This document shows positions 1 to 46,356 of a DNA stretch of 46,356 bases, piece after piece (within the stretch, counting starts at the first letter, position 1; each line of letters starts with the position of its first letter). Location of the stretch: assembly GCA_015491615.1 (NCBI GenBank), contig WFVN01000288.1:1-46356 (forward strand), read 5' to 3'. Source of the DNA: Gammaproteobacteria bacterium. Its GTDB lineage: Bacteria; Pseudomonadota; Gammaproteobacteria; S012-40. The notes beneath the pieces were generated by a model. The model saw only the letters and a list, made by a program, of their open reading frames with translations, searched no databases and had not been told where the DNA came from. A program made the translations under genes and the position numbers.

Positions 1-90
1 ACCGTCACCTACGACCTGGCCCGCCTCATGCCCAGCGCGCGGGAACTCAGCACCCGCGACTTCGCCGAGGCCGTGGTGGAGCACATATGA
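1..90 (+). CDS. icd: isocitrate dehydrogenase (NADP), C-terminal fragment; gene begins upstream of the window
   Basis: Frame 1 reads TVTYDLARLMPSARELSTRDFAEAVVEHI then TGA at 88-90. This resembles the conserved Icd C-terminus (VTYDFxRLM ... F..A..E..). Absent from the ORF track because it is truncated by the window edge. icd next to clpS-clpA is a common arrangement. Confidence 0.6.
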   Translation, partial: TVTYDLARLMPSARELSTRDFAEAVVEHI

Positions 91-236
91 CCCGACCCCC
101 GCTCCGCCGTCCGGGCAGGGCGCTTGTGGGCAGGAAACCCGCGAATTATTTTATGGTCTATACCGACTCCGAGAGCGGCCCGAATCGTCGCGGAATCTGG
201 CACAACGACCCACTGAAGGCGATTAAATAAATCCCG

Positions 237-560
237 ATGAGTGACGATCAATACGGTAACGGCACGGATCAGGGCCTGGAGGTCCAAGAGGCCCGACCCA
301 GGCTGAAACGGCCGCCGATGTACAAGGTGGTCCTGCTGAACGACGACTTCACGCCCATGGACTTCGTGGTGCTCATATTGGAACGGTTCTTCGGCATGGA
401 CAGGGAGCGTGCCACCCGCGTCATGCTCCAGGTCCACACCCAGGGCAAGGGCGTCTGCGGCATCTACAGCCGCGAGATCGCCGAAACCAAAGTGGCGCAG
501 GTGAACGACTACGCCCGGGCCCACGAGCATCCACTGTTGTGCACCATGGAAAAGGCCTAG
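237..560 (+). CDS. clpS: ATP-dependent Clp protease adaptor ClpS
   Basis: 107-aa ORF with the ClpS core ([27 protein letters not shown] ... [17 protein letters not shown]), directly upstream of clpA. Confidence 0.95.
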
Positions 561-587
561 GGGCAACCAAGACGCAGGCGAATCATC

Positions 588-2855
588 ATGATCAGCAAAG
601 AACTGGAGCAAACGCTCAACCAGGCATTCAAGGAGGCGCGCGAGAAGCGCCACGAATTCGTGACCGTCGAGCACCTGCTCCTGGCGCTGACGGAAAATCA
701 GGATGCCGCCACGGCGCTCAAGGCCTGCGGTGCCGACATCGAGCGGCTGAAAAGCGAGCTGGAGACCTTCGTCGACGAGACCACGCCGCAGCTCCATGAA
801 GAAGACGGGCGTGAGACCCAGCCCACCCTCGGTTTTCAACGGGTGCTCCAGCGGGCCGTGTTCCAGGTCCAGTCCTCCGGCAAGAAGGAGGTCACCGGCG
901 TCAACGTCCTGGTGGCCATCTTCAGCGAGCAGGAATCGCAGGCGGTGTATCTGCTCAACAAGCAGAACATCACCCGCCTGGACGTGGTGAATTACATCTC
1001 CCACGGCATCTCCAAGGTCCACGGCGAGGACGACAACCCCGGTCTCGGGCACATGTCCGAGGAGGAGGGCGGGCAGGAAGGTACCGCCAACACCCCTTTG
1101 GAGAACTACGCCACCAATCTCAACGAACAAGCCCGCAAGGGGCGTATCGACCCCCTCATCGGCCGCGAAAGCGAAGTGGAGCGGGCCATCCAGGTCCTCT
1201 GCCGGCGGCGCAAGAACAACCCGCTGCTGGTGGGTGAGGCGGGCGTGGGCAAGACCGCCATCGCCGAGGGGCTGGCCAAGAAGATCGTCGAGGGTGAGGT
1301 GCCCGAGATCCTCGCCGACGCCACCATCTACGCCCTGGACATGGGTGCCCTGCTGGCCGGTACCAAGTACCGCGGCGACTTCGAAAAACGCCTCAAGGCC
1401 CTGCTCAAACAACTGGAAAAAGAGCCTGGGGCCATCCTGTTCATCGACGAGATCCACACCATCATCGGGGCCGGTGCCGCCTCCGGCGGCGTCATGGACG
1501 CTTCCAACCTCATCAAACCCATGCTCGCCTCCGGCCAACTCAAATGCATCGGCGCCACCACCTACCAGGAATACCGGGGCATCTTTGAGAAGGACCGCGC
1601 CCTCGCGCGGCGCTTCCAGAAGATCGACGTGCACGAACCCTCGGTGGAGGACACCTACAAAATCCTCCAGGGGCTCAAGGAACGCTTCGAGGCCCACCAC
1701 GGCGTGCGCTTCACCCGCCCGGCCTTGAAACGGGCCGCGGAACTGGCGGACCGCCACATCTCCGATCGACAACTGCCGGACAAGGCCATCGACGTCATCG
1801 ACGAGGCCGGTGCCCGCCAGCGTCTGCTACCCCCCAGCAAGCGCAAGAAGGTCATCGGCGTCAGCGAGATCGAAGACATCGTCGCCAAGATCGCCCGCAT
1901 CCCGTCGAAGCAGATCAGCCGCGACGACGTGGAGGCCCTGCGCAACCTGGAGCGCGACCTGAAAATGGTCGTGTTCGGGCAAGACGAGGCCATCGAGGCC
2001 CTGGCCAGCGCCATCAAGATGGCCCGCTCCGGCCTGCGGGACGAGAGCAAGCCCATCGGTTCGTTCCTGTTCGCCGGTCCCACCGGGGTGGGGAAGACGG
2101 AAGTCTCGCGCCAATTGGCCAACACCCTGGGCATCGAGCTGGTGCGCTTCGACATGTCCGAATACATGGAGCGTCATACCGTATCACGCCTCATCGGCGC
2201 CCCGCCGGGATACGTGGGCTACGACCAGGGGGGGCTGCTCACCGAGGCCATCAACCAGCACCCCTACGCCGTGCTACTCCTGGACGAGATCGAAAAGGCC
2301 CACCCGGACGTGTTCAACATCCTCCTGCAGGTGATGGACCACGGCTCCCTCACCGACACCAACGGGCGCAAGACCGATTTTCGCAACGTCATCATCATCA
2401 TGACCACCAATGCCGGGGCAGAGCAAATGAGCCGCGCCTCCATCGGCTTCCAGCAACAGGACCACTCGGGGGACAGCATGGCGGCCATCAAACACCTGTT
2501 CACCCCGGAATTCCGCAACCGCCTGGATGCCATCATCCAGTTCAAACCCCTGGGCACCGAAACCATCCGCCACGTGGTGGACAAGTTCATCTCCCAGCTG
2601 GAAGCCCAGCTCATGGAACGCAACGTCACTCTAGAATTGAGCGATGCAGCGCGGGACTGGCTGGCCGAGCGGGGTTACGACGCCACCATGGGCGCCCGGC
2701 CCATGGCGCGGGTGGTCAGCGAGCACATCAAGAAACCCCTTGCCGAAGAGCTCCTGTTCGGACGCCTGGCCAAGGGAGGCGGTCGCGTTCGGATCGAAAT
2801 GGAAGACGGAGCACTGAAACTGGACATCGAAGAGAAGGAAACCGTCACCCACTGA
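588..2855 (+). CDS. clpA: ATP-dependent Clp protease ATP-binding subunit ClpA
   Basis: 755 aa. Clp N-domain, two AAA modules with Walker A GEAGVGKT and GPTGVGKT, Walker B LFIDEIH / [10 protein letters not shown]. Confidence 0.97.
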
Positions 2856-2898
2856 GAAAAAAAAGGTTCCTCTCGATTGAGTCCTTCACCCTGCCACG

Positions 2899-2923
2899 CC
2901 TGGGGCCCCGGCGGGGTTTTTTT
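2899..2923 (+). terminator. possible intrinsic terminator after clpA (weak stem, T7 tract)
   Basis: GCCTGGGGCCCCGGCGGGG followed by TTTTTTT. The G/C stem is short and ambiguous, and the T tract overlaps the infA stop codon on the other strand. Confidence 0.4.
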
Positions 2924-3140
2924 ACTTGGCGCGATAGACGATGCGTCCCTTGGTGAGATCGTAGGGCGTGAGCTGAACGACCACCCGGTCCCCCGTCAGG
3001 ATGCGGATGTAATGTTTACGCATCTTCCCAGAAATGTGGGCAGTGACCACGTGGCCGTTGTCCAATTTCACTCTGAACATGGTGTTGGGAAGGGTCTCGA
3101 TGACCGTCCCTTCCATTTCGATACTTTCTTCCTTCGCCAT
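2922..3140 (-). CDS. infA: translation initiation factor IF-1
   Basis: 72-aa product [72 protein letters not shown]. Internal ATG at 3140 of track ORF 2922..3446; the upstream extension is not IF-1-like. Confidence 0.95.
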
Positions 3141-3306
3141 GGATATCGCTCCAAATCTGTACCGAATACGACTCGATGAGCGCGGATTATACGTTTTCCC
3201 CCCGCCATTTCCTAGCGAGGCAATCAGGTGGGAATTATCCGGCGTCTTCACATCCTTTCCGCTATAATAGGCGCCCCAGATCGCTGGATTGTGGACGGTA
3301 GAATCC

Positions 3307-3606
3307 ATGGAGCTCGACAAGAACGAAGTCATCGTCATCAAAGGTGTCACCAGAGACGGCCGACGCTTTCGCCCCAGCGACTGGGCGCAGCGCCTCTCTA
3401 CCGCTGCAGCAGCCATGGTACCCGCCCCGCCGCAAGCCGCACGCAAGGCAAGACGTCCGTTTCACCCCAAGGTCAACACCGCCATCATCGACGGGATCAA
3501 CAGCGTCGTGGTGGAAAAATCCTTGGCTGAAGAAGATCAGCGCCTATACAAATTTTTGATCAACTTCGCAAAGGAAAACGACCTACTGATCGAAGGCCTG
3601 GATTGA
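3307..3606 (+). CDS. DUF3579-family protein
   Basis: [10 protein letters not shown] and [12 protein letters not shown] match the two conserved blocks I recall for DUF3579. I chose the ATG at 3307 over the TTG at 3289 used by the track. A TATAAT hexamer lies at 3263-3268. Confidence 0.75.
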
Positions 3607-3648
3607 CGGAATTTTCCTGCATTTCCTCGATCATGCCTCCAAGGAGGA

Positions 3649-4125
3649 TCAACGCCTTTCCGCCTTGTCCTCTCCTTCGTCGCTCCAATTCTTGATAAAA
3701 AACTTCAACATCTTGTTTTCGTAACTGATCTCGTCCAGCAGGGCATGCACCAAATCACTCATGGAGATCATGCCGCAGATGGTGCCGTCTCCGTCCACGA
3801 CCGGTAGATGGCGGATTCGCTGACTAGTGGGATTCTCCAGCATCAGCGCCATGGCCTCTTGCAGCTCCACCTCGCCCGGGCAGGTGACCAGACGTCTGCT
3901 CATGACCGAAGCGACGGACACCTCGGTGACCGCCGCCCCATGTTCACCCAAGGCCTTCAACACGTCACGTTCGGTGACGATACCGATGGGTCGGTCGCCC
4001 TCGAACACGAACAGCGCACCCGTGCCGGCCTCGGCCATACGTTTGGCCGCCTCATGCAAGGTCGACTGCGGGACGATGCCGACGATTTCTCGACCCTTCT
4101 TATCCAGCACGTCGATGATGCGCAT
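3649..4125 (-). CDS. CBS-domain pair protein
   Basis: 158 aa with two CBS repeats (IVTERDVLKAL ... ; MISMSDLVHALL). Confidence 0.85.
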   Translation of the reverse strand: MRIIDVLDKKGREIVGIVPQSTLHEAAKRMAEAGTGALFVFEGDRPIGIVTERDVLKALGEHGAAVTEVSVASVMSRRLVTCPGEVELQEAMALMLENPTSQRIRHLPVVDGDGTICGMISMSDLVHALLDEISYENKMLKFFIKNWSDEGEDKAERR

Positions 4126-4154
4126 GATAAACTCCCCCTGGAAAATCCATCGCG

Positions 4155-4532
4155 TTGCTCCATATTAACATGATTATCGCCTTGATCGATCTTTTGTTCA
4201 TATTGTTCATGTCTTTGATTTATATAGACATTCCTCCGCTTATCGTGGGATTGTCCGTGCGTGGCCTCGATTTCATCCTGGAGCCGATGAACGCGTTTCT
4301 GGCCATGTCGACAGGGCAGGTGGTCTACCTCACTGTGATGTGGTTACGGCGACGGCGACACGGCTACAACGTGCCTCTATTTCTTTCTGCCATGGGGGCA
4401 GGAGGTGTGTTTCTCGGTATCTTCGTCTCGCCGCCACTGGTGATGGCGGGAACGGTGGTGCAAATCGTCGCTTGGGTGCTGGATGCAAAGACCCAAGAGT
4501 CCACTATGGAAAAGGGGGTCAAAGCACGATAA
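4155..4532 (+). CDS. hypothetical small integral membrane protein (start uncertain)
   Basis: 125-aa ORF with 3-4 hydrophobic helices and no recognisable family. The 5' part is visibly A/T-rich. Only 29 nt from the divergent CBS gene, so a downstream start is possible. Confidence 0.45.
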   Translation: MLHINMIIALIDLLFILFMSLIYIDIPPLIVGLSVRGLDFILEPMNAFLAMSTGQVVYLTVMWLRRRRHGYNVPLFLSAMGAGGVFLGIFVSPPLVMAGTVVQIVAWVLDAKTQESTMEKGVKAR

Positions 4533-4590
4533 TATTTTTCCGTCCATCACAACCAACCATCCATCAACCACGAACAAAGGGGGACCTACC

Positions 4591-4695
4591 ATGCCGAGAC
4601 CCGACGACGGTACGGAAGTACAGGGCATCTTGTGGATTGTGTTCACCATTCTCTACGCCGCCTTGGCCATTTTCGTCCTGGCCAACGCGGCATGA
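4591..4695 (+). CDS. candidate 34-aa single-TM mini-protein
   Basis: ATG at 4591 preceded by AAGGGGGA. Product MPRPDDGTEVQGILWIVFTILYAALAIFVLANAA. The stop is embedded in a 17-bp hairpin. Confidence 0.4.
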   Translation: MPRPDDGTEVQGILWIVFTILYAALAIFVLANAA

Positions 4696-4737
4696 CGCAA
4701 AGAAACCCCGGGATGTCCCGCCGGGGTTTCTTTGCGT
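4695..4737. terminator. perfect 17-bp inverted repeat (hairpin, no clear U tract)
   Basis: ACGCAAAGAAACCCCGG (4695-4711) pairs perfectly with CCGGGGTTTCTTTGCGT (4721-4737), with a 9-nt loop. Confidence 0.55.
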
Positions 4738-4835
4738 TACATCCACTTTACATAATATACATTATGCGAAATTACGTGTCCTGCGGCCGATCGATCGTCT
4801 TGATGATGATGCGCCCCCTTCTTCCCGGGGGCCAT

Positions 4836-4872
4836 GCAAAAAGCCGAGGGTTGGGCGCCCTCGGCTTTTTGC
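4836..4872. terminator. bidirectional intrinsic terminator downstream of pnp
   Basis: GCAAAAAGCCGAGGG / CCCTCGGCTTTTTGC, 15-bp arms and 7-nt loop. The A and T runs give a U tract on either strand. It lies 22 nt past the pnp stop. Confidence 0.8.
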
Positions 4873-4893
4873 CGGTGATGGTGAACGGTCGGA

Positions 4894-6987
4894 TCAAGTG
4901 ACGTCTTGGGGGACGCCCTTCATGCTCAGGCGGATGCGCCCCTGCTTGTCCACCTCCAGGACCTTGACGCGGACGATGTCTCCCTCCTTGAGTTTGTCGA
5001 TTACGTTGTTCACGCGCTCGTCGGAAATCTGGGAGATGTGTACGAGACCGTCCTTGCCGGGCAGGATGTTGACGAAGGCGCCGAAGTCCATGATCTTGGT
5101 GACCTTGCCGGTGTAGGTCGCCCCCACTTCCACGTCTGCGGTGAGGGCCTCGATCATTTCCTTGGCCTTGTTGGCGGCGCTCTTGTCGGACGAGGCGATC
5201 TTCACCGTGCCGTCGTCGGCGATGTCGATGGTGGTGCCGGTCTCCTCGGTGATGGAGCGGATGGTCGCCCCACCCTTGCCGATCACGTCACGGATGCGAT
5301 CGGGATTGATCTTCATGGTGACGTAGCGCGGGGCGTATTCGGACATCTCCTCACGCGGTTCGGCAATGACGGCGCTCATGAGCCCGAGGATGTGCTTGCG
5401 GGCACGATGGGCCTTTTCCAGGGCCACCGACATGATGTCACGGTCGATGCCTTCGATCTTGATGTCCATCTGCAGAGCGGTCACCCCCTTGGCGGTGCCG
5501 GCTACTTTGAAATCCATGTCACCCAAGTGGTCTTCGTCACCCAGGATGTCGGTGAGGACGGCGAACTGATCGCCTTCCTTGATGAGCCCCATGGCGATAC
5601 CCGCCACCGGCGCCTTGATGGGCACGCCGGCATCCATGAGGGACAGGGAGGTGCCGCAGACGGTGGCCATGGAGCTGGAACCGTTGGATTCAGTGATCTC
5701 CGAGACCACGCGGATGGAGTAAGGGTATTTGTCCAGGCTGGGCATGACGGCCATAAGGGCGCGCTTGGCCAGTTTGCCGTGGCCGATCTCGCGCCGCTTG
5801 GGGCTGCCCACCATGCCCGTCTCCCCCACTGAATACGGGGGGAAGTTGTAGTGCAGAATAAAGGGATCGCGATATTCGCCACCGATGGCGTCGATGAGCT
5901 GGGCCTCGCGCTCGGTGCCCAAAGTGGTGACCACCAGGGCTTGGGTCTCGCCACGGGTAAACAGGGCTGAGCCATGGGTGCGCCGTAACAGCCCCACCTT
6001 GATGCGGATGGGGCGGACGGTGTCGTTATCGCGTCCGTCGATCCGGGGCTCGCCCCGCAGGATACGCCCGCGTACGATCTCTTTTTCCTGCGATTCCAAG
6101 ATCTTGTGAACGGTTTTTTCGTCCCAACGTTCGGGCACTTCCTGAGTCAGCCGGGCGACCACCTCGTTGTGCACCTGGTTGATAGCCTCTCGACGGGCCT
6201 GTTTTTCGTGGATCTGGTAGGCGGCGATCAGCTTGTCCTCGGCCAGCGTCCGCACGCGTTGCACGAGCTCCTCGTCCTCCAGCGGCGGCTGCCAGTCCCA
6301 GTCGGGCTTGCCTGCCTCGGCCTTCAGCTCGGTGATGGCGTCGATGACGACCTGCATCTGTTCGTGGCCGAACATGACCGCGCCCAGCATCACCGATTCG
6401 TCCAGTTCCTTGGCCTCGGATTCCACCATGAGCACGGCGCCGCGGGTGCCTGCCACGACCAGGTCCAGGTCGGAGGAAGCCATTTGCGTGGCGGTGGGAT
6501 TGAGAATGTATTCTCCGTCCGCATAGCCCACTCGGCAGGCGCCCAGCGGCCCATGGAAAGGCACCCCGGCGAGGCTGACGGCGGCGGAGGCCCCGATCAT
6601 GGCGGGGATGTCCGGGTCGATCTCCGGATCCAACGAGATGACCGTAGCGATCACCTGGACCTCGTTGTAGAACCCCTTGGGGAACAAGGGGCGCAGAGGG
6701 CGGTCGATGAGCCGCGAGGTGAGGGTCTCCTTCTCGGAGGGGCGCCCTTCCCGCTTGAAGAAACCACCGGGAATCTTGCCCGCCGCGTAGGTGCGCTCCT
6801 GGTAGTTCACCGTGAGGGGGAAGAAATCCCGCCCCTCAGCGGGTTCCTTGGCGGCGACGCAGGTGACGAGCACGGTGGTATCACCCATGCTCACCATGAC
6901 GGCGCCGGTGGCCTGGCGGGCGATCTCGCCGGTTTCTAGGGTGACGGTGTGCTGTCCGAAGGTGAAGGTCTTGGTGACTGGTTCCAC
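4894..6987 (-). CDS. pnp: polyribonucleotide nucleotidyltransferase (PNPase)
   Basis: 697 aa. Two RNase PH domains, then KH and S1 domains ([27 protein letters not shown]). GTG start at 6987 with AAGGAAAC 6 nt upstream. Confidence 0.98.
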
Positions 6988-7015
6988 GCTGGTTTCCTTG
7001 GGGCTGGGCGGGGGC

Positions 7016-7285
7016 TTACTTTCTCAGGCCGAGGCGGGAGATGAGCTCGCGGTAACGCTGGATGTCCTTGCGCTTGAGGTAGTCCAGGAGTTTGCGGCGC
7101 TGGTTGACCATCTTCAGGAGGCCCTGACGGGAGTGGTGGTCGTGCTTGTGGGTCTTGAAGTGTTCGGCCAGGTCGTCGATGCGCGCGGACAGCAGGGCCA
7201 CCTGGACCTCGGGGGAACCGGTGTCCCCCGGCTTGCGTTGAAATTCCTCGACGATCTTTTGTTTCTGCTCTGCGTTCAGCGTCAT
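7016..7285 (-). CDS. rpsO: 30S ribosomal protein S15
   Basis: 89-aa product [71 protein letters not shown]... ATG at 7285 preceded by AAAGGAG. Confidence 0.97.
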
Positions 7286-7330
7286 GATTTCGCTCCTTTC
7301 AATGATTCGGTCGTTCAAAATTCCGGCCAG

Positions 7331-7358
7331 ATTCTACCATGTTGCGGCGTAGGTTCGA
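7331..7358 (-). promoter_or_regulatory. candidate sigma70 promoter for rpsO (extended -10)
   Basis: Minus strand reads TCGAAC, 16 nt, TGGTAGAAT (TGn + TAGAAT), about 45 nt upstream of the rpsO ATG. Confidence 0.45.
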
Positions 7359-7365
7359 TGGGCGC

Positions 7366-8295
7366 TCAGGCCACTTTCACGAGCCGTCGCGGGGCCACGC
7401 GGCCGTCATCAATGATTTCCCCCACGCCGAGGAAGCGGTCCTCCTCGTAAAGGCGCACCCAACCTTCCGTGGGCGCCCGCGGCACGAGCACCGGCTGCCC
7501 CATGCGCAGGTAGTAAGCGGCATCACCTTTGAGCTGGACGCCGGGCCAGTCGCGCAGGGCCTCGCCCATGGGTAGCAGGTAGCGGTCCAGATCCTGGGGA
7601 GTCCCGGCCTTCCAGATCTGCCGGAGGTTCTCCAGGGTGACGGCGTCGTCCACCCTCAGGGCCCCCACCTCGGTTCGGCGTAGCTCGCTCACATGACCGC
7701 CGCAACCCAGTGCCTCGCCGATGTCCTCGGCCAGGGTGCGGACGTAGGTGCCCTTGCTGCAACGGATGTCGAGCAGCAGACGGTCCCTATCCAGGGAGAT
7801 CAGCTCCAGGGCATGGATGGTGACGCGCCGGGGCTCGCGGGCGACTTCCTTGCCTTGATGAGCCAGTTTGTAGAGAGGCTCACCTTTGTATTTGATGGCC
7901 GAGTGCATGGGTGGGATCTGTTCGATCTCGCCACGGAAACGCGTCAGGACCGACTCCACCGTGGCCGCATCCAGGGGCGGGACCGGGCGCGTCTCCACTA
8001 CCTCCCCCTCCGCGTCACCAGTGGTGGTTTTCACCCCTAGCTTGATCTCGGTGAGGTAGCGTTTGTCGGCATTGAGGAGGTAGGCGGAAATCTTGGTTGC
8101 CTCGCCGAAACAGAGAGGCAGCAAACCCGTGGCCAAGGGATCCAGGCTGCCGGTGTGTCCTCCTTTGCGTGCATCGAGCAGGCGCTTGACGGCCTGGAGG
8201 GCGGCGTTGGAAGTCACGCCCTTGGGCTTGTCCAAGAGGAGAACGCCATCGACCAGGCGTCCGCGCTGTCTTTTCTTTCCCACGGATCGGGTCAC
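7366..8295 (-). CDS. truB: tRNA pseudouridine(55) synthase TruB
   Basis: 309 aa with the catalytic-Asp motif GHTGSLDPLATG. 4-nt overlap with the rbfA stop. Confidence 0.95.
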   Translation of the reverse strand: MTRSVGKKRQRGRLVDGVLLLDKPKGVTSNAALQAVKRLLDARKGGHTGSLDPLATGLLPLCFGEATKISAYLLNADKRYLTEIKLGVKTTTGDAEGEVVETRPVPPLDAATVESVLTRFRGEIEQIPPMHSAIKYKGEPLYKLAHQGKEVAREPRRVTIHALELISLDRDRLLLDIRCSKGTYVRTLAEDIGEALGCGGHVSELRRTEVGALRVDDAVTLENLRQIWKAGTPQDLDRYLLPMGEALRDWPGVQLKGDAAYYLRMGQPVLVPRAPTEGWVRLYEEDRFLGVGEIIDDGRVAPRRLVKVA

Positions 8296-8660
8296 TCCTG
8301 TTCTTCGTCCTTCTTGGCGCCTGAAACGGCCTCGTCGATGAGACGACTGAGCCGCTGGCCGCGCTCGATGGTTTCGTCCAGTTGGAAACGCAGCTCAGGG
8401 AGGCTACGCAGATCGAGCACCTGCCCCAGTCGATGGCGCAGGCGGCCGGCGCGTTTGCGCAGATGCGCCAACCCTTCGGCCTCGTCGGGGCTATTGAACA
8501 GGCTCACGTACACGCGCGCGTAGGAGAAATCCCGGCTCACCTCCACCGCCGAGATGGTGGGCATTCCCAGGAAGGGGTCGTCCATCTCCCGGGTGATGAT
8601 CTGGGCCAGGGCGCGCTGCATGAGATGCTCCACCCGGCGCCGGCGCTGTTCAGAGGCCAT
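8292..8660 (-). CDS. rbfA: ribosome-binding factor A
   Basis: 122 aa, RbfA-like (RVEHLMQRALAQIITREMDDP...), in the canonical position between infB and truB. Confidence 0.93.
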   Translation of the reverse strand: MASEQRRRRVEHLMQRALAQIITREMDDPFLGMPTISAVEVSRDFSYARVYVSLFNSPDEAEGLAHLRKRAGRLRHRLGQVLDLRSLPELRFQLDETIERGQRLSRLIDEAVSGAKKDEEQE

Positions 8661-8663
8661 GAC

Positions 8664-11141
<2,478 letters not shown>

Positions 11142-11159
11142 ATTCGACTCCAGCTTTCC

Positions 11160-12659
11160 TTACTGGTGCGCCTCGGCGAACCAGGGTTCGCGGGCCTTCA
11201 TGATCAACTTGGCCGCCCGTTCCTCGTCCATCCCTTCAATGTCCATGAGGTCGTCCACCGACTGCTCGGCGAGGTCCTCCATGGTCTTGATGCCCCTCTC
11301 GCCCAGAAGACGGGCCAAGTGGGGATCCATGCCCTCCATCTCCAGGAGATCCGGTTCCACGCCGGTCTCGGTGAGGGCCTCTTCCTTGGCAATGGCGCGC
11401 GTGATGAGAGCGTCCTTGGCGCGACGGCGCAGTTCCTCAACGATATCTTCGTCGAACTCTTCGATCTGGAGCATCTCTTGGGCAGGCACATAAGCCACCT
11501 CTTCGATGGTGGTAAACCCTTCGTCCACCAGGATGGAGGCCACCTCTTCGTCCACGTCCAGTTGTTCCATGAACAACCGGCGGATGGCCTGTGCCTCCTT
11601 GTCGCGTTTTTCCTGTGCCTCTTCCTCGGTCATGATGTTGAGGGTCCAACCGGTCAGCTCGCTGGCCAGGCGCACGTTCTGGCCGCCGCGACCGATGGCG
11701 ATGGAGAGCTGGTCCTCGCTGACGGCGACGTCCATGCTGTGGGCATCCTCGTCGACGATGATGGAGACGATTTCCGCCGGCGACAGGGCGTTGAGGACGA
11801 ATTGGGCGGGGTTCTCGTCCCAGAGGACGATGTCTACCCGCTCACCCGCCAATTCGTTGGACACCGCCTGTACGCGGGAACCGCGCATGCCGACGCAAGC
11901 GCCAACGGGATCGACACGCGGATCGTTGGAACGCACGGCGATCTTGGCGCGCGAGCCGGGGTCGCGGGCGGCACCCATGATGTCGATGAGCCCCTCGCCG
12001 ATCTCCGGCACCTCGATCTTGAACAACTCGATGAGGAACTCCGGGCAGGTGCGGCTGATGAACAATTGCGGCCCGCGCGGCTCGGAGCGCACGTCGCGCA
12101 GGTAGCCGCGCACGCGATCGCCGGGACGCAGGCTCTCACGCGGGATGAGCTCCTCACGGTAGATGATGCCCTCGGCATTGTTGTTGAGGTCGACGATGAC
12201 GTTGCCCTTGTCGATGCGTTTCACCTGGCCGATGACAATCTCGCCCTTGCGGTCACGGAAGAGCTCGACCATCTTCGCCCGTTCCGCCTCGCGCACCTTC
12301 TGGACGATGACCTGCTTGGCGGTCTGGGCGCCGATGCGGCCGAACTCCACCGCCTTGATGGGTTCCTCGATGTAGCCCCCCACCTCGATGTCGTGCTGGC
12401 GCTCACGAGCCTCGCTGAGGCGAATCTGTCGGTCGGGCTCGAACTCCTCCGCATCGTCGGGGACCACTTCCCAACGCCGAAAGGCTTGGTATTCGCCGGT
12501 GTCCCGGTCGATGGCCACGCGCACGTCTACATCGCCCTCGAAGCGCTTCTTAGTGGCCGTGGCCAGGGCGGCCTCCACCGCCCCGAAGATGACTTCTTTG
12601 TCCACGCCCTTCTCGTTGGACACCACCGTCACAACGGTGAGAATCTCTTTGCCGTTCAT
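11160..12659 (-). CDS. nusA: transcription termination/antitermination factor NusA
   Basis: 499 aa with S1, KH1/KH2 and C-terminal acidic repeat regions, in canonical operon position. Confidence 0.98.
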
Positions 12660-12684
12660 CTTGTCTTTCGCCTCCTGCCCGCGT

Positions 12685-13140
12685 TCACCATTCGGGCACC
12701 AGATTCGCCTTCTCCACCCGGTTCAGAGGCAGCGAGACCGTCTCGCCGTCCACCGCCAGGTGCAGTATCCCCTCTTCGGCGCCGACGATGACGCCGACGA
12801 AATTCTTTCTTCCCTCCAGCGGCTCGACCAAGCGTACCTTGCACCGCTGGCCCGCAAAACGCTGGAAATGGGCCGGCTTGAACAATGGTCGGTCCAGGCC
12901 GGGCGAGGACACCTCCAGGTTGTACTCGCCGGGGATGGGGTCCTCCACGTCCAGCAGGGCACTCACTTCGCGGCTCACCGCCTCGCAATCCTCAATGGTG
13001 ATGCCATCGGGATGGTCGATGTAGAGACGCAACACGGAGTGCCGTCCCTGAGGTAAATATTCCACCCCCAGGAGTTCGTATCCGAGGTCCTCGACCGCAG
13101 GAGCCAGGAGCGTTTCCAATCGACTGTTCTTGTTTGCCAT
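12685..13140 (-). CDS. rimP: ribosome maturation factor RimP
   Basis: 151 aa from the internal ATG at 13140 ([29 protein letters not shown] ... [14 protein letters not shown] ... KANLVPEW). This aligns end to end with RimP as I recall it. The GTG extension to 13218 in the track is not RimP-like. Confidence 0.9.
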
Positions 13141-13165
13141 AAACAAAAAATGGGCCACGGGCCCA
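13141..13165 (-). terminator. terminator-like hairpin T2 abutting the rimP start codon
   Basis: Minus strand: TGGGCC-cgt-GGCCCA followed by TTTTTTGTTT, then the rimP ATG. There is no Shine-Dalgarno in between. Confidence 0.45.
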
Positions 13166-13251
13166 CTCTCGACATGGACGAGGGCCGACCACCCTCTTCC
13201 GTCTTCAACCTCCCCCACCGTGGTGCGGGGGGCATGGGCGCCGTCCGTAAT

Positions 13252-13276
13252 AAAAAACCCCGATCTCGTGTCGGGG
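13252..13276 (-). terminator. intrinsic terminator / attenuator T1 in the rimP leader
   Basis: Minus strand: CCCCGA-cacgaga-TCGGGG followed by TTTTTT. It lies about 25-45 nt downstream of a good promoter. Confidence 0.6.
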
Positions 13277-13304
13277 CTCCGCGTAAGGCGCTTTGCAACT
13301 GCAA

Positions 13305-13334
13305 ATTATAAGGGGCAAGGCATCACTGATTCAA
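13305..13334 (-). promoter_or_regulatory. candidate sigma70 promoter reading toward rimP-nusA-infB
   Basis: Minus strand: TTGAAT (13334-13329), 18 nt spacer, TATAAT (13310-13305). Confidence 0.55.
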
Positions 13335-13499
13335 GCGACTGTCCCGACCGCGCCGTATCACCCTCATTGAGACCGATTTCATGGTGCAAAGTTGCCGGAT
13401 CATCCGCGAGTGTTAATCTCCCTTCGAGGGACGAGGTGTTCGGCCCCTCTCGCATCTGCTTTCCGGGGAGATCTGGGGCAAGGATCGGTATCCGTTCTT

Positions 13500-15419
13500 T
13501 CATCTTATCTTCCCCTGCCCCGCTTCCGGGACGAGACAGGCACGAATCTCGTCGGCCAGCAGGGTCTCTTTCTCTTCCAGACGCCGCACCAGTTCCAGAT
13601 AGGACTCGCGGTGTGCCTGCAATACCGACTCGGCACGCGTTTCGGCTTCCCGCAACAAACGTTGTACGGCCTTATCCACCGCTGCAGCGGCCAATTCGCT
13701 GTAACGCCGGGGTTGGGCCATCTCCTTGCCCAAGAAGGGATGCTCGTCGCTCTCACGCAGGTCCACCGGGCCGATGCGCTCGTCCATGCCCCAGCGGGAC
13801 ACCATGGCCCGCGCCAAACGTGTGGCCTGGCGGATGTCGTCGTCGGCCCCGGAACTTACGCTGCCCAGGAACAGGCGTTCCGCTGCCCGTCCGCCCAGCA
13901 TCACCGCCAGGCGGTCACGCAGGTACTCCTCGGGCAGGGTGTGTCGCTCCACTTCGGGGAGCTGCTGGGTCACCCCCAGGGCCTGACCGCGGGGGATGAT
14001 GGTCACCTTGTACACCGGATCGGCGTGGGGCAGATAGAAACCCACTGCCGTGTGTCCGCCCTCGTGGACGGCGAGACGATGACGCTCGTCCTCCTGGAGG
14101 ACCAGGTGGCGTTCCACCCCCATGATCACTTTATCCTTGGCCTGGTCGAGATGACGCATGGTGATTTCCGCACGCCGCTCGCGTGCGGCGAGAATGGCGG
14201 CCTCGTTCACCAGGTTCCTCAGATCGGCGCCGGAAAAACCTGGCGTGCCGCGGGCGATGATGGCCAGATCCACGTCCCCGGCCAAGGGTTTGTTGCGCGT
14301 GTGCACCCGCAAGATGGCCTCGCGGTCCTTCACGTCGGGTAGATCCAAGGTCACGTGCCGATCGAAGCGCCCGGGTCGCAACAGGGCGGGGTCCAGCACG
14401 TCCGGCCGATTGGTGGCGGCGACGACGATCACTGCTTCGCGACCGGTGAAGCCGTCCATCTCCGCCAGGATCTGATTGAGGGTCTGCTCCCGTTCGTCGT
14501 GCCCGCCGCCCAGGCCGGTACCGCGTGTGCGGCCCACGGCGTCAATCTCGTCGACGAAGATGATGGATGGAGCACTCTTCTTGGCCTGCTCGAACAGATT
14601 GCGTACCCGGGCCGCCCCCACCCCCACGAACACTTCGATGAATTCCGATGCCGACATGGAAAAGAAAGGGACACCGGCTTCCCCCGCCAAGGCCTTGGCC
14701 AAGAGGGTCTTACCGGTACCAGGGGGTCCCATGAGAAGCACGCCCTTGGGCACTTCCGCCCCCAGCTGGCGAAAGGCCTCCGGGTGCCTGAGGTAGTCCA
14801 CCAGCTCACGCACCTCACGCTTGGCCGTTTCCTGCCCAGCTACGTCGGAGAACTTCACATGGGGCACTTCCGCCGGACCGGAAATGGGCTGGAGGAACTT
14901 CTTCAGGTCTCCACCCCCGGGCGGGCCGCCACCGATGTTGCGGTAAGCACGTCCCATGAGCCACAGCCAGATGACCAGAATGAGGATCCAGGGCAGCCAA
15001 GCGATGAGAATGGTGCGCCAGTCGGTCTCCTGGGAAAGGGCTCGTACGGTCACGTCTCGATCGCGCAAGATCCCCAGAAGGGGTTGAGCCTCCAGGGGCG
15101 GCACCCGGCTTGCAAGGCGCGCACTTTCCTCTCCTTGCGGTCCCAAGGGTTCGGGAAATTTCAGCCGAGCCTCCAGGTCAGCGCCGCGGAAGGTGACCTC
15201 ACTTACCTTACCCGCTTCCAACAGGGCTTCGAAACGACTGAATGGCACCTCGAAGATGGGCTCACCCTGCGTTGGAGCGTAGTACACCCCAAGGAAAGAT
15301 ATGAGCACCAAGAAGATGAGGAACCAAGGCAACCAAGGAGGGGAGTCACCACCGGTCGAGTCGGGCCGGTCTTTCCTTCGGGGATCACGATGGGGCGGCT
15401 TAGAGGGTGGCGTGCTCAT
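13500..15419 (-). CDS. FtsH-type ATP-dependent zinc metalloprotease, probably an extra paralogue
   Basis: Two TM helices flank a ~100-aa periplasmic segment. AAA module [13 protein letters not shown] / [10 protein letters not shown], zinc site HEGGH. ATG at 15419 (MSTPPSK...) preferred over the 15500 start in the track. It is not in the usual ftsH context. Confidence 0.9.
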
Positions 15420-15675
15420 GCATTCGTTCCGCTTCCCGATACCGCCCTTCCGTAAAGGGCGCGGCCCGCACGATAGGACTGTAACGCCACGCTCGGCCAC
15501 CCATTTCCTAACCTGTGGTGGCTATTTTACCCATGCATGGCGTGCACTCGCCCGCCCGAGCTTCCTTGGGGACGAACTTCCCCTCGGGGCACGGGGGGAT
15601 GCCCCCTGAACCGGAATTCGACGTATCGAAAAAGCCGCGGAGCCCCAAGACCCAATTCGTCATGCGCCCTCAACG

Positions 15676-15700
15676 AAGGACCCCGCATCGCGGGGTCCTT
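15676..15700 (-). terminator. stable hairpin just downstream of the protoglobin gene (no U tract)
   Basis: AAGGACCCCG / CGGGGTCCTT arms (10-11 bp) with a 3-5 nt loop, 8 nt past the stop at 15708. Confidence 0.4.
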
Positions 15701-15707
15701 GGGAGAC

Positions 15708-16304
15708 TCAAGCGGTGGCTTTCTCCGCTGGTTGAAACTCCTCGAGCATGCGTTTGATCTGCAGGTCTTTGATACGATTGAGCAGCGCCGGATTGATGCC
15801 CACCTTGGCCAGACCTTCGCGAGTGCTCGATTCCAATACCTCGTCGTAGCACTCTGCAATGAGGGTGGCGATGATGCCGCTCACCCGCAGGAAGGCACCC
15901 GCCAGAACCTGGGCCTTTTCCGGCTCGAATTCGGCGAAACATTTCTGGACGAAGATCTGCTGGACATGGTTCATCATCCCCAGCATGTACAGGTTGCGCG
16001 TCTTTCGCTTGATGTGCATGAGGGCGATGTACCACTGGTAACGCCAGTAGTCCTCGTCCTTGCGCCCGGTGAGCATTTGCTCGTACCAACGGGCGAGGGT
16101 CCGCTCCAGTTTGGGGCGTTCACCCTCCTCCACTACCGAGGCCGCCTCCGGACAAGACAAGAGACGATCGTAGAACTGCTGGACGATCTCCGGCCCCCAC
16201 TGCCGTAGATGCTCCGCTTCCGCCTGCAGCACGTCCCAGTCTTCCGGACGGTAGCCGGTCAGTTCGCTCGCGGTTTTGACGTAGTCTCCGACCAGGGTCA
16301 TCAC
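15708..16304 (-). CDS. single-domain sensor globin (protoglobin / globin-coupled-sensor type)
   Basis: 198 aa. IVQQFYDRLLSCPEAASVV ... LERTLARWYEQMLTG ... YIALMHIKRKTRNLYMLGMMNHV parallels the HemAT-type pattern IV..FY..L ... H.RIGL.P.WY, with His in ALMHIKR as the likely proximal ligand. GTG start overlaps the Roadblock stop by 4 nt. Confidence 0.8.
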   Translation of the reverse strand: MMTLVGDYVKTASELTGYRPEDWDVLQAEAEHLRQWGPEIVQQFYDRLLSCPEAASVVEEGERPKLERTLARWYEQMLTGRKDEDYWRYQWYIALMHIKRKTRNLYMLGMMNHVQQIFVQKCFAEFEPEKAQVLAGAFLRVSGIIATLIAECYDEVLESSTREGLAKVGINPALLNRIKDLQIKRMLEEFQPAEKATA

Positions 16305-16684
16305 ATAGCCTCGATGACTTCGTTGAGATGCTTGCGGATGGCGTAACGAACACCGCCAATGACCGCGGTCTGATCGGTGACGATGGCCAGGATGTCGTCT
16401 TTCACCGTCGCCATGATGACCTTGCCGCGCTCGAATTCGGCCAGGTACTGCTCCATCAAACCAAGGGAAAATTCAGCCCCCAGGCTTTCGGTGGTACCGA
16501 TGGCGGTGGCCACCATGGCCCCCAGGGCATCCATGTCCACGGCGGTGGTGGAAGTCCCCTCGATGACGAAACCGTCACGGCCGATGATGGCGGCGGCGAT
16601 GACCCCCTTGATGGTGAGAAACTCGCTCAGCACTTCGTTGAGGCTGTTGCTCTGCGGATTGGCGGTGGTGATGGTCGCGACCAT
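16301..16684 (-). CDS. Roadblock/LC7 (MglB-like) domain protein
   Basis: 127 aa. IKGVIAAAIIGRDGFVIEG ... DMDALGAMVATAIG ... ILAIVTD is the typical Roadblock/LC7 pattern. AGGAGGA Shine-Dalgarno. Confidence 0.85.
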   Translation of the reverse strand: MVATITTANPQSNSLNEVLSEFLTIKGVIAAAIIGRDGFVIEGTSTTAVDMDALGAMVATAIGTTESLGAEFSLGLMEQYLAEFERGKVIMATVKDDILAIVTDQTAVIGGVRYAIRKHLNEVIEAM

Positions 16685-16748
16685 GATGTTCTCCTCCTAA
16701 TCGTTATAGTGTGTGATGCTCGATTTCCCGTGGCGGGGGACCTGGGAT

Positions 16749-17705
16749 TCAGGAAGCGCGCCCCTCCACCACGCGTTGGACCCAAGTCATGACGCCGTCT
16801 CGATCCTTCGGCGTCGTGAGGAACCCCACCTGTTCCCTCAGGTGGGGATATTGCCCGACGATACCTTTCAGGGTATCCGCCAGGAGCAATTCGCCATGCA
16901 CGACGGGAGCGACCCTGAGGAGATGTTCCATCAGGACCACTTCGGCACGCAAGCCGGCGTCCACCTCCATTTGCAACCAAGCCCCTTCCCAGCGAGGGAG
17001 ACGTTCCACCGCCTCACTCCAACCTTTGCCGGCGACGTCCATGCAGACCAGATAGGAAACATGGTTGCGATCGTGGACCGCTCGTACCAACAAAGTGGTG
17101 GCGACCTCCACCACAGGGGCGCCGAACCACTGCCCGACTGCTTGCAGCCGATCCTTTTCCATGAGAGTAAGATAACGGTGCTGGGCCGTCACTTGCTGCG
17201 CCTTGTCGAGGAAGGAGAACAGGCGCTCCACAGGTAGGGCGCGCGCCGTGATCGAGGTGATCCCCGGGTGGTGGTTGGGGAGCGCATGAGCACGCCGTTC
17301 ACCCGCGAGGGCGTGGTCGAGCACAGCACGCGCTTCTCGCAATGCCGCGCGCGGATTGCCGAAATTCAAACGGCAACGAGCCCTTTCCAGGCCCCGCATA
17401 ATACGGGGATCGTCGTTGTCCCATTGCCGGGCGGTGTGTATGAAGTCTTCGAGGAGCCCACGGATTTCCGCTGCTCGAGATTCGTACTGACGGTCTATGC
17501 GCTCGAAGATGGAGGCAGCTCGGGCAAGGCGCTCTTTGGCCTTCTCGCGCCCGTTGCGGACGGCTCCATCAAGGAGCCCGCTTAACCTAGAAAATTCATC
17601 AGGAAAATAGAAATCGGCGCCGAGGCGCAGATTCGCCTGATAACGAAGAACTAAACCGACCGGGTCAGTAAGCTTCTGTTCATCTAATTTTGGATGTGCG
17701 GACAT
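16749..17705 (-). CDS. hypothetical protein (318 aa from ATG 17705), first gene of the Roadblock-protoglobin operon
   Basis: Long ORF in coding-like composition. Helical N-terminal half, alpha/beta-looking C-terminal half. No Walker A or other motif I recognise. 64 nt upstream of the Roadblock gene on the same strand. Confidence 0.6.
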   Translation of the reverse strand: MSAHPKLDEQKLTDPVGLVLRYQANLRLGADFYFPDEFSRLSGLLDGAVRNGREKAKERLARAASIFERIDRQYESRAAEIRGLLEDFIHTARQWDNDDPRIMRGLERARCRLNFGNPRAALREARAVLDHALAGERRAHALPNHHPGITSITARALPVERLFSFLDKAQQVTAQHRYLTLMEKDRLQAVGQWFGAPVVEVATTLLVRAVHDRNHVSYLVCMDVAGKGWSEAVERLPRWEGAWLQMEVDAGLRAEVVLMEHLLRVAPVVHGELLLADTLKGIVGQYPHLREQVGFLTTPKDRDGVMTWVQRVVEGRAS

Positions 17706-17863
17706 GGGGTGTCGCCTTTCCCAGGAACGTGGTCGATGTTTTACACTGACCACCCGGCCTGCGTGCTACTATATCCCACTCACGCAAGAATACAACTCTG
17801 TCAATTCCTCGATCGCCCGATTCGACCGAGCCACCTTCTTCACGAAGAAAACATATTGAGAAA

Positions 17864-20062
17864 ATGTATTTAAACCATTTCTCCCTTGCTCGCGCACCCT
17901 TCGACTTCCTGCTGGAACCCGATCTCACCTACTGGAGTCCGGGTCTGAAGGCACTCTGGACGGAAGTGACCCGAGGCCTCGGCAATGGTCGCAGCCCCCA
18001 GTTCGTCGTCGCCCGACCCGGATGCGGGAAGTCGTTCTTCCTCCACTTGCTCGCCCTGCACAGCATCGAACAGGGACATAACTGCGCCTACATCGACGTC
18101 GCTGGCCAGCGCGCCGACCTGTTTGAATCGCTCTCCCTCGCCTACGGGCTGGAATACCCTTCCCAGAGTGAGGAACAGTATCTCACATGGTTCGAGAGCT
18201 TCCTCGCCTCGTCACGCCTCGGGGGCATCCAGAACGTCCTGTTGCTGGACAACGTCCACCGCATGGACTCCCAGGCTCTACAGAAACTGGTCTATTTGAT
18301 CAAGATCCGTATCGACAATACCCCTTTGCTCCACGTGGTGGCGACCCTCAGTGAAAAGGAAGACCAAGAAGCCTTGGAGTTGCTCACCGCCAACCAGGTC
18401 TCCGCGAAGCCACTCCTCCTCCCCCCCCTGGACGTGGCGCACACGGGTGCCTACATCACCCACCGCCTCAAAGCCGCCGGACACGACAACGGAGACCTTT
18501 TCGACGATGACGTGGTGGAGTGGCTCCATGCGCGCTCGCGCGGCATTCCCCGCGAGATCAATTATTACGCCGACTTGTTCATGACGCATGCCTACCTGCG
18601 GCACCAGCGACGGATCCATACCCGACTCGTTCAATTGGTGGATCCCACCGACAACACCCGCAAGCCGAAGGAGACCCACCCCGGGATCGTCGTCGAACGA
18701 CCGAAGCCGTCCACCTCCCCCCGCGGGGGTACGAGCGAAACCATAGGAGGCAAGACGACGCCCGATGAGGGCATCGCCACGGTGAAGTCGTCTCCGCCCC
18801 GCCCCACCCACGAAAGGCAAAAATCGGGGGGAACGGCCGAGCCATCCCGAGCGACCGAACCGACAGTGGCCGACGAGCCCAGATCTTCGTCCAAGGCCAA
18901 GTCCACCAGAGGGCGACCCGAAGTAGGGAAAGGCAACCCACGACACACGGACGAAGGCAAAGGCACGCGAACGACGAACGACACGAAACAACCCTCGCCG
19001 CCTCCCCCTACGGCCGAGAGCCCTGTTTCTTCCACCTCCCGACCGGAAAATGAAGCACCGGCCGCCAATCGCCGAGGTTTGTTCCTCGCCGCAGCCGCTC
19101 TCGTCATGCTGGTCTTGGCCGGCCTCGTTCTGTTGCAGAGCGACGAAACCAGAGACGTCCCCCCTCCGCAGGCGGTAGCGGAAACTTCTCCAGGAGAACG
19201 TCCCAATACCCCCATCCCGGTAACCCGTACGCCGCCCGCCCAACCTGAGGGACGGTCCGAAACCGAAACCGGGGGACAACCCCCCAGCCGCGTGGCCAAG
19301 CAAGAGGTGACGACCCAACCGGTGGAACAACCGGTCAAGACAGCGCCAACTTCACCTGCTGCCCCCCGAACGCGGACGGATGAGAAACCAACTCCTCCCG
19401 TAGCGACTCCTGCACCCGAGACGAAACCGCGCATTGAAGAGCCGAGGAAACCAGCAACCCTCGTCGCCAAGGCTGAGCCGCCCCTCGAAACCGCCGCGGC
19501 GCCCCCGGGAGAAACGGTGTCGTCTCCTCCACCCTCGCCCCGTCTTTCCGAAGCCGCGAAAGAGCGCGATTCACAAATACCAGCGGCGCCCGTCGCCGAT
19601 AGCGAGACAGAAGTCGCTCCGGAGGGACACACGCCTACGGAAACGGACTCCGAATTCGCCAGTTTCGTCCCTGCGCCCGATGGCCAGGATCCGTTGCTGG
19701 CCGTGCAGGCCTTGGACAACCTCGTCCACCGTTTCCAATGGGCTTACGAAAATGCCGACGAACACGTCCTTGCAGAGATTTTCGACCCCAACATTCGCAC
19801 CAACGAAAACAGCGGTCGCGACGCCATCCTCAACGAATACGGCCAGTTCTTCCGCGTCACCCAAACCCGTCGCTTGGCAATCGGTCCCCTCGAATGGCAG
19901 ACTTCCGGTATGGTTTCCACCGGGGTGGGACGCTTTACCGCCCATGTAGTGACCAAGAGGGGCAAGGAACGCACCTTCACCGGCACGTTGACCATCGAAG
20001 CCATCGCCACCCCCGCGGGCCGTCCCAAGATCACGGCCCTTTACTACCGATACGATAGCTGA
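17864..20062 (+). CDS. ExeA/GspA/MshM-like AAA ATPase fused to a long Pro-rich linker, one TM helix and an NTF2-like C-terminal domain
   Basis: N-terminus MYLNHFSLARAPFDFLLEPDLTYW ... RPGCGKS ... VLLLDNVHRM ... SRGIPREINYYAD follows the ExeA pattern (MYxxHFGLxxxPF; GxGKT; DEAQ; GxPRxIN). Then ~130 aa of P/S/T/K/R-rich sequence, TM GLFLAAAALVMLVLAGLVLL (nt ~19076-19135), ~170 aa P/E/T/A-rich, and a ~120-aa globular tail. Confidence 0.8.
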   Translation: MYLNHFSLARAPFDFLLEPDLTYWSPGLKALWTEVTRGLGNGRSPQFVVARPGCGKSFFLHLLALHSIEQGHNCAYIDVAGQRADLFESLSLAYGLEYPSQSEEQYLTWFESFLASSRLGGIQNVLLLDNVHRMDSQALQKLVYLIKIRIDNTPLLHVVATLSEKEDQEALELLTANQVSAKPLLLPPLDVAHTGAYITHRLKAAGHDNGDLFDDDVVEWLHARSRGIPREINYYADLFMTHAYLRHQRRIHTRLVQLVDPTDNTRKPKETHPGIVVERPKPSTSPRGGTSETIGGKTTPDEGIATVKSSPPRPTHERQKSGGTAEPSRATEPTVADEPRSSSKAKSTRGRPEVGKGNPRHTDEGKGTRTTNDTKQPSPPPPTAESPVSSTSRPENEAPAANRRGLFLAAAALVMLVLAGLVLLQSDETRDVPPPQAVAETSPGERPNTPIPVTRTPPAQPEGRSETETGGQPPSRVAKQEVTTQPVEQPVKTAPTSPAAPRTRTDEKPTPPVATPAPETKPRIEEPRKPATLVAKAEPPLETAAAPPGETVSSPPPSPRLSEAAKERDSQIPAAPVADSETEVAPEGHTPTETDSEFASFVPAPDGQDPLLAVQALDNLVHRFQWAYENADEHVLAEIFDPNIRTNENSGRDAILNEYGQFFRVTQTRRLAIGPLEWQTSGMVSTGVGRFTAHVVTKRGKERTFTGTLTIEAIATPAGRPKITALYYRYDS

Positions 20063-20067
20063 AGACC

Positions 20068-21276
20068 ATGCGTCTCTTCGCCCTCACGCTACTGCTGATC
20101 TTTTCCTCCCTCACTCATGCAAAAGAACCCCTGCGTCTCGCGGTGCTCGGCATGCCGTTGGATGAGCTGGAGGCGGAAATCGAAACGCCGCCAGCCCCCG
20201 CGCCGCAGCCTTCTCCACGGGCGCCGATCGCCCCTCCACCACCCGCTGTTCCAGCCCCTGCGGAGATCCAGCCTGCCGTTCCAGTGGTCGAAGACGACAG
20301 CGGTGACGCCGCCACTCCCTCACCTTCCGCTAGCGAGGCGGCATCGGCTGTCGCCCCCCAACCCTCTCCTCCCCCTGGTGACATGGCCTTGTTCCGAATT
20401 CTGAACGAGCGACGCCACGACTTTTATCCTTCCACTTTGGCCCTGCCCGTCTATGGCAACCAACAACGCTTGGATCCCGATCTGTGCTTGGCCCTGGCCT
20501 GGAACATGGACGCACGCTGGCAATCACGTCTGTGTTACACGGCCCTGTATGGAGAACTTGAGGAGCGCGATCGACGGAGTGGTGCCATGCTGGGTCGATT
20601 CAGCACCCAATGGGCAGACGGCCAACTGGACCTCGTCGATTACGTCCATGCCTTCGACGACGACTTCATGATCAGTGTCGGCTGGGTGGTCTCGCGCTAT
20701 CTCCTCGATTTCGACCGCACCGGTCAGTACACCGAGCTGGGCGGCATCCGTTACGATAGCCAGAGCACCCTCGCCGCCCTCACCAGCGGTCTACAGGTGG
20801 GCACCTATTTGCGAACCGCCGAAGGCTCCGTGCTGCGGGCGCGGGTGAGTCTCGAACCCTTTGGGCGCTACGATCTGAATCAGGCCTTCTTCGTGGGTAA
20901 CGACCTCTCCGCCAGCAATCGGCAGAGCGGCTCCAATATCGGCACCGTCGTTTCCCTTAGCTTTTCCGCTACGCGCAGAATCGCCTCCCGCCTGGAAGGA
21001 ACGGCAGAGGTGCGCTATCGCCATCTGCCTTACGCTTACGACACTCTCATGACGGCCCAGGTGGGCACCGATAAGATCCAGTTGGAAGATCGCTTCTCGG
21101 GCAGCGACACCCTCCTTCGCACGGGATTTCGTCTCGGAATTGAAGTGCCCTGGGCGAGCGTCTCTCCTTATGTGGAGACGAGCCTGTTCTATACCAGCCA
21201 TAAGGACGAGGCGGACAAGGAATATCTTTACTACAGCGGTTACCGCTTTTACCTGGGAGTCTCGAAGATTTTTTGA
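20068..21276 (+). CDS. putative outer-membrane beta-barrel protein with Pro/Ala-rich N-terminal region
   Basis: Signal peptide MRLFALTLLLIFSSLTHA. ~90 aa P/A-rich segment, then ~280 aa of alternating amphipathic strands ending YRFYLGVSKIF (C-terminal Phe beta-signal). Starts 5 nt after the ExeA-like stop. Confidence 0.7.
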   Translation: MRLFALTLLLIFSSLTHAKEPLRLAVLGMPLDELEAEIETPPAPAPQPSPRAPIAPPPPAVPAPAEIQPAVPVVEDDSGDAATPSPSASEAASAVAPQPSPPPGDMALFRILNERRHDFYPSTLALPVYGNQQRLDPDLCLALAWNMDARWQSRLCYTALYGELEERDRRSGAMLGRFSTQWADGQLDLVDYVHAFDDDFMISVGWVVSRYLLDFDRTGQYTELGGIRYDSQSTLAALTSGLQVGTYLRTAEGSVLRARVSLEPFGRYDLNQAFFVGNDLSASNRQSGSNIGTVVSLSFSATRRIASRLEGTAEVRYRHLPYAYDTLMTAQVGTDKIQLEDRFSGSDTLLRTGFRLGIEVPWASVSPYVETSLFYTSHKDEADKEYLYYSGYRFYLGVSKIF

Positions 21277-21296
21277 AGGGGGAGGGGTAGGAAACG

Positions 21297-21324
21297 AAAA
21301 AAGCGCCCGCAAAGGCGCTTTTTT
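21297..21324. terminator. bidirectional intrinsic terminator (serves the OMP gene and the tRNA)
   Basis: AAAAAA-GCGCC-cgcaaa-GGCGC-TTTTTT. Confidence 0.8.
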
Positions 21325-21329
21325 GAAGA

Positions 21330-21406
<77 letters not shown>

Positions 21407-21491
21407 TCAGGATGGCCATATCCTAAACCAAAACGCTTTTGACATGCAAGCATCAATCCGGCCCGTCATATACATCGCCCAGGAGGCCCCT

Positions 21492-21791
21492 ATGTGGTAC
21501 ATGATCTTCGCCCAAGACCATCCGCATTCCCTGGAGAAACGCAAGGCCGCGCGCCCCGACCATCTGCGCCGCCTGGAAGCCCTGCGTGAGGAAGGGCGCC
21601 TTCTGCTGGCCGGTCCCTTGCCGGCGGTGGACAGCGAGGACCCTGGTCCAGCCGGTTTCACCGGCAGCCTGGTGGTGGCCGATTTCGAATCCCTGGAAGC
21701 GGCCCGGACATGGGCGGAGACGGATCCTTACAAGGCCGCCGGGGTCTATGCCCAGGTGGAGGTCTACCCTTTCAAGAAGGTCCTGCCATGA
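21492..21791 (+). CDS. YciI-family protein
   Basis: 99 aa from ATG 21492 (AGGAGG 6 nt upstream): [31 protein letters not shown] ... DPYKAAGVY. Confidence 0.88.
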
Positions 21792-22069
21792 GTGAACGCC
21801 GCGAACGCATCCGTGAATGTCTGCAGGCGGCCCTCGCCCCCACCGTGCTGGAGGTGGAGGACGAGAGCCACCTGCATGCCGGTCATGCCGGCGCTCGCTC
21901 GGGCAAGGGGCATTTCCGTGTCACCATCGTCAGCGAGCGTTTCGCCGGCCTGCCCCTATTGCAACGCCATCGCTTGGTCTATGATGCCCTCGCCGACCTC
22001 ATGGAAAGCGATATCCACGCCCTGGCGATCCGCGCCCGGGCCCCTGAAGAAGCCCATCGAAAGGATTGA
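21788..22069 (+). CDS. BolA-family protein
   Basis: 93 aa: [12 protein letters not shown] ... [27 protein letters not shown]. The ATG overlaps the YciI stop (ATGA). Confidence 0.9.
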
Positions 22070-22073
22070 ACCC

Positions 22074-22889
22074 ATGAAACGACTCTCCGCTTTGGCCCTG
22101 GGCGCCACTGTCGCCCTGTCCGCCACGTTCATGTCCGCCATCGCGAGCGCCGAGGACAAGGTTCTCGCCGTGGTCAACGGCGCCCCCATCACCCAGTCCA
22201 CTTTCGAACACTACAAACGCATGCGCCTGGGCCAGCGTGCCGGCCATTCCCTCACCGAGGATCAGAAGCGCAAACTCCTGGACGAACTGATCAACCGGGA
22301 ACTCATCTACCAGGACGCCCTGCGCACCGGCATGGACAAGGATCCGGAAGTGCAGAAGGAACTAGAGGAACTCAAGCACAACCTCTATACCAGCATGCGC
22401 ATTCGTCGCCTGCTCCAGGAGAACCCGGTGACCGAGCAGGCCATGCGCGAGATGTACAAGGCCCAGGTGCAGGAAGGGGCCGGTAAGGAATACAAGGCCC
22501 GCCACATTCTGGTGGAGAGTGAGGCGGAGGCCAAGGACATCATCAAGGAACTGCGCAAGGGCGCGGACTTCGCCCAGCTTGCCAAGAAAAAGTCCATCGG
22601 CCCCTCCGGCCAGCAGGGGGGGGATCTGGGCTGGTTCTCCGGCAGCCAGATGGTCAAGCCCTTCGCCGACGCGGTGGCCGAGATGAAGCCGGGTGAGTAC
22701 TCCCGCGTGCCGGTGAAGACGCAGTTCGGCTGGCACGTCATCAAGCTGGAGGATACCCGCGACGTGCAGCCCCCCAGCTTCGAGCAAGTGAAAGGGCAGA
22801 TCGAGACCATCGTCCAGGACAAGACCATCCAGGACTACATCCAGTCCCTCAAGTCCAAGGCGCAGGTGGAGATCAAGGCGCAGCCCTGA
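22074..22889 (+). CDS. periplasmic parvulin (PpiC-type) peptidyl-prolyl isomerase
   Basis: Signal peptide MKRLSALALGATVALSATFMSAIASA. Parvulin domain ARHILVESEAEAKDII ... GGDLGWFSGSQMVKPFADAV ... TQFGWHVIKLED. Confidence 0.9.
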   Translation: MKRLSALALGATVALSATFMSAIASAEDKVLAVVNGAPITQSTFEHYKRMRLGQRAGHSLTEDQKRKLLDELINRELIYQDALRTGMDKDPEVQKELEELKHNLYTSMRIRRLLQENPVTEQAMREMYKAQVQEGAGKEYKARHILVESEAEAKDIIKELRKGADFAQLAKKKSIGPSGQQGGDLGWFSGSQMVKPFADAVAEMKPGEYSRVPVKTQFGWHVIKLEDTRDVQPPSFEQVKGQIETIVQDKTIQDYIQSLKSKAQVEIKAQP

Positions 22890-22910
22890 TCCGTGTCAGC
22901 CCGCGGAATG

Positions 22911-22944
22911 AACGGCGTACCCCGCATGGGGCACGCCGTTTTTC
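22911..22944 (+). terminator. intrinsic terminator after the PPIase gene
   Basis: AACGGCGTACCCC-gcat-GGGGCACGCCGTT (12 of 13 positions paired) followed by TTTT. Confidence 0.75.
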
Positions 22945-22953
22945 ATGCCGTTC

Positions 22954-28520
<5,567 letters not shown>

Positions 28521-28574
28521 GGAATCCAGCGAGTGGGTTAAAATGACGGGCTAAGCTAGCACAGGGAAAAATTC

Positions 28575-28964
28575 ATGCCTACCCGACCCAGCAAGGACCT
28601 CGAAACCTTCGACAACCCCCATCCGGAGCGGGATTACACCATCCGCATCCGTATCCCCGAATTCACTTGCCTGTGCCCGAAGACGGGCCAGCCGGACTTC
28701 GCCACCCTGCATCTGGAGTACGTGCCCGACCGGCGCTGCGTGGAGCTCAAGTCCCTGAAGCTGTACATCTGGTCTTACCGGGACGAGGGCGCCTTCCACG
28801 AAGCGGTGACCAATCAGATCCTGAACGATCTGGTGGCCGCCACCGCGCCCCGTTTCATGCGCCTCACCGCCGAGTTCAACGTGCGCGGCGGCATCTACAC
28901 CACCGTGGTGGCCGAGCACCGCGCCCCCGATTGGCAACCCGCGCCGCCGGTCAGTCTCCCCTGA
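28575..28964 (+). CDS. queF: NADPH-dependent 7-cyano-7-deazaguanine reductase (unimodular QueF)
   Basis: 129 aa. Catalytic-Cys segment [15 protein letters not shown] and QueF motif [13 protein letters not shown]. Confidence 0.95.
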
Positions 28965-30271
28965 TGACCGACGCCTCGTTCCTGGGCATCGACGTGGGCA
29001 CCTCCGGCGTGCGCGCCGCCCTCGTCGATGCCTCGGGGAATCTGGCGCATCTGGGCCGCGCGCCCCTGCCCCCTTCGCGTCGGGACGGGGCCGGGCATGC
29101 CTTCCAGGACGCACCCGGCTGGTGGCGTGCCCTGGTGGCGGCGGTGACGACTCTCCCTGAACCGGCCCGCCAGCGGGTCACCGCCATCGGGCTGGACGCC
29201 ACCTCGGGAACGGTGCTGGCGGTGGATGAGCGGGGTGAACCTTTGGGCCCGGCGCGCATGTACGACGACCGCGCCGCCACGGCCACCGCCGAGCGCATCG
29301 CCCAGGTCGCCCCGCCCGAATCCGGCGCCCACGGGGCCGGCTCGGGCCTGGCCAAGGCCCTGGAACTCCTACAGGCGCACCCCCGCGCGCGCATCCTCAC
29401 CCAGGCCGATTGGCTCCTGGAACGTTTGGGCGCCTCGGGCGTCAGCGACGAGAACAACGCCCTCAAGCTGGGTTACGACCCCGTCGCGCGCTATTGGCCC
29501 GAGTGGCTGAGAACACTGGCCCCCAACCTCCCCCTGCCTGAGGTCCTACCGCCGGGAGCGCCAGCCGGGCGCCTGTCCCCGGAAGCCGCCCGCACCCTGG
29601 GCCTGCCCGCAGGTGCTCTCCTGGCCGCCGCCACCACCGACAGCGTCGCCGCCACCCTCGCTGCCGGCATTGAGGGGCTGGGCGAGGGCGTCACCGCCCT
29701 GGGCACCACCCTGGCACTGAAACTGGCCGGCACGCGGCCGGTGTTCGACCCGGCCCGGGGTATCTACAGCCATCGCCTGGGGGAAGTCTGGTTGGCCGCC
29801 GGGGCCTCCAACTCGGGCGGCGCGGTGCTGGCCCGGTTCTTCACCCCGGAGCGCCTGCGGGCCTTGTCCGAGCATATCGATCCGGACCAAGACTCCGGCC
29901 TGGACTACTACCCCCTCCCCGCTCCCGGTGAGCGCTTTCCCGTCGCCGATTCCCAGTGCCCACCGCGCCTGGAACCGCGCCCCGCCGACGACGTGCGCTT
30001 TCTGCACGGCCTTTTGGAGGGCATCGCCCGCATCGAGGCCGAGGGCTACCGCCTGCTGGCCGAACGAGCCGGCACCCGCCTGCGGCGCGTGTGGACCACC
30101 GGCGGCGGGGCATCCAACCCCACCTGGACCGCCCTGCGCCGACGTCTGCTGCAAGTGCCCGTGGCCCCGGCGGCGCAACAGGAAGCGGCGGTGGGCGCCG
30201 CCCGCCTGGCCCGCTGCGCCGTCACCGGCGAGCCTCCCCTCACCCTCCAGCCCACCGAGGCTAACCCATGA
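28964..30271 (+). CDS. FGGY-family carbohydrate kinase
   Basis: 435 aa from the ATG overlapping the queF stop (TGATG). N-terminal FLGIDVGTSGVRAALVD, C-terminal TTGGGASNPTW, typical of FGGY kinases. The longer track ORF from 28667 overlaps queF out of frame. Confidence 0.8.
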   Translation: MTDASFLGIDVGTSGVRAALVDASGNLAHLGRAPLPPSRRDGAGHAFQDAPGWWRALVAAVTTLPEPARQRVTAIGLDATSGTVLAVDERGEPLGPARMYDDRAATATAERIAQVAPPESGAHGAGSGLAKALELLQAHPRARILTQADWLLERLGASGVSDENNALKLGYDPVARYWPEWLRTLAPNLPLPEVLPPGAPAGRLSPEAARTLGLPAGALLAAATTDSVAATLAAGIEGLGEGVTALGTTLALKLAGTRPVFDPARGIYSHRLGEVWLAAGASNSGGAVLARFFTPERLRALSEHIDPDQDSGLDYYPLPAPGERFPVADSQCPPRLEPRPADDVRFLHGLLEGIARIEAEGYRLLAERAGTRLRRVWTTGGGASNPTWTALRRRLLQVPVAPAAQQEAAVGAARLARCAVTGEPPLTLQPTEANP

Positions 30272-31014
30272 AAGACAACCCCCTCACCGGCGCCGCCTAT
30301 CTCCTCAAGGGCTTCGCCCTCATCCGTACCCCCGGCCTGCGCCGCTACGTGGCCCTCCCCCTGGCCATCAACGTGGCTCTGTTCGCCATCCTCGGTTGGC
30401 TGGGTATCACCTGGCTGGGGGGCTTCCTGGACGAACAGATCCAGCGCCTGCCGGAATGGCTGCAATGGATCGAATGGCTGGTCTGGCCCCTGTTGGGGTT
30501 GGCCTTCCTGGTCATCGGCTTCACCCTGTTCACCTTCCTTGCCGGGATCATCGCTGCCCCCTTCAACGCCTTGCTCGCCGAGACCATCTTGCGCCGCGCC
30601 GGCGCCCTGTCCGATGAGCCCCCCGAGCGCCCCTGGCACGCGGCCCTGGCCGAGGCGGGGGTGGCGGTGCGCGAGGAACTGCGCAAGCTGGCCTATTTCC
30701 TCAAGTGGGCCTTCCCCTTCGGCATCGCCTTCTTTATCCCCGGGGTGAACCTGCTGGCCTCGCCCCTGTGGCTGGCGTTCAACGCCTGGATCCTGGCCCA
30801 GGAATATTTGGACTACCCCTACAGCGCCCAGGGCATCCCCTTTTCCCAACAACGCCCATACCTGCGTCGTCACCGGGGCCTGGTACTGGGCTTCGGCGGC
30901 GTCACCCAGGTGGCCACCGCCGTTCCCCTGGTCAATCTCCTGGTCATCCCCAGCGCCGTCGCCGGGGCCTGCCTGTTGTGGCTGGAACGTCTGCGCGACG
31001 ACGTCCCCCATTGA
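30268..31014 (+). CDS. cysZ: sulfate transporter CysZ
   Basis: 248 aa, multi-TM. AAPFNALLAE and PGVNLLASPLWLAFNAWILAQEYLDYP match CysZ blocks. The ATG overlaps the kinase stop (ATGA). Confidence 0.85.
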   Translation: MKDNPLTGAAYLLKGFALIRTPGLRRYVALPLAINVALFAILGWLGITWLGGFLDEQIQRLPEWLQWIEWLVWPLLGLAFLVIGFTLFTFLAGIIAAPFNALLAETILRRAGALSDEPPERPWHAALAEAGVAVREELRKLAYFLKWAFPFGIAFFIPGVNLLASPLWLAFNAWILAQEYLDYPYSAQGIPFSQQRPYLRRHRGLVLGFGGVTQVATAVPLVNLLVIPSAVAGACLLWLERLRDDVPH

Positions 31015-31160
31015 ATTCCCCCGGCTCCCCCCGGTTTATTTGGGAATAATTTCCCATTAAAGTTTCCGGTCACGGGTCGATACACCCAGGGAGCCGCCGA
31101 AACGGTCGGCGAAACAATTACCTTATTTCCTGCACGCAGGTTTTCCAAGGGGCTGCGACC

Positions 31161-33803
31161 ATGACTCGACCAAAACTGAAACCCCTCGCCCTCGCCCTGG
31201 CCCTCGCCGGTATCACCGCCCTCTCCGGCTGTTCCAACTCGGACGGCGAGGACATCATCTACGGCAGCCTGCTCAAGGGCCCCGTGGATGGAGCCACCAT
31301 CGAGATCGTCGATGCCGAGGGCAACCGTATCGCCTCCGGGGTGAGCAAGAACGGCATCTTCGCCGTGCGCCACGAAGGCATGGCGCAAACGGAGCTGGTG
31401 TACATCCGCGCCCGCGGCGGCAGCTACGTGGACGAGGCCACGGGGGAGACAGTGGACCTGGGCGATGCGGTGATGGAAACGGTCTTCACCGCCGAGGAAT
31501 GTCTGCAGCTCCTGGAGAACGGCGAGTATGCCGCCCTCACTCCCGAGACCACCCTCCTCGCCCGCCTGGTGCGCGAGAAAGTGGCGGCCGGCGAGGCGCC
31601 CGTCCAGGCCCTGCAGAGTGCCATCGACCTGGTGGAGCAGGAATGGATCGCCGACACCAATCCCACCGGCGGCCTCGTCTCCGGCGATACCCTCGTCCGC
31701 AAGGGCAATCTCGTGCAGGCCCTGGCCGACTCCCCGCAACAGGCCCTGGCCAAGAACCGGGCGATGAGCCTCTCCTATCTGGCCCAGGACCTGAATCTCG
31801 ACCCGAAGGACGTCCTTACACTGGTGGAAAAGGCCGCCGAAGACCTCACGGATGGCACCCTGGAGGGCAAGGCCGGCAACCAGGATCTTTCCCTGCCAGC
31901 CGCCGACGGCACCTCCGTCCCCCTCGCCGGCGTACGCGACCGCTACGCCAGCGCCCGCCAGACCCTGTTCCAGAACACCATGCAGCGCCTGGCGGAAGGG
32001 AATCTGAGCGACGCCGAACGGCAGCGCCTGGCGGGTATGATCGCCGATCGCCAGGGTGCCCAGGCCCTGCTTGCGCAACTGGACCGCCTCGCCCAGCAGC
32101 GCCAGGATGCCGAGGCCAAGGTCCAGGCCCTCCTCGCCGACGACGATCTCGTCGATTTGCCCCTGCCCACCCCCCTGAGCGACGAAGACGGCAATTCTAG
32201 CGACAACGCCGCCACCTACTCCCTCACCGTCCAGAAAGACGTGCCCGTCATCGTGTCACTGCGCCACAACGACGCCCCCCTGGATGTGACCGTGAACATG
32301 CTGCGTTACAACGGCGGCCAGCTCCCGCCCCTCATCACCGCCCGCCGCGGCGATACGGTGACGGTGAACATCGACAACCAGCTCGCCGAGGAGACCACCA
32401 TCCACTGGCACGGCTTCCGTATCCCCGCCGACGTGGATGGTGGCCCGGACAACCCCATCGCCGCGGGCGGGAGTTTCAGCCCGACCCTGAATCTGGACCA
32501 GCCCGCCGCCTCCCTGTGGTTCCACCCCCATCCCCACAGCAAGACCGGGCAGCAGGTGTACAACGGCCTGGCGGGCATCTTCATCCTCGAGGATGATCTC
32601 AGCATCCAGCTCCAGACCGACAATCAGCTCCCCGGCTACCCCTACGACATCCCCCTGTTGATCCAGGACCGCCGCTTCAAGGATACCGACGGCAACGGCA
32701 CCCCGGACACCATGGTCTATGCCGAGAGCCCGCGCGACATCGCCATGGGCATGCTCGGCGACCGCATCCTCGTCAATGGTGTGGAGGCGCCCAAACTGTC
32801 GGTGGAGACGCGCCAGTACCGCCTGCGCCTGTACAACGTCTCCAACGCCCGCACCTACGACTTCGCCTTCTCGGACGGGCGCACTTTCAAGGTCGTGGGG
32901 ACCGACGGCGGCCTGCTGCCACAACCGGTTGAAGTCGATCACCTGATGCTGGCACCGGCCGAGCGGGCGGAGATCGTCGTCGATTTCCGTAGCGACGCCG
33001 TGAACGACAAGGTCGTGCTCATCAGCCGCGCCTTCCTGGGCGCGCAGATGGGCATGATGGCCGGCGCCATGGGCGGCAGCGGTATGGACGGCATGTCGGG
33101 AACGGGTGGCATGGGAAGCATGGGCGGAATGTCCGGGATGGGCGGCATGAACGGCATGGATGGCGGTGGCATGGGCAGCGGCATGGACATGATGGGCACC
33201 CTCCCCAACGGCGCCGCCTTCCCCATCATGCGCTTCGACGTCACTACCCAGGCCCAGGACCCGGTCATCCTCTACACCGCCCTGCCGACCACGGCCGACA
33301 TCAACACCCGTTGGGCGAACGACGTCACCGATACCACCACCCGCCGTCCCTTCGTCATGGCCATGGGCAACATGGGCAAGATGACCGGCATGGGCCAGAA
33401 CGGTGATCTGGCCGCCGGCATGGGCTTCACCATCAACGGCAAGACCTTCGACATGACCGGAGATCCAGACGAAACCATCATCCTCAACGGCCAGGAGATC
33501 ACCGAGGTGTGGGAGATCACCAACCACTCCATGATGCCCCACCCCTTCCACGCCCACGCCATCCAGTACCAGATCCTGGACCGCAACGGGCGCGAGCCCT
33601 CCTGCGCGGACACCAGCACCGAGGCGGGTCAGGCCGCCTGCATCGACATGGGCTGGAAGGACACTGTGCTGGTGCGTCCCGGGGAGACGGTACGCCTGGT
33701 GGGTCGCTTCACCCCGGTGGTCAACGAAGGCAAATACATGTACCACTGCCACATCCTCGAGCACGAGGACAATGGCATGATGGGCGTGTTCGAAGTGAAG
33801 TAA
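31161..33803 (+). CDS. lipoprotein multicopper oxidase (CueO-like core) with ~350-aa N-terminal extension and Met/Gly-rich insert
   Basis: Lipobox ALSGC. Copper ligand motifs HWHGF, WFHPHPH, HPFHAHA, HCHILEHEDNGMM. 880 aa is much longer than a typical three-domain bacterial laccase. Confidence 0.9.
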   Translation: MTRPKLKPLALALALAGITALSGCSNSDGEDIIYGSLLKGPVDGATIEIVDAEGNRIASGVSKNGIFAVRHEGMAQTELVYIRARGGSYVDEATGETVDLGDAVMETVFTAEECLQLLENGEYAALTPETTLLARLVREKVAAGEAPVQALQSAIDLVEQEWIADTNPTGGLVSGDTLVRKGNLVQALADSPQQALAKNRAMSLSYLAQDLNLDPKDVLTLVEKAAEDLTDGTLEGKAGNQDLSLPAADGTSVPLAGVRDRYASARQTLFQNTMQRLAEGNLSDAERQRLAGMIADRQGAQALLAQLDRLAQQRQDAEAKVQALLADDDLVDLPLPTPLSDEDGNSSDNAATYSLTVQKDVPVIVSLRHNDAPLDVTVNMLRYNGGQLPPLITARRGDTVTVNIDNQLAEETTIHWHGFRIPADVDGGPDNPIAAGGSFSPTLNLDQPAASLWFHPHPHSKTGQQVYNGLAGIFILEDDLSIQLQTDNQLPGYPYDIPLLIQDRRFKDTDGNGTPDTMVYAESPRDIAMGMLGDRILVNGVEAPKLSVETRQYRLRLYNVSNARTYDFAFSDGRTFKVVGTDGGLLPQPVEVDHLMLAPAERAEIVVDFRSDAVNDKVVLISRAFLGAQMGMMAGAMGGSGMDGMSGTGGMGSMGGMSGMGGMNGMDGGGMGSGMDMMGTLPNGAAFPIMRFDVTTQAQDPVILYTALPTTADINTRWANDVTDTTTRRPFVMAMGNMGKMTGMGQNGDLAAGMGFTINGKTFDMTGDPDETIILNGQEITEVWEITNHSMMPHPFHAHAIQYQILDRNGREPSCADTSTEAGQAACIDMGWKDTVLVRPGETVRLVGRFTPVVNEGKYMYHCHILEHEDNGMMGVFEVK
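33039..33197 (+). repeat. coding low-complexity Met/Gly repeat inside the multicopper oxidase
   Basis: GAQMGMMAGAMGGSGMDGMSGTGGMGSMGGMSGMGGMNGMDGGGMGSGMDMMG, encoded by reiterated GGCATG-type units. Confidence 0.8.
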
Positions 33804-33823
33804 CGGGGCGGCAACCCCAAGCG

Positions 33824-33859
33824 AGGCCCGGACCGGGATCACCGGCCCGGGCCTTTTTT
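33824..33859 (+). terminator. intrinsic terminator after the multicopper oxidase gene
   Basis: AGGCCCGGACCGG-gatca-CCGGCCCGGGCCT (one mismatch) followed by TTTTT. Abuts the lysS stop. Confidence 0.8.
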
Positions 33860-35367
33860 CATCGGCCCTTGGGGCGCATGTGCGGAAAAAGGAGCACGTC
33901 GCGGATGGAGGGCGAATCGGTGAACAGCATCACCAGGCGGTCGATGCCGATACCCTCGCCGGCGGTGGGCGGCATGCCGTGCTCCAGGGCGATGATGTAG
34001 TCCTCGTCGAAGTGCATGGCCTCCTCGTCCCCGGCGGCGCGTTCCTCCAACTGCTTGCGGAAGCGCTCTGCCTGGTCCTCGGCGTCGTTGAGCTCGGAGA
34101 AGCCATTGGCGATCTCCCGGCCGCCGACGAAGAACTCGAAACGGTCGGTGACGAAGGGGTCGTGGTCGTTGCGCCGCGCCAAAGGGGAAACCTCCACCGG
34201 GTAGGCGGTGATGAAGGTGGGGTCCTTGAGGCGGTGTTCCACCGTCTTCTCGAAGATCTCCAACTGGATCTTGCCCAGCCCCCAGGTGGGCTTCAGGGGG
34301 ATCTCCAGGCGCTCGGCCACCTGTTTGGCGCGCTCCAGGTCGTCCAGGTCGGCGGTGGTCAGCTCCGGGTTGTAGCGGAGGATGGCCTCCTTCAGGGTGA
34401 GGCGGGTGAAGGGGCGGCCGAAGTCGTAGGTCTCCCCCTGGTAGGTGACCTGGGTGCTGCCCAGGACCTCCTCGGCCACCGTGCGCAGCATGTCCTCGGT
34501 GAGGTCCATGAGGTCTTCGTAGGTGGCGTAGGCCTCGTAGAACTCGAGCATGGTGAACTCGGGGTTGTGGCGCGTGGAGAGGCCCTCGTTGCGGAAGTTA
34601 CGGTTGATCTCGAAGACCTTCTCGAAGCCGCCCACCACCAGGCGCTTCAGGTACAGCTCCGGGGCGATGCGCAGGTACAGGTCCATGGACAGAGCGTTGT
34701 GGTAGGTCTTGAAGGGACGCGCGGTGGCGCCGCCGGGGAGGACCTGCATCATCGGCGTCTCCACCTCCAGGAAGCCCCGGTCGATGAGATAGCGGCGAAT
34801 GCGGTCGATGATGGCCGAGCGCAGGCGGAAGGTGCGACGGGAGACCTCGTTCATGATGAGGTCCAGGTAGCGCTGGCGGTAGCGGGTCTCCTGGTCGGCC
34901 AAGCCGTGGAACTTCTCCGGCAGGGGACGCAGGGACTTGGTGAGCAGGCGGATCTCATCCACCATCACCGTCAGCTCGCCGGTCTTGGTCTTGAAGAGGG
35001 TGCCCTCGGCGCCGAGGATGTCGCCGATGTCCCATTTCTTGAACTGGGCGTACACCCCTTCGGGCAGGTTGTCCCGCTTGACGTAGATCTGGATGCGCCC
35101 GGACATGTCCTGCAGGTGGGCGAAGGCCGCCTTGCCCATGATGCGGCGCGTCATCATGCGCCCGGCGATGGCCACCCGACGCGGATGCTCGGCCAGCCAG
35201 GCCTCGTCCTTGTCACCGTACTCGGCGTGCAGCTCGGCGGCCATGACGTTGCGGCGGAAGTCGTTGGGGAAGGGCACCGGGGTCTGCCGGCGCAGCTCGG
35301 CCAGTTTCGCCCGGCGCTGGGCGATCTGCTCGTTCTCGTCGTCGATGCGCTGTTGTTCGTCTGTCAT
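33859..35367 (-). CDS. lysS: lysine--tRNA ligase (class II)
   Basis: 502 aa with OB anticodon-binding domain and class II motifs (FLEVETPMM; FRNEG; [10 protein letters not shown]). Confidence 0.98.
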
Positions 35368-35376
35368 TTCAATGCC

Positions 35377-36475
35377 TTAGAGTCCACTCTTGAGGCTCGC
35401 CTCGATGAATTGATCCAGGTCGCCATCCAGCACCGCCTGGGTGTTGCCCACCTCCACGCCGGTGCGCAGGTCCTTGATGCGGGACTGGTCGAGGACGTAG
35501 GAGCGGATCTGGTGCCCCCAACCGATGTCCGACTTGGTCTCCTCCAGGGCCTGCTGTTCGGCGCGCCGCTTCTGCATCTCCAGCTCGTAGAGCTTGGCCT
35601 TGAGCTGCTTCATCGCCTGGGCCTTGTTCTTGTGCTGGGAGCGGTCGGTCTGGCACTGGACAACGATGCCGGTGGGTAGGTGGGTGATGCGCACCGCCGA
35701 TTCGGTGCGGTTGACGTGTTGGCCGCCGGCGCCGGAGGCGCGATAGACGTCGATGCGCAAATCCGCCGGGTTGATGTCGATGTCGATGTCGTCCTCCACC
35801 TCGGGGGAGACGAACACAGAGGCGAAGGAGGTGTGGCGGCGGTTGCCCGAGTCGAAGGGCGACTTGCGCACCAGGCGGTGGACGCCGGTCTCGGTACGCA
35901 GCCAACCATAGGCGTAGGGGCCTTCGAAACGTACCGTGGCGCTCTTGATGCCCGCCACCTCTCCCGGGGAGACCTCGATGAGCTCGGTCTTGAAACCGTG
36001 CCGCTCGCCCCAGCGCAGGTACATGCGCAGGAGCATCTCGGCCCAGTCTTGGGCCTCGGTGCCGCCGGAACCGGCCTGGATGTCCATGTAGGCGTTGGCG
36101 GCATCCATCTCGCCGGAGAACATGCGCTGGAACTCCAGTTCGTGGACCTGCTTCTCGAAGCGTTCCACGTCTTCGGCCACCGCCTGGGCCAGGTCGGCAT
36201 CGTCGTCCTCGGCGGCCAGCTCTAGCATCTCCGCGGCGTCTTTGAGACCCTGGGTGAGTTGGTCGAGACCCTGCACCACCTGTTCCAGCTGGGCCCGTTC
36301 ACGGCCCAGGGCCTGGGCGCGATCCGGGTCGTTCCAGACCTCCGGGTCTTCCAGTTCGCGGTTGACTTCTTCTAGGCGTTCTTTCTTGTGCTCGTAGTCA
36401 AAGATACCCCCTCAGGGCGTCCACGCGCCCTTGGAGGTCTCGGATCTTGTTCAGTAACGGATTGATTTCCAACAT
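35377..36475 (-). CDS. prfB: peptide chain release factor 2, expressed via programmed +1 frameshift
   Basis: ORF0 runs from ATG 36475 ([25 protein letters not shown]) to in-frame TGA 36400-36398. The +1 frame continues from GAC 36399-36397 ([25 protein letters not shown]...) into track ORF 35377..36279, which carries SPF and GGQ (SGAGGQHVN). Confidence 0.95.
36397..36412 (-). promoter_or_regulatory. RF2 autoregulatory +1 frameshift site
   Basis: Minus strand AGGGGG TAT CTT TGA C: internal Shine-Dalgarno-like element, slippery CTT and UGA-C stop, the classic prfB recoding signal. Confidence 0.9.
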
Positions 36476-36536
36476 GACTCGGCCCTGAATTCAAAGGCCG
36501 GAAATGATACACCAATGACAAATGGGATGGGATAGC

Positions 36537-36568
36537 GTAAAAACACGGAGCCCCGCCGGAGACGGGGC
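36537..36568 (-). terminator. candidate intrinsic terminator after the 125-aa exported-protein gene
   Basis: Minus strand GCCCCG-tctccgg-CGGGGC followed by TCCGTGTTTTT. Confidence 0.5.
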
Positions 36569-36596
36569 CGCTGGAAGCCGGAGAGGTTTCAAAGGC

Positions 36597-36974
36597 TCAG
36601 AAACGCAGCTTCAACCCGATGTTGGCGTTGTTGGCCACGTAACCCACCTGCATGCTCAAGGTGCCGGCCTGGAACAGGCGCCGGTACTTGGGGGGCAGGG
36701 CGTGGGCGACCCCGGCGTGCAACAAGGCGGTGGTGAGAAAATAGGTGTTCACTTTCTGGGCGCTGGGGCAGCGACCGAGGATGGGGTTGGTCTCGTAGTA
36801 GGCCCCGGACTGGCACTGGGCGGCGATGTCCAGGGTCTGCCCCCAATCGGTGATGTGCACGGAGAGGTAGGCCATCTCCCACAGGGTGTCTTGTTTGGTC
36901 CAGGCACTGGCATCGTTGAAGGCGCCCATGAAAAGGAGCACCGTCAAAACCCACGGAAATACCCTCTTGCGCAT
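36597..36974 (-). CDS. hypothetical exported protein, 125 aa
   Basis: Signal peptide MRKRVFPWVLTVLLFMGAFNDASA. Mature part has two Cys and ends IGLKLRF (OMP-like C-terminal Phe). No family recognised. Confidence 0.6.
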   Translation of the reverse strand: MRKRVFPWVLTVLLFMGAFNDASAWTKQDTLWEMAYLSVHITDWGQTLDIAAQCQSGAYYETNPILGRCPSAQKVNTYFLTTALLHAGVAHALPPKYRRLFQAGTLSMQVGYVANNANIGLKLRF

Positions 36975-37091
36975 CGTTGCCCCATGTTTCTTCGTAAACC
37001 GTCTTGGTTTGCGGCCGCCGGGGCACGGCGAAGAGAGGGCATATCGCGCACTGGGTCACAAAAACCCGAAAACAAACAAGGGATGGGAGAA

Positions 37092-37496
37092 ATGATTTAC
37101 AACAGATTGATTTTAATAATAATTACCCCTTTCCTGTTTTCCTGTAGCCAGGAAGAAACGCTCGTTCCCGCCCCCGTGGGGCAGCGAGCGGTCCTGGAGG
37201 AACTGGCCGAGGCTTACGAGAAGATCGCCCGACAGGTGGAAGGCAATCCGCGTCAGCTCCCACCAGAGGAACGGTTACGCTTCGTACGTTTCGTCTTCAA
37301 AGAGGCCGGCTACGACTATCAGGCCACCTTGCGGGCGATGGCCGCATCCCCGCTGGACCCCATGGACACCCTGCAACGGGACTTGGCGGAGCTGCTGCTC
37401 TTGCCTCACCGGGCGGGCGGTTGGGTGAAGCCGGAGTCGGTCTATCCCGAGTCGGACTTGGCGGCCATCGATCGGCTGGAGTCCGTCTTTTTTTAG
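37092..37496 (+). CDS. hypothetical lipoprotein, 134 aa
   Basis: Internal ATG at 37092 of track ORF 36522..37496 gives MIYNRLILIIITPFLFSC (lipobox LFSC). GGATGGGAGA sits upstream. The rest is predicted helical. The 5' end is A/T-rich. Confidence 0.6.
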   Translation: MIYNRLILIIITPFLFSCSQEETLVPAPVGQRAVLEELAEAYEKIARQVEGNPRQLPPEERLRFVRFVFKEAGYDYQATLRAMAASPLDPMDTLQRDLAELLLLPHRAGGWVKPESVYPESDLAAIDRLESVFF

Positions 37497-37515
37497 GCCG
37501 GGAAACGCCGATTCT

Positions 37516-37544
37516 TTGACATTTTTCGTGCTCAAATCTATGCT
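37516..37544 (+). promoter_or_regulatory. candidate sigma70 promoter for the Gly/Met-repeat protein gene
   Basis: TTGACA (37516-37521), 17 nt spacer, TATGCT (37539-37544), in an A/T-rich spacer ~60 nt upstream of the ATG at 37607. Confidence 0.5.
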
Positions 37545-37606
37545 TTCCAAAAACAATAATCCAACGACACGCCGCCGGACAGGCCGTCGAGATGTGGGGA
37601 GAAACG

Positions 37607-38578
37607 ATGCTGGAACAAGGCCTGCGGCGGGTACTGGCCGGGTACGCGGCGCTGATCGTCGCTGCCCATGCGTGGGCCGCCCCGCCGATGCCCTTCGACA
37701 ATTGGACCGCGAACCCCGACGGGACTCTCACAGCACCCTGCCCCGCGGGCTACGCTTGTGTGGTAAACGTCACCGGAGAAGGAATCCTTCAGCGCCTCAT
37801 CACTGCCCCCGACGGGCGCAGCTATATCCAGCTCGTCGTTTATTCCCCCACTCCCAACGGCGAGTTGCGCGAAGAGAGTTTCGTTCGCGCAGACAACGCC
37901 TTGGAGAATGGACTCTCCTCCCGGCAAGTCCTCACCAGCAATGGGTCAGTGGGAGAAAATCTCACCAGCATCGTGCTCATTAATACCGGCTGGGCCATGG
38001 ATCCAGGCCAGGCGGCGGTCCAGATCGAGCAAACGCTCGTCGACATCACGCCCGAAGGGACGCAATTCGACCAAATATTCCAAAAACTTATCGACCACGA
38101 TGCCAACGGCCTGGCCATCGGCTACTACATGAACATCCGCCAGGACCTCATCAACTCCACTCTTATGAACGGTGTGTCCCTGGGTCCCAGCGACCAGGAC
38201 ATCCACTCTTTCGTCCTTCGCCAGGTGCAAGGCACCCGCAATCCCGTGGCTGGATCCGCCACCCTGCCCGGCGGTGGCATGATGGGAGGAGGCATGATGG
38301 GAGGGGGAGTCACCGGCGGGACGATTTCTTGGGTCCCTGGCGACGAGGTGAAGGTGATCTGGATCGGCCAGATCTGTACCGGCGCATGCCGGCAAGGTGG
38401 TGGCATGATGGGCGGTGGTGGTATGGGCGGTATGGGAATGATGGGCGGCGGGTTGTTCGCCTATCAGGCCTACGACAACCTCTCCGACACCGCTCCGCAA
38501 ATCAACTCTCTCTCCCTATTCAGTACCGACCCGATCATTTGGCAGGATCCGCCTTTCGGTCCCCAGCCCAGTCTCTGA
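37607..38578 (+). CDS. hypothetical secreted protein with two GGMMGGG-type repeats and two Cys pairs
   Basis: Signal peptide MLEQGLRRVLAGYAALIVAAHAWA. CPAGYAC and CTGAC motifs. PGGGMMGGGMMGGGVTGG and QGGGMMGGGGMGGMGMMGGG segments. No family recognised. The ATG at 37607 (GGGGAG upstream) is preferred over 37592. Confidence 0.65.
   Translation: MLEQGLRRVLAGYAALIVAAHAWAAPPMPFDNWTANPDGTLTAPCPAGYACVVNVTGEGILQRLITAPDGRSYIQLVVYSPTPNGELREESFVRADNALENGLSSRQVLTSNGSVGENLTSIVLINTGWAMDPGQAAVQIEQTLVDITPEGTQFDQIFQKLIDHDANGLAIGYYMNIRQDLINSTLMNGVSLGPSDQDIHSFVLRQVQGTRNPVAGSATLPGGGMMGGGMMGGGVTGGTISWVPGDEVKVIWIGQICTGACRQGGGMMGGGGMGGMGMMGGGLFAYQAYDNLSDTAPQINSLSLFSTDPIIWQDPPFGPQPSL
38270..38452 (+). repeat. two coding Gly/Met repeat blocks (38270-38320 and 38395-38452)
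   Basis: Reiterated GGC/GGT/GGA-ATG-ATG-GG units visible in the nucleotide sequence. Confidence 0.8.
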
Positions 38579-38809
38579 GGAAACGGCTGTCGCGGCCAAG
38601 AGCAAGTGTCCGCGAGCTTGCAAGCGTGCCAGAAGACGTCCGGCCTTCACGTTTCCTTCCTGGACCGCAATGGTGAGCATGACCTCGGCCCGTTGCCAGT
38701 GCCCCCGTTCCAGCGCCATGAGCCCCTCCTCGTAGGCACAGGAGCCGCCGGCCCAGGCCGGCCCTGCGGCGAGGATCCCCAAAATCAGACCCAGATGGAC
38801 CTTCTTCAT
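38516..38809 (-). CDS. candidate 97-aa exported protein translationally coupled to ygiQ
   Basis: The ATG at 38809 overlaps the ygiQ stop (ATGA). GGGAGGAG lies 7 nt upstream. Signal peptide [20 protein letters not shown], then a short helical segment ([12 protein letters not shown] is Sel1/TPR-like). The 3' 63 nt overlap the convergent gene, so the true stop or the reality of the tail is uncertain. Confidence 0.4.
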
Positions 38810-40935
38810 GACAGTCTCCTCCCGGTGCGTCTGGCCGATCGCCGTACCGGAGAGCGACGCCCTCCCCTTTCGATCCGTTTTATAGACCGTTTTTCGGCCG
38901 TTTTCCTGGAAGTCGCAGGCTGCCATGCCGGCACCAGGTGACGCTTGCCGTTGCCGATGAGGTCTTCGCGCCCCATGCGGCGCAGGGCCTCGCGGATGAG
39001 TGGCCAGTTGTCCGGGTCGTGGTAGCGCAGGAAGGCCTTCTGCAGGCGCCGGGCGCGCAGGCCCTTGGCGGTGAAGACCCGTTCGCTGGTACGCGTGACC
39101 TTGCGCAGGGGGTTGCGGCCGCTGTGGTACATGGCGGTGGCGGTGGCCATAGGCGAAGGCAGGAAGGTCTGCACCTGGTCCGGGCGGAAGCCGTTTTCCT
39201 TCAGCCACAGGGCGAGCTTCAGCATGTCCTCATCGGTGGAGCCGGGGTGGGCGGCGATGAAATAGGGGATGAGGTACTGCTCCTTGCCGGCCTCGCGGGA
39301 GTATTTGTCGAACAGGCGCTTGAAGCGGTGGTAGGTCTTGATGCCCGGCTTGAGCATCTTGGAGAGGGGGCCGGGCTCGGTGTGCTCGGGGGCGATCTTC
39401 AGATAACCGCCTACGTGGTGGGTGACCAGCTCGCGGACATACTCGGGCGAGCGTACCGCCAGGTCGTAACGCAGGCCGGAGGCCACCAGGACCTTTTTGA
39501 TCCCGGGCAGGGCGCGCGCCTTGCGGTACAGACGGATGAGAGGGCGGTGGTCGGTGTTCAGGTGCGGGCAGATGTCCGGATAGACGCAGGACGGCTTGCG
39601 GCAGGCGGCCTCGATCTTGGGGTCCTTGCAGGCCAGGCGGTACATGTTGGCGGTGGGGCCGCCCAGGTCGGAGATGACGCCGGTGAAACCGGGCACCCGG
39701 TCGCGGATGGTCTCGATCTCGCGCAGGATGGATTCTTCCGAGCGGCTTTGGATGTGGCGCCCTTCGTGTTCGGTGATGGAGCAGAAGGTGCAGCCCCCGA
39801 AGCAGCCGCGCATGATGTTCACAGAGAAGCGGATCATCTCGTAGGCGGGGATGCGCGCCTCGCCGTAGGCCGAGTGGGGGCGGCGGGTGTAGGGCAGCTC
39901 GAAGACCCAGTCCAGCTCCTCGGTGGTGAGGGGCAGCGGCGGCGGGTTGACGAACACCCAGCGGTCCCCGTGGCGCTGGGCCAGCGGGCGGGCGTTGCCC
40001 GGGTTGGTCTCCAGGTGGATGACGCGCGAGGCGTGGGCGTAGAGGTCTTTGTCGTCGCGCACCTGTTCGAAGTCGGGGAGGACGATCACCTCGGGCCGGC
40101 TCCGTTCCCGCCGGTGCCAGCGGACCGGGGTCGCCCGCCCCGCCTCCGCCGACGCCTGCCGGCAATCATTGGCCGCGGCCATGGCGTAGGGGTGGGGGTC
40201 GGCGGGACCATGGCCGGGGGCGTCGATGTGGCGGGCGTCCACGGGGACATGGTCCGCCGGCAGGGACTTGCGCACATGGACTATGCCGCGGATGTCCCAC
40301 AGGTCTTCGATGGACACCCCGCGCGCCAGACGGTGGGCGATCTCGACGACGGCCCGCTCGCCGTTGCCGTACACCAGCAGGTCGGCCTTGGCGTCCACCA
40401 GGAGCGAGCGTCGCACCTTGTCCGACCAGTAGTCGTAGTGGGCCAGGCGGCGCAGGCTGGCCTCGATGCCGCCGAGGACGATGGGTACGTCGGGGAAGGC
40501 CTCCCGCGCCCGTTGGGCATAGACGAGGCTGGCCCGGTCGGGGCGCGAGCCGCCCTTCCCGCCGGGCGTGTAGGCGTCGTCGGAGCGGCGCTTGCGGTCG
40601 GCGGTGTAGCGGTTGACCATGGAGTCCATGTTGCCGGCGGTGATGCCGAAGAACAGATTGGGACGGCCCAGGGCGGCGAAGGGCTCGGCGCTGCGCCAGT
40701 CGGGCTGGGCGATGATCCCCACCCGAAAGCCTTGCGCCTCCAGGACCCGACCGATCACCGCCGCCCCGAAGCTGGGGTGGTCCACATAGGCGTCACCGCT
40801 GACGATGACGATGTCGCAACTGTCCCAGCCCAAGGCGTCCATCTCCGCCCGGCTCATGGGCAGTTCGGGGGCCGGGGTGAGGCATTCCGCCCAGAAGCGG
40901 GGATAGGAGAAAATGGGGCGCGGCGCGTCCTTCAT
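38806..40935 (-). CDS. ygiQ: YgiQ-family (UPF0313) radical SAM protein
   Basis: 709 aa. N-terminus [31 protein letters not shown], radical SAM cluster motif CFGGCTFCS, basic C-terminal tail. Typical of YgiQ. Confidence 0.92.
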
Positions 40936-41088
40936 GGTTCTCTGGAGCCAAATTTGAGGATTTTACTATGCTATGACCTTTCCAGGAGCGCGCCGTTTCC
41001 CCGGCATATGACGAACGCCGCATTACCCAAAATGGAGCGCCGTTGCCACGAGGTGCAGGCCCTGGGGGTGTACCGGCAGATGCGCGTT

Positions 41089-41910
41089 TCAAACGATCTT
41101 GATGTGCCAGGGTTCGTAGCGAACGCCGTAGGGGTTGGCATCGGTGTAGCGGATGCGTACGTACCCCAGGTCGATGAGACGTTGGTATTCGCGCGTACGG
41201 GCGAACTTGGCGGTGAAATTGAGTTTGCCGAACCCCACCTTGCCCACGTCGAAGTCGCCGATGCCGTGGAATGAATAGCCCGGTGGAGCGAGGGAGCGGG
41301 AAGCCAAAGAGAGATTGCCATGGTGTCGCCGAGCCTTGTCCAGGAACAGCAAGGTCTGTTTGACGACACTGCGGATACCTGAAGTGAGGATGACACTCTC
41401 TCCCACGTCGCGGCGAATCTTGCGGTAGTAGGCAAGGGGCTCGCCTTTGTAGAGGTAATGACCGGTGCGCGGGATCTTGACCACATCTCGGTAACGGGGG
41501 GCGTGAGAGAATTCAGTGATCACCTTCTCGCCGTAGAAACCATAGCGGCGGGCATCGGTGTAGAAAATTTCCTCCAGCCAGTCGATTTCCTCGCGCGTGA
41601 AGGCACCGATGGCATCGTAGTTGCGGGCGTAGTAGAGGGCGCGGTCCAAACCTATGAGGTTGAAGTTGCCATAGCCGACGTAACGCATGAGGCGTTTGAG
41701 GCGCGCCACGGTGCTCTGAAGCAATGGCATATGGGTGGCATCCACATAAACGTCGTCGGGAAAATGGTGGTCGAAGTGGCGGATCTTGTAGAGATAATCC
41801 CGTACACCGGCATCCGGGTCGTCATCGGCGAAGGCGGCCCCCGACAGACCGCTTGCGACCAGGCCCAGCCCGCTCCCCATCCCTTTGAGAAAAGTCCTTC
41901 TGTCCATCAT
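41089..41910 (-). CDS. Tat-exported M15-family (VanY-type) D,D-peptidase
   Basis: Twin-arginine signal MMDRRTFLKGMGSGLGLVASG. Motifs SGIRS, PGYSFHGIGDFD (SxHxxGxAxD-like) and EPWH. Confidence 0.82.
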   Translation of the reverse strand: MMDRRTFLKGMGSGLGLVASGLSGAAFADDDPDAGVRDYLYKIRHFDHHFPDDVYVDATHMPLLQSTVARLKRLMRYVGYGNFNLIGLDRALYYARNYDAIGAFTREEIDWLEEIFYTDARRYGFYGEKVITEFSHAPRYRDVVKIPRTGHYLYKGEPLAYYRKIRRDVGESVILTSGIRSVVKQTLLFLDKARRHHGNLSLASRSLAPPGYSFHGIGDFDVGKVGFGKLNFTAKFARTREYQRLIDLGYVRIRYTDANPYGVRYEPWHIKIV

Positions 41911-41940
41911 TCGCTCACCTCGGCCACCGCCGCACCACGC

Positions 41941-42801
41941 TCAGGCGGCACGCGCGGGTTGCATGATCATTCGAGCCAACTGATCCATGTGCTGACGCAC
42001 GTCGGTTTGTACTTCATCGACGACCCCCCCATCCAGACCCAGGAACTCCAAAGCCGCGCCTGGCCAGGGGAGAGTCTCTTTGTTCTTGGCAAGGCTCTCG
42101 TCGTGCCGGTGGGCGATGGCGTCCGCCGCCTGCACCGTGAGCTGGAGGGCATAGTGGCCGTCCTCGGCGCGAGGCTCGTGATGGTTGGCCACCGCCAAGG
42201 TAATACAATCGGGGAACCCCCAGCGACGCAACAAAGCAGCTCCCACATGACCGTGATGATATCCCATCCAAGTCTCTTCCAATCGATGGCTGGGGCCGGG
42301 CCAACTGGCGCGTTTCACCTCCAATAGGGTGGCCATCTCCGGAGCCGTCACCGCCAGGGCCAGCAACCCCACGTCGTGCAACAAACCAGCAAGGAAAGCA
42401 CGATCCGGTGGCGCTTGGCGATGACGCACGCTGAGGGAGCGGGCGATGGCGGCCACGGTCACGGCGTGATGCCAGAAGGCGTGCAGATCGATACGCCCCT
42501 GGGGCAGACGCGAAAGGGCCTGGACGCTACATGTGGCCAGCACCAGGGAGACGATGGCTTGGGTCCCGGTGAGCATCATCGCCTTGGGCAGGGTGTCGAT
42601 GCGCCCGCTCTGGCCGTAGAAAGGGCTGTTGGCAAGGCGCAAAATATGGGCGGTGAGAGCGGGATCGTTCTGAATCAATTCGGCGACGTCGTCCAGCGAC
42701 CGGTGCTCGTCATTGATCACCTCCATCAGGCGGGTGCAAATCTCTGGCATGGAAACCAAGTCGGTGACGGATCGGGCGATGTCTTCGGGCGTCGTAGTCA
42801 T
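41941..42801 (-). CDS. HDOD-domain signalling protein
   Basis: 286 aa. LVSMPEICTRLMEVINDEHRSLDDVAELIQNDPALTAHILRLANSPFYG is the HDOD signature, with HD-like His/Asp residues downstream (GLLHDVG). Confidence 0.85.
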   Translation of the reverse strand: MTTTPEDIARSVTDLVSMPEICTRLMEVINDEHRSLDDVAELIQNDPALTAHILRLANSPFYGQSGRIDTLPKAMMLTGTQAIVSLVLATCSVQALSRLPQGRIDLHAFWHHAVTVAAIARSLSVRHRQAPPDRAFLAGLLHDVGLLALAVTAPEMATLLEVKRASWPGPSHRLEETWMGYHHGHVGAALLRRWGFPDCITLAVANHHEPRAEDGHYALQLTVQAADAIAHRHDESLAKNKETLPWPGAALEFLGLDGGVVDEVQTDVRQHMDQLARMIMQPARAA

Positions 42802-42827
42802 GTTCCTCCCCTCGGTATGCCCGAGGG

Positions 42828-43850
42828 TTATCGACAGCCGTACGACCCTTCTGGAGTGTGAACGCGTTCAAGCGCCGCCAGGGCGTTGTCGATGACCGCC
42901 AGGCCGGCGCCGGGGGCATGCATGTTGCGGCTCAGATGGCGCCGCCAATGACGAGCGCCGGGAAGGCCGTCGAACAGGGGCAGGAGGTGGCGCGCCATGA
43001 AATGCAGGGGGGTGCCGCAGGCCAGCTCGTCGGCGAGGTAGGGCCGGTAGGCGGCGAGCGCCTCGAAACGGTCTGCCGCCGGGGCGGGCCGGCCATAGAT
43101 CCGTGGGTCGACCAGGAACCAGCGGTGGGGATGCTGGTAGGCGGCGCGCCCCACCATCACCCCATCGACACGATCCAGCCAGGCGCAGGCCTGGTCCAGA
43201 TCTTCCAAGCCGCCGTTTAGGACCACGGGCAGCCCTGGGAAGGCTCGTTTCACAGCCAGCACCCGCTCGTAACGCAAGGGCGGCACTTCGCGGTTTTCCT
43301 TGGGGCTCAAGCCCTGGAGCCAGGCCTTGCGGGCGTGGACGATGACCGCCTTGGTCCCGGCCTCATACAGCCGCCCCACGAGATCGAGAAAGAAAGCCTC
43401 GCTGTCCACATCGTCCACCCCGATACGCATCTTCACCGTCACCGGCACGGAAACTGCGTCCCTCAAGGCGGCGACCAGTTCGGCGGCGTGCTTAGGGCGT
43501 TTCATCAACACCGCTCCGAAGGCGCCCGCCCCCACCCGCGGCGAGGGACAGCCCAGATTGAGATTCACTTCGTCGAATCGGTAGCCAAGGGCGATCCGCG
43601 CCACCCGTGCCAATGCTCGGGGGTCGCTTCCTCCCAGCTGCACGGCCAAGGGATGTTCGGCCCCGTGATGGGCCAGATACCGATCCGGGTCGCGCTCGAT
43701 GTTGGCTGGCGTCACCATTTCGGTGTACAGAAGGGCATAGCGGGTGATGCAGCGCATGAACATGCGCTGGTGACGATCGGTCCAATCGAGCATGGGGGCG
43801 ACGCAGAATCGGCGGTCGAACCGCCTTTCACCTTCACGGGACGAGAACAT
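42828..43850 (-). CDS. dusA: tRNA-dihydrouridine synthase A
   Basis: RFCVAPMLDWTDRHQRMFMR ... LNLGCPS ... IHARKAWLQGLSPKENREVPPL matches DusA throughout. The ATG at 43850 gives 340 aa. The track ORF extends to 43979 with a low-complexity, non-DusA N-terminus. Confidence 0.9.
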   Translation of the reverse strand: MFSSREGERRFDRRFCVAPMLDWTDRHQRMFMRCITRYALLYTEMVTPANIERDPDRYLAHHGAEHPLAVQLGGSDPRALARVARIALGYRFDEVNLNLGCPSPRVGAGAFGAVLMKRPKHAAELVAALRDAVSVPVTVKMRIGVDDVDSEAFFLDLVGRLYEAGTKAVIVHARKAWLQGLSPKENREVPPLRYERVLAVKRAFPGLPVVLNGGLEDLDQACAWLDRVDGVMVGRAAYQHPHRWFLVDPRIYGRPAPAADRFEALAAYRPYLADELACGTPLHFMARHLLPLFDGLPGARHWRRHLSRNMHAPGAGLAVIDNALAALERVHTPEGSYGCR

Positions 43851-44142
43851 GAGGTTGTCGATGGGTTTCAAGGCTTGGTTTGCGACCTCGGTATTGGCCT
43901 TTGTCGCTGGTGTCGGTGTGGGGATAGCCGCTTCCGGCGGATCACCGCCCTCGTCCACCTCCGCGGCGGACACGGCCAACCCGCGTATGGAGCACCTGAG
44001 TGCCCAAATCGATCGTCTGGAACGCCAACTAGCAGAGGAGAAAGCGCGCCGAGAGGCCCTTGATCGGCGCGCCCAGACGCTCTACGAAGATCTCAAACGC
44101 CTCCACGGTCACTTGGTTTCACAATCGGAACCGGATTCTTGA
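43849..44142 (+). CDS. candidate 97-aa membrane-anchored coiled-coil protein, divergent from dusA
   Basis: MRLSMGFKAWFATSVLAFVAGVGVGIAAS (TM), then AQIDRLERQLAEEKARREALDRRAQTLYEDLKRL (heptad-like). It occupies the complement of the doubtful dusA N-terminal extension, so only one of the two readings can be real. Confidence 0.4.
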   Translation: MRLSMGFKAWFATSVLAFVAGVGVGIAASGGSPPSSTSAADTANPRMEHLSAQIDRLERQLAEEKARREALDRRAQTLYEDLKRLHGHLVSQSEPDS

Positions 44143-44290
44143 ACCCACTGCTCCTCGCTGGCAAACTGTCCAAAAGGGCGCTCGCCGCTCGTCACCCGTA
44201 TACGAAACCGACTGACTGATCGTCCTTTAACGCCACATCCCGAAACGGCGACATGTCCTCGCCACCGCGCTCGACATCGACGACGGTCAT

Positions 44291-45289
44291 TCAACGTCGC
44301 TCCACCAAACGATCGGCCAAAGTCCCCACAGCGATGGCGAATTTATCCGCCCGATTCCATTTGAGCAGGACGTCGTAATTGGCGTATGTGAGGAAGGCGC
44401 GACCGCCCTCCCCGTCCGGCCGGATCAACTTCGCCTCCATGCCGGCGACCACGGGCAGGGGGGTCCCGTCTGCGCGCCGCACCCCTAGGTCCGCCCAAGC
44501 GCGCAAGGTCTTCTTGGCACCGATCCAGGTAGCGACCTCGGCTCCATTCGGCAGCCGCACCTCCCGCCCCCACGTGTAACGCGGGTTCCAACCCATACGA
44601 GACAGATAGTTGGCGGCAGATACGAAGACGTCGTCGAGGCTTTCCCACAAGTCGATGTGCCCATCGTCGTCTCCATCCACGGCATAGCCCACAAAAGTGG
44701 AGGGCATGAACTGCACCTGTCCCAAGGCCCCGGCCCAAGAGCCAGTCATCGCTTCCGGGGCGACATGGCCGGCATCGATAATACGCAAGGCGTTGAGTAA
44801 TTCCCTACGAAAATAACGGGCACGGCGTCCATCATAGGCCAGAGTGGCGAGAGCAGAAAGTGCGTTGAAACCGCCGGTCAGGCGCCCGTAATCCGTCTCG
44901 ATCCCCCAAAGAGCCACGAGGAATCGTGGCGGAACGCCGTAACGGGCGGAGACACGCCGTAGGAGCGGCCCCTGATCGCGCAGTTTCTTCCGGCCCAAGC
45001 GGACGCGACGGTCATTCACCACCCGCGCCAAGTATTCATCCAGAGTGAGGGTAAACTCCGGCTGCTTGCGATCCAGATCGATTACCCGCGGCAGAAACTC
45101 GACCTGTGCCAAAGCCCGCTCCAGGGTAGCCGATGGAATACCCTTTACCTCAGCTTCTTTACGAAAGGCGACCAACCAACCCTCAAAGCTGGGATGTGTC
45201 AATCCATCGCCAGCACGGTTTGACGACCAAGCGGGCGTGGTGAATCCCACCGTCAAAAAAGCGATGGCAAGGTACAAGAATCGCTTCAT
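44291..45289 (-). CDS. mltB: lytic murein transglycosylase, MltB family
   Basis: Signal peptide MKRFLYLAIAFLTVGFTTPAWS. Catalytic block LVALWGIETDYG and GQVQFMPSTF, typical of soluble MltB-type enzymes. Confidence 0.88.
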   Translation of the reverse strand: MKRFLYLAIAFLTVGFTTPAWSSNRAGDGLTHPSFEGWLVAFRKEAEVKGIPSATLERALAQVEFLPRVIDLDRKQPEFTLTLDEYLARVVNDRRVRLGRKKLRDQGPLLRRVSARYGVPPRFLVALWGIETDYGRLTGGFNALSALATLAYDGRRARYFRRELLNALRIIDAGHVAPEAMTGSWAGALGQVQFMPSTFVGYAVDGDDDGHIDLWESLDDVFVSAANYLSRMGWNPRYTWGREVRLPNGAEVATWIGAKKTLRAWADLGVRRADGTPLPVVAGMEAKLIRPDGEGGRAFLTYANYDVLLKWNRADKFAIAVGTLADRLVERR

Positions 45290-45343
45290 TCAGGCAATCC
45301 AGTTGGACCGGAAAATGCAGGATGCACGATCAAGACCGGAACG

Positions 45344-45373
45344 AAAAAGAGGGCGATTACCCGCCGCCCTTCT
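45344..45373 (-). terminator. candidate intrinsic terminator between the IS end and the mltB promoter region
   Basis: Minus strand AGAAGGGCG-gcgggtaat-CGCCCTCT followed by TTTTT. Confidence 0.45.
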
Positions 45374-45393
45374 CTCCGTTTTTTGCGTAGAAG

Positions 45394-46356
45394 TGTAAAG
45401 CCCCCGAATTCCTGGATACTGAATTGCACAAAATTCACGCTGCCTCCGCCACCGGGGGTGTGGGCAGCCCGCACCTGGGCGGGGGTGGCGTAGCGATGCC
45501 GCTGGAGCAACCAGTGCCGGTTGAACCGTTCCTTGAACGCCAGCAGCGCCTGCCGTAGTTCCTCGACGGTGTCGAAGGTCCGTACCCACAGGAGCTGCTC
45601 CTTCAGGGTCCGGTTGAACCGCTTGGCCACACCGTTGCCCTCGGGCGCCCTCACGAAACTGGGGCTGGATTCGATGCCCAAGAAGCGGAGCTCCTGCTGG
45701 AAGGCATGTCAGGTACTGGGGACCATGGTCATGGCGCAGGACGAGGCCTTCGGCGACGCCCTGGGCCAGCGGGCCGCAGTGTCCCCGTATCCCCTGGTGG
45801 ATCGGCTCCAGCGCCTCGAAATGCGTTCCGCGTCGGGCGGCGGGGATGCCCACCACGTCACCGACGAAGTGGTCAACGGCTACGAACACCGTGGCCATTC
45901 CCTCCAGCCGGGTGGGGACCTGGGTGGCGTCGGTACCCCACATGCGGTTCGGGCCCTCCGGGATGGGGCACCCATCGTGGCCCGCCCAGTGCGGGGCCTG
46001 CAGCCGGTGTTCCCGCATCAGGCGCCGCACCCGTTCCTTCGAGGCCGGAATATCCCGATGCCGCAACCTCGCCCACACCTTGCGATAGCCCTCGCCCCGA
46101 AAGCCCAGGGCCTCCGCCTCACGCAGCACCTCGCGGATTCCCTCCGCCATCTCCTCGTCCGACAACACCGGCTTGCGACCCCGCTTCCGGCCCGGAACCG
46201 GTCGTTCGGCGGCTGCCTGCCGCGCATAATGCGTGGAGCGGGCCAGGCCCCACAGCCGACACACCCGGACCTTGCCATAGACACGCCGCGCGGAGACCGA
46301 GCAGGCCCGGCTCACGGATTCGATCTCCGCTTCCCGAAAGGGGGCTCGCCCTCGAA
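45394..46356 (-). mobile_element. IS3-family insertion sequence, partial (continues past the right edge)
   Basis: OrfB-type transposase signatures: CRLWGLARSTHYARQ, GYRKVWARLRH, KERVRRLMREHRL; rve core WGTDATQV, VAVDHFVGDVVG, HDHGPQY, PEGNGVAKRFNRTLKEQ. A putative terminus TGTAAAGCCCCC at 45394 gives the TG...CA end typical of IS3. The boundary is inferred from one end only. Confidence 0.75.

Follow-up and report, generated by a model that had tools for sequence, protein, structure and literature searches.

Introduction

In the MglA/MglB module of Myxococcus and Thermus, a Roadblock gene lies beside a gene for a protein with the small-G-domain fold, and this polarity module, together with the 'Group 3' MglA-MglB systems described in beta/gamma-Proteobacteria (Wuichet and Sogaard-Andersen 2014, PMC4316618), is one of the nearest known kinds of system to the locus described here. 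Many Roadblock genes have no GTPase partner: 328 of 749, or about 44% of the MglB-like proteins of prokaryotes, are such 'orphans', none of which had been characterised by 2014; PATAN proteins are known to be encoded near MglA and MglB (PMC4316618). The conservon (CvnA-D) is an operon that joins a sensor, a Roadblock protein, a G-fold protein and a partner of unknown function. Globins of the sensor family carry an attached output domain in the globin-coupled sensors (e.g. AfGcHK, HemAT and GsGCS). In HGbRL of Methylacidiphilum infernorum, found in one genus only, a globin is fused to a Roadblock/LC7 domain (PMC4476040). The HGbRL globin is related to HGbI and has an unusual site-swapped dimer fold (PMC4476040), and therefore appears to lie outside the protoglobin/sensor family. 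This fusion is the sole published globin-Roadblock precedent that we found in the literature.

Here we describe a three-gene operon of an uncultured gammaproteobacterium, located in a window (the whole stretch of DNA analysed) of 46,356 nucleotides, that encodes an orphan protein (X), a Roadblock/LC7 protein and a stand-alone globin. As in MglA/MglB, the Roadblock gene lies beside a gene for a protein of small-G-domain fold, the fold of X being predicted. The locus differs from MglA/MglB in having no P-loop GTPase, in the G-like domain of X, which lacks G1, G4 and G5 and is preceded by a 140-aa helical N-domain, and in its Roadblock protein, which is not in a clade with its GTPase-coupled counterparts. 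The conservon and this operon have the same kinds of component, the G-fold of X again being a prediction. Compared with Group 3 systems and conservons, the window has no REC-like protein Y, no histidine-kinase-like CvnA, no DUF742 protein CvnC and no active GTPase such as CvnD, and its sensor is a haem globin. HGbRL and the window both link a haem globin with a Roadblock module as its presumed transmitter, by fusion in HGbRL and by gene adjacency in the window; HGbRL is one polypeptide, whereas the window has separate genes and a sensor globin of the S family. The globin-coupled sensors belong to the same globin family and share Tyr B10 and His F8 with the window globin, which has no attached output domain. 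The initial annotation considered the cassette to be undescribed. This stands for the trio itself but has to be narrowed: the HGbRL fusion is a precedent, GTPase-less Roadblock proteins are common, and related Roadblock-globin pairs occur in GTPase cassettes of other Gammaproteobacteria.

Organization of the locus

The features of the locus are as follows.

15676..15700, minus strand: GC-rich hairpin, 8 nt past the globin stop; 11-bp stem, dG -23.6 kcal/mol, z -2.8
15708..16304, minus strand: stand-alone globin of the sensor (S) family, 198 aa if read from GTG and 197 aa if read from the ATG at 16301; Pfam PF11563
16301..16684, minus strand: Roadblock/LC7 (MglB-like) protein, 127 aa; Pfam PF03259
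16693..16698, minus strand: Shine-Dalgarno sequence AGGAGG of the Roadblock gene, read from the sequence, 8 nt upstream of the ATG at 16684
16749..17705, minus strand: orphan protein X, 318 aa, first gene of the operon; open reading frame with an alignment-backed start
16752..17258, minus strand: predicted C-terminal alpha/beta domain of X (residues about 150-318), G-domain-like without a P-loop; AF2 models
17286..17705, minus strand: predicted N-terminal all-helical domain of X (residues about 1-140); AF2 models
17706..17863, no strand: divergent intergenic region between the X and AAA_22 genes, 158 bp, presumed shared control region
17864..20062, plus strand: ExeA-like AAA_22 ATPase, 732 aa; Pfam AAA_22 (PF13401) 2.2e-9; TIGR03015 9e-26, below cut-off
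20068..21276, plus strand: 402-aa barrel-like protein that begins like a signal peptide, has a Pro/Ala-rich region and ends in ...SKIF

A check of the open reading frames placed the genes for X, Roadblock and globin all on the minus strand, at the coordinates first assigned to them. The start of X was set at the ATG at 17705 because the sequence MSA(H/Y)PK is kept in six homologues. The Roadblock/globin junction reads GCT ATG TGA TGA CC, giving an overlap of 4 nt (GTGA) with the GTG start of the globin gene and of 1 nt (TGATG) with the ATG start, the latter being the gene callers' choice in relatives. The two frames are coupled whichever globin start is used; the translational coupling proposed by the initial annotation was thus retained, and its 4-nt overlap at 16301-16304 applies to the GTG start only.

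The hairpin past the globin gene, after which there is no U tract, is probably the operon end or an mRNA stabiliser. The downstream FtsH gene was considered as part of the unit and rejected: in two related loci (L003 and L005) no FtsH gene separates globin from rimP, and there is a strong hairpin past the globin stop. A consensus scan of 15300-18100 detected no sigma-70-like promoter. The divergent layout of the X and AAA_22 genes was kept in nine related loci (L003, L004, L005, L006 and L015-L019).

No P-loop GTPase was found in the three-gene block, as had been pointed out initially; the correction to be made is that a P-loop ATPase of the AAA_22 type, with the Walker A sequence GCGKS, is encoded by the divergent neighbour at 17864-20062. 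A Ras model search detected no small Ras-like GTPase in the window genome (G000, 87% complete) or in a congener; apart from IF2, its matches in G000 and G001 were long open frames of some 620 aa. A 619-aa open frame of the window genome was rejected as a small GTPase for being too long. In other Gammaproteobacteria a canonical cassette encodes an orphan protein Y (REC-like), a 178-aa GTPase, a protein Z and a Roadblock protein, and in some of these cassettes Roadblock is accompanied by a stand-alone globin like that of the window. Complete genomes of the sample with Roadblock-GTPase cassettes include G353, G329 and G102.

The Roadblock and globin proteins

The Roadblock protein matched Pfam Robl_LC7 (PF03259) at 50.2 bits against a cut-off of 23 (E 2.2e-13). 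Its sequence relatives in the PDB were the Roadblock proteins 7yh1, 7f8m and 9jue, CvnB5 (3leq) and MglB (3t1s); with the NCBIfam MglB equivalog NF052242 it scored 20.8 bits and did not reach the cut-off of 200. The gene at 16301-16684 was the sole Roadblock gene of the window genome. In a phylogenetic tree the protein fell into a supported clade (98/88) no member of which was GTPase-linked, and Roadblock genes of the same clade in Methanomicrobiales adjoin a gene for a PilB-like ATPase, not a GTPase.

The globin matched Pfam Protoglobin (PF11563) at 58.9 bits against a cut-off of 25 (E 7.8e-16), and its best PDB matches were the globin domain of AfGcHK (5ohe) and then that of a Geobacter GCS (2w31). 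Proximal H97 and distal Y45 aligned with His99 and Tyr45 of AfGcHK 5ohe. In an alignment of 25 subfamily members, 22 of them Roadblock-adjacent, residues F44, Y45 (B10), H97 (F8), R100, W73 and W87 were at least 90% conserved. The proximal-His motif, described as intact from the window alone, is thus confirmed by conservation of the haem-ligating residues across the subfamily, and the globin is predicted from its sequence to be of the haem-binding sensor type, with His F8 as haem ligand and Tyr B10 as the ligand-stabilising residue. It is a single domain of 198 aa with no fused transmitter domain. All 13 relatives retrieved from databases were likewise single-domain (191-205 aa), and no globin-Roadblock fusion occurred among the close globin relatives.

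Protein X belongs to a fast-evolving family

Protein X had no Pfam match above cut-off, no NCBIfam match and no PDB sequence match, and searches of Pfam, NCBIfam, PADLOC and PDB with the single sequence and with a 17-sequence profile returned noise only. X had been described as lacking a Walker A or any placeable motif, and this agreed with the absence of a characterised family among the Pfam, NCBIfam, PDB and profile matches. A defence-system reading of the operon was rejected because PADLOC gave no meaningful match.

Only 8 close homologues were found among 5.8 billion proteins, and in a profile search of 1.8 billion representatives the sole matches were 2 clusters, both from the window genus. 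In 10 further loci an X-like gene was found 5' of the orthologous Roadblock gene; this X-like family gave a full-length collinear match to X in hhalign (P 0.0045), with motifs in common. Distant members of the family are encoded at L017:5726-6913 and L025:8959-9918, among others. The motif RYQANLRLGADFYFP in the N-terminal domain of X reads YRxLLRWGxD in distant family members, and R208 and Y218 were invariant across 17 members. In a genome survey X was present in 5 of 12 genomes, each time Roadblock-adjacent and with no stray copies. X is therefore a member of a fast-evolving family found only beside this Roadblock clade.

The signature of the X C-domain recurred in PATAN/DUF4388 proteins of Fibrobacterota (hhalign P 1.6e-4), whose genes lie two genes upstream of Roadblock genes of the same clade. 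Among the Fibrobacterota families compared by hhalign, X matched c4 only (a member of which is encoded at L033:2941-4338), with no signal for c13, c7 and c8.

Predicted fold of protein X

The structure of X was predicted by AF2 with a 7-sequence alignment, giving one confident model out of five, and with a 17-sequence alignment, giving two out of five above 83. Two models (pLDDT 83.8 and 84.8) had one common topology. In both, the N-domain consisted of helices at residues 15-27, 35-50, 53-95, 100-114 and 118-139, and the predicted order of the C-domain was an extra beta-alpha unit followed by b1-a1-b2-b3(hairpin)-a2-b4-a3-b5-a4-b6-a5.

In Foldseek searches against the PDB, all 50 matches listed in both searches contained the G domain of a TRAFAC GTPase (among them Arl6, Arf1, EF-Tu, EngB, Ras and Rab), and no other alpha/beta fold was among these 50. 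The scores were marginal (best E 6.8e-4 to 7e-4, i.e. ~1e-3; TM 0.43-0.54; rmsd 5-8 A). An antiparallel b2-b3 hairpin is typical of TRAFAC GTPases, and one was present in the two predicted models of X, for which the Foldseek values (E about 7e-4, TM 0.43-0.54) were marginal.

The b1-a1 connection of the window X comprised only 1-2 residues, the strand ending at 182 and the helix starting at 184, so that the sequence GxxxxGK[ST] is absent. Distant relatives had hhhhG plus 3-4 residues at b1-a1 and no GK[ST], and the P-loop was missing from every family member; descent of X from a GTPase thus cannot be claimed. A G3-like DVAG, DSTG or DSAG followed b3 in 6 of 7 window-genus homologues, being shifted in the remaining one (P0006) and absent in the wider family. 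Neither G4 [NT]KxD nor G5 SA[KL] was found past b5 or b6 in the X alignment. By hhalign the X family gave no signal with 37 small GTPases of the related cassettes (P 0.43), with their Z proteins (P 0.7) or with their Y proteins (P 0.075), and descent of X from any of these is therefore unsupported by sequence. The models suggest that the X C-domain has a small-GTPase-like topology minus the nucleotide-binding loop. The speculation of the initial annotation that the orphan might be a cryptic NTPase-like partner thus gains support from structure prediction, in the predicted G-domain topology of the C-terminal half and the Foldseek matches, with no Walker A.

Association of the genes across genomes

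In every genome with a close X homologue the trio was co-localised. All loci with such homologues, down to 44% identity, contained X-Roadblock-globin together with the divergent AAA_22 gene and the barrel gene, and the outer flanks changed. The gene orders found were X-Robl-Pgb, X-Robl-Robl2-Pgb, Pgb-X-Robl and Robl-Pgb-X-Robl, the genes staying together throughout.

When 401 evenly sampled genomes of the class were searched for the globin, 11 of the 13 genes recovered were Roadblock-adjacent; the base rate of Roadblock was 53 in 400 genomes of the class. The adjacency of the two genes is strongly non-random. It was still seen where globin identity had dropped to 26-33%, it occurred in two distantly related Roadblock clades, and the pair was spread over many gammaproteobacterial families. 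Pairs with neither X nor AAA_22 occurred at L026-L031 and L036, and X and the ATPase are thus not obligatory partners of the pair. The other combinations were X-Roadblock with AAA_22 and without globin (L016, L017 and L019), and X-Roadblock-globin without AAA_22 within 8 kb (L021, L023, L025 and L028).

The divergent ATPase and barrel-like genes

As read from the translation, the AAA_22 ATPase comprises a Pro-rich spacer, a hydrophobic stretch (probably transmembrane) and a conserved C-terminal domain. Its Walker A is GxGK[ST], and its Walker B is DN in the window genus and DEAQ or DDAQ elsewhere. It has an MYxxxFxLxxxPF start, a Walker A and a GIPRxIN motif in common with ATPases of the ExeA/GspA/MshM type. 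Unlike ExeA, it has no PG_binding C-domain by Pfam, and carries instead the Pro-rich spacer and a conserved C-domain of ~140 aa; its partner gene at the locus encodes an unclassified barrel-like protein, not ExeB/GspB. No association between ExeA and Roadblock was found in the literature.

Among AAA_22 orthologues both the N- and C-terminal domains were conserved. Orthologues were divergent from X-Roadblock in 4-5 genera, where X had 12-18% identity to the window protein. At L024 (886-2682) an AAA_22 protein was fused to an X-like part, directly upstream of Robl-Robl-Pgb. The link of the ATPase to the operon rests on its divergent adjacency and this single fusion. Since AAA_22 is a conserved divergent neighbour and was once fused to an X-like protein, the functional unit probably comprises more than three genes, and the ATPase is a candidate for the output of the operon.

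The 402-aa protein is probably an outer-membrane barrel and matched no family in Pfam or NCBIfam. Its gene follows that of the ATPase after a 5-nt gap, is probably co-transcribed with it, and is kept with it within the window genus. It had no significant homology to the barrel-like genes that follow Roadblock in L016 and L017 (hhalign E 0.16).

A proposed GTPase-less Roadblock switch and its alternatives

We give an even chance to the reading that the three genes encode a variant of the MglA/MglB-type switch that lacks the GTPase, takes its input from a haem sensor and probably acts on the ExeA-like ATPase. From gene association and a predicted fold we infer the following interactions. The Roadblock dimer would dock on the G-like domain of X, as MglB does on MglA, and the globin would bind Roadblock, as in the HGbRL fusion. 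O2, NO, CO or the redox state at the globin haem would alter the Roadblock-X complex, the ligand state of the globin replacing the GTP/GDP cycle. The helical domain of X might then gate the ExeA-like protein at its cytoplasmic ATPase domain, and this protein would act through its conserved C-domain, presumably periplasmic, on the barrel protein or the envelope.

A possible but rather doubtful alternative is that the Roadblock-globin pair is by itself a complete split globin-coupled sensor in which Roadblock acts directly on the P-loop NTPase (AAA_22), X being a lineage-specific scaffold or adaptor whose likeness to GTPases is that of a generic three-layer alpha/beta protein. It would account for the many genomes in which the pair occurs without X, for the same-clade Roadblock genes beside a PilB-like ATPase in Methanomicrobiales, and for X having no profile similarity to GTPases and marginal Foldseek scores; Roadblock proteins have also been implicated generally in NTPase regulation (Koonin and Aravind 2000, cited in PMC4316618). 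However, X was always Roadblock-adjacent, even through shuffling of the gene order, a G domain was found in all 50 Foldseek matches listed in both searches, the b2-b3 hairpin was present in the model, and it is X, not Roadblock, that is the fusion partner of AAA_22 at L024. That fusion is also hard to explain without a functional link if X-Roadblock-globin is independent of the AAA_22 and barrel pair and has its target elsewhere (e.g. a cell-pole or type IV filament system, as for MglAB, or c-di-GMP or cellulose enzymes). We consider such independence unlikely. The neighbours of the Roadblock-globin pair do vary widely (L036, L021, L015, L022, and peptidases), and four loci with the trio had no AAA_22 within 8 kb, but the divergent arrangement of AAA_22 and X-Roadblock was kept in 4-5 genera despite an X identity of only 12-18%.

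It is very unlikely that the globin is an enzyme or ligand store (e.g. a NO dioxygenase or nitrite reductase) whose adjacency to Roadblock reflects co-regulation only. Enzymatic roles have been proposed for protoglobins (PMC4020757), such activity being reported for the Methanosarcina protoglobin, and stand-alone S-family globins appear to have no proven signalling partner, judging from excerpts of a review in which none is named (PMC7475203). Against this stand the adjacency to Roadblock, kept at globin identities as low as 26-33% and across two distant Roadblock clades, the start-stop overlap in the window genus, the existence of the HGbRL fusion, and the nearest structural relatives of the globin, which are sensor domains of globin-coupled kinases.

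An extension of the GTPase-less switch, which we propose tentatively and regard as somewhat improbable, is that X represents a widespread family of P-loop-less G-like domains, comprising the gammaproteobacterial X, the AAA_22-X fusion and the Fibrobacterota PATAN proteins, and is the missing partner of a large 'orphan' Roadblock clade. A sensor would then replace the GTP/GDP switch, and the globin state would set a Roadblock-pseudoG complex controlling the ExeA-like envelope ATPase. If true, this would be a nucleotide-independent 'G-protein' module and the first defined signalling partner for stand-alone bacterial sensor globins. The Roadblock adjacency of most sampled globin genes suggests that stand-alone globins are split globin-coupled sensors with Roadblock as the transmitter, and X, predicted to be G-like and without a P-loop, gives one large orphan Roadblock clade a concrete candidate partner. 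The link to the ExeA-like ATPase and the barrel suggests that an unstudied envelope system is under oxygen or redox control.

Other neighbours of the Roadblock-globin pair

At L036 a CHASE-PAS-GGDEF-EAL gene lay directly upstream of the Roadblock-globin pair, and a BcsA-BcsB cellulose synthase was encoded near L021. Peptidase genes were also among the neighbours of the pair, and a CheW-LysM protein was encoded in L015 and L022.

The three-gene operon

The operon comprised three closely packed open reading frames (ORFs) on one strand:

16749–17705, reverse strand: X, an orphan protein of 318 aa
16301–16684, reverse strand: Roadblock/LC7 protein of 127 aa (Pfam)
15708–16304, reverse strand: globin of the Protoglobin family, 198 aa (Pfam)

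The sequence MSA(H/Y)PK was kept in an alignment of six homologues of X, indicating that the ATG at 17705 was the true start. An AGGAGG sequence lay 8 nt ahead of the Roadblock ATG, and the Roadblock TGA overlapped the globin start, either as GTGA with a GTG start or as TGATG with the ATG start chosen by gene callers in relatives. Pfam scores were 50.2 bits for Roadblock/LC7 (cut-off 23) and 58.9 bits for Protoglobin (cut-off 25). For X, no Pfam or NCBIfam model scored above threshold, and PDB sequences gave no match. The best solved relatives of the globin were sensor globin domains, from AfGcHK (5ohe), Tlr1989 (8h17) and Geobacter GCS (2w31); in AfGcHK, the distal Tyr45 aligned with Y45 of the window globin and the proximal His99 with its H97. 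The layout, overlap and two families proposed in the initial annotation were thus borne out, its intact proximal-His motif corresponded to H97, and X was still without a placeable family. The globin stop codon was followed by a GC-rich hairpin of 11 bp (dG −23.6 kcal/mol) without a U tract.

Conservation of the trio and its flanks

Only eight close relatives of X were found among 5.8 billion proteins, and a profile of X searched against 1.8 billion representatives recovered only the same two clusters of those relatives. In all contigs with a relative of X, down to 44–47% identity, X, Roadblock and globin stayed together on one strand, with genes for an ExeA-like ATPase (AAA_22) and a barrel-like protein (“barrel”; 402 aa in the window) on the opposite strand. 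The outer flanks varied, FtsH and an Endo_dU gene being present or absent. In loci L003 and L005 of the window genus rimP-nusA-infB came directly next, and in the window another gene was interposed:

13500–15500, reverse strand: complete FtsH paralogue, between the globin and rimP-nusA-infB

FtsH was missing at this position in L003 and L005 and present, with the Endo_dU gene ahead, in the congeneric L006. Since flank content changed between contigs, FtsH was rejected as part of the unit and regarded as a variable insertion. A 1469-aa ORF (8382–12791, forward strand) antisense to infB and nusA was also rejected, as a spurious open frame and not a gene; such long frames are typical of high-GC DNA.

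The Roadblock-globin pair

The window globin was searched against 401 evenly sampled genomes of the class, yielding 13 genes in 12 genomes. Eleven of the 13 were directly beside a Roadblock gene, even globins only 26–33% identical to the query, and 53 of 400 of these genomes carried Roadblock genes, so chance adjacency was negligible. F44, Y45, W73, W87, H97 and R100 were at least 90% conserved in 25 distinct sequences of the globin subfamily (22 directly beside Roadblock). Many pairs had neither X nor AAA_22, and their neighbours (e.g. M1 peptidase, amidohydrolase and a CHASE-PAS-GGDEF-EAL protein) were unrelated.

The cassette had been annotated as one not known to have been described. In the literature library searched, no paper linked Roadblock to protoglobin or to ExeA, but one precedent for Roadblock-globin coupling was found: HGbRL of Methylacidiphilum, a globin fused to a Roadblock/LC7 domain, for which ligand-driven globin movements were proposed to be relayed to the Roadblock domain (PMC4476040). 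Unlike the window protein, the HGbRL globin is HGbI-related and its dimer fold is site-swapped, which is unusual; HGbRL occurs in a single genus only (PMC4476040). Stand-alone sensor globins and protoglobins are described as GCS-related single-domain proteins in a review, the cited part of which names no signalling partner for them (PMC7475203).

The wider family of X

Roadblock was far better conserved than X, with 62 relatives at 50–70% identity, mostly from Gammaproteobacteria MAGs. Components were located in the contigs of these relatives and in 80 loci from species-representative genomes by iterated HMMs and clustering; ORFs in fetched loci followed a simple longest-ORF rule guided by HMM matches, and some neighbour lengths are approximate.

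In 10 further loci, proteins of 309–440 aa were encoded immediately ahead of Roadblock, in the place of X. They were taken as homologous to X because their alignment was collinear with that of X over 293 columns (hhalign, P 0.0045), the motifs YRxLLRxGxD and LLxRxxxSRxxxxYhVG were common to both, and R208 and Y218 were invariant in a 17-sequence alignment of the X family. Judged by these alignments, X is one member of a broader family that evolves fast and is tied to this Roadblock. Gene order was shuffled while the genes remained together: X-Robl-Pgb, X-Robl-Robl2-Pgb (L015, L022), Pgb-X-Robl (L020) and Robl-Pgb-X-Robl (L025; Robl, Roadblock; Pgb, globin), with the globin on the opposite strand in L021, L023 and L112. 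Among 12 genomes searched whole, X-family genes occurred only beside Roadblock (5 genomes, no stray copies). X, Roadblock and globin are strongly co-localised independently of gene order, and the cassette is real and conserved.

Predicted fold of X

All AlphaFold2 predictions were made for the window X protein. A 7-sequence alignment gave pLDDT 83.8 with one of five models confident, and the 17-sequence alignment gave the same topology at pLDDT 84.8, with two models above 83. The predicted N-terminal domain (to about residue 140) was all-helical. The C-terminal domain (about 150–318) was predicted to have an extra beta-alpha unit and after it b1-a1-b2-b3-a2-b4-a3-b5-a4-b6-a5, in which b2 and b3 make a tight hairpin; this modelled strand order is that of TRAFAC GTPases. 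In two Foldseek searches against PDB, all 50 of the matches listed included a G domain, among them Arl6, Arf1, EF-Tu, EngB, Ras, Rab, Rac and G-alpha. Scores were marginal (best E 6.8e-4 to 7e-4; TM 0.43–0.54, normalised to small GTPases), yet the uniformity of the matches to the model is notable.

The b1-a1 connection was 1–2 residues in the window protein and G plus 3–4 residues in relatives (e.g. VLVLGEKGELNRLF), too short for GxxxxGK[ST], which is therefore absent from X. NKxD and SAK motifs were not found in the family alignment, and DxxG after b3 (DVAG) occurred only in the window genus. With a G-like predicted topology and none of GxxxxGK[ST], NKxD and SAK, X is best described as G-domain-like and P-loop-less, a pseudo-GTPase by predicted fold. 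Common descent with GTPases was unsupported, since the X profile gave no signal against the real GTPases of related cassettes.

GTPases and the Roadblock tree

In the 2.1-Mb window genome (G000, an 87% complete MAG), the Ras model matched only IF2 and one 619-aa open frame, which was far too long to count as a small GTPase; the 97% complete congener G001 gave the same picture, without a small GTPase. The earlier statement that no GTPase partner is present held across the assembled genome, though a P-loop ATPase adjoins the operon. This absence is not unusual in itself, since 328 of 749 MglB homologues were orphans without a GTPase, none characterised at the time (PMC4316618). The genome had exactly one Roadblock gene, and three protoglobin-domain genes above the Pfam cut-off, the window's included, plus one weaker match. 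The other two (G000:C185:682-1128 and G000:C35:3719-4144) lay inside longer ORFs of 347–369 aa and are presumably conventional globin-coupled sensors.

Surroundings were fetched for 60 of about 80 Roadblock matches in the sample, plus globin-anchored loci. The commonest gammaproteobacterial order was Y (an orphan, receiver-like at its N-terminus), a 178-aa GTPase (PF03029/Ras; GPVGxGKTT and GTPGQERF), Z (about 215–245 aa) and Roadblock, matching the “Group 3” MglA-MglB systems of Wuichet and Sogaard-Andersen (PMC4316618). In six Group 3-type loci (L126, L127, L150 (1794-5353), L153, L157 and L160) a stand-alone globin was directly beside Roadblock; globins were unmentioned in that 2014 survey (PMC4316618). 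A further variant was Y-Robl-Pgb, as in L116; in L117 (6050-10599), L119 (159-4293) and L120 it was followed by another gene (TPR-containing in L119) and then Z. GTPases were absent from these four loci, and their Roadblock genes formed a well-supported subclade (100/98).

In a maximum-likelihood tree of 109 Roadblock proteins, the window protein fell in a clade of 43 sequences (support 98/88) comprising gammaproteobacterial X/AAA_22/globin-linked, Fibrobacterota and Methanomicrobiales genes, none of them GTPase-adjacent. The other large group (57 sequences, 81/81) held 54 GTPase-coupled Roadblocks, with or without globin; three divergent GTPase-coupled Roadblocks branched separately. In Methanomicrobiales (L039:9998-15310, L042 and L072), the closest archaeal relatives came as a pair, one protein of 115 aa and one of about 230 aa whose Roadblock domain is C-terminal; next downstream of the pair were genes for a PilB-like T2SSE ATPase and T2SSF, and a MinD/ParA-like gene lay nearby. 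In Fibrobacterota (L033, L032, L034, L035 and L037), a Ser/Thr kinase (-TPR), a PATAN/DUF4388 protein and an orphan preceded three tandem Roadblock genes. The C-terminal part of this PATAN protein (L033:2941-4338) matched the X C-domain over 91 columns (hhalign, P 1.6e-4), with hhhhYG...L..FS and PVhRhGRS..CLYIxG common to both. Since MglA and MglB are known to have PATAN proteins as neighbours (PMC4316618), this match supports the suggestion that the X C-domain would stand where a G protein normally stands.

The ExeA-like ATPase and a proposed mechanism

Divergent from X was a P-loop ATPase gene:

17864–20062, forward strand: ExeA-like AAA_22 ATPase, 732 aa

It matched TIGR03015 at 9e-26, below the cut-off. 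In its translation, a spacer rich in Pro and a hydrophobic stretch (LFLAAAALVMLVLAGLVLL) were seen along with a C-terminal domain that is conserved. The 402-aa protein, starting 5 nt after the ATPase gene, had a signal-peptide-like start and the C-terminus ...SKIF, and looks like an outer-membrane barrel. Members of the window genus had LLLDNVH or LLLDNMH at Walker B, where orthologues from other genera had DEAQ or DDAQ; the DN form may slow hydrolysis. Orthologues had the ATPase part at the N-terminus in common, and likewise the C-terminal domain. The latter was about 140 aa, with a faint SnoaL_3 match in the L017 orthologue.

The divergent pairing of AAA_22 with X-Roadblock was also seen in L015, L016, L017 and L019, whose X proteins were only 12–18% identical to that of the window. 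In L024 (886-2682) a 598-aa fusion combined an ExeA-like AAA_22 domain (residues 46–175) with a C-terminal part that is X-like (E down to 3e-16 in BLASTP with X-family members), directly 5′ of Robl-Robl-Pgb, the second Robl being a 372-aa Roadblock-domain protein. This single Rosetta-stone fusion and the recurring divergent arrangement led us to propose the ATPase as output. Roadblock would connect the globin with the G-like domain of X, the ligand state of the haem would take the place of the nucleotide cycle, and X would gate the ExeA-like ATPase; we hold the three steps together to be evenly poised between right and wrong.

X might instead be a mere scaffold, with Roadblock working directly on the ATPase, which we consider rather unlikely; the Methanomicrobiales Roadblock pair next to an ATPase gene sits well with it, and the L024 fusion places the ATPase domain on an X-like part. 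Independence of the operon from the ATPase and barrel genes appears improbable to us. In its favour, AAA_22 was missing from the 8 kb around several X-Roadblock-globin loci, so the link does not hold everywhere; against it, the divergent pairing recurs across genera. Least probable, in our view, is an enzymatic role for the globin in place of a sensory one; its best solved relatives are sensor domains. The cassette is a variant of the Roadblock/G-protein switch, not a wholly new kind of system, and its main interest lies in concrete, testable partners for stand-alone sensor globins and for one orphan Roadblock clade.

Two c-di-GMP-related neighbours of Roadblock-globin pairs were also seen: the CHASE-PAS-GGDEF-EAL gene directly upstream of a Roadblock-globin pair (L036:7162-9954), and a BcsA-BcsB fusion with a PilZ domain adjoining a 368-aa Roadblock-domain protein (L021:2454-8467).

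Follow-up and report, generated by a model that had tools for sequence, protein, structure and literature searches.

Globin-coupled sensors are known to pass their signal to a kinase, cyclase, or chemoreceptor domain fused to the globin. Output through a Roadblock domain has been known from a single uncharacterized fusion in one genus, the HGbRL protein of Methylacidiphilum infernorum (Verrucomicrobia), which couples a haem globin to Roadblock/LC7 and was reported to be unique to that genus (PMC4476040). Roadblock proteins have established NTPase partners (PMC4476040), and in both the MglA/MglB polarity switch of Myxococcus and Thermus and the Streptomyces conservon (CvnA-D), a Roadblock protein adjoins a Ras-like G-domain fold. 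In the cell envelope, the ExeA/GspA-ExeB system of type II secretion and the ATPases of model TIGR03015 place an AAA_22 domain in the cytoplasm and a C-terminal domain in the periplasm, joined by one membrane helix, and are paired with a gene for an outer-membrane protein; a role for ExeA in the assembly of secretins is established (PMC4098917).

Our analysis points to a locus that shares features with all of these systems. Its five-gene combination of a haem sensor, switch partners, a membrane ATPase, and a barrel is undescribed, and literature searches on protoglobin with Roadblock, on ExeA with Roadblock, and on Tlr1989 returned nothing relevant, the HGbRL paper being the sole relevant one. 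We tentatively read the locus as a split haem-based sensor-switch module that is wired to a trans-envelope output, and put the probability of this reading at roughly 0.4.

Gene content and genomic setting

The window, meaning the whole stretch of DNA that was analysed, is 46,356 nt long. Five open reading frames at 15708-21276, three on the minus strand and two on the plus strand, form two divergent operons. All five proved to be real at the positions given in the earlier note, and its list of parts (haem sensor, Roadblock protein, orphan, membrane ATPase, and outer-membrane barrel) was borne out by Pfam, structure models, and Foldseek. The note had also been unable to assign the genes to a characterized pathway; likewise, searches of Pfam, NCBIfam, and PADLOC assigned the set to no described system. 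The features are as follows.

12685-13218, minus strand: rimP (Pfam), one flank of the block
15676..15700, minus strand: GC-rich 11-bp hairpin immediately 3' of the globin stop codon
15708..16301, minus strand: single-domain sensor globin of the protoglobin/GCS type, 197 aa (Pfam Protoglobin, E=7.8e-16)
16301..16684, minus strand: Roadblock/LC7 protein, 127 aa (Robl_LC7, E=2.2e-13)
16749..17705, minus strand: family-less protein, 318 aa (no Pfam or NCBIfam match)
17706..17863, no strand: divergent intergenic region, 51.3% GC vs 63.8% for the window
17758..17777, no strand: invariant 20-nt block CCTGCGTG[C/T]TACTATATCCC (alignment of five genomes)
17791..17796, minus strand: candidate -35 element of the minus-strand operon, TTGTAT, 16-nt spacer
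17864-20062, plus strand: ExeA/GspA-like ATPase, 732 aa (AAA_22, E=2.2e-9)
17864..18643, plus strand: cytoplasmic AAA_22 domain of the ATPase, aa 1-260 (Pfam)
19076..19135, plus strand: single transmembrane helix of the ATPase, aa 405-424, preceded by RR; N-in, C-out
19655..20062, plus strand: periplasmic C-terminal domain of the ATPase, aa 598-732, probably NTF2-like
20068..21276, plus strand: protein modelled as an outer-membrane beta-barrel, 402 aa (AF2 model, Foldseek)
21297..21324, both strands: bidirectional intrinsic terminator that separates the barrel gene from tRNA-fMet, 11-12-bp stem
21330-21406, minus strand: initiator-type tRNA-Met, the other flank of the block

Just as the earlier note had placed it, the block lies between the tRNA-fMet gene and rimP; in many Gammaproteobacteria these two adjoin each other (metY-rimP-nusA-infB operon). 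An FtsH gene also falls within this interval, and the tRNA was the sole match in an Rfam scan. The stem of the bidirectional terminator is bordered by an A-run and a U-run and has a z-score of -4.6 on the minus strand. At the opposite end, the hairpin behind the globin gene is present in both the minimum free energy and the centroid folds of 15565-15710 on the minus strand, and probably marks the 3' end of the minus-strand operon; since no U-tract follows the hairpin, it is only a putative terminator.

The separation of tRNA-fMet from rimP had been taken as a sign of accessory origin. A horizontally acquired island at tRNA-fMet, of a selfish or defence type, would account for this separation, for the extremely narrow families of the 318-aa protein and the barrel, and for the gathering of variable genes on the rimP side. 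Yet we found neither an integrase nor att-like direct repeats of the tRNA 3' end, the GC content of the block (59-65%) resembles that of the remainder of the window, and PADLOC gave no meaningful match, only a marginal one to mad8 (E=0.0034) at the P-loop region of the ATPase. Furthermore, the site beside tRNA-fMet is identical in all clade members found, down to 44% protein identity, which indicates that the block is old and vertically inherited, and the Roadblock and globin genes are under stronger constraint than the housekeeping gene rimP. The accessory origin was not upheld, and we regard an acquired island as highly improbable.

The globin and its cytoplasmic partners

Several features suggest that the globin, whose 197 aa are counted from the ATG start, is a likely gas-sensing haem protein. 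It scores 58.9 bits against PF11563 (cutoff, 25), and its closest solved relative is the globin of the sensor AfGcHK (5ohe; E=2.7e-8), with whose Y45 and H99 its Tyr(B10) and proximal His(F8) align. Residues F43, Y44, and H96 are invariant in nine of nine gammaproteobacterial orthologues, there is a conserved tail of ~40 aa, and identity within the clade is 84-98%. A search for a fused transmitter (kinase, GGDEF, or MCP) in the globin found none. Because only one Pfam domain is found in its 197 aa, the protein is a single-domain sensor globin and not a classical globin-coupled sensor. It shares the globin type and the Tyr(B10)-His(F8) pair with globin-coupled sensors and sensor single-domain globins, but its putative transmitter, the Roadblock protein, is the product of a separate gene.

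That gene and the globin gene overlap by 1 nt where the former stops and the latter starts (ATGA), which indicates that the globin gene is translationally coupled to Roadblock, and the overlap is preserved in all clade loci, among them L001, L005, L007, L010, and L011. The likeness to HGbRL has limits: HGbRL is a fusion where there are two genes here, its globin is HGbI-like and not of the protoglobin type, and no ExeA-like ATPase, barrel, or G-domain-like partner is described for its neighbourhood (PMC4476040). The closest solved relative of the Roadblock protein is an Asgard Roadblock protein (7yh1_D; E=2e-9), with CvnB5 (3leq) and MglB among the weaker matches. The locus departs from the MglA/MglB switch both in the score of its Roadblock protein against the MglB equivalog NF052242 (20.8 bits; cutoff, 200) and in the partner's want of a Walker A motif, and from the conservon in having no CvnA kinase, DUF742 protein, or CvnD GTPase.

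The candidate partner is the 318-aa protein, counted from an ATG that public gene calls also use. It has no match in Pfam or NCBIfam and none that is significant in a sequence search of the PDB. Only eight clusters in a database of 5.8 billion proteins contain it, and an exhaustive profile search of 1.84 billion representatives returned its own two clusters and no distant relatives. The protein is laid out as an N-terminal helical bundle (aa 9-140) followed by a C-terminal alpha/beta domain (aa 150-314). When the best AF2 model (pLDDT 83.8, against 41-54 for the remaining models) was submitted to Foldseek, 50 of the 50 matches listed were P-loop GTPase G domains or chains that contain one, led by Arl6 (4v0l; E=5.5e-4, TM 0.54). 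This fold comes from one confident model of five and from modest Foldseek values (E ~1e-3, TM ~0.5), and on that basis the C-terminal domain is predicted to be G-domain-like without a P-loop, the GxxxxGK[ST] and NKxD motifs being absent from seven of seven homologues. Without a Walker A motif the protein cannot be a conventional GTPase, and the lost P-loop would suit a nucleotide-independent adaptor. What the earlier note called an orphan probably partners the Roadblock protein as a G-domain-like protein that lacks a P-loop, a pairing that would parallel MglA/MglB and the conservon.

In other lineages, an uncharacterized gene of 310-404 aa usually lies immediately upstream of Roadblock. Homology between its products (L014-L021) and the 318-aa protein is not claimed: BLAST found nothing, an HMM search gave 4.9 bits, and hhalign returned P ~0.2, with 6 of 60 column shuffles scoring equally. 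To the eye, some motifs of the two families look collinear.

The membrane ATPase and the outer-membrane barrel

The ATPase scores 38.2 bits against AAA_22 (cutoff, 27). Its Walker A motif is intact (GCGKS, aa 53-57) and its Walker B motif reads LLLDN, with N130 invariant in seven homologues. The DN pair is found in the clade and in a SPOR-domain protein (P0025); DD replaces it in L014, a Chromatiales metagenome-assembled genome, and DE in four of five ExeA-like relatives. From these motifs, ATP binding with poor hydrolysis would be expected, and so the protein may serve as a switch or scaffold rather than as a motor. The membrane helix is conserved in seven homologues, and the P/A/E/K-rich linkers on both sides of it are not. 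Identity in the C-terminal domain is 68-93% within the clade and 26% to L014. The domain is probably NTF2-like, as suggested by sub-threshold pointers to that fold (SnoaL_4, E=0.011) along with weak matches to the N-terminal domain of PBP5/PBP2a and to a de novo NTF2 protein (E=0.1-0.8); PDB sequence searches with the whole ATPase and with this domain gave nothing significant.

Given this architecture, one might take the protein for a standard GspA/ExeA (or MshM) orthologue whose task is to help assemble a secretin, for type II secretion or a type IV pilus, from another locus; the barrel and sensor genes would then be incidental. The AAA_22 domain and the topology (N-in, one membrane helix, periplasmic C-terminal domain) are those of ExeA, whose function in secretin assembly is secure, and beyond the clade the closest relatives of the ATPase either go by the name general secretion pathway protein A (GspA) or bear PG_binding_1, LysM, or SPOR domains. 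However, none of these three domains (PG_binding, PF01471; LysM; SPOR) matched the ATPase even at E up to 10, and in their place is a domain that is probably NTF2-like and not peptidoglycan-binding. Walker B is DN and not DE, and identity to ExeA-like proteins is 24-29% over only 35% of the length. Nor does the cluster contain GspB/ExeB or a secretin; the downstream gene encodes a predicted barrel of ~12 strands without a Secretin match. The best named model, TIGR03015, gave 90.8 bits where its cutoff is 324.5, far enough short that identity as an XrtA/PEP-CTERM-associated ATPase was rejected. In light of these differences, we think that orthology to GspA/ExeA is very unlikely.

The barrel gene begins 5 nt past the ATPase stop codon, and the gap is 2-5 nt in all clade loci. 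Its product starts with a signal peptide (aa 1-18) and an invariant peptide, E-x-LRLAVLGMPL-xx-L (aa 20-34), which are followed by ~70 aa of Pro-rich linker; the barrel starts at ~aa 120, and the last residue is Phe. The AF2 model contains ~12 long antiparallel strands (pLDDT 70-88 over aa 190-370; mean, 60), and Foldseek returned outer-membrane barrels exclusively, at a best E of 8.6e-6 and low TM scores of 0.3-0.45, so that the protein models as an outer-membrane beta-barrel. It had no match in Pfam or NCBIfam, and because there was none in NCBIfam at E up to 0.1, no curated outer-membrane family fits. Only seven homologues were found, all on contigs that carry the remaining cluster genes.

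In mechanism only, the arrangement recalls TonB-ExbBD and the TonB-dependent transporters, in that a Pro-rich linker that may span the periplasm ends in a small domain and the barrel carries an invariant N-terminal peptide. Unlike those systems, the locus has no TonB_C, Plug, or ExbB/D matches and an AAA+ domain in place of a motor driven by proton motive force; the interaction is hypothetical.

Linkage of the two operons and a possible mechanism

The earlier note had tied the two operons together from their divergent arrangement alone, across a control region that it described as A/T-rich. The GC content of the intergenic region does lie within the lowest 2.5% of 158-nt windows. The A/T-richness was said to extend into both first genes; it continues into that for the 318-aa protein (49% GC over the first 150 nt) and hardly into the ATPase gene (59%). 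Within the spacer, the 20-nt block is invariant in the five aligned genomes while the remaining sequence diverges. Its core occurs exactly once per locus in 14 of 14 clade loci, always in the same spacer, and the block is unique in the window (chance expectation, 0). Read on the plus strand it contains an extended -10 element, TGnTACTAT (17764-17772), and on the minus strand a -10 element, TATAGT (17773-17768), such that the two hexamers overlap and base-pair with each other at positions 2 and 6. This geometry agrees with published bidirectional promoters, whose start sites are 18 bp apart. The candidate -35 element fits the consensus at three of six positions, its TTGT part being invariant in the alignment. 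A sigma-70 scan of 15400-21500 called no promoter, and the proposal is therefore based on conservation and symmetry rather than on consensus strength. We infer that the block is a bidirectional promoter; alternatively, it could be a transcription-factor operator.

All relatives found keep the five-gene block whole, even one (L007) in which the flank past the tRNA differs. Variable insertions (FtsH, Endo_dU, and a 1000-aa cytochrome c) flank the five genes and never split them. Synteny inside one clade is weak evidence on its own, since the housekeeping flanks are syntenic too. Rates of change differ widely within the locus: identities are 91-92% for Roadblock, 84-87% for the globin, 74-76% for RimP, 44-45% for the 318-aa protein, 44% for the ATPase, and 47-56% for the barrel. 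Roadblock and the globin are thus more conserved than RimP, and Roadblock identity reaches 91-99% in genomes whose RimP is 74-76% identical.

Recurrence outside the clade was seen on the L014 contig alone; no barrel gene lies on this contig, and it stops short of any globin. Here, at 67% Roadblock identity and in a distinct context adjoining priA, a 711-aa ATPase with homologous N- and C-terminal domains (E=3e-12 and 3e-10) is divergent from an uncharacterized 367-aa gene, which is followed by Roadblock. The distinctive C-terminal domain of the ATPase was found solely beside Roadblock modules, and a metagenome scan with its profile returned three loci, all of the same clade. The Roadblock-globin pair is more widespread, occurring in about nine other gammaproteobacterial lineages (about ten uncultured lineages for the pair). 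In four of these (L016, L019, L021, and L023), the 3.5-10 kb on each side of the pair contain no ATPase or barrel homologue, and hence the link is not obligate.

These distributions bear on the possibility that two independent units happen to be neighbours: a cytoplasmic module of globin, Roadblock, and a third protein with a distant target (polarity, motility, exopolysaccharide, or proteolysis), and an ATPase-barrel pair for envelope biogenesis, adjacent through inherited clade synteny. Such independence would explain why Roadblock-globin pairs in L015-L023 occur without the ATPase and barrel and beside variable neighbours (BcsAB cellulose synthase, M1- or M6-like peptidases, priA, and ferrochelatase). 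It is also consistent with sensor genes that evolve far more slowly than the envelope genes, and with synteny across the entire tRNA-fMet to rimP region. It sits less well with the repeated divergent layout of ATPase and Roadblock in the different context of L014, with an ATPase subfamily never found apart from a Roadblock module, with insertions that leave the five genes together, and with the overlapping -10 elements of the invariant block, which imply shared transcriptional control. We consider independence quite possible, though short of probable. The proposed link no longer depends on divergence alone, as the intact block in relatives, the 20-nt element, and the recurrence in L014 all favour it; at the same time, the independent occurrence that the earlier note had named as a refutation was found in part, for the sensor pair. 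It seems that the sensor module is the more widespread unit, and that the ATPase and barrel are one output of it, specific to a lineage.

Under the reading that we prefer, a split sensor-switch module with a trans-envelope output, binding of O2, NO, or CO at the haem, or a redox change, would alter the globin-Roadblock complex. This would in turn shift the contact between the Roadblock dimer and the 318-aa protein, a putative nucleotide-independent adaptor, and the signal would pass to the cytoplasmic AAA_22 domain of the inner-membrane ATPase. The Pro-rich linker and NTF2-like end domain of the ATPase could then span the periplasm to the co-translated barrel. By pure inference, the end domain may dock on the barrel's invariant tethered N-terminal peptide in the fashion of TonB and the TonB box, and docking would control the assembly or gating of the barrel. 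Both operons would fire from one symmetric promoter core (17767-17773). In its boldest form, this would be a new class of split haem sensor, running from the globin through a Roadblock dimer and a pseudo-GTPase to an AAA+ switch that docks TonB-like on the barrel, and yielding, under one bidirectional promoter, an outer-membrane channel or assembly device gated by gas or redox state; we think it unlikely that every part of that chain is correct.

The locus, along with the ~10 lineages that carry a Roadblock-globin core, suggests that switching of the Roadblock/NTPase type is a recurrent bacterial way of reading haem ligands, for which an ExeA-like ATPase and an outer-membrane barrel provide a concrete candidate effector. 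Although the hosts are uncultured, these points and those that follow are all testable with recombinant proteins. Two protein groups also emerge: the predicted family of G-domain-like proteins without a P-loop, and a branch of the ExeA family that does not bind peptidoglycan. A third point crosses domains of life, tying the Roadblock subfamily to envelope ATPases: at 57 loci in Methanomicrobiales, the same subfamily is encoded 1-2 kb from a PilB-like secretion ATPase.

Layout and surroundings of the divergent cluster

The five open reading frames placed here by the earlier note are all present. Together with the elements between and beside them, they are arranged as follows:

15708-16301, minus strand: globin (Pfam Protoglobin, E=7.8e-16)
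after the globin gene: GC hairpin, the probable operon end
16301-16684, minus strand: Roadblock protein of 127 aa (Robl_LC7, E=2.2e-13)
16749-17705, minus strand: orphan protein (no Pfam or NCBIfam match)
17758-17777: invariant block of 20 nt in the divergent spacer
17864-20062, plus strand: ATPase (AAA_22 match)
20068-21276, plus strand: barrel protein (no Pfam or NCBIfam match)
21297-21324: symmetric A-run/stem/T-run hairpin, on which the barrel gene and tRNA-fMet converge

The 158-nt spacer between the divergent operons has a GC content of 51.3% compared with 63.8% for the window, which puts it in the lowest 2.5% of same-size windows. A/T-richness had been described as extending into both first genes; this holds for the orphan, whose first 150 nt have 49% GC, but hardly for the ATPase, where the same length has 59%. 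The core of the invariant block, CCTGCGTG[C/T]TACTATATCCC, is found in one copy in each clade locus, that is, in each relative carrying the whole cluster, and the full 20 nt occur a single time within the window. In the plus-strand direction the block contains TGnTACTAT, and in the minus-strand direction TATAGT; the two hexamers are shifted by 1 nt, so that position 2 in each pairs with position 6 in the other. This is the geometry published for bacterial bidirectional promoters, with 18 bp between start sites (10.1101/2020.01.31.928960). An Rfam search returned no known RNA element in the cluster. The hairpin at 21297-21324 could terminate transcription in both directions and mark the end of the plus-strand operon; it is not among the calls of the terminator scan.

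The neighbours of the cluster are an FtsH gene and rimP to one side and, to the other, a tRNA that is initiator-type by sequence (CGCGGGG at the 5' end, GGG/CCC anticodon stem). An accessory origin had been proposed. Mobility could not be demonstrated: GC is genome-like, att-like repeats are absent, and all relatives have the cluster at the same site next to tRNA-fMet. Gene gain and loss are concentrated on the rimP side of the cluster. The FtsH-family protease gene (window 13500-15500, minus strand, between the globin gene and rimP) encodes a protein above the TIGR01241 cutoff (725 bits vs 600) and below that of the E. coli-type equivalog NF008004 (568 vs 1008). At this site the window lineage and the clade locus L005 have the gene, which L007, L010, and L011 lack; it could represent a paralogue or a variable addition to the cluster. 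In relatives, the interval between cluster and rimP also holds genes for a protein of 1000 aa that matches cytochrome c weakly (L005:14805-17807, L007:9163-12183) and for an Endo_dU nuclease (L005:12035-12610).

Elsewhere in the window, where the mean GC is 64%, the stretch at 25500-30500 reaches 71-75% over an SMC gene and an FGGY-kinase-like gene, and 3000-4500 falls to 54-56% with a minimum of ~42% near 4080. The product of a gene at 31161-33803 (plus strand) has 880 aa, with ~370 residues that match nothing in Pfam ahead of three multicopper-oxidase domains.

The globin, the Roadblock protein, and the orphan

The globin aligns with the sensor globin of AfGcHK (5ohe, E=2.7e-8), and in that alignment the Tyr of FYDR and the His of ALMH fall on Tyr45 and His99. 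Both residues are invariant across nine globin orthologues, as is a C-terminal tail of the pattern VG.N.AL..R.K. In every clade locus, the stop codon of the Roadblock gene overlaps the globin start (ATGA).

The orphan is rare: its homologues form eight clusters among 5.8 billion proteins, and when 1.84 billion representatives were searched exhaustively with a profile, only its own two clusters matched. AlphaFold2 predicts that a helical bundle leads into an alpha/beta domain (pLDDT 83.8 for the best model; the other four were poor, at 41-54). All 50 of the Foldseek matches listed are P-loop GTPase G domains or chains containing one, including Arl6, EngB, Arf, Rab, and EF-Tu, with the best at E=5.5e-4 and a TM score of ~0.5. 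A GxxxxGK[ST] motif is missing from the loop that follows strand 1. On the strength of these matches and the missing motif, we read the orphan as a predicted G-domain-like protein that probably does not bind nucleotide and that adjoins a Roadblock protein, the classical NTPase-regulator fold (PMC4476040).

Relatives of the Roadblock protein occur in other settings. The closest archaeal sequences (41-47% identity) are from Methanomicrobiales, where, in 57 loci, 1-2 kb separate the Roadblock gene from a downstream gene for a PilB-like T2SSE ATPase of ~758 aa, a neighbourhood that is strongly conserved. In these archaea (L030-L092, e.g., L030:9998-13361) the Roadblock gene is followed by that of a second Roadblock-domain protein. 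In Fibrobacterota (L024-L027 and L029, e.g., L027:7065-10762), two proteins of ~469 aa and 361 aa without a Pfam match precede three consecutive Roadblock/LC7 genes. Finally, HGbRL of Methylacidiphilum, whose function is unknown, combines globin and Roadblock in a single fused protein (PMC4476040). These contexts support the ideas that Roadblock proteins may regulate an envelope NTPase and that a globin could signal to Roadblock.

The ATPase, the barrel, and a candidate signalling path

The 732-aa ATPase has the following parts:

aa 1-260: conserved N domain with Walker A GCGKS
between N domain and membrane helix: disordered linker
aa 405-424: single membrane helix, preceded by RR
~170 aa: periplasmic linker, P/A/E/K-rich
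aa 598-732: conserved C domain

Its nearest relatives outside the clade are ExeA/GspA-like proteins with PG_binding_1, LysM, or SPOR domains. The Walker B motif is LLLDN, with an invariant Asn compared with Glu in most ExeA-like relatives, so that ATP binding with impaired hydrolysis is predicted from what is generally known of AAA+ proteins; the homologue in L014, a Chromatiales MAG, has DD at this position. For the C domain, all NTF2-like signals were sub-threshold (SnoaL_4, E=0.011; the PBP5/PBP2a N-terminal domain and a de novo NTF2 protein, E=0.1-0.8).

The barrel gene starts 5 nt past the ATPase stop codon. Its product begins with a signal peptide; the mature N terminus carries an invariant peptide (E-x-LRLAVLGMPL-xx-L), and a Pro-rich, nonconserved linker and a C-terminal Phe are also present. 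The AlphaFold2 model has ~12 long antiparallel strands, and Foldseek returned outer-membrane barrels only, including BamF-like, Pla/OmpT, and FadL/TodX proteins and autotransporter beta-domains, with TM scores so low that no specific family can be assigned. Two invariant cysteines (aa 140 and 156, DPDLC...RWQSRLCY, window 20485-20535) lie just ahead of the predicted first long strands and could form a conserved disulfide.

These parts suggest a path across the envelope. A change in haem ligand or redox state would alter the globin-Roadblock complex, and the Roadblock dimer would then change its engagement of the P-loop-less, G-like orphan as an adaptor. As a result, the ExeA-like N domain would change in nucleotide or oligomeric state, and the signal could reach the NTF2-like domain by way of the membrane helix and the Pro-rich arm. 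This domain would engage the barrel, possibly by its tethered N-terminal peptide, in a hypothetical contact resembling that of TonB with a TonB box, and the outcome would be control of barrel assembly or gating. We infer the full chain, from haem ligand to barrel control, with a probability of about 0.4. The cluster is made of parts of known kinds, and the reading rests entirely on uncultured genomes and inference. Membership tests rejected a bona fide ExeA and the TIGR03015, MglAB, and conservon systems, and a PADLOC search rejected a defence system.

One unit or two

The main rival explanation, that the cluster comprises two independent units, is in our judgment possible but doubtful. Bearing against it, relatives of the orphan, ATPase, and barrel are all on the same contigs with their order kept, even in L007, where the flank beyond the tRNA is different. 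Furthermore, the FtsH, Endo_dU, and 1000-aa cytochrome c genes are insertions beside the five-gene block and never within it. The invariant 20-nt block in the shared spacer, with its hexamers on both strands, counts on the same side.

Loci from species-representative genomes, obtained with a Roadblock profile search followed by HMM and BLAST over the returned loci, speak to both sides. The Roadblock-globin pair occurs in L015-L023 (Roadblock identity 54-65%, globin E 1e-51 to 1e-72), which are MAGs labelled Gammaproteobacteria, some of them Chromatiaceae or Ectothiorhodospiraceae. No ATPase or barrel was found in the 3.5-10 kb of flank per side in L016, L019, L021, and L023, which speaks for separate units. 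In L014 the Roadblock protein has 67% identity and the contig ends before any globin. Across L014-L023, L014 alone has an ATPase homologue (N domain E=3e-12; C domain E=3e-10, ending FYRY), and scanning metagenomes with a profile of the C domain returned clade members only. An uncharacterised protein of 310-404 aa is encoded immediately upstream of Roadblock in seven loci (L014-L019 and L021). The L014 ATPase gene is divergent from a gene of this type and Roadblock, the same arrangement as in the window in a different context (priA adjoins), and this locus has no barrel.

Among genome pairs with RimP at 74-76% and LigA at 84% identity, Roadblock has 91-92% and the globin 84-87%, and the orphan, ATPase, and barrel have only 44-56%. 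We conclude that the sensor core is the module with the broader occurrence and the stronger constraint. The ATPase would be an output joined to it in at least two lineages, as would the barrel in the window clade. The cluster observed in the earlier note stands, and its interpretation as a sensor-to-envelope system survives in part only.

Two further neighbourhoods were recorded. In L016 (2454-8467, minus strand), a cellulose synthase of 1497 aa, a BcsA-BcsB fusion that also has a PilZ domain, is encoded beside a 368-aa protein that ends in a Roadblock domain. The two genes diverge from the module of uncharacterised gene, Roadblock, and globin, and may provide that lineage with an alternative output (exopolysaccharide). 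In L020, the Roadblock-globin pair is followed, a few genes on, by a gene (3854-4855, plus strand) for ferrochelatase, the enzyme of the last step of haem synthesis.

Follow-up and report, generated by a model that had tools for sequence, protein, structure and literature searches.

An ExeA-like bitopic protein with a degenerate Walker B motif and an NTF2-like periplasmic head, encoded beside a Roadblock/LC7-protoglobin operon and a predicted outer-membrane barrel

The locus and its gene products

The window, by which we mean the whole stretch of DNA that was analysed (46,356 nucleotides), contains a gene for an ExeA-like bitopic protein, here called P0001, which lies among housekeeping genes and a Roadblock operon and not in an EPS or PEP-CTERM cluster. 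The genes of this locus, and the features within P0001, are as follows.

15708-16304, minus strand: single-domain protoglobin (sensor globin), 198 aa; PF11563, E 8e-16
16301-16684, minus strand: Roadblock/LC7 (MglB-like) protein, 127 aa; PF03259, E 2e-13
16749-17705, minus strand: 318-aa protein in the "X" position, divergent from P0001; kept in all orthologous loci
17864-20062, plus strand: P0001, ExeA-like bitopic protein; open reading frame with ATG start, 732 aa
17864-18649, plus strand: cytoplasmic P-loop domain of ExeA/GspA/TIGR03015 type, aa 1-262; TIGR03015 and AAA_22 matches
18011-18034, plus strand: Walker A, A50-R-P-G-C-G-K-S57; G53, G55 and K56 invariant
18236-18262, plus strand: degenerate Walker B, V125-LLLDNVHR-133; catalytic Glu replaced by Asn
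18650-19069, plus strand: low-complexity cytoplasmic linker, aa 263-402 (140 aa); from composition and alignment
19076-19135, plus strand: single TM helix, aa ~405-424, N-in/C-out; conserved RRGLFLAAAALVMLVLAGLVLL
19139-19690, plus strand: acidic Pro-rich periplasmic spacer, aa 426-609 (184 aa); from composition
19691-20059, plus strand: periplasmic NTF2-like (SnoaL-like) domain, aa 610-732 (123 aa); from AF2 and Foldseek
20068-21276, plus strand: predicted outer-membrane β-barrel protein, 402 aa; N-terminal tether motif, Pro-rich arm; begins 5 nt after the P0001 stop

The N-terminal domain of P0001 is an AAA_22-type P-loop domain of the ExeA/GspA family, as the earlier note, made from the sequence alone, had proposed: TIGR03015 (pepcterm_ATPase) matches residues 1-257 over model positions 1-260 of 269 (E 9e-26, 90.8 bits), and AAA_22 (PF13401) matches residues 46-158 (E 2e-9). 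A PDB sequence search with this domain gave nothing useful, its best match being a DnaA-related protein at E 0.048. The order of linker, one TM helix and Pro-rich spacer is also as first described. The cytoplasmic linker (P 16%, T 14%, S 11%, pI 9.7) varies among orthologues in sequence, length (140-189 aa) and charge; the basic P/S/T character that had been ascribed to it is true of P0001 itself but is not a conserved trait, the linker being acidic in three orthologues. The TM helix, flanked by Arg-Arg on its N side and by Asp/Glu on its C side, has a mid-protein counterpart at the equivalent place in the relatives of P0001 according to a hydropathy scan, and directly C-terminal of it the spacer (P 21%, T, A and E 12% each, pI 4.6; 172-201 aa among orthologues) carries a short conserved motif, NTPIPVTRTPP.

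The C-terminal tail had been read as an NTF2/SnoaL-type cone, and structure prediction agrees: the AF2 model of the head (pLDDT 92.9, pTM 0.83) has the alpha+beta cone fold of the NTF2-like superfamily, and the top Foldseek matches are all NTF2-like (best 3soy, E 3.5e-9, TM 0.81; 452 matches at E<=1e-3). A profile search of the PDB found the N-terminal NTF2-like domain of PBP5/PBP2a and ketosteroid isomerases. In Pfam, the head has a weak SnoaL_4 match that stays below the gathering threshold (E 0.009, 16.5 bits, cut-off 24), and the heads of its relatives match SnoaL_2, SnoaL_3 and DUF4440, the first two above or near their cut-offs. Neither the peptidoglycan-binding model PF01471 nor TonB_C (PF03544) has a match in P0001. 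The resemblance to TonB that had been pointed out holds for composition and not for the C-terminal domain.

Only six full-length orthologues were found by homology search, and the whole clade comprises three clusters (50% identity) in a set of 1.84 billion representatives. The orthologues are 44-66% identical overall, with both globular domains highly conserved and the linkers variable (alignment A1), and so P0001 is a real gene under selection rather than a chance open reading frame.

The 402-aa protein encoded immediately downstream has a signal peptide (…SLTHA/KEP), a mature N-terminus that reads KEPLRLAVLGMPLDELEEE..., an invariant EPLRLAVLGMPLDELEEE motif, a Pro-rich arm of ~90 aa and a C-terminal …GVSKIF. 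Its AF2 model has a mean pLDDT of only 59; the barrel region is all-beta (pLDDT 66-89), with about 12-14 strands and no plug domain. Foldseek matched this region to outer-membrane barrels only, at TM 0.3-0.4 and with no specific OMP family among them. Pfam and NCBIfam gave nothing for the protein even at lax thresholds, its homologues are confined to the P0001 clade, and a profile search built on the barrel alignment did not reach past the seven clade members.

On the opposite strand, the protoglobin gene overlaps the stop of the Roadblock gene by 4 nt. The 318-aa protein has no match in Pfam or NCBIfam, even at lax thresholds, or in the PDB, where a profile search returned noise. The intergenic region between the divergent genes yielded no sigma-70-like promoter. 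A search of the genome, which is 87% complete, found no small Ras-like GTPase, and the Roadblock protein is therefore without its classical partner in this assembly.

A Walker B motif without its glutamate

The altered motifs to which the earlier note drew attention, LLLDNVH for Walker B and RPGCGKS for Walker A, are both present. Walker B reads LLLDN.HR in all seven orthologues, with D129, N130, H132 and R133 invariant, while position 50 of Walker A is G in five of them and A in two. The glutamate of the ExeA/GspA-type motif, hhhhDE(AQ), is absent from P0001, whereas relatives have DEAQ or DEAH. Among 50 other ExeA-like sequences that were aligned, 49 cover Walker B, and of these 43 have DE, five have DD and a single one (P0011) has DN. 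The P0001 lineage has exchanged the catalytic Walker B Glu for Asn; the Lys of Walker A, the Asp of Walker B and the arginine of the GIPRxIN motif are retained.

In a tree of the ATPase domain, the stem of the P0001 clade measures 3.58 substitutions per site. Since the globular domains have remained strongly conserved along this long branch, the P-loop domain is functional and not decaying, and the loss of the Glu under such strong constraint makes it a natural "Walker B trap". Extrapolation from Glu-to-Gln mutants of other P-loop ATPases suggests that the Asn would abolish hydrolysis. Such a domain would bind nucleotide and hydrolyse it slowly or not at all, acting as a switch or scaffold and not as a motor. 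The tree also groups the P0001 clade with P0011 (AAA_22 plus SPOR, also DN), a grouping on which we do not rely, both branches exceeding 3 substitutions per site.

A conserved gene neighbourhood

The putatively co-transcribed barrel gene and the conserved divergent Roadblock/protoglobin operon had been missed by the earlier note. The five-gene core is kept in all orthologue loci (L002, L007, L008, L010 and L021), where the barrel gene always follows the ATPase gene, the genes for the 318-aa protein, Roadblock/LC7 and protoglobin always lie divergently upstream, and the Roadblock protein of L002 and L008 is 92% identical to the window copy. More distant loci (L016, L019, L020 and L028; L023 is on the same contig as L016) have a related arrangement, in which genes for a 345-366-aa protein, Roadblock, sometimes a second Roadblock, sometimes protoglobin, and an OM-barrel-like protein are divergent from a gene for an ExeA-like-TM-NTF2 protein. 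L022 shows this distant type up to the end of its contig, and protoglobin, present in all orthologous loci, is also found in L019. A divergent pair encoding a ~320-366-aa protein and Roadblock/LC7 lies beside the ATPase gene in 10/10 of the target-type or P0017-type loci examined, most of which also carry protoglobin, the OM barrel, or both.

How far the components themselves correspond between the two types of locus differs from gene to gene. The Roadblock proteins of L016, L019 and L020 are 51-64% identical to the window copy (64% for L016), whereas the ATPase domains of P0001 and P0064, a member of the P0017 clade, are only about 21% identical. The barrel partners of both types align end to end (hhalign E 1.8e-4) and share a layout of signal peptide, hydrophobic xLxxAxLG motif, linker, barrel and terminal Phe. 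A homologous relationship between the 318-aa protein and the 345-366-aa family was considered and set aside as not significant (hhalign E 0.33, 0.14 and 0.0015-0.012), leaving a positional equivalence. In the HMM scan, the E-values of X and OMP for L016, L019, L020 and L023 are circular, their sequences having been part of the HMMs; hhalign comparisons are among the tests free of this circularity. G004, a genome of the same GTDB family, carries a P0064-type module (L020), which suggests that P0001 is the fast-evolving equivalent of this module in its own lineage. The contexts of P0019 and P0071 were uninformative, their contigs being short or without DNA.

In L029, a single gene joins an ExeA-like ATPase domain with the C-terminal part of the 345-366-aa family, and this fusion gene is followed by genes for Roadblock, a Roadblock-like protein and protoglobin. 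Roadblock-protoglobin and X-Roadblock-protoglobin operons also occur without an ExeA-like neighbour (L024, L030, L033 and others), and the coupling of operon and ATPase is thus facultative.

Relationship to the ExeA-like/TIGR03015 family and alternative roles

Among the 147 best representative clusters, 45 have the same C-terminal domain as P0001 behind an ExeA-like ATPase and a TM helix, and one of the 45 is a bona fide TIGR03015 paralogue encoded in this genome. The fusion of ATPase, TM helix and NTF2-like domain is therefore common in the superfamily and not unusual in itself, and the novelty that had been implied for it is not upheld. The NTF2-like domain is a recurrent C-terminal partner of ExeA-like/TIGR03015 ATPases, so that the match to a known ExeA-associated domain which the earlier note had named as refuting its reading is largely given. 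P0001 itself has the extended TIGR03015 architecture, with TM helix and C-terminal NTF2-like domain.

It is conceivable on these grounds that P0001 is a displaced and diverged XrtA/PEP-CTERM-type (TIGR03015) ATPase that still serves EPS assembly or export with a cluster elsewhere in the genome. TIGR03015 is its best NCBIfam match, the genome encodes an exosortase, and the architecture is that of a paralogue in the same genome (C278:9137-12019) to which both domains are homologous (N-terminal E 7e-22, C-terminal E 1e-10). However, P0001 scores 90.8 bits where the cut-off is 324.5, whereas P0019 (366.3), P0154 (342.9) and the paralogue (341.6) all pass, and this bona fide copy already adjoins Wza/Wzc in an EPS cluster. 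Moreover, P0001 lacks the DEAQ motif and, in its linker, the DnaJ-like module that the paralogue has at the same position, and it has a neighbourhood of its own that is kept in all ten loci, with no EPS gene in those flanks that were annotated or scanned. Nor is the long form tied to EPS genes everywhere, since in three further genomes of the family the long ATPase-NTF2 genes have no adjoining Wzc/Wza homologues; the G001 paralogue, on a contig of 2.8 kb, has a Wzc fragment before it at the contig end. We regard a surviving role in EPS export as improbable.

Another possibility is that the head is an enzyme or small-ligand binder for a periplasmic or lipid-like molecule imported by the barrel. 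Ketosteroid isomerases, dehydratases and LinA are among its best structural neighbours, the polar and aromatic residues Y33, Y64, R74 and W83 (alignment A3) are conserved across the wider domain family, and FadL/TodX-type barrels are among the Foldseek matches of the partner. Against this, no catalytic motif was identified in the head, and the TM-scores of the barrel to FadL are only 0.3-0.35. The NTF2 fold in multidomain envelope proteins is, furthermore, mostly non-catalytic, as in VirB8, TcpC and the N-terminal domain of PBP2a. A ligand-handling head is thus unlikely.

One may also argue that P0001 is a GspA/ExeA-type assembly factor for a T2SS or type IV pilus secretin encoded elsewhere, with the NTF2-like head replacing the peptidoglycan-binding domain. 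P0001 is homologous to ExeA/GspA at the family level, two secretin genes lie on other contigs of the genome, and a search of the assembly gave no other GspA-like gene. Nevertheless, the 46-kb window contains no pilin, secretin or T2SS genes, as the earlier note had stated, GspB/ExeB, PF01471, secretin and pilus genes are absent from the window and from all orthologue loci, and none of the five orthologue contexts is an MSHA, T2SS or PEP-CTERM cluster, a setting that, according to that note, would refute its reading. With the catalytic Glu lost and a predicted barrel-type OMP, not a secretin, as the immediate partner, we consider a secretin-assembly role distinctly unlikely. Least probable is a TonB-like energy transducer coupling the inner membrane to an outer-membrane transporter, for which the membrane anchor, the Pro-rich spacer, the small C-terminal head and a conserved N-terminal barrel peptide placed like a TonB box would speak, since the fold is NTF2-like with no TonB_C match, ExbB/ExbD genes are not nearby, the TM helix lies mid-protein behind a 400-aa cytoplasmic part, and the modelled barrel has no plug domain.

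Proposed role and implications

The reading that we favour, with a probability of roughly 0.55, is that P0001 is the inner-membrane nucleotide-switch subunit of an undescribed sensor-to-envelope module; the following mechanism is what we infer for it. The haem sensor globin would inform a cytoplasmic Roadblock complex, which in turn would set the state or oligomerisation of the P-loop domain. Roadblock proteins are regulators of NTPases, and here Roadblock lies beside an NTPase in all ten loci, with one fusion of ATPase and X, the NTPase not being Ras-like. A signal or tether would then reach the NTF2-like head by way of the TM helix and the extended spacer, and the head would dock onto, assemble or gate the OM barrel, possibly via the barrel's N-terminal EPLRLAVLGMPL peptide, much as ExeA spans the periplasm to aid secretin assembly. 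The physical links of head to barrel and of Roadblock to ATPase are suggested by gene order and the one fusion. It is possible, and we put it forward tentatively, that together the five genes encode a trans-envelope system of a new kind, for signalling or tethering, in which protoglobin, as a cytoplasmic haem sensor, and Roadblock/LC7 set the nucleotide or oligomeric state of a catalytically disabled ExeA-like protein whose head alters the assembly or gating of the barrel. If so, it would be the first case in which a Roadblock/LC7 regulator partners an AAA_22-type NTPase rather than a Ras-like GTPase, and an outer-membrane function would be under gas or redox control.

To our knowledge, ExeA/GspA-like ATPases are poorly understood outside Aeromonas, and we know of no mechanism assigned to the TIGR03015 branch. 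The literature on ExeA/PEP-CTERM ATPases, on GspA and NTF2-like proteins and on Roadblock with protoglobin yielded no description of the fusion or of the module. A large part of the superfamily has a periplasmic NTF2-like head instead of a peptidoglycan-binding domain, and one sub-branch is coupled to an operon for Roadblock/LC7 and protoglobin and to an OM barrel of its own, which places concrete and testable partners in hand for an otherwise orphan family. Should the module work as proposed, it would connect the sensing of gas or redox state in the cytoplasm with the outer membrane and extend Roadblock regulation to a non-GTPase P-loop family.

Comparison with known systems

Several known systems share part of this design. 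TonB, like P0001, is anchored in the inner membrane and ends, beyond a Pro-rich periplasmic spacer, in a small globular head that faces an OM barrel, but P0001 differs in its C-terminal fold, in having no ExbBD, in its large cytoplasmic P-loop module and in a TM helix that is not N-terminal. MglA/MglB and the Streptomyces conservon (CvnA-D) resemble the P0001 locus in placing Roadblock/LC7 beside a P-loop NTPase and a sensor component; there the NTPase is a Ras-like GTPase and the sensor is histidine-kinase-like, whereas here the NTPase would be an ExeA-like AAA_22 protein and the sensor is a protoglobin, and the link is a genomic one.

ExeA/GspA of the Aeromonas/Vibrio T2SS has, as does P0001, an AAA_22-type domain with an MYxxxFxLxxxPF N-terminus and a GIPRxIN motif, one TM helix, and a periplasmic C-terminal domain presumed to reach an outer-membrane partner. 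In contrast, its periplasmic domain is PG_binding_1 and its Walker B is DE, where P0001 has an NTF2-like domain and DN, and it has a GspB partner, a T2SS context and a secretin, where P0001 has neither of the first two and a predicted β-barrel OMP in place of the third. The long form of the XrtA/PEP-CTERM ATPase, ATPase-(DnaJ)-TM-NTF2-like, is the best-scoring family, with an identical order of ATPase, linker, TM helix, spacer and NTF2-like domain, but P0001 has no EPS cluster and is linked instead to Roadblock, protoglobin and OMP. Finally, the P0017/P0064/P0112-type proteins of uncultured Chromatiales/Ectothiorhodospiraceae-like Gammaproteobacteria, one of which belongs to the same GTDB family, share with P0001 the divergent Roadblock-type neighbourhood and an NTF2 head that is 32% identical (E 1e-22). 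They differ in keeping DEAQ (DD in P0017), in a cytoplasmic linker about 200 aa longer, and in the position of the barrel gene, which in these loci sits in the Roadblock operon and at the P0001 locus lies downstream of the ATPase gene.

Domain architecture of the ExeA-like protein

The 732-aa ExeA-like protein (the target) is encoded divergently to a three-gene operon.

15708-16304 (-): protoglobin gene
16301-16684 (-): Roadblock/LC7 gene
16749-17705 (-): gene for a 318-aa protein (X), heading the divergent operon
17864-20062 (+): ExeA-like target gene, ORF of 732 aa
20068-21276 (+): gene for the 402-aa barrel partner, directly downstream of the target gene
21330-21406 (-): tRNA-Met(CAT), between the barrel gene and yciI

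The NCBIfam model TIGR03015, which describes the XrtA/PEP-CTERM system-associated ATPase within the ExeA/GspA/MshM-related group, matches target residues 1-257 end to end (E 9e-26) but scores 90.8 bits where the cut-off is 324.5. Together with a PF13401 (AAA_22) match at residues 46-158, this bears out the ExeA-like N-domain claimed in the earlier note. The N-domain (Walker A A50-RPGC-GKS57) is followed by a 140-aa cytoplasmic linker rich in P, T and S (pI 9.7), a TM helix at ~405-424, a 184-aa spacer (P 21%, T, A and E 12% each; pI 4.6) and a 123-aa tail. RR precedes the helix and acidic residues follow it, suggesting an N-in/C-out topology. Composition analysis thus agrees with the TM helix and P/E/T/A-rich spacer read from the sequence, whereas the disordered basic P/S/T linker holds in part: the target's linker has this composition, but the basic charge is not kept among orthologues.

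The tail matches SnoaL_4 weakly (E 0.009). Its AlphaFold2 model, built from an alignment of 39 diverse family members, is confident (pLDDT 92.9, pTM 0.83), and Foldseek found 452 PDB matches at E<=1e-3, the best all NTF2-like (3soy, E 3.5e-9, TM 0.81). In addition, a PDB sequence profile search retrieved the NTF2-like N-terminal domain of PBP5/PBP2a, ketosteroid isomerases and designed NTF2 proteins, so the NTF2/SnoaL-type cone previously proposed from the sequence pattern is now well founded.

The altered Walker B motif is likewise real: it reads V125-LLLDNVHR133, with DN in 7/7 orthologues. Fifty other ExeA-like sequences were aligned, and the 49 spanning the motif have DE (43), DD (five) or DN (one, P0011). 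Replacing the Walker B Glu of P-loop ATPases with Gln or Asn blocks hydrolysis while binding is kept. P0011, the sole other DN-type member seen (L018:8001-9611), combines AAA_22 with SPOR and reads IDNAH at Walker B; its gene comes after pilMNOPQ-aroK-aroB, where DamX stands in enterobacteria.

Full-length homologues of the target are rare: a search of 5.8 billion clustered proteins gave only six, at 44-66% identity. Against 1.84 billion representatives, the tail profile found only three orthologous 50%-identity clusters at E<1e-70, the next match being at 1e-28, and among 40 related GTDB genomes an orthologue was found only in a same-genus genome. Among orthologues, conservation is strong in both globular domains and in the TM helix, both linkers are free to vary, and D129, N130, H132, R133, K56 and R230 (GIPREIN) are invariant. 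In the N-domain tree, the stem leading to the target clade measures 3.58 substitutions per site, and branches within the clade are short.

The ATPase-NTF2 fusion is widespread

The earlier note had implied that this fusion is novel, which is not borne out. The same tail-profile search matched 683 clusters at E<=1e-3, and in 45 of the 147 best non-orthologous matches an ExeA-like N-domain is followed by a TM helix in mid-protein and, at the C-terminus, by the NTF2-like domain, which often occurs twice. Many other matches are DnaJ-TM-NTF2 or short N-terminus-TM-NTF2 proteins, and several score on SnoaL_2, SnoaL_3 or DUF4440. Two relatives, P0019 (366 bits) and P0154 (343 bits), exceed the TIGR03015 cut-off. 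The window's genome itself encodes a 960-aa paralogue (C278:9137-12019; 341.6 bits on TIGR03015) with GRPGTGKT and VVDEAQ motifs. A DnaJ-like insert precedes its TM helix and spacer, and it ends in an NTF2-like tail homologous to that of the target (N-domain E 7e-22 and C-domain E 1e-10 against the target). Thus, fusion of an ExeA-like ATPase with an NTF2-like tail is not unusual, and the 45 clusters and the paralogue indicate that this domain is a standard, though unannotated, partner of the ATPase family. The earlier note would have counted a tail domain already associated with ExeA as evidence against its reading, and that is largely the case.

The paralogue gene directly follows Wza-like and Wzc-like genes and precedes TPR, O-antigen-ligase-like and PHP phosphatase genes. 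The whole forms an EPS-type cluster (C278:5012-15054) in that order, in which the Wzc-like protein is a BY-kinase and the phosphatase a tyrosine phosphatase. The J-domain-like insert has no obvious HPD motif; FQPANG stands there instead. An exosortase is also encoded in this genome. One may argue that the target is a displaced PEP-CTERM ATPase, but this seems unlikely given its low TIGR03015 score, the bona fide paralogue already present and the alternative gene context conserved around the target.

A conserved neighbourhood and its distant counterparts

In 5/5 orthologue loci, a gene for a ~400-430-aa protein begins 2-5 nt after the target-type gene, and the divergent upstream operon encodes a 318-340-aa unknown protein, Roadblock/LC7 and protoglobin; the outer flanking genes vary. 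Roadblock, protoglobin, the 318-aa protein and the barrel are single copies in the window's genome. As noted earlier for pilin, secretin and T2SS genes, no T2SS, pilus or EPS genes lie near the target gene. The literature searched yielded no description of the ExeA-like-NTF2 fusion or the Roadblock-protoglobin module, and, on genomic evidence, the set of five genes may represent a new system.

P0017, the ATPase-bearing protein with the NTF2 head most like the target's, and P0112 and P0064 of the same clade are all encoded divergently to genes for a 345-366-aa unknown protein, Roadblock, (a second Roadblock-like protein), (protoglobin) and a 443-538-aa secreted protein, which carries a hydrophobic xLxxAxLG motif at its N-terminus and an acidic linker, and ends in ...S..F. 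A Roadblock alignment scan of species-representative genomes found this arrangement again at two loci (L022 and L028). The window's Roadblock protein is 64% identical to that of the distant locus L016 and 92% to those of the orthologue loci L002 or L008, where the ExeA-like proteins are only 44-48% identical overall. The genome encoding P0064 and the window's genome belong to one GTDB family; P0064 shares 32% identity with the target in the NTF2 head (E 1e-22) but only 21% in the N-domain. We infer that the target clade is a fast-evolving version of the P0017/P0064-type module, in which the barrel gene came to follow the ATPase gene and the Walker B catalytic Glu was lost. The X and OMP HMM E-values from the locus scan are circular for sequences that built those HMMs; in non-circular tests, hhalign related target-type and distant-locus barrels weakly (E 1.8e-4, 275 collinear columns), and homology of the 318-aa protein to the 345-366-aa family gained no significant support.

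A further locus from an uncultured gammaproteobacterium (L029:886-4874) encodes a 598-aa fusion in which an ExeA-like ATPase domain (Walker B DD) is joined, with no TM helix, to the C-terminal portion of the 345-366-aa family; Roadblock, a 372-aa Roadblock-like protein and protoglobin come next. Read as a Rosetta-stone protein, this fusion hints that the ATPase domain works with the Roadblock operon. X-Roadblock-protoglobin and Roadblock-protoglobin operons are also found without an ExeA-like neighbour. Separately, close Roadblock relatives (32-56% identity) form tandem pairs with neither ExeA-like nor protoglobin neighbour in Fibrobacterota/Chitinispirillaceae and Methanocella/Methanomicrobiales MAGs (L036-L047, L052-L065).

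A predicted outer-membrane partner

The 402-aa partner, whose homologues are confined to the target clade, carries a signal peptide, and its mature N-terminus, EPLRLAVLGMPLDELEEE, is invariant. It also has a Pro-rich arm of ~90 aa, two Cys that are conserved and a C-terminal region of ~270 aa finishing in ...GVSKIF. In its AF2 model this region forms ~12-14 long antiparallel strands (pLDDT 66-89), and Foldseek returned outer-membrane barrels only (omptins, FadL/TodX, autotransporter beta-domains and a Dot/Icm porin; TM 0.3-0.4). We call it a predicted outer-membrane beta-barrel outside any assigned family.

With FadL among these matches and ketosteroid isomerases among those of the tail, the NTF2 head might be enzymatic or ligand-binding and act with a FadL-like importer, which we regard as doubtful. 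It is less probable still that the target is a GspA-like factor serving distant secretins, since it has neither a PG-binding domain nor GspB and its partner is a predicted barrel, not a secretin. A TonB analogue is highly improbable, as neither the fold nor the partners of the target fit.

Other genes in the window

The tRNA-Met site places the Roadblock/ExeA-like block, together with an FtsH gene, between the tRNA and rimP-nusA-infB, and placement between rimP and yciI is also seen in L002, L007 and L010. The FtsH homologue (13500-15500 (-); TIGR01241, 725 bits), downstream of the protoglobin operon, has a Pro/Arg-rich N-terminal extension; it has a counterpart at the corresponding position in L007 and is absent there in L002, L008 and L010. 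In the window (22954-28520 (-); 38-nt gap), smc adjoins ligA without an intervening zipA, as it does in L002, L007 and L010. Downstream of a multicopper oxidase gene come seven consecutive ORFs (599, 324, 328, 111, 778, 289 and 161 aa; 33880-42861 (+), the 111-aa ORF being 38606-38941); a search with the 599-, 324-, 328-, 778-, 289- and 161-aa products gave no Pfam match at E<=1e-5. A 1469-aa ORF at 8382-12791 (+) was rejected as an artefact, lying antisense to the high-GC infB-nusA region, where the real genes are 8664-11141 (-) and 11160-12659 (-).

Proposed mechanism and relation to known systems

The 87%-complete genome yielded no small Ras-like GTPase, its PF00071 matches being IF2 and another large GTPase only. 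Fully extended, the 184-aa spacer would far exceed the width of the periplasm, and the barrel's 90-aa arm may point the same way. Known systems offer three parallels, namely the Walker B Glu mutants, the regulation of NTPases by Roadblock/LC7 proteins (e.g. MglB, conservon), and ExeA, which spans the periplasm to aid an outer-membrane assembly. By analogy with these, the N-domain would be a nucleotide-binding switch or scaffold under the control of a Roadblock/protoglobin complex, while the Pro-rich arm and NTF2 head would contact the barrel, possibly at its N-terminal peptide, much as ExeA reaches across the periplasm.
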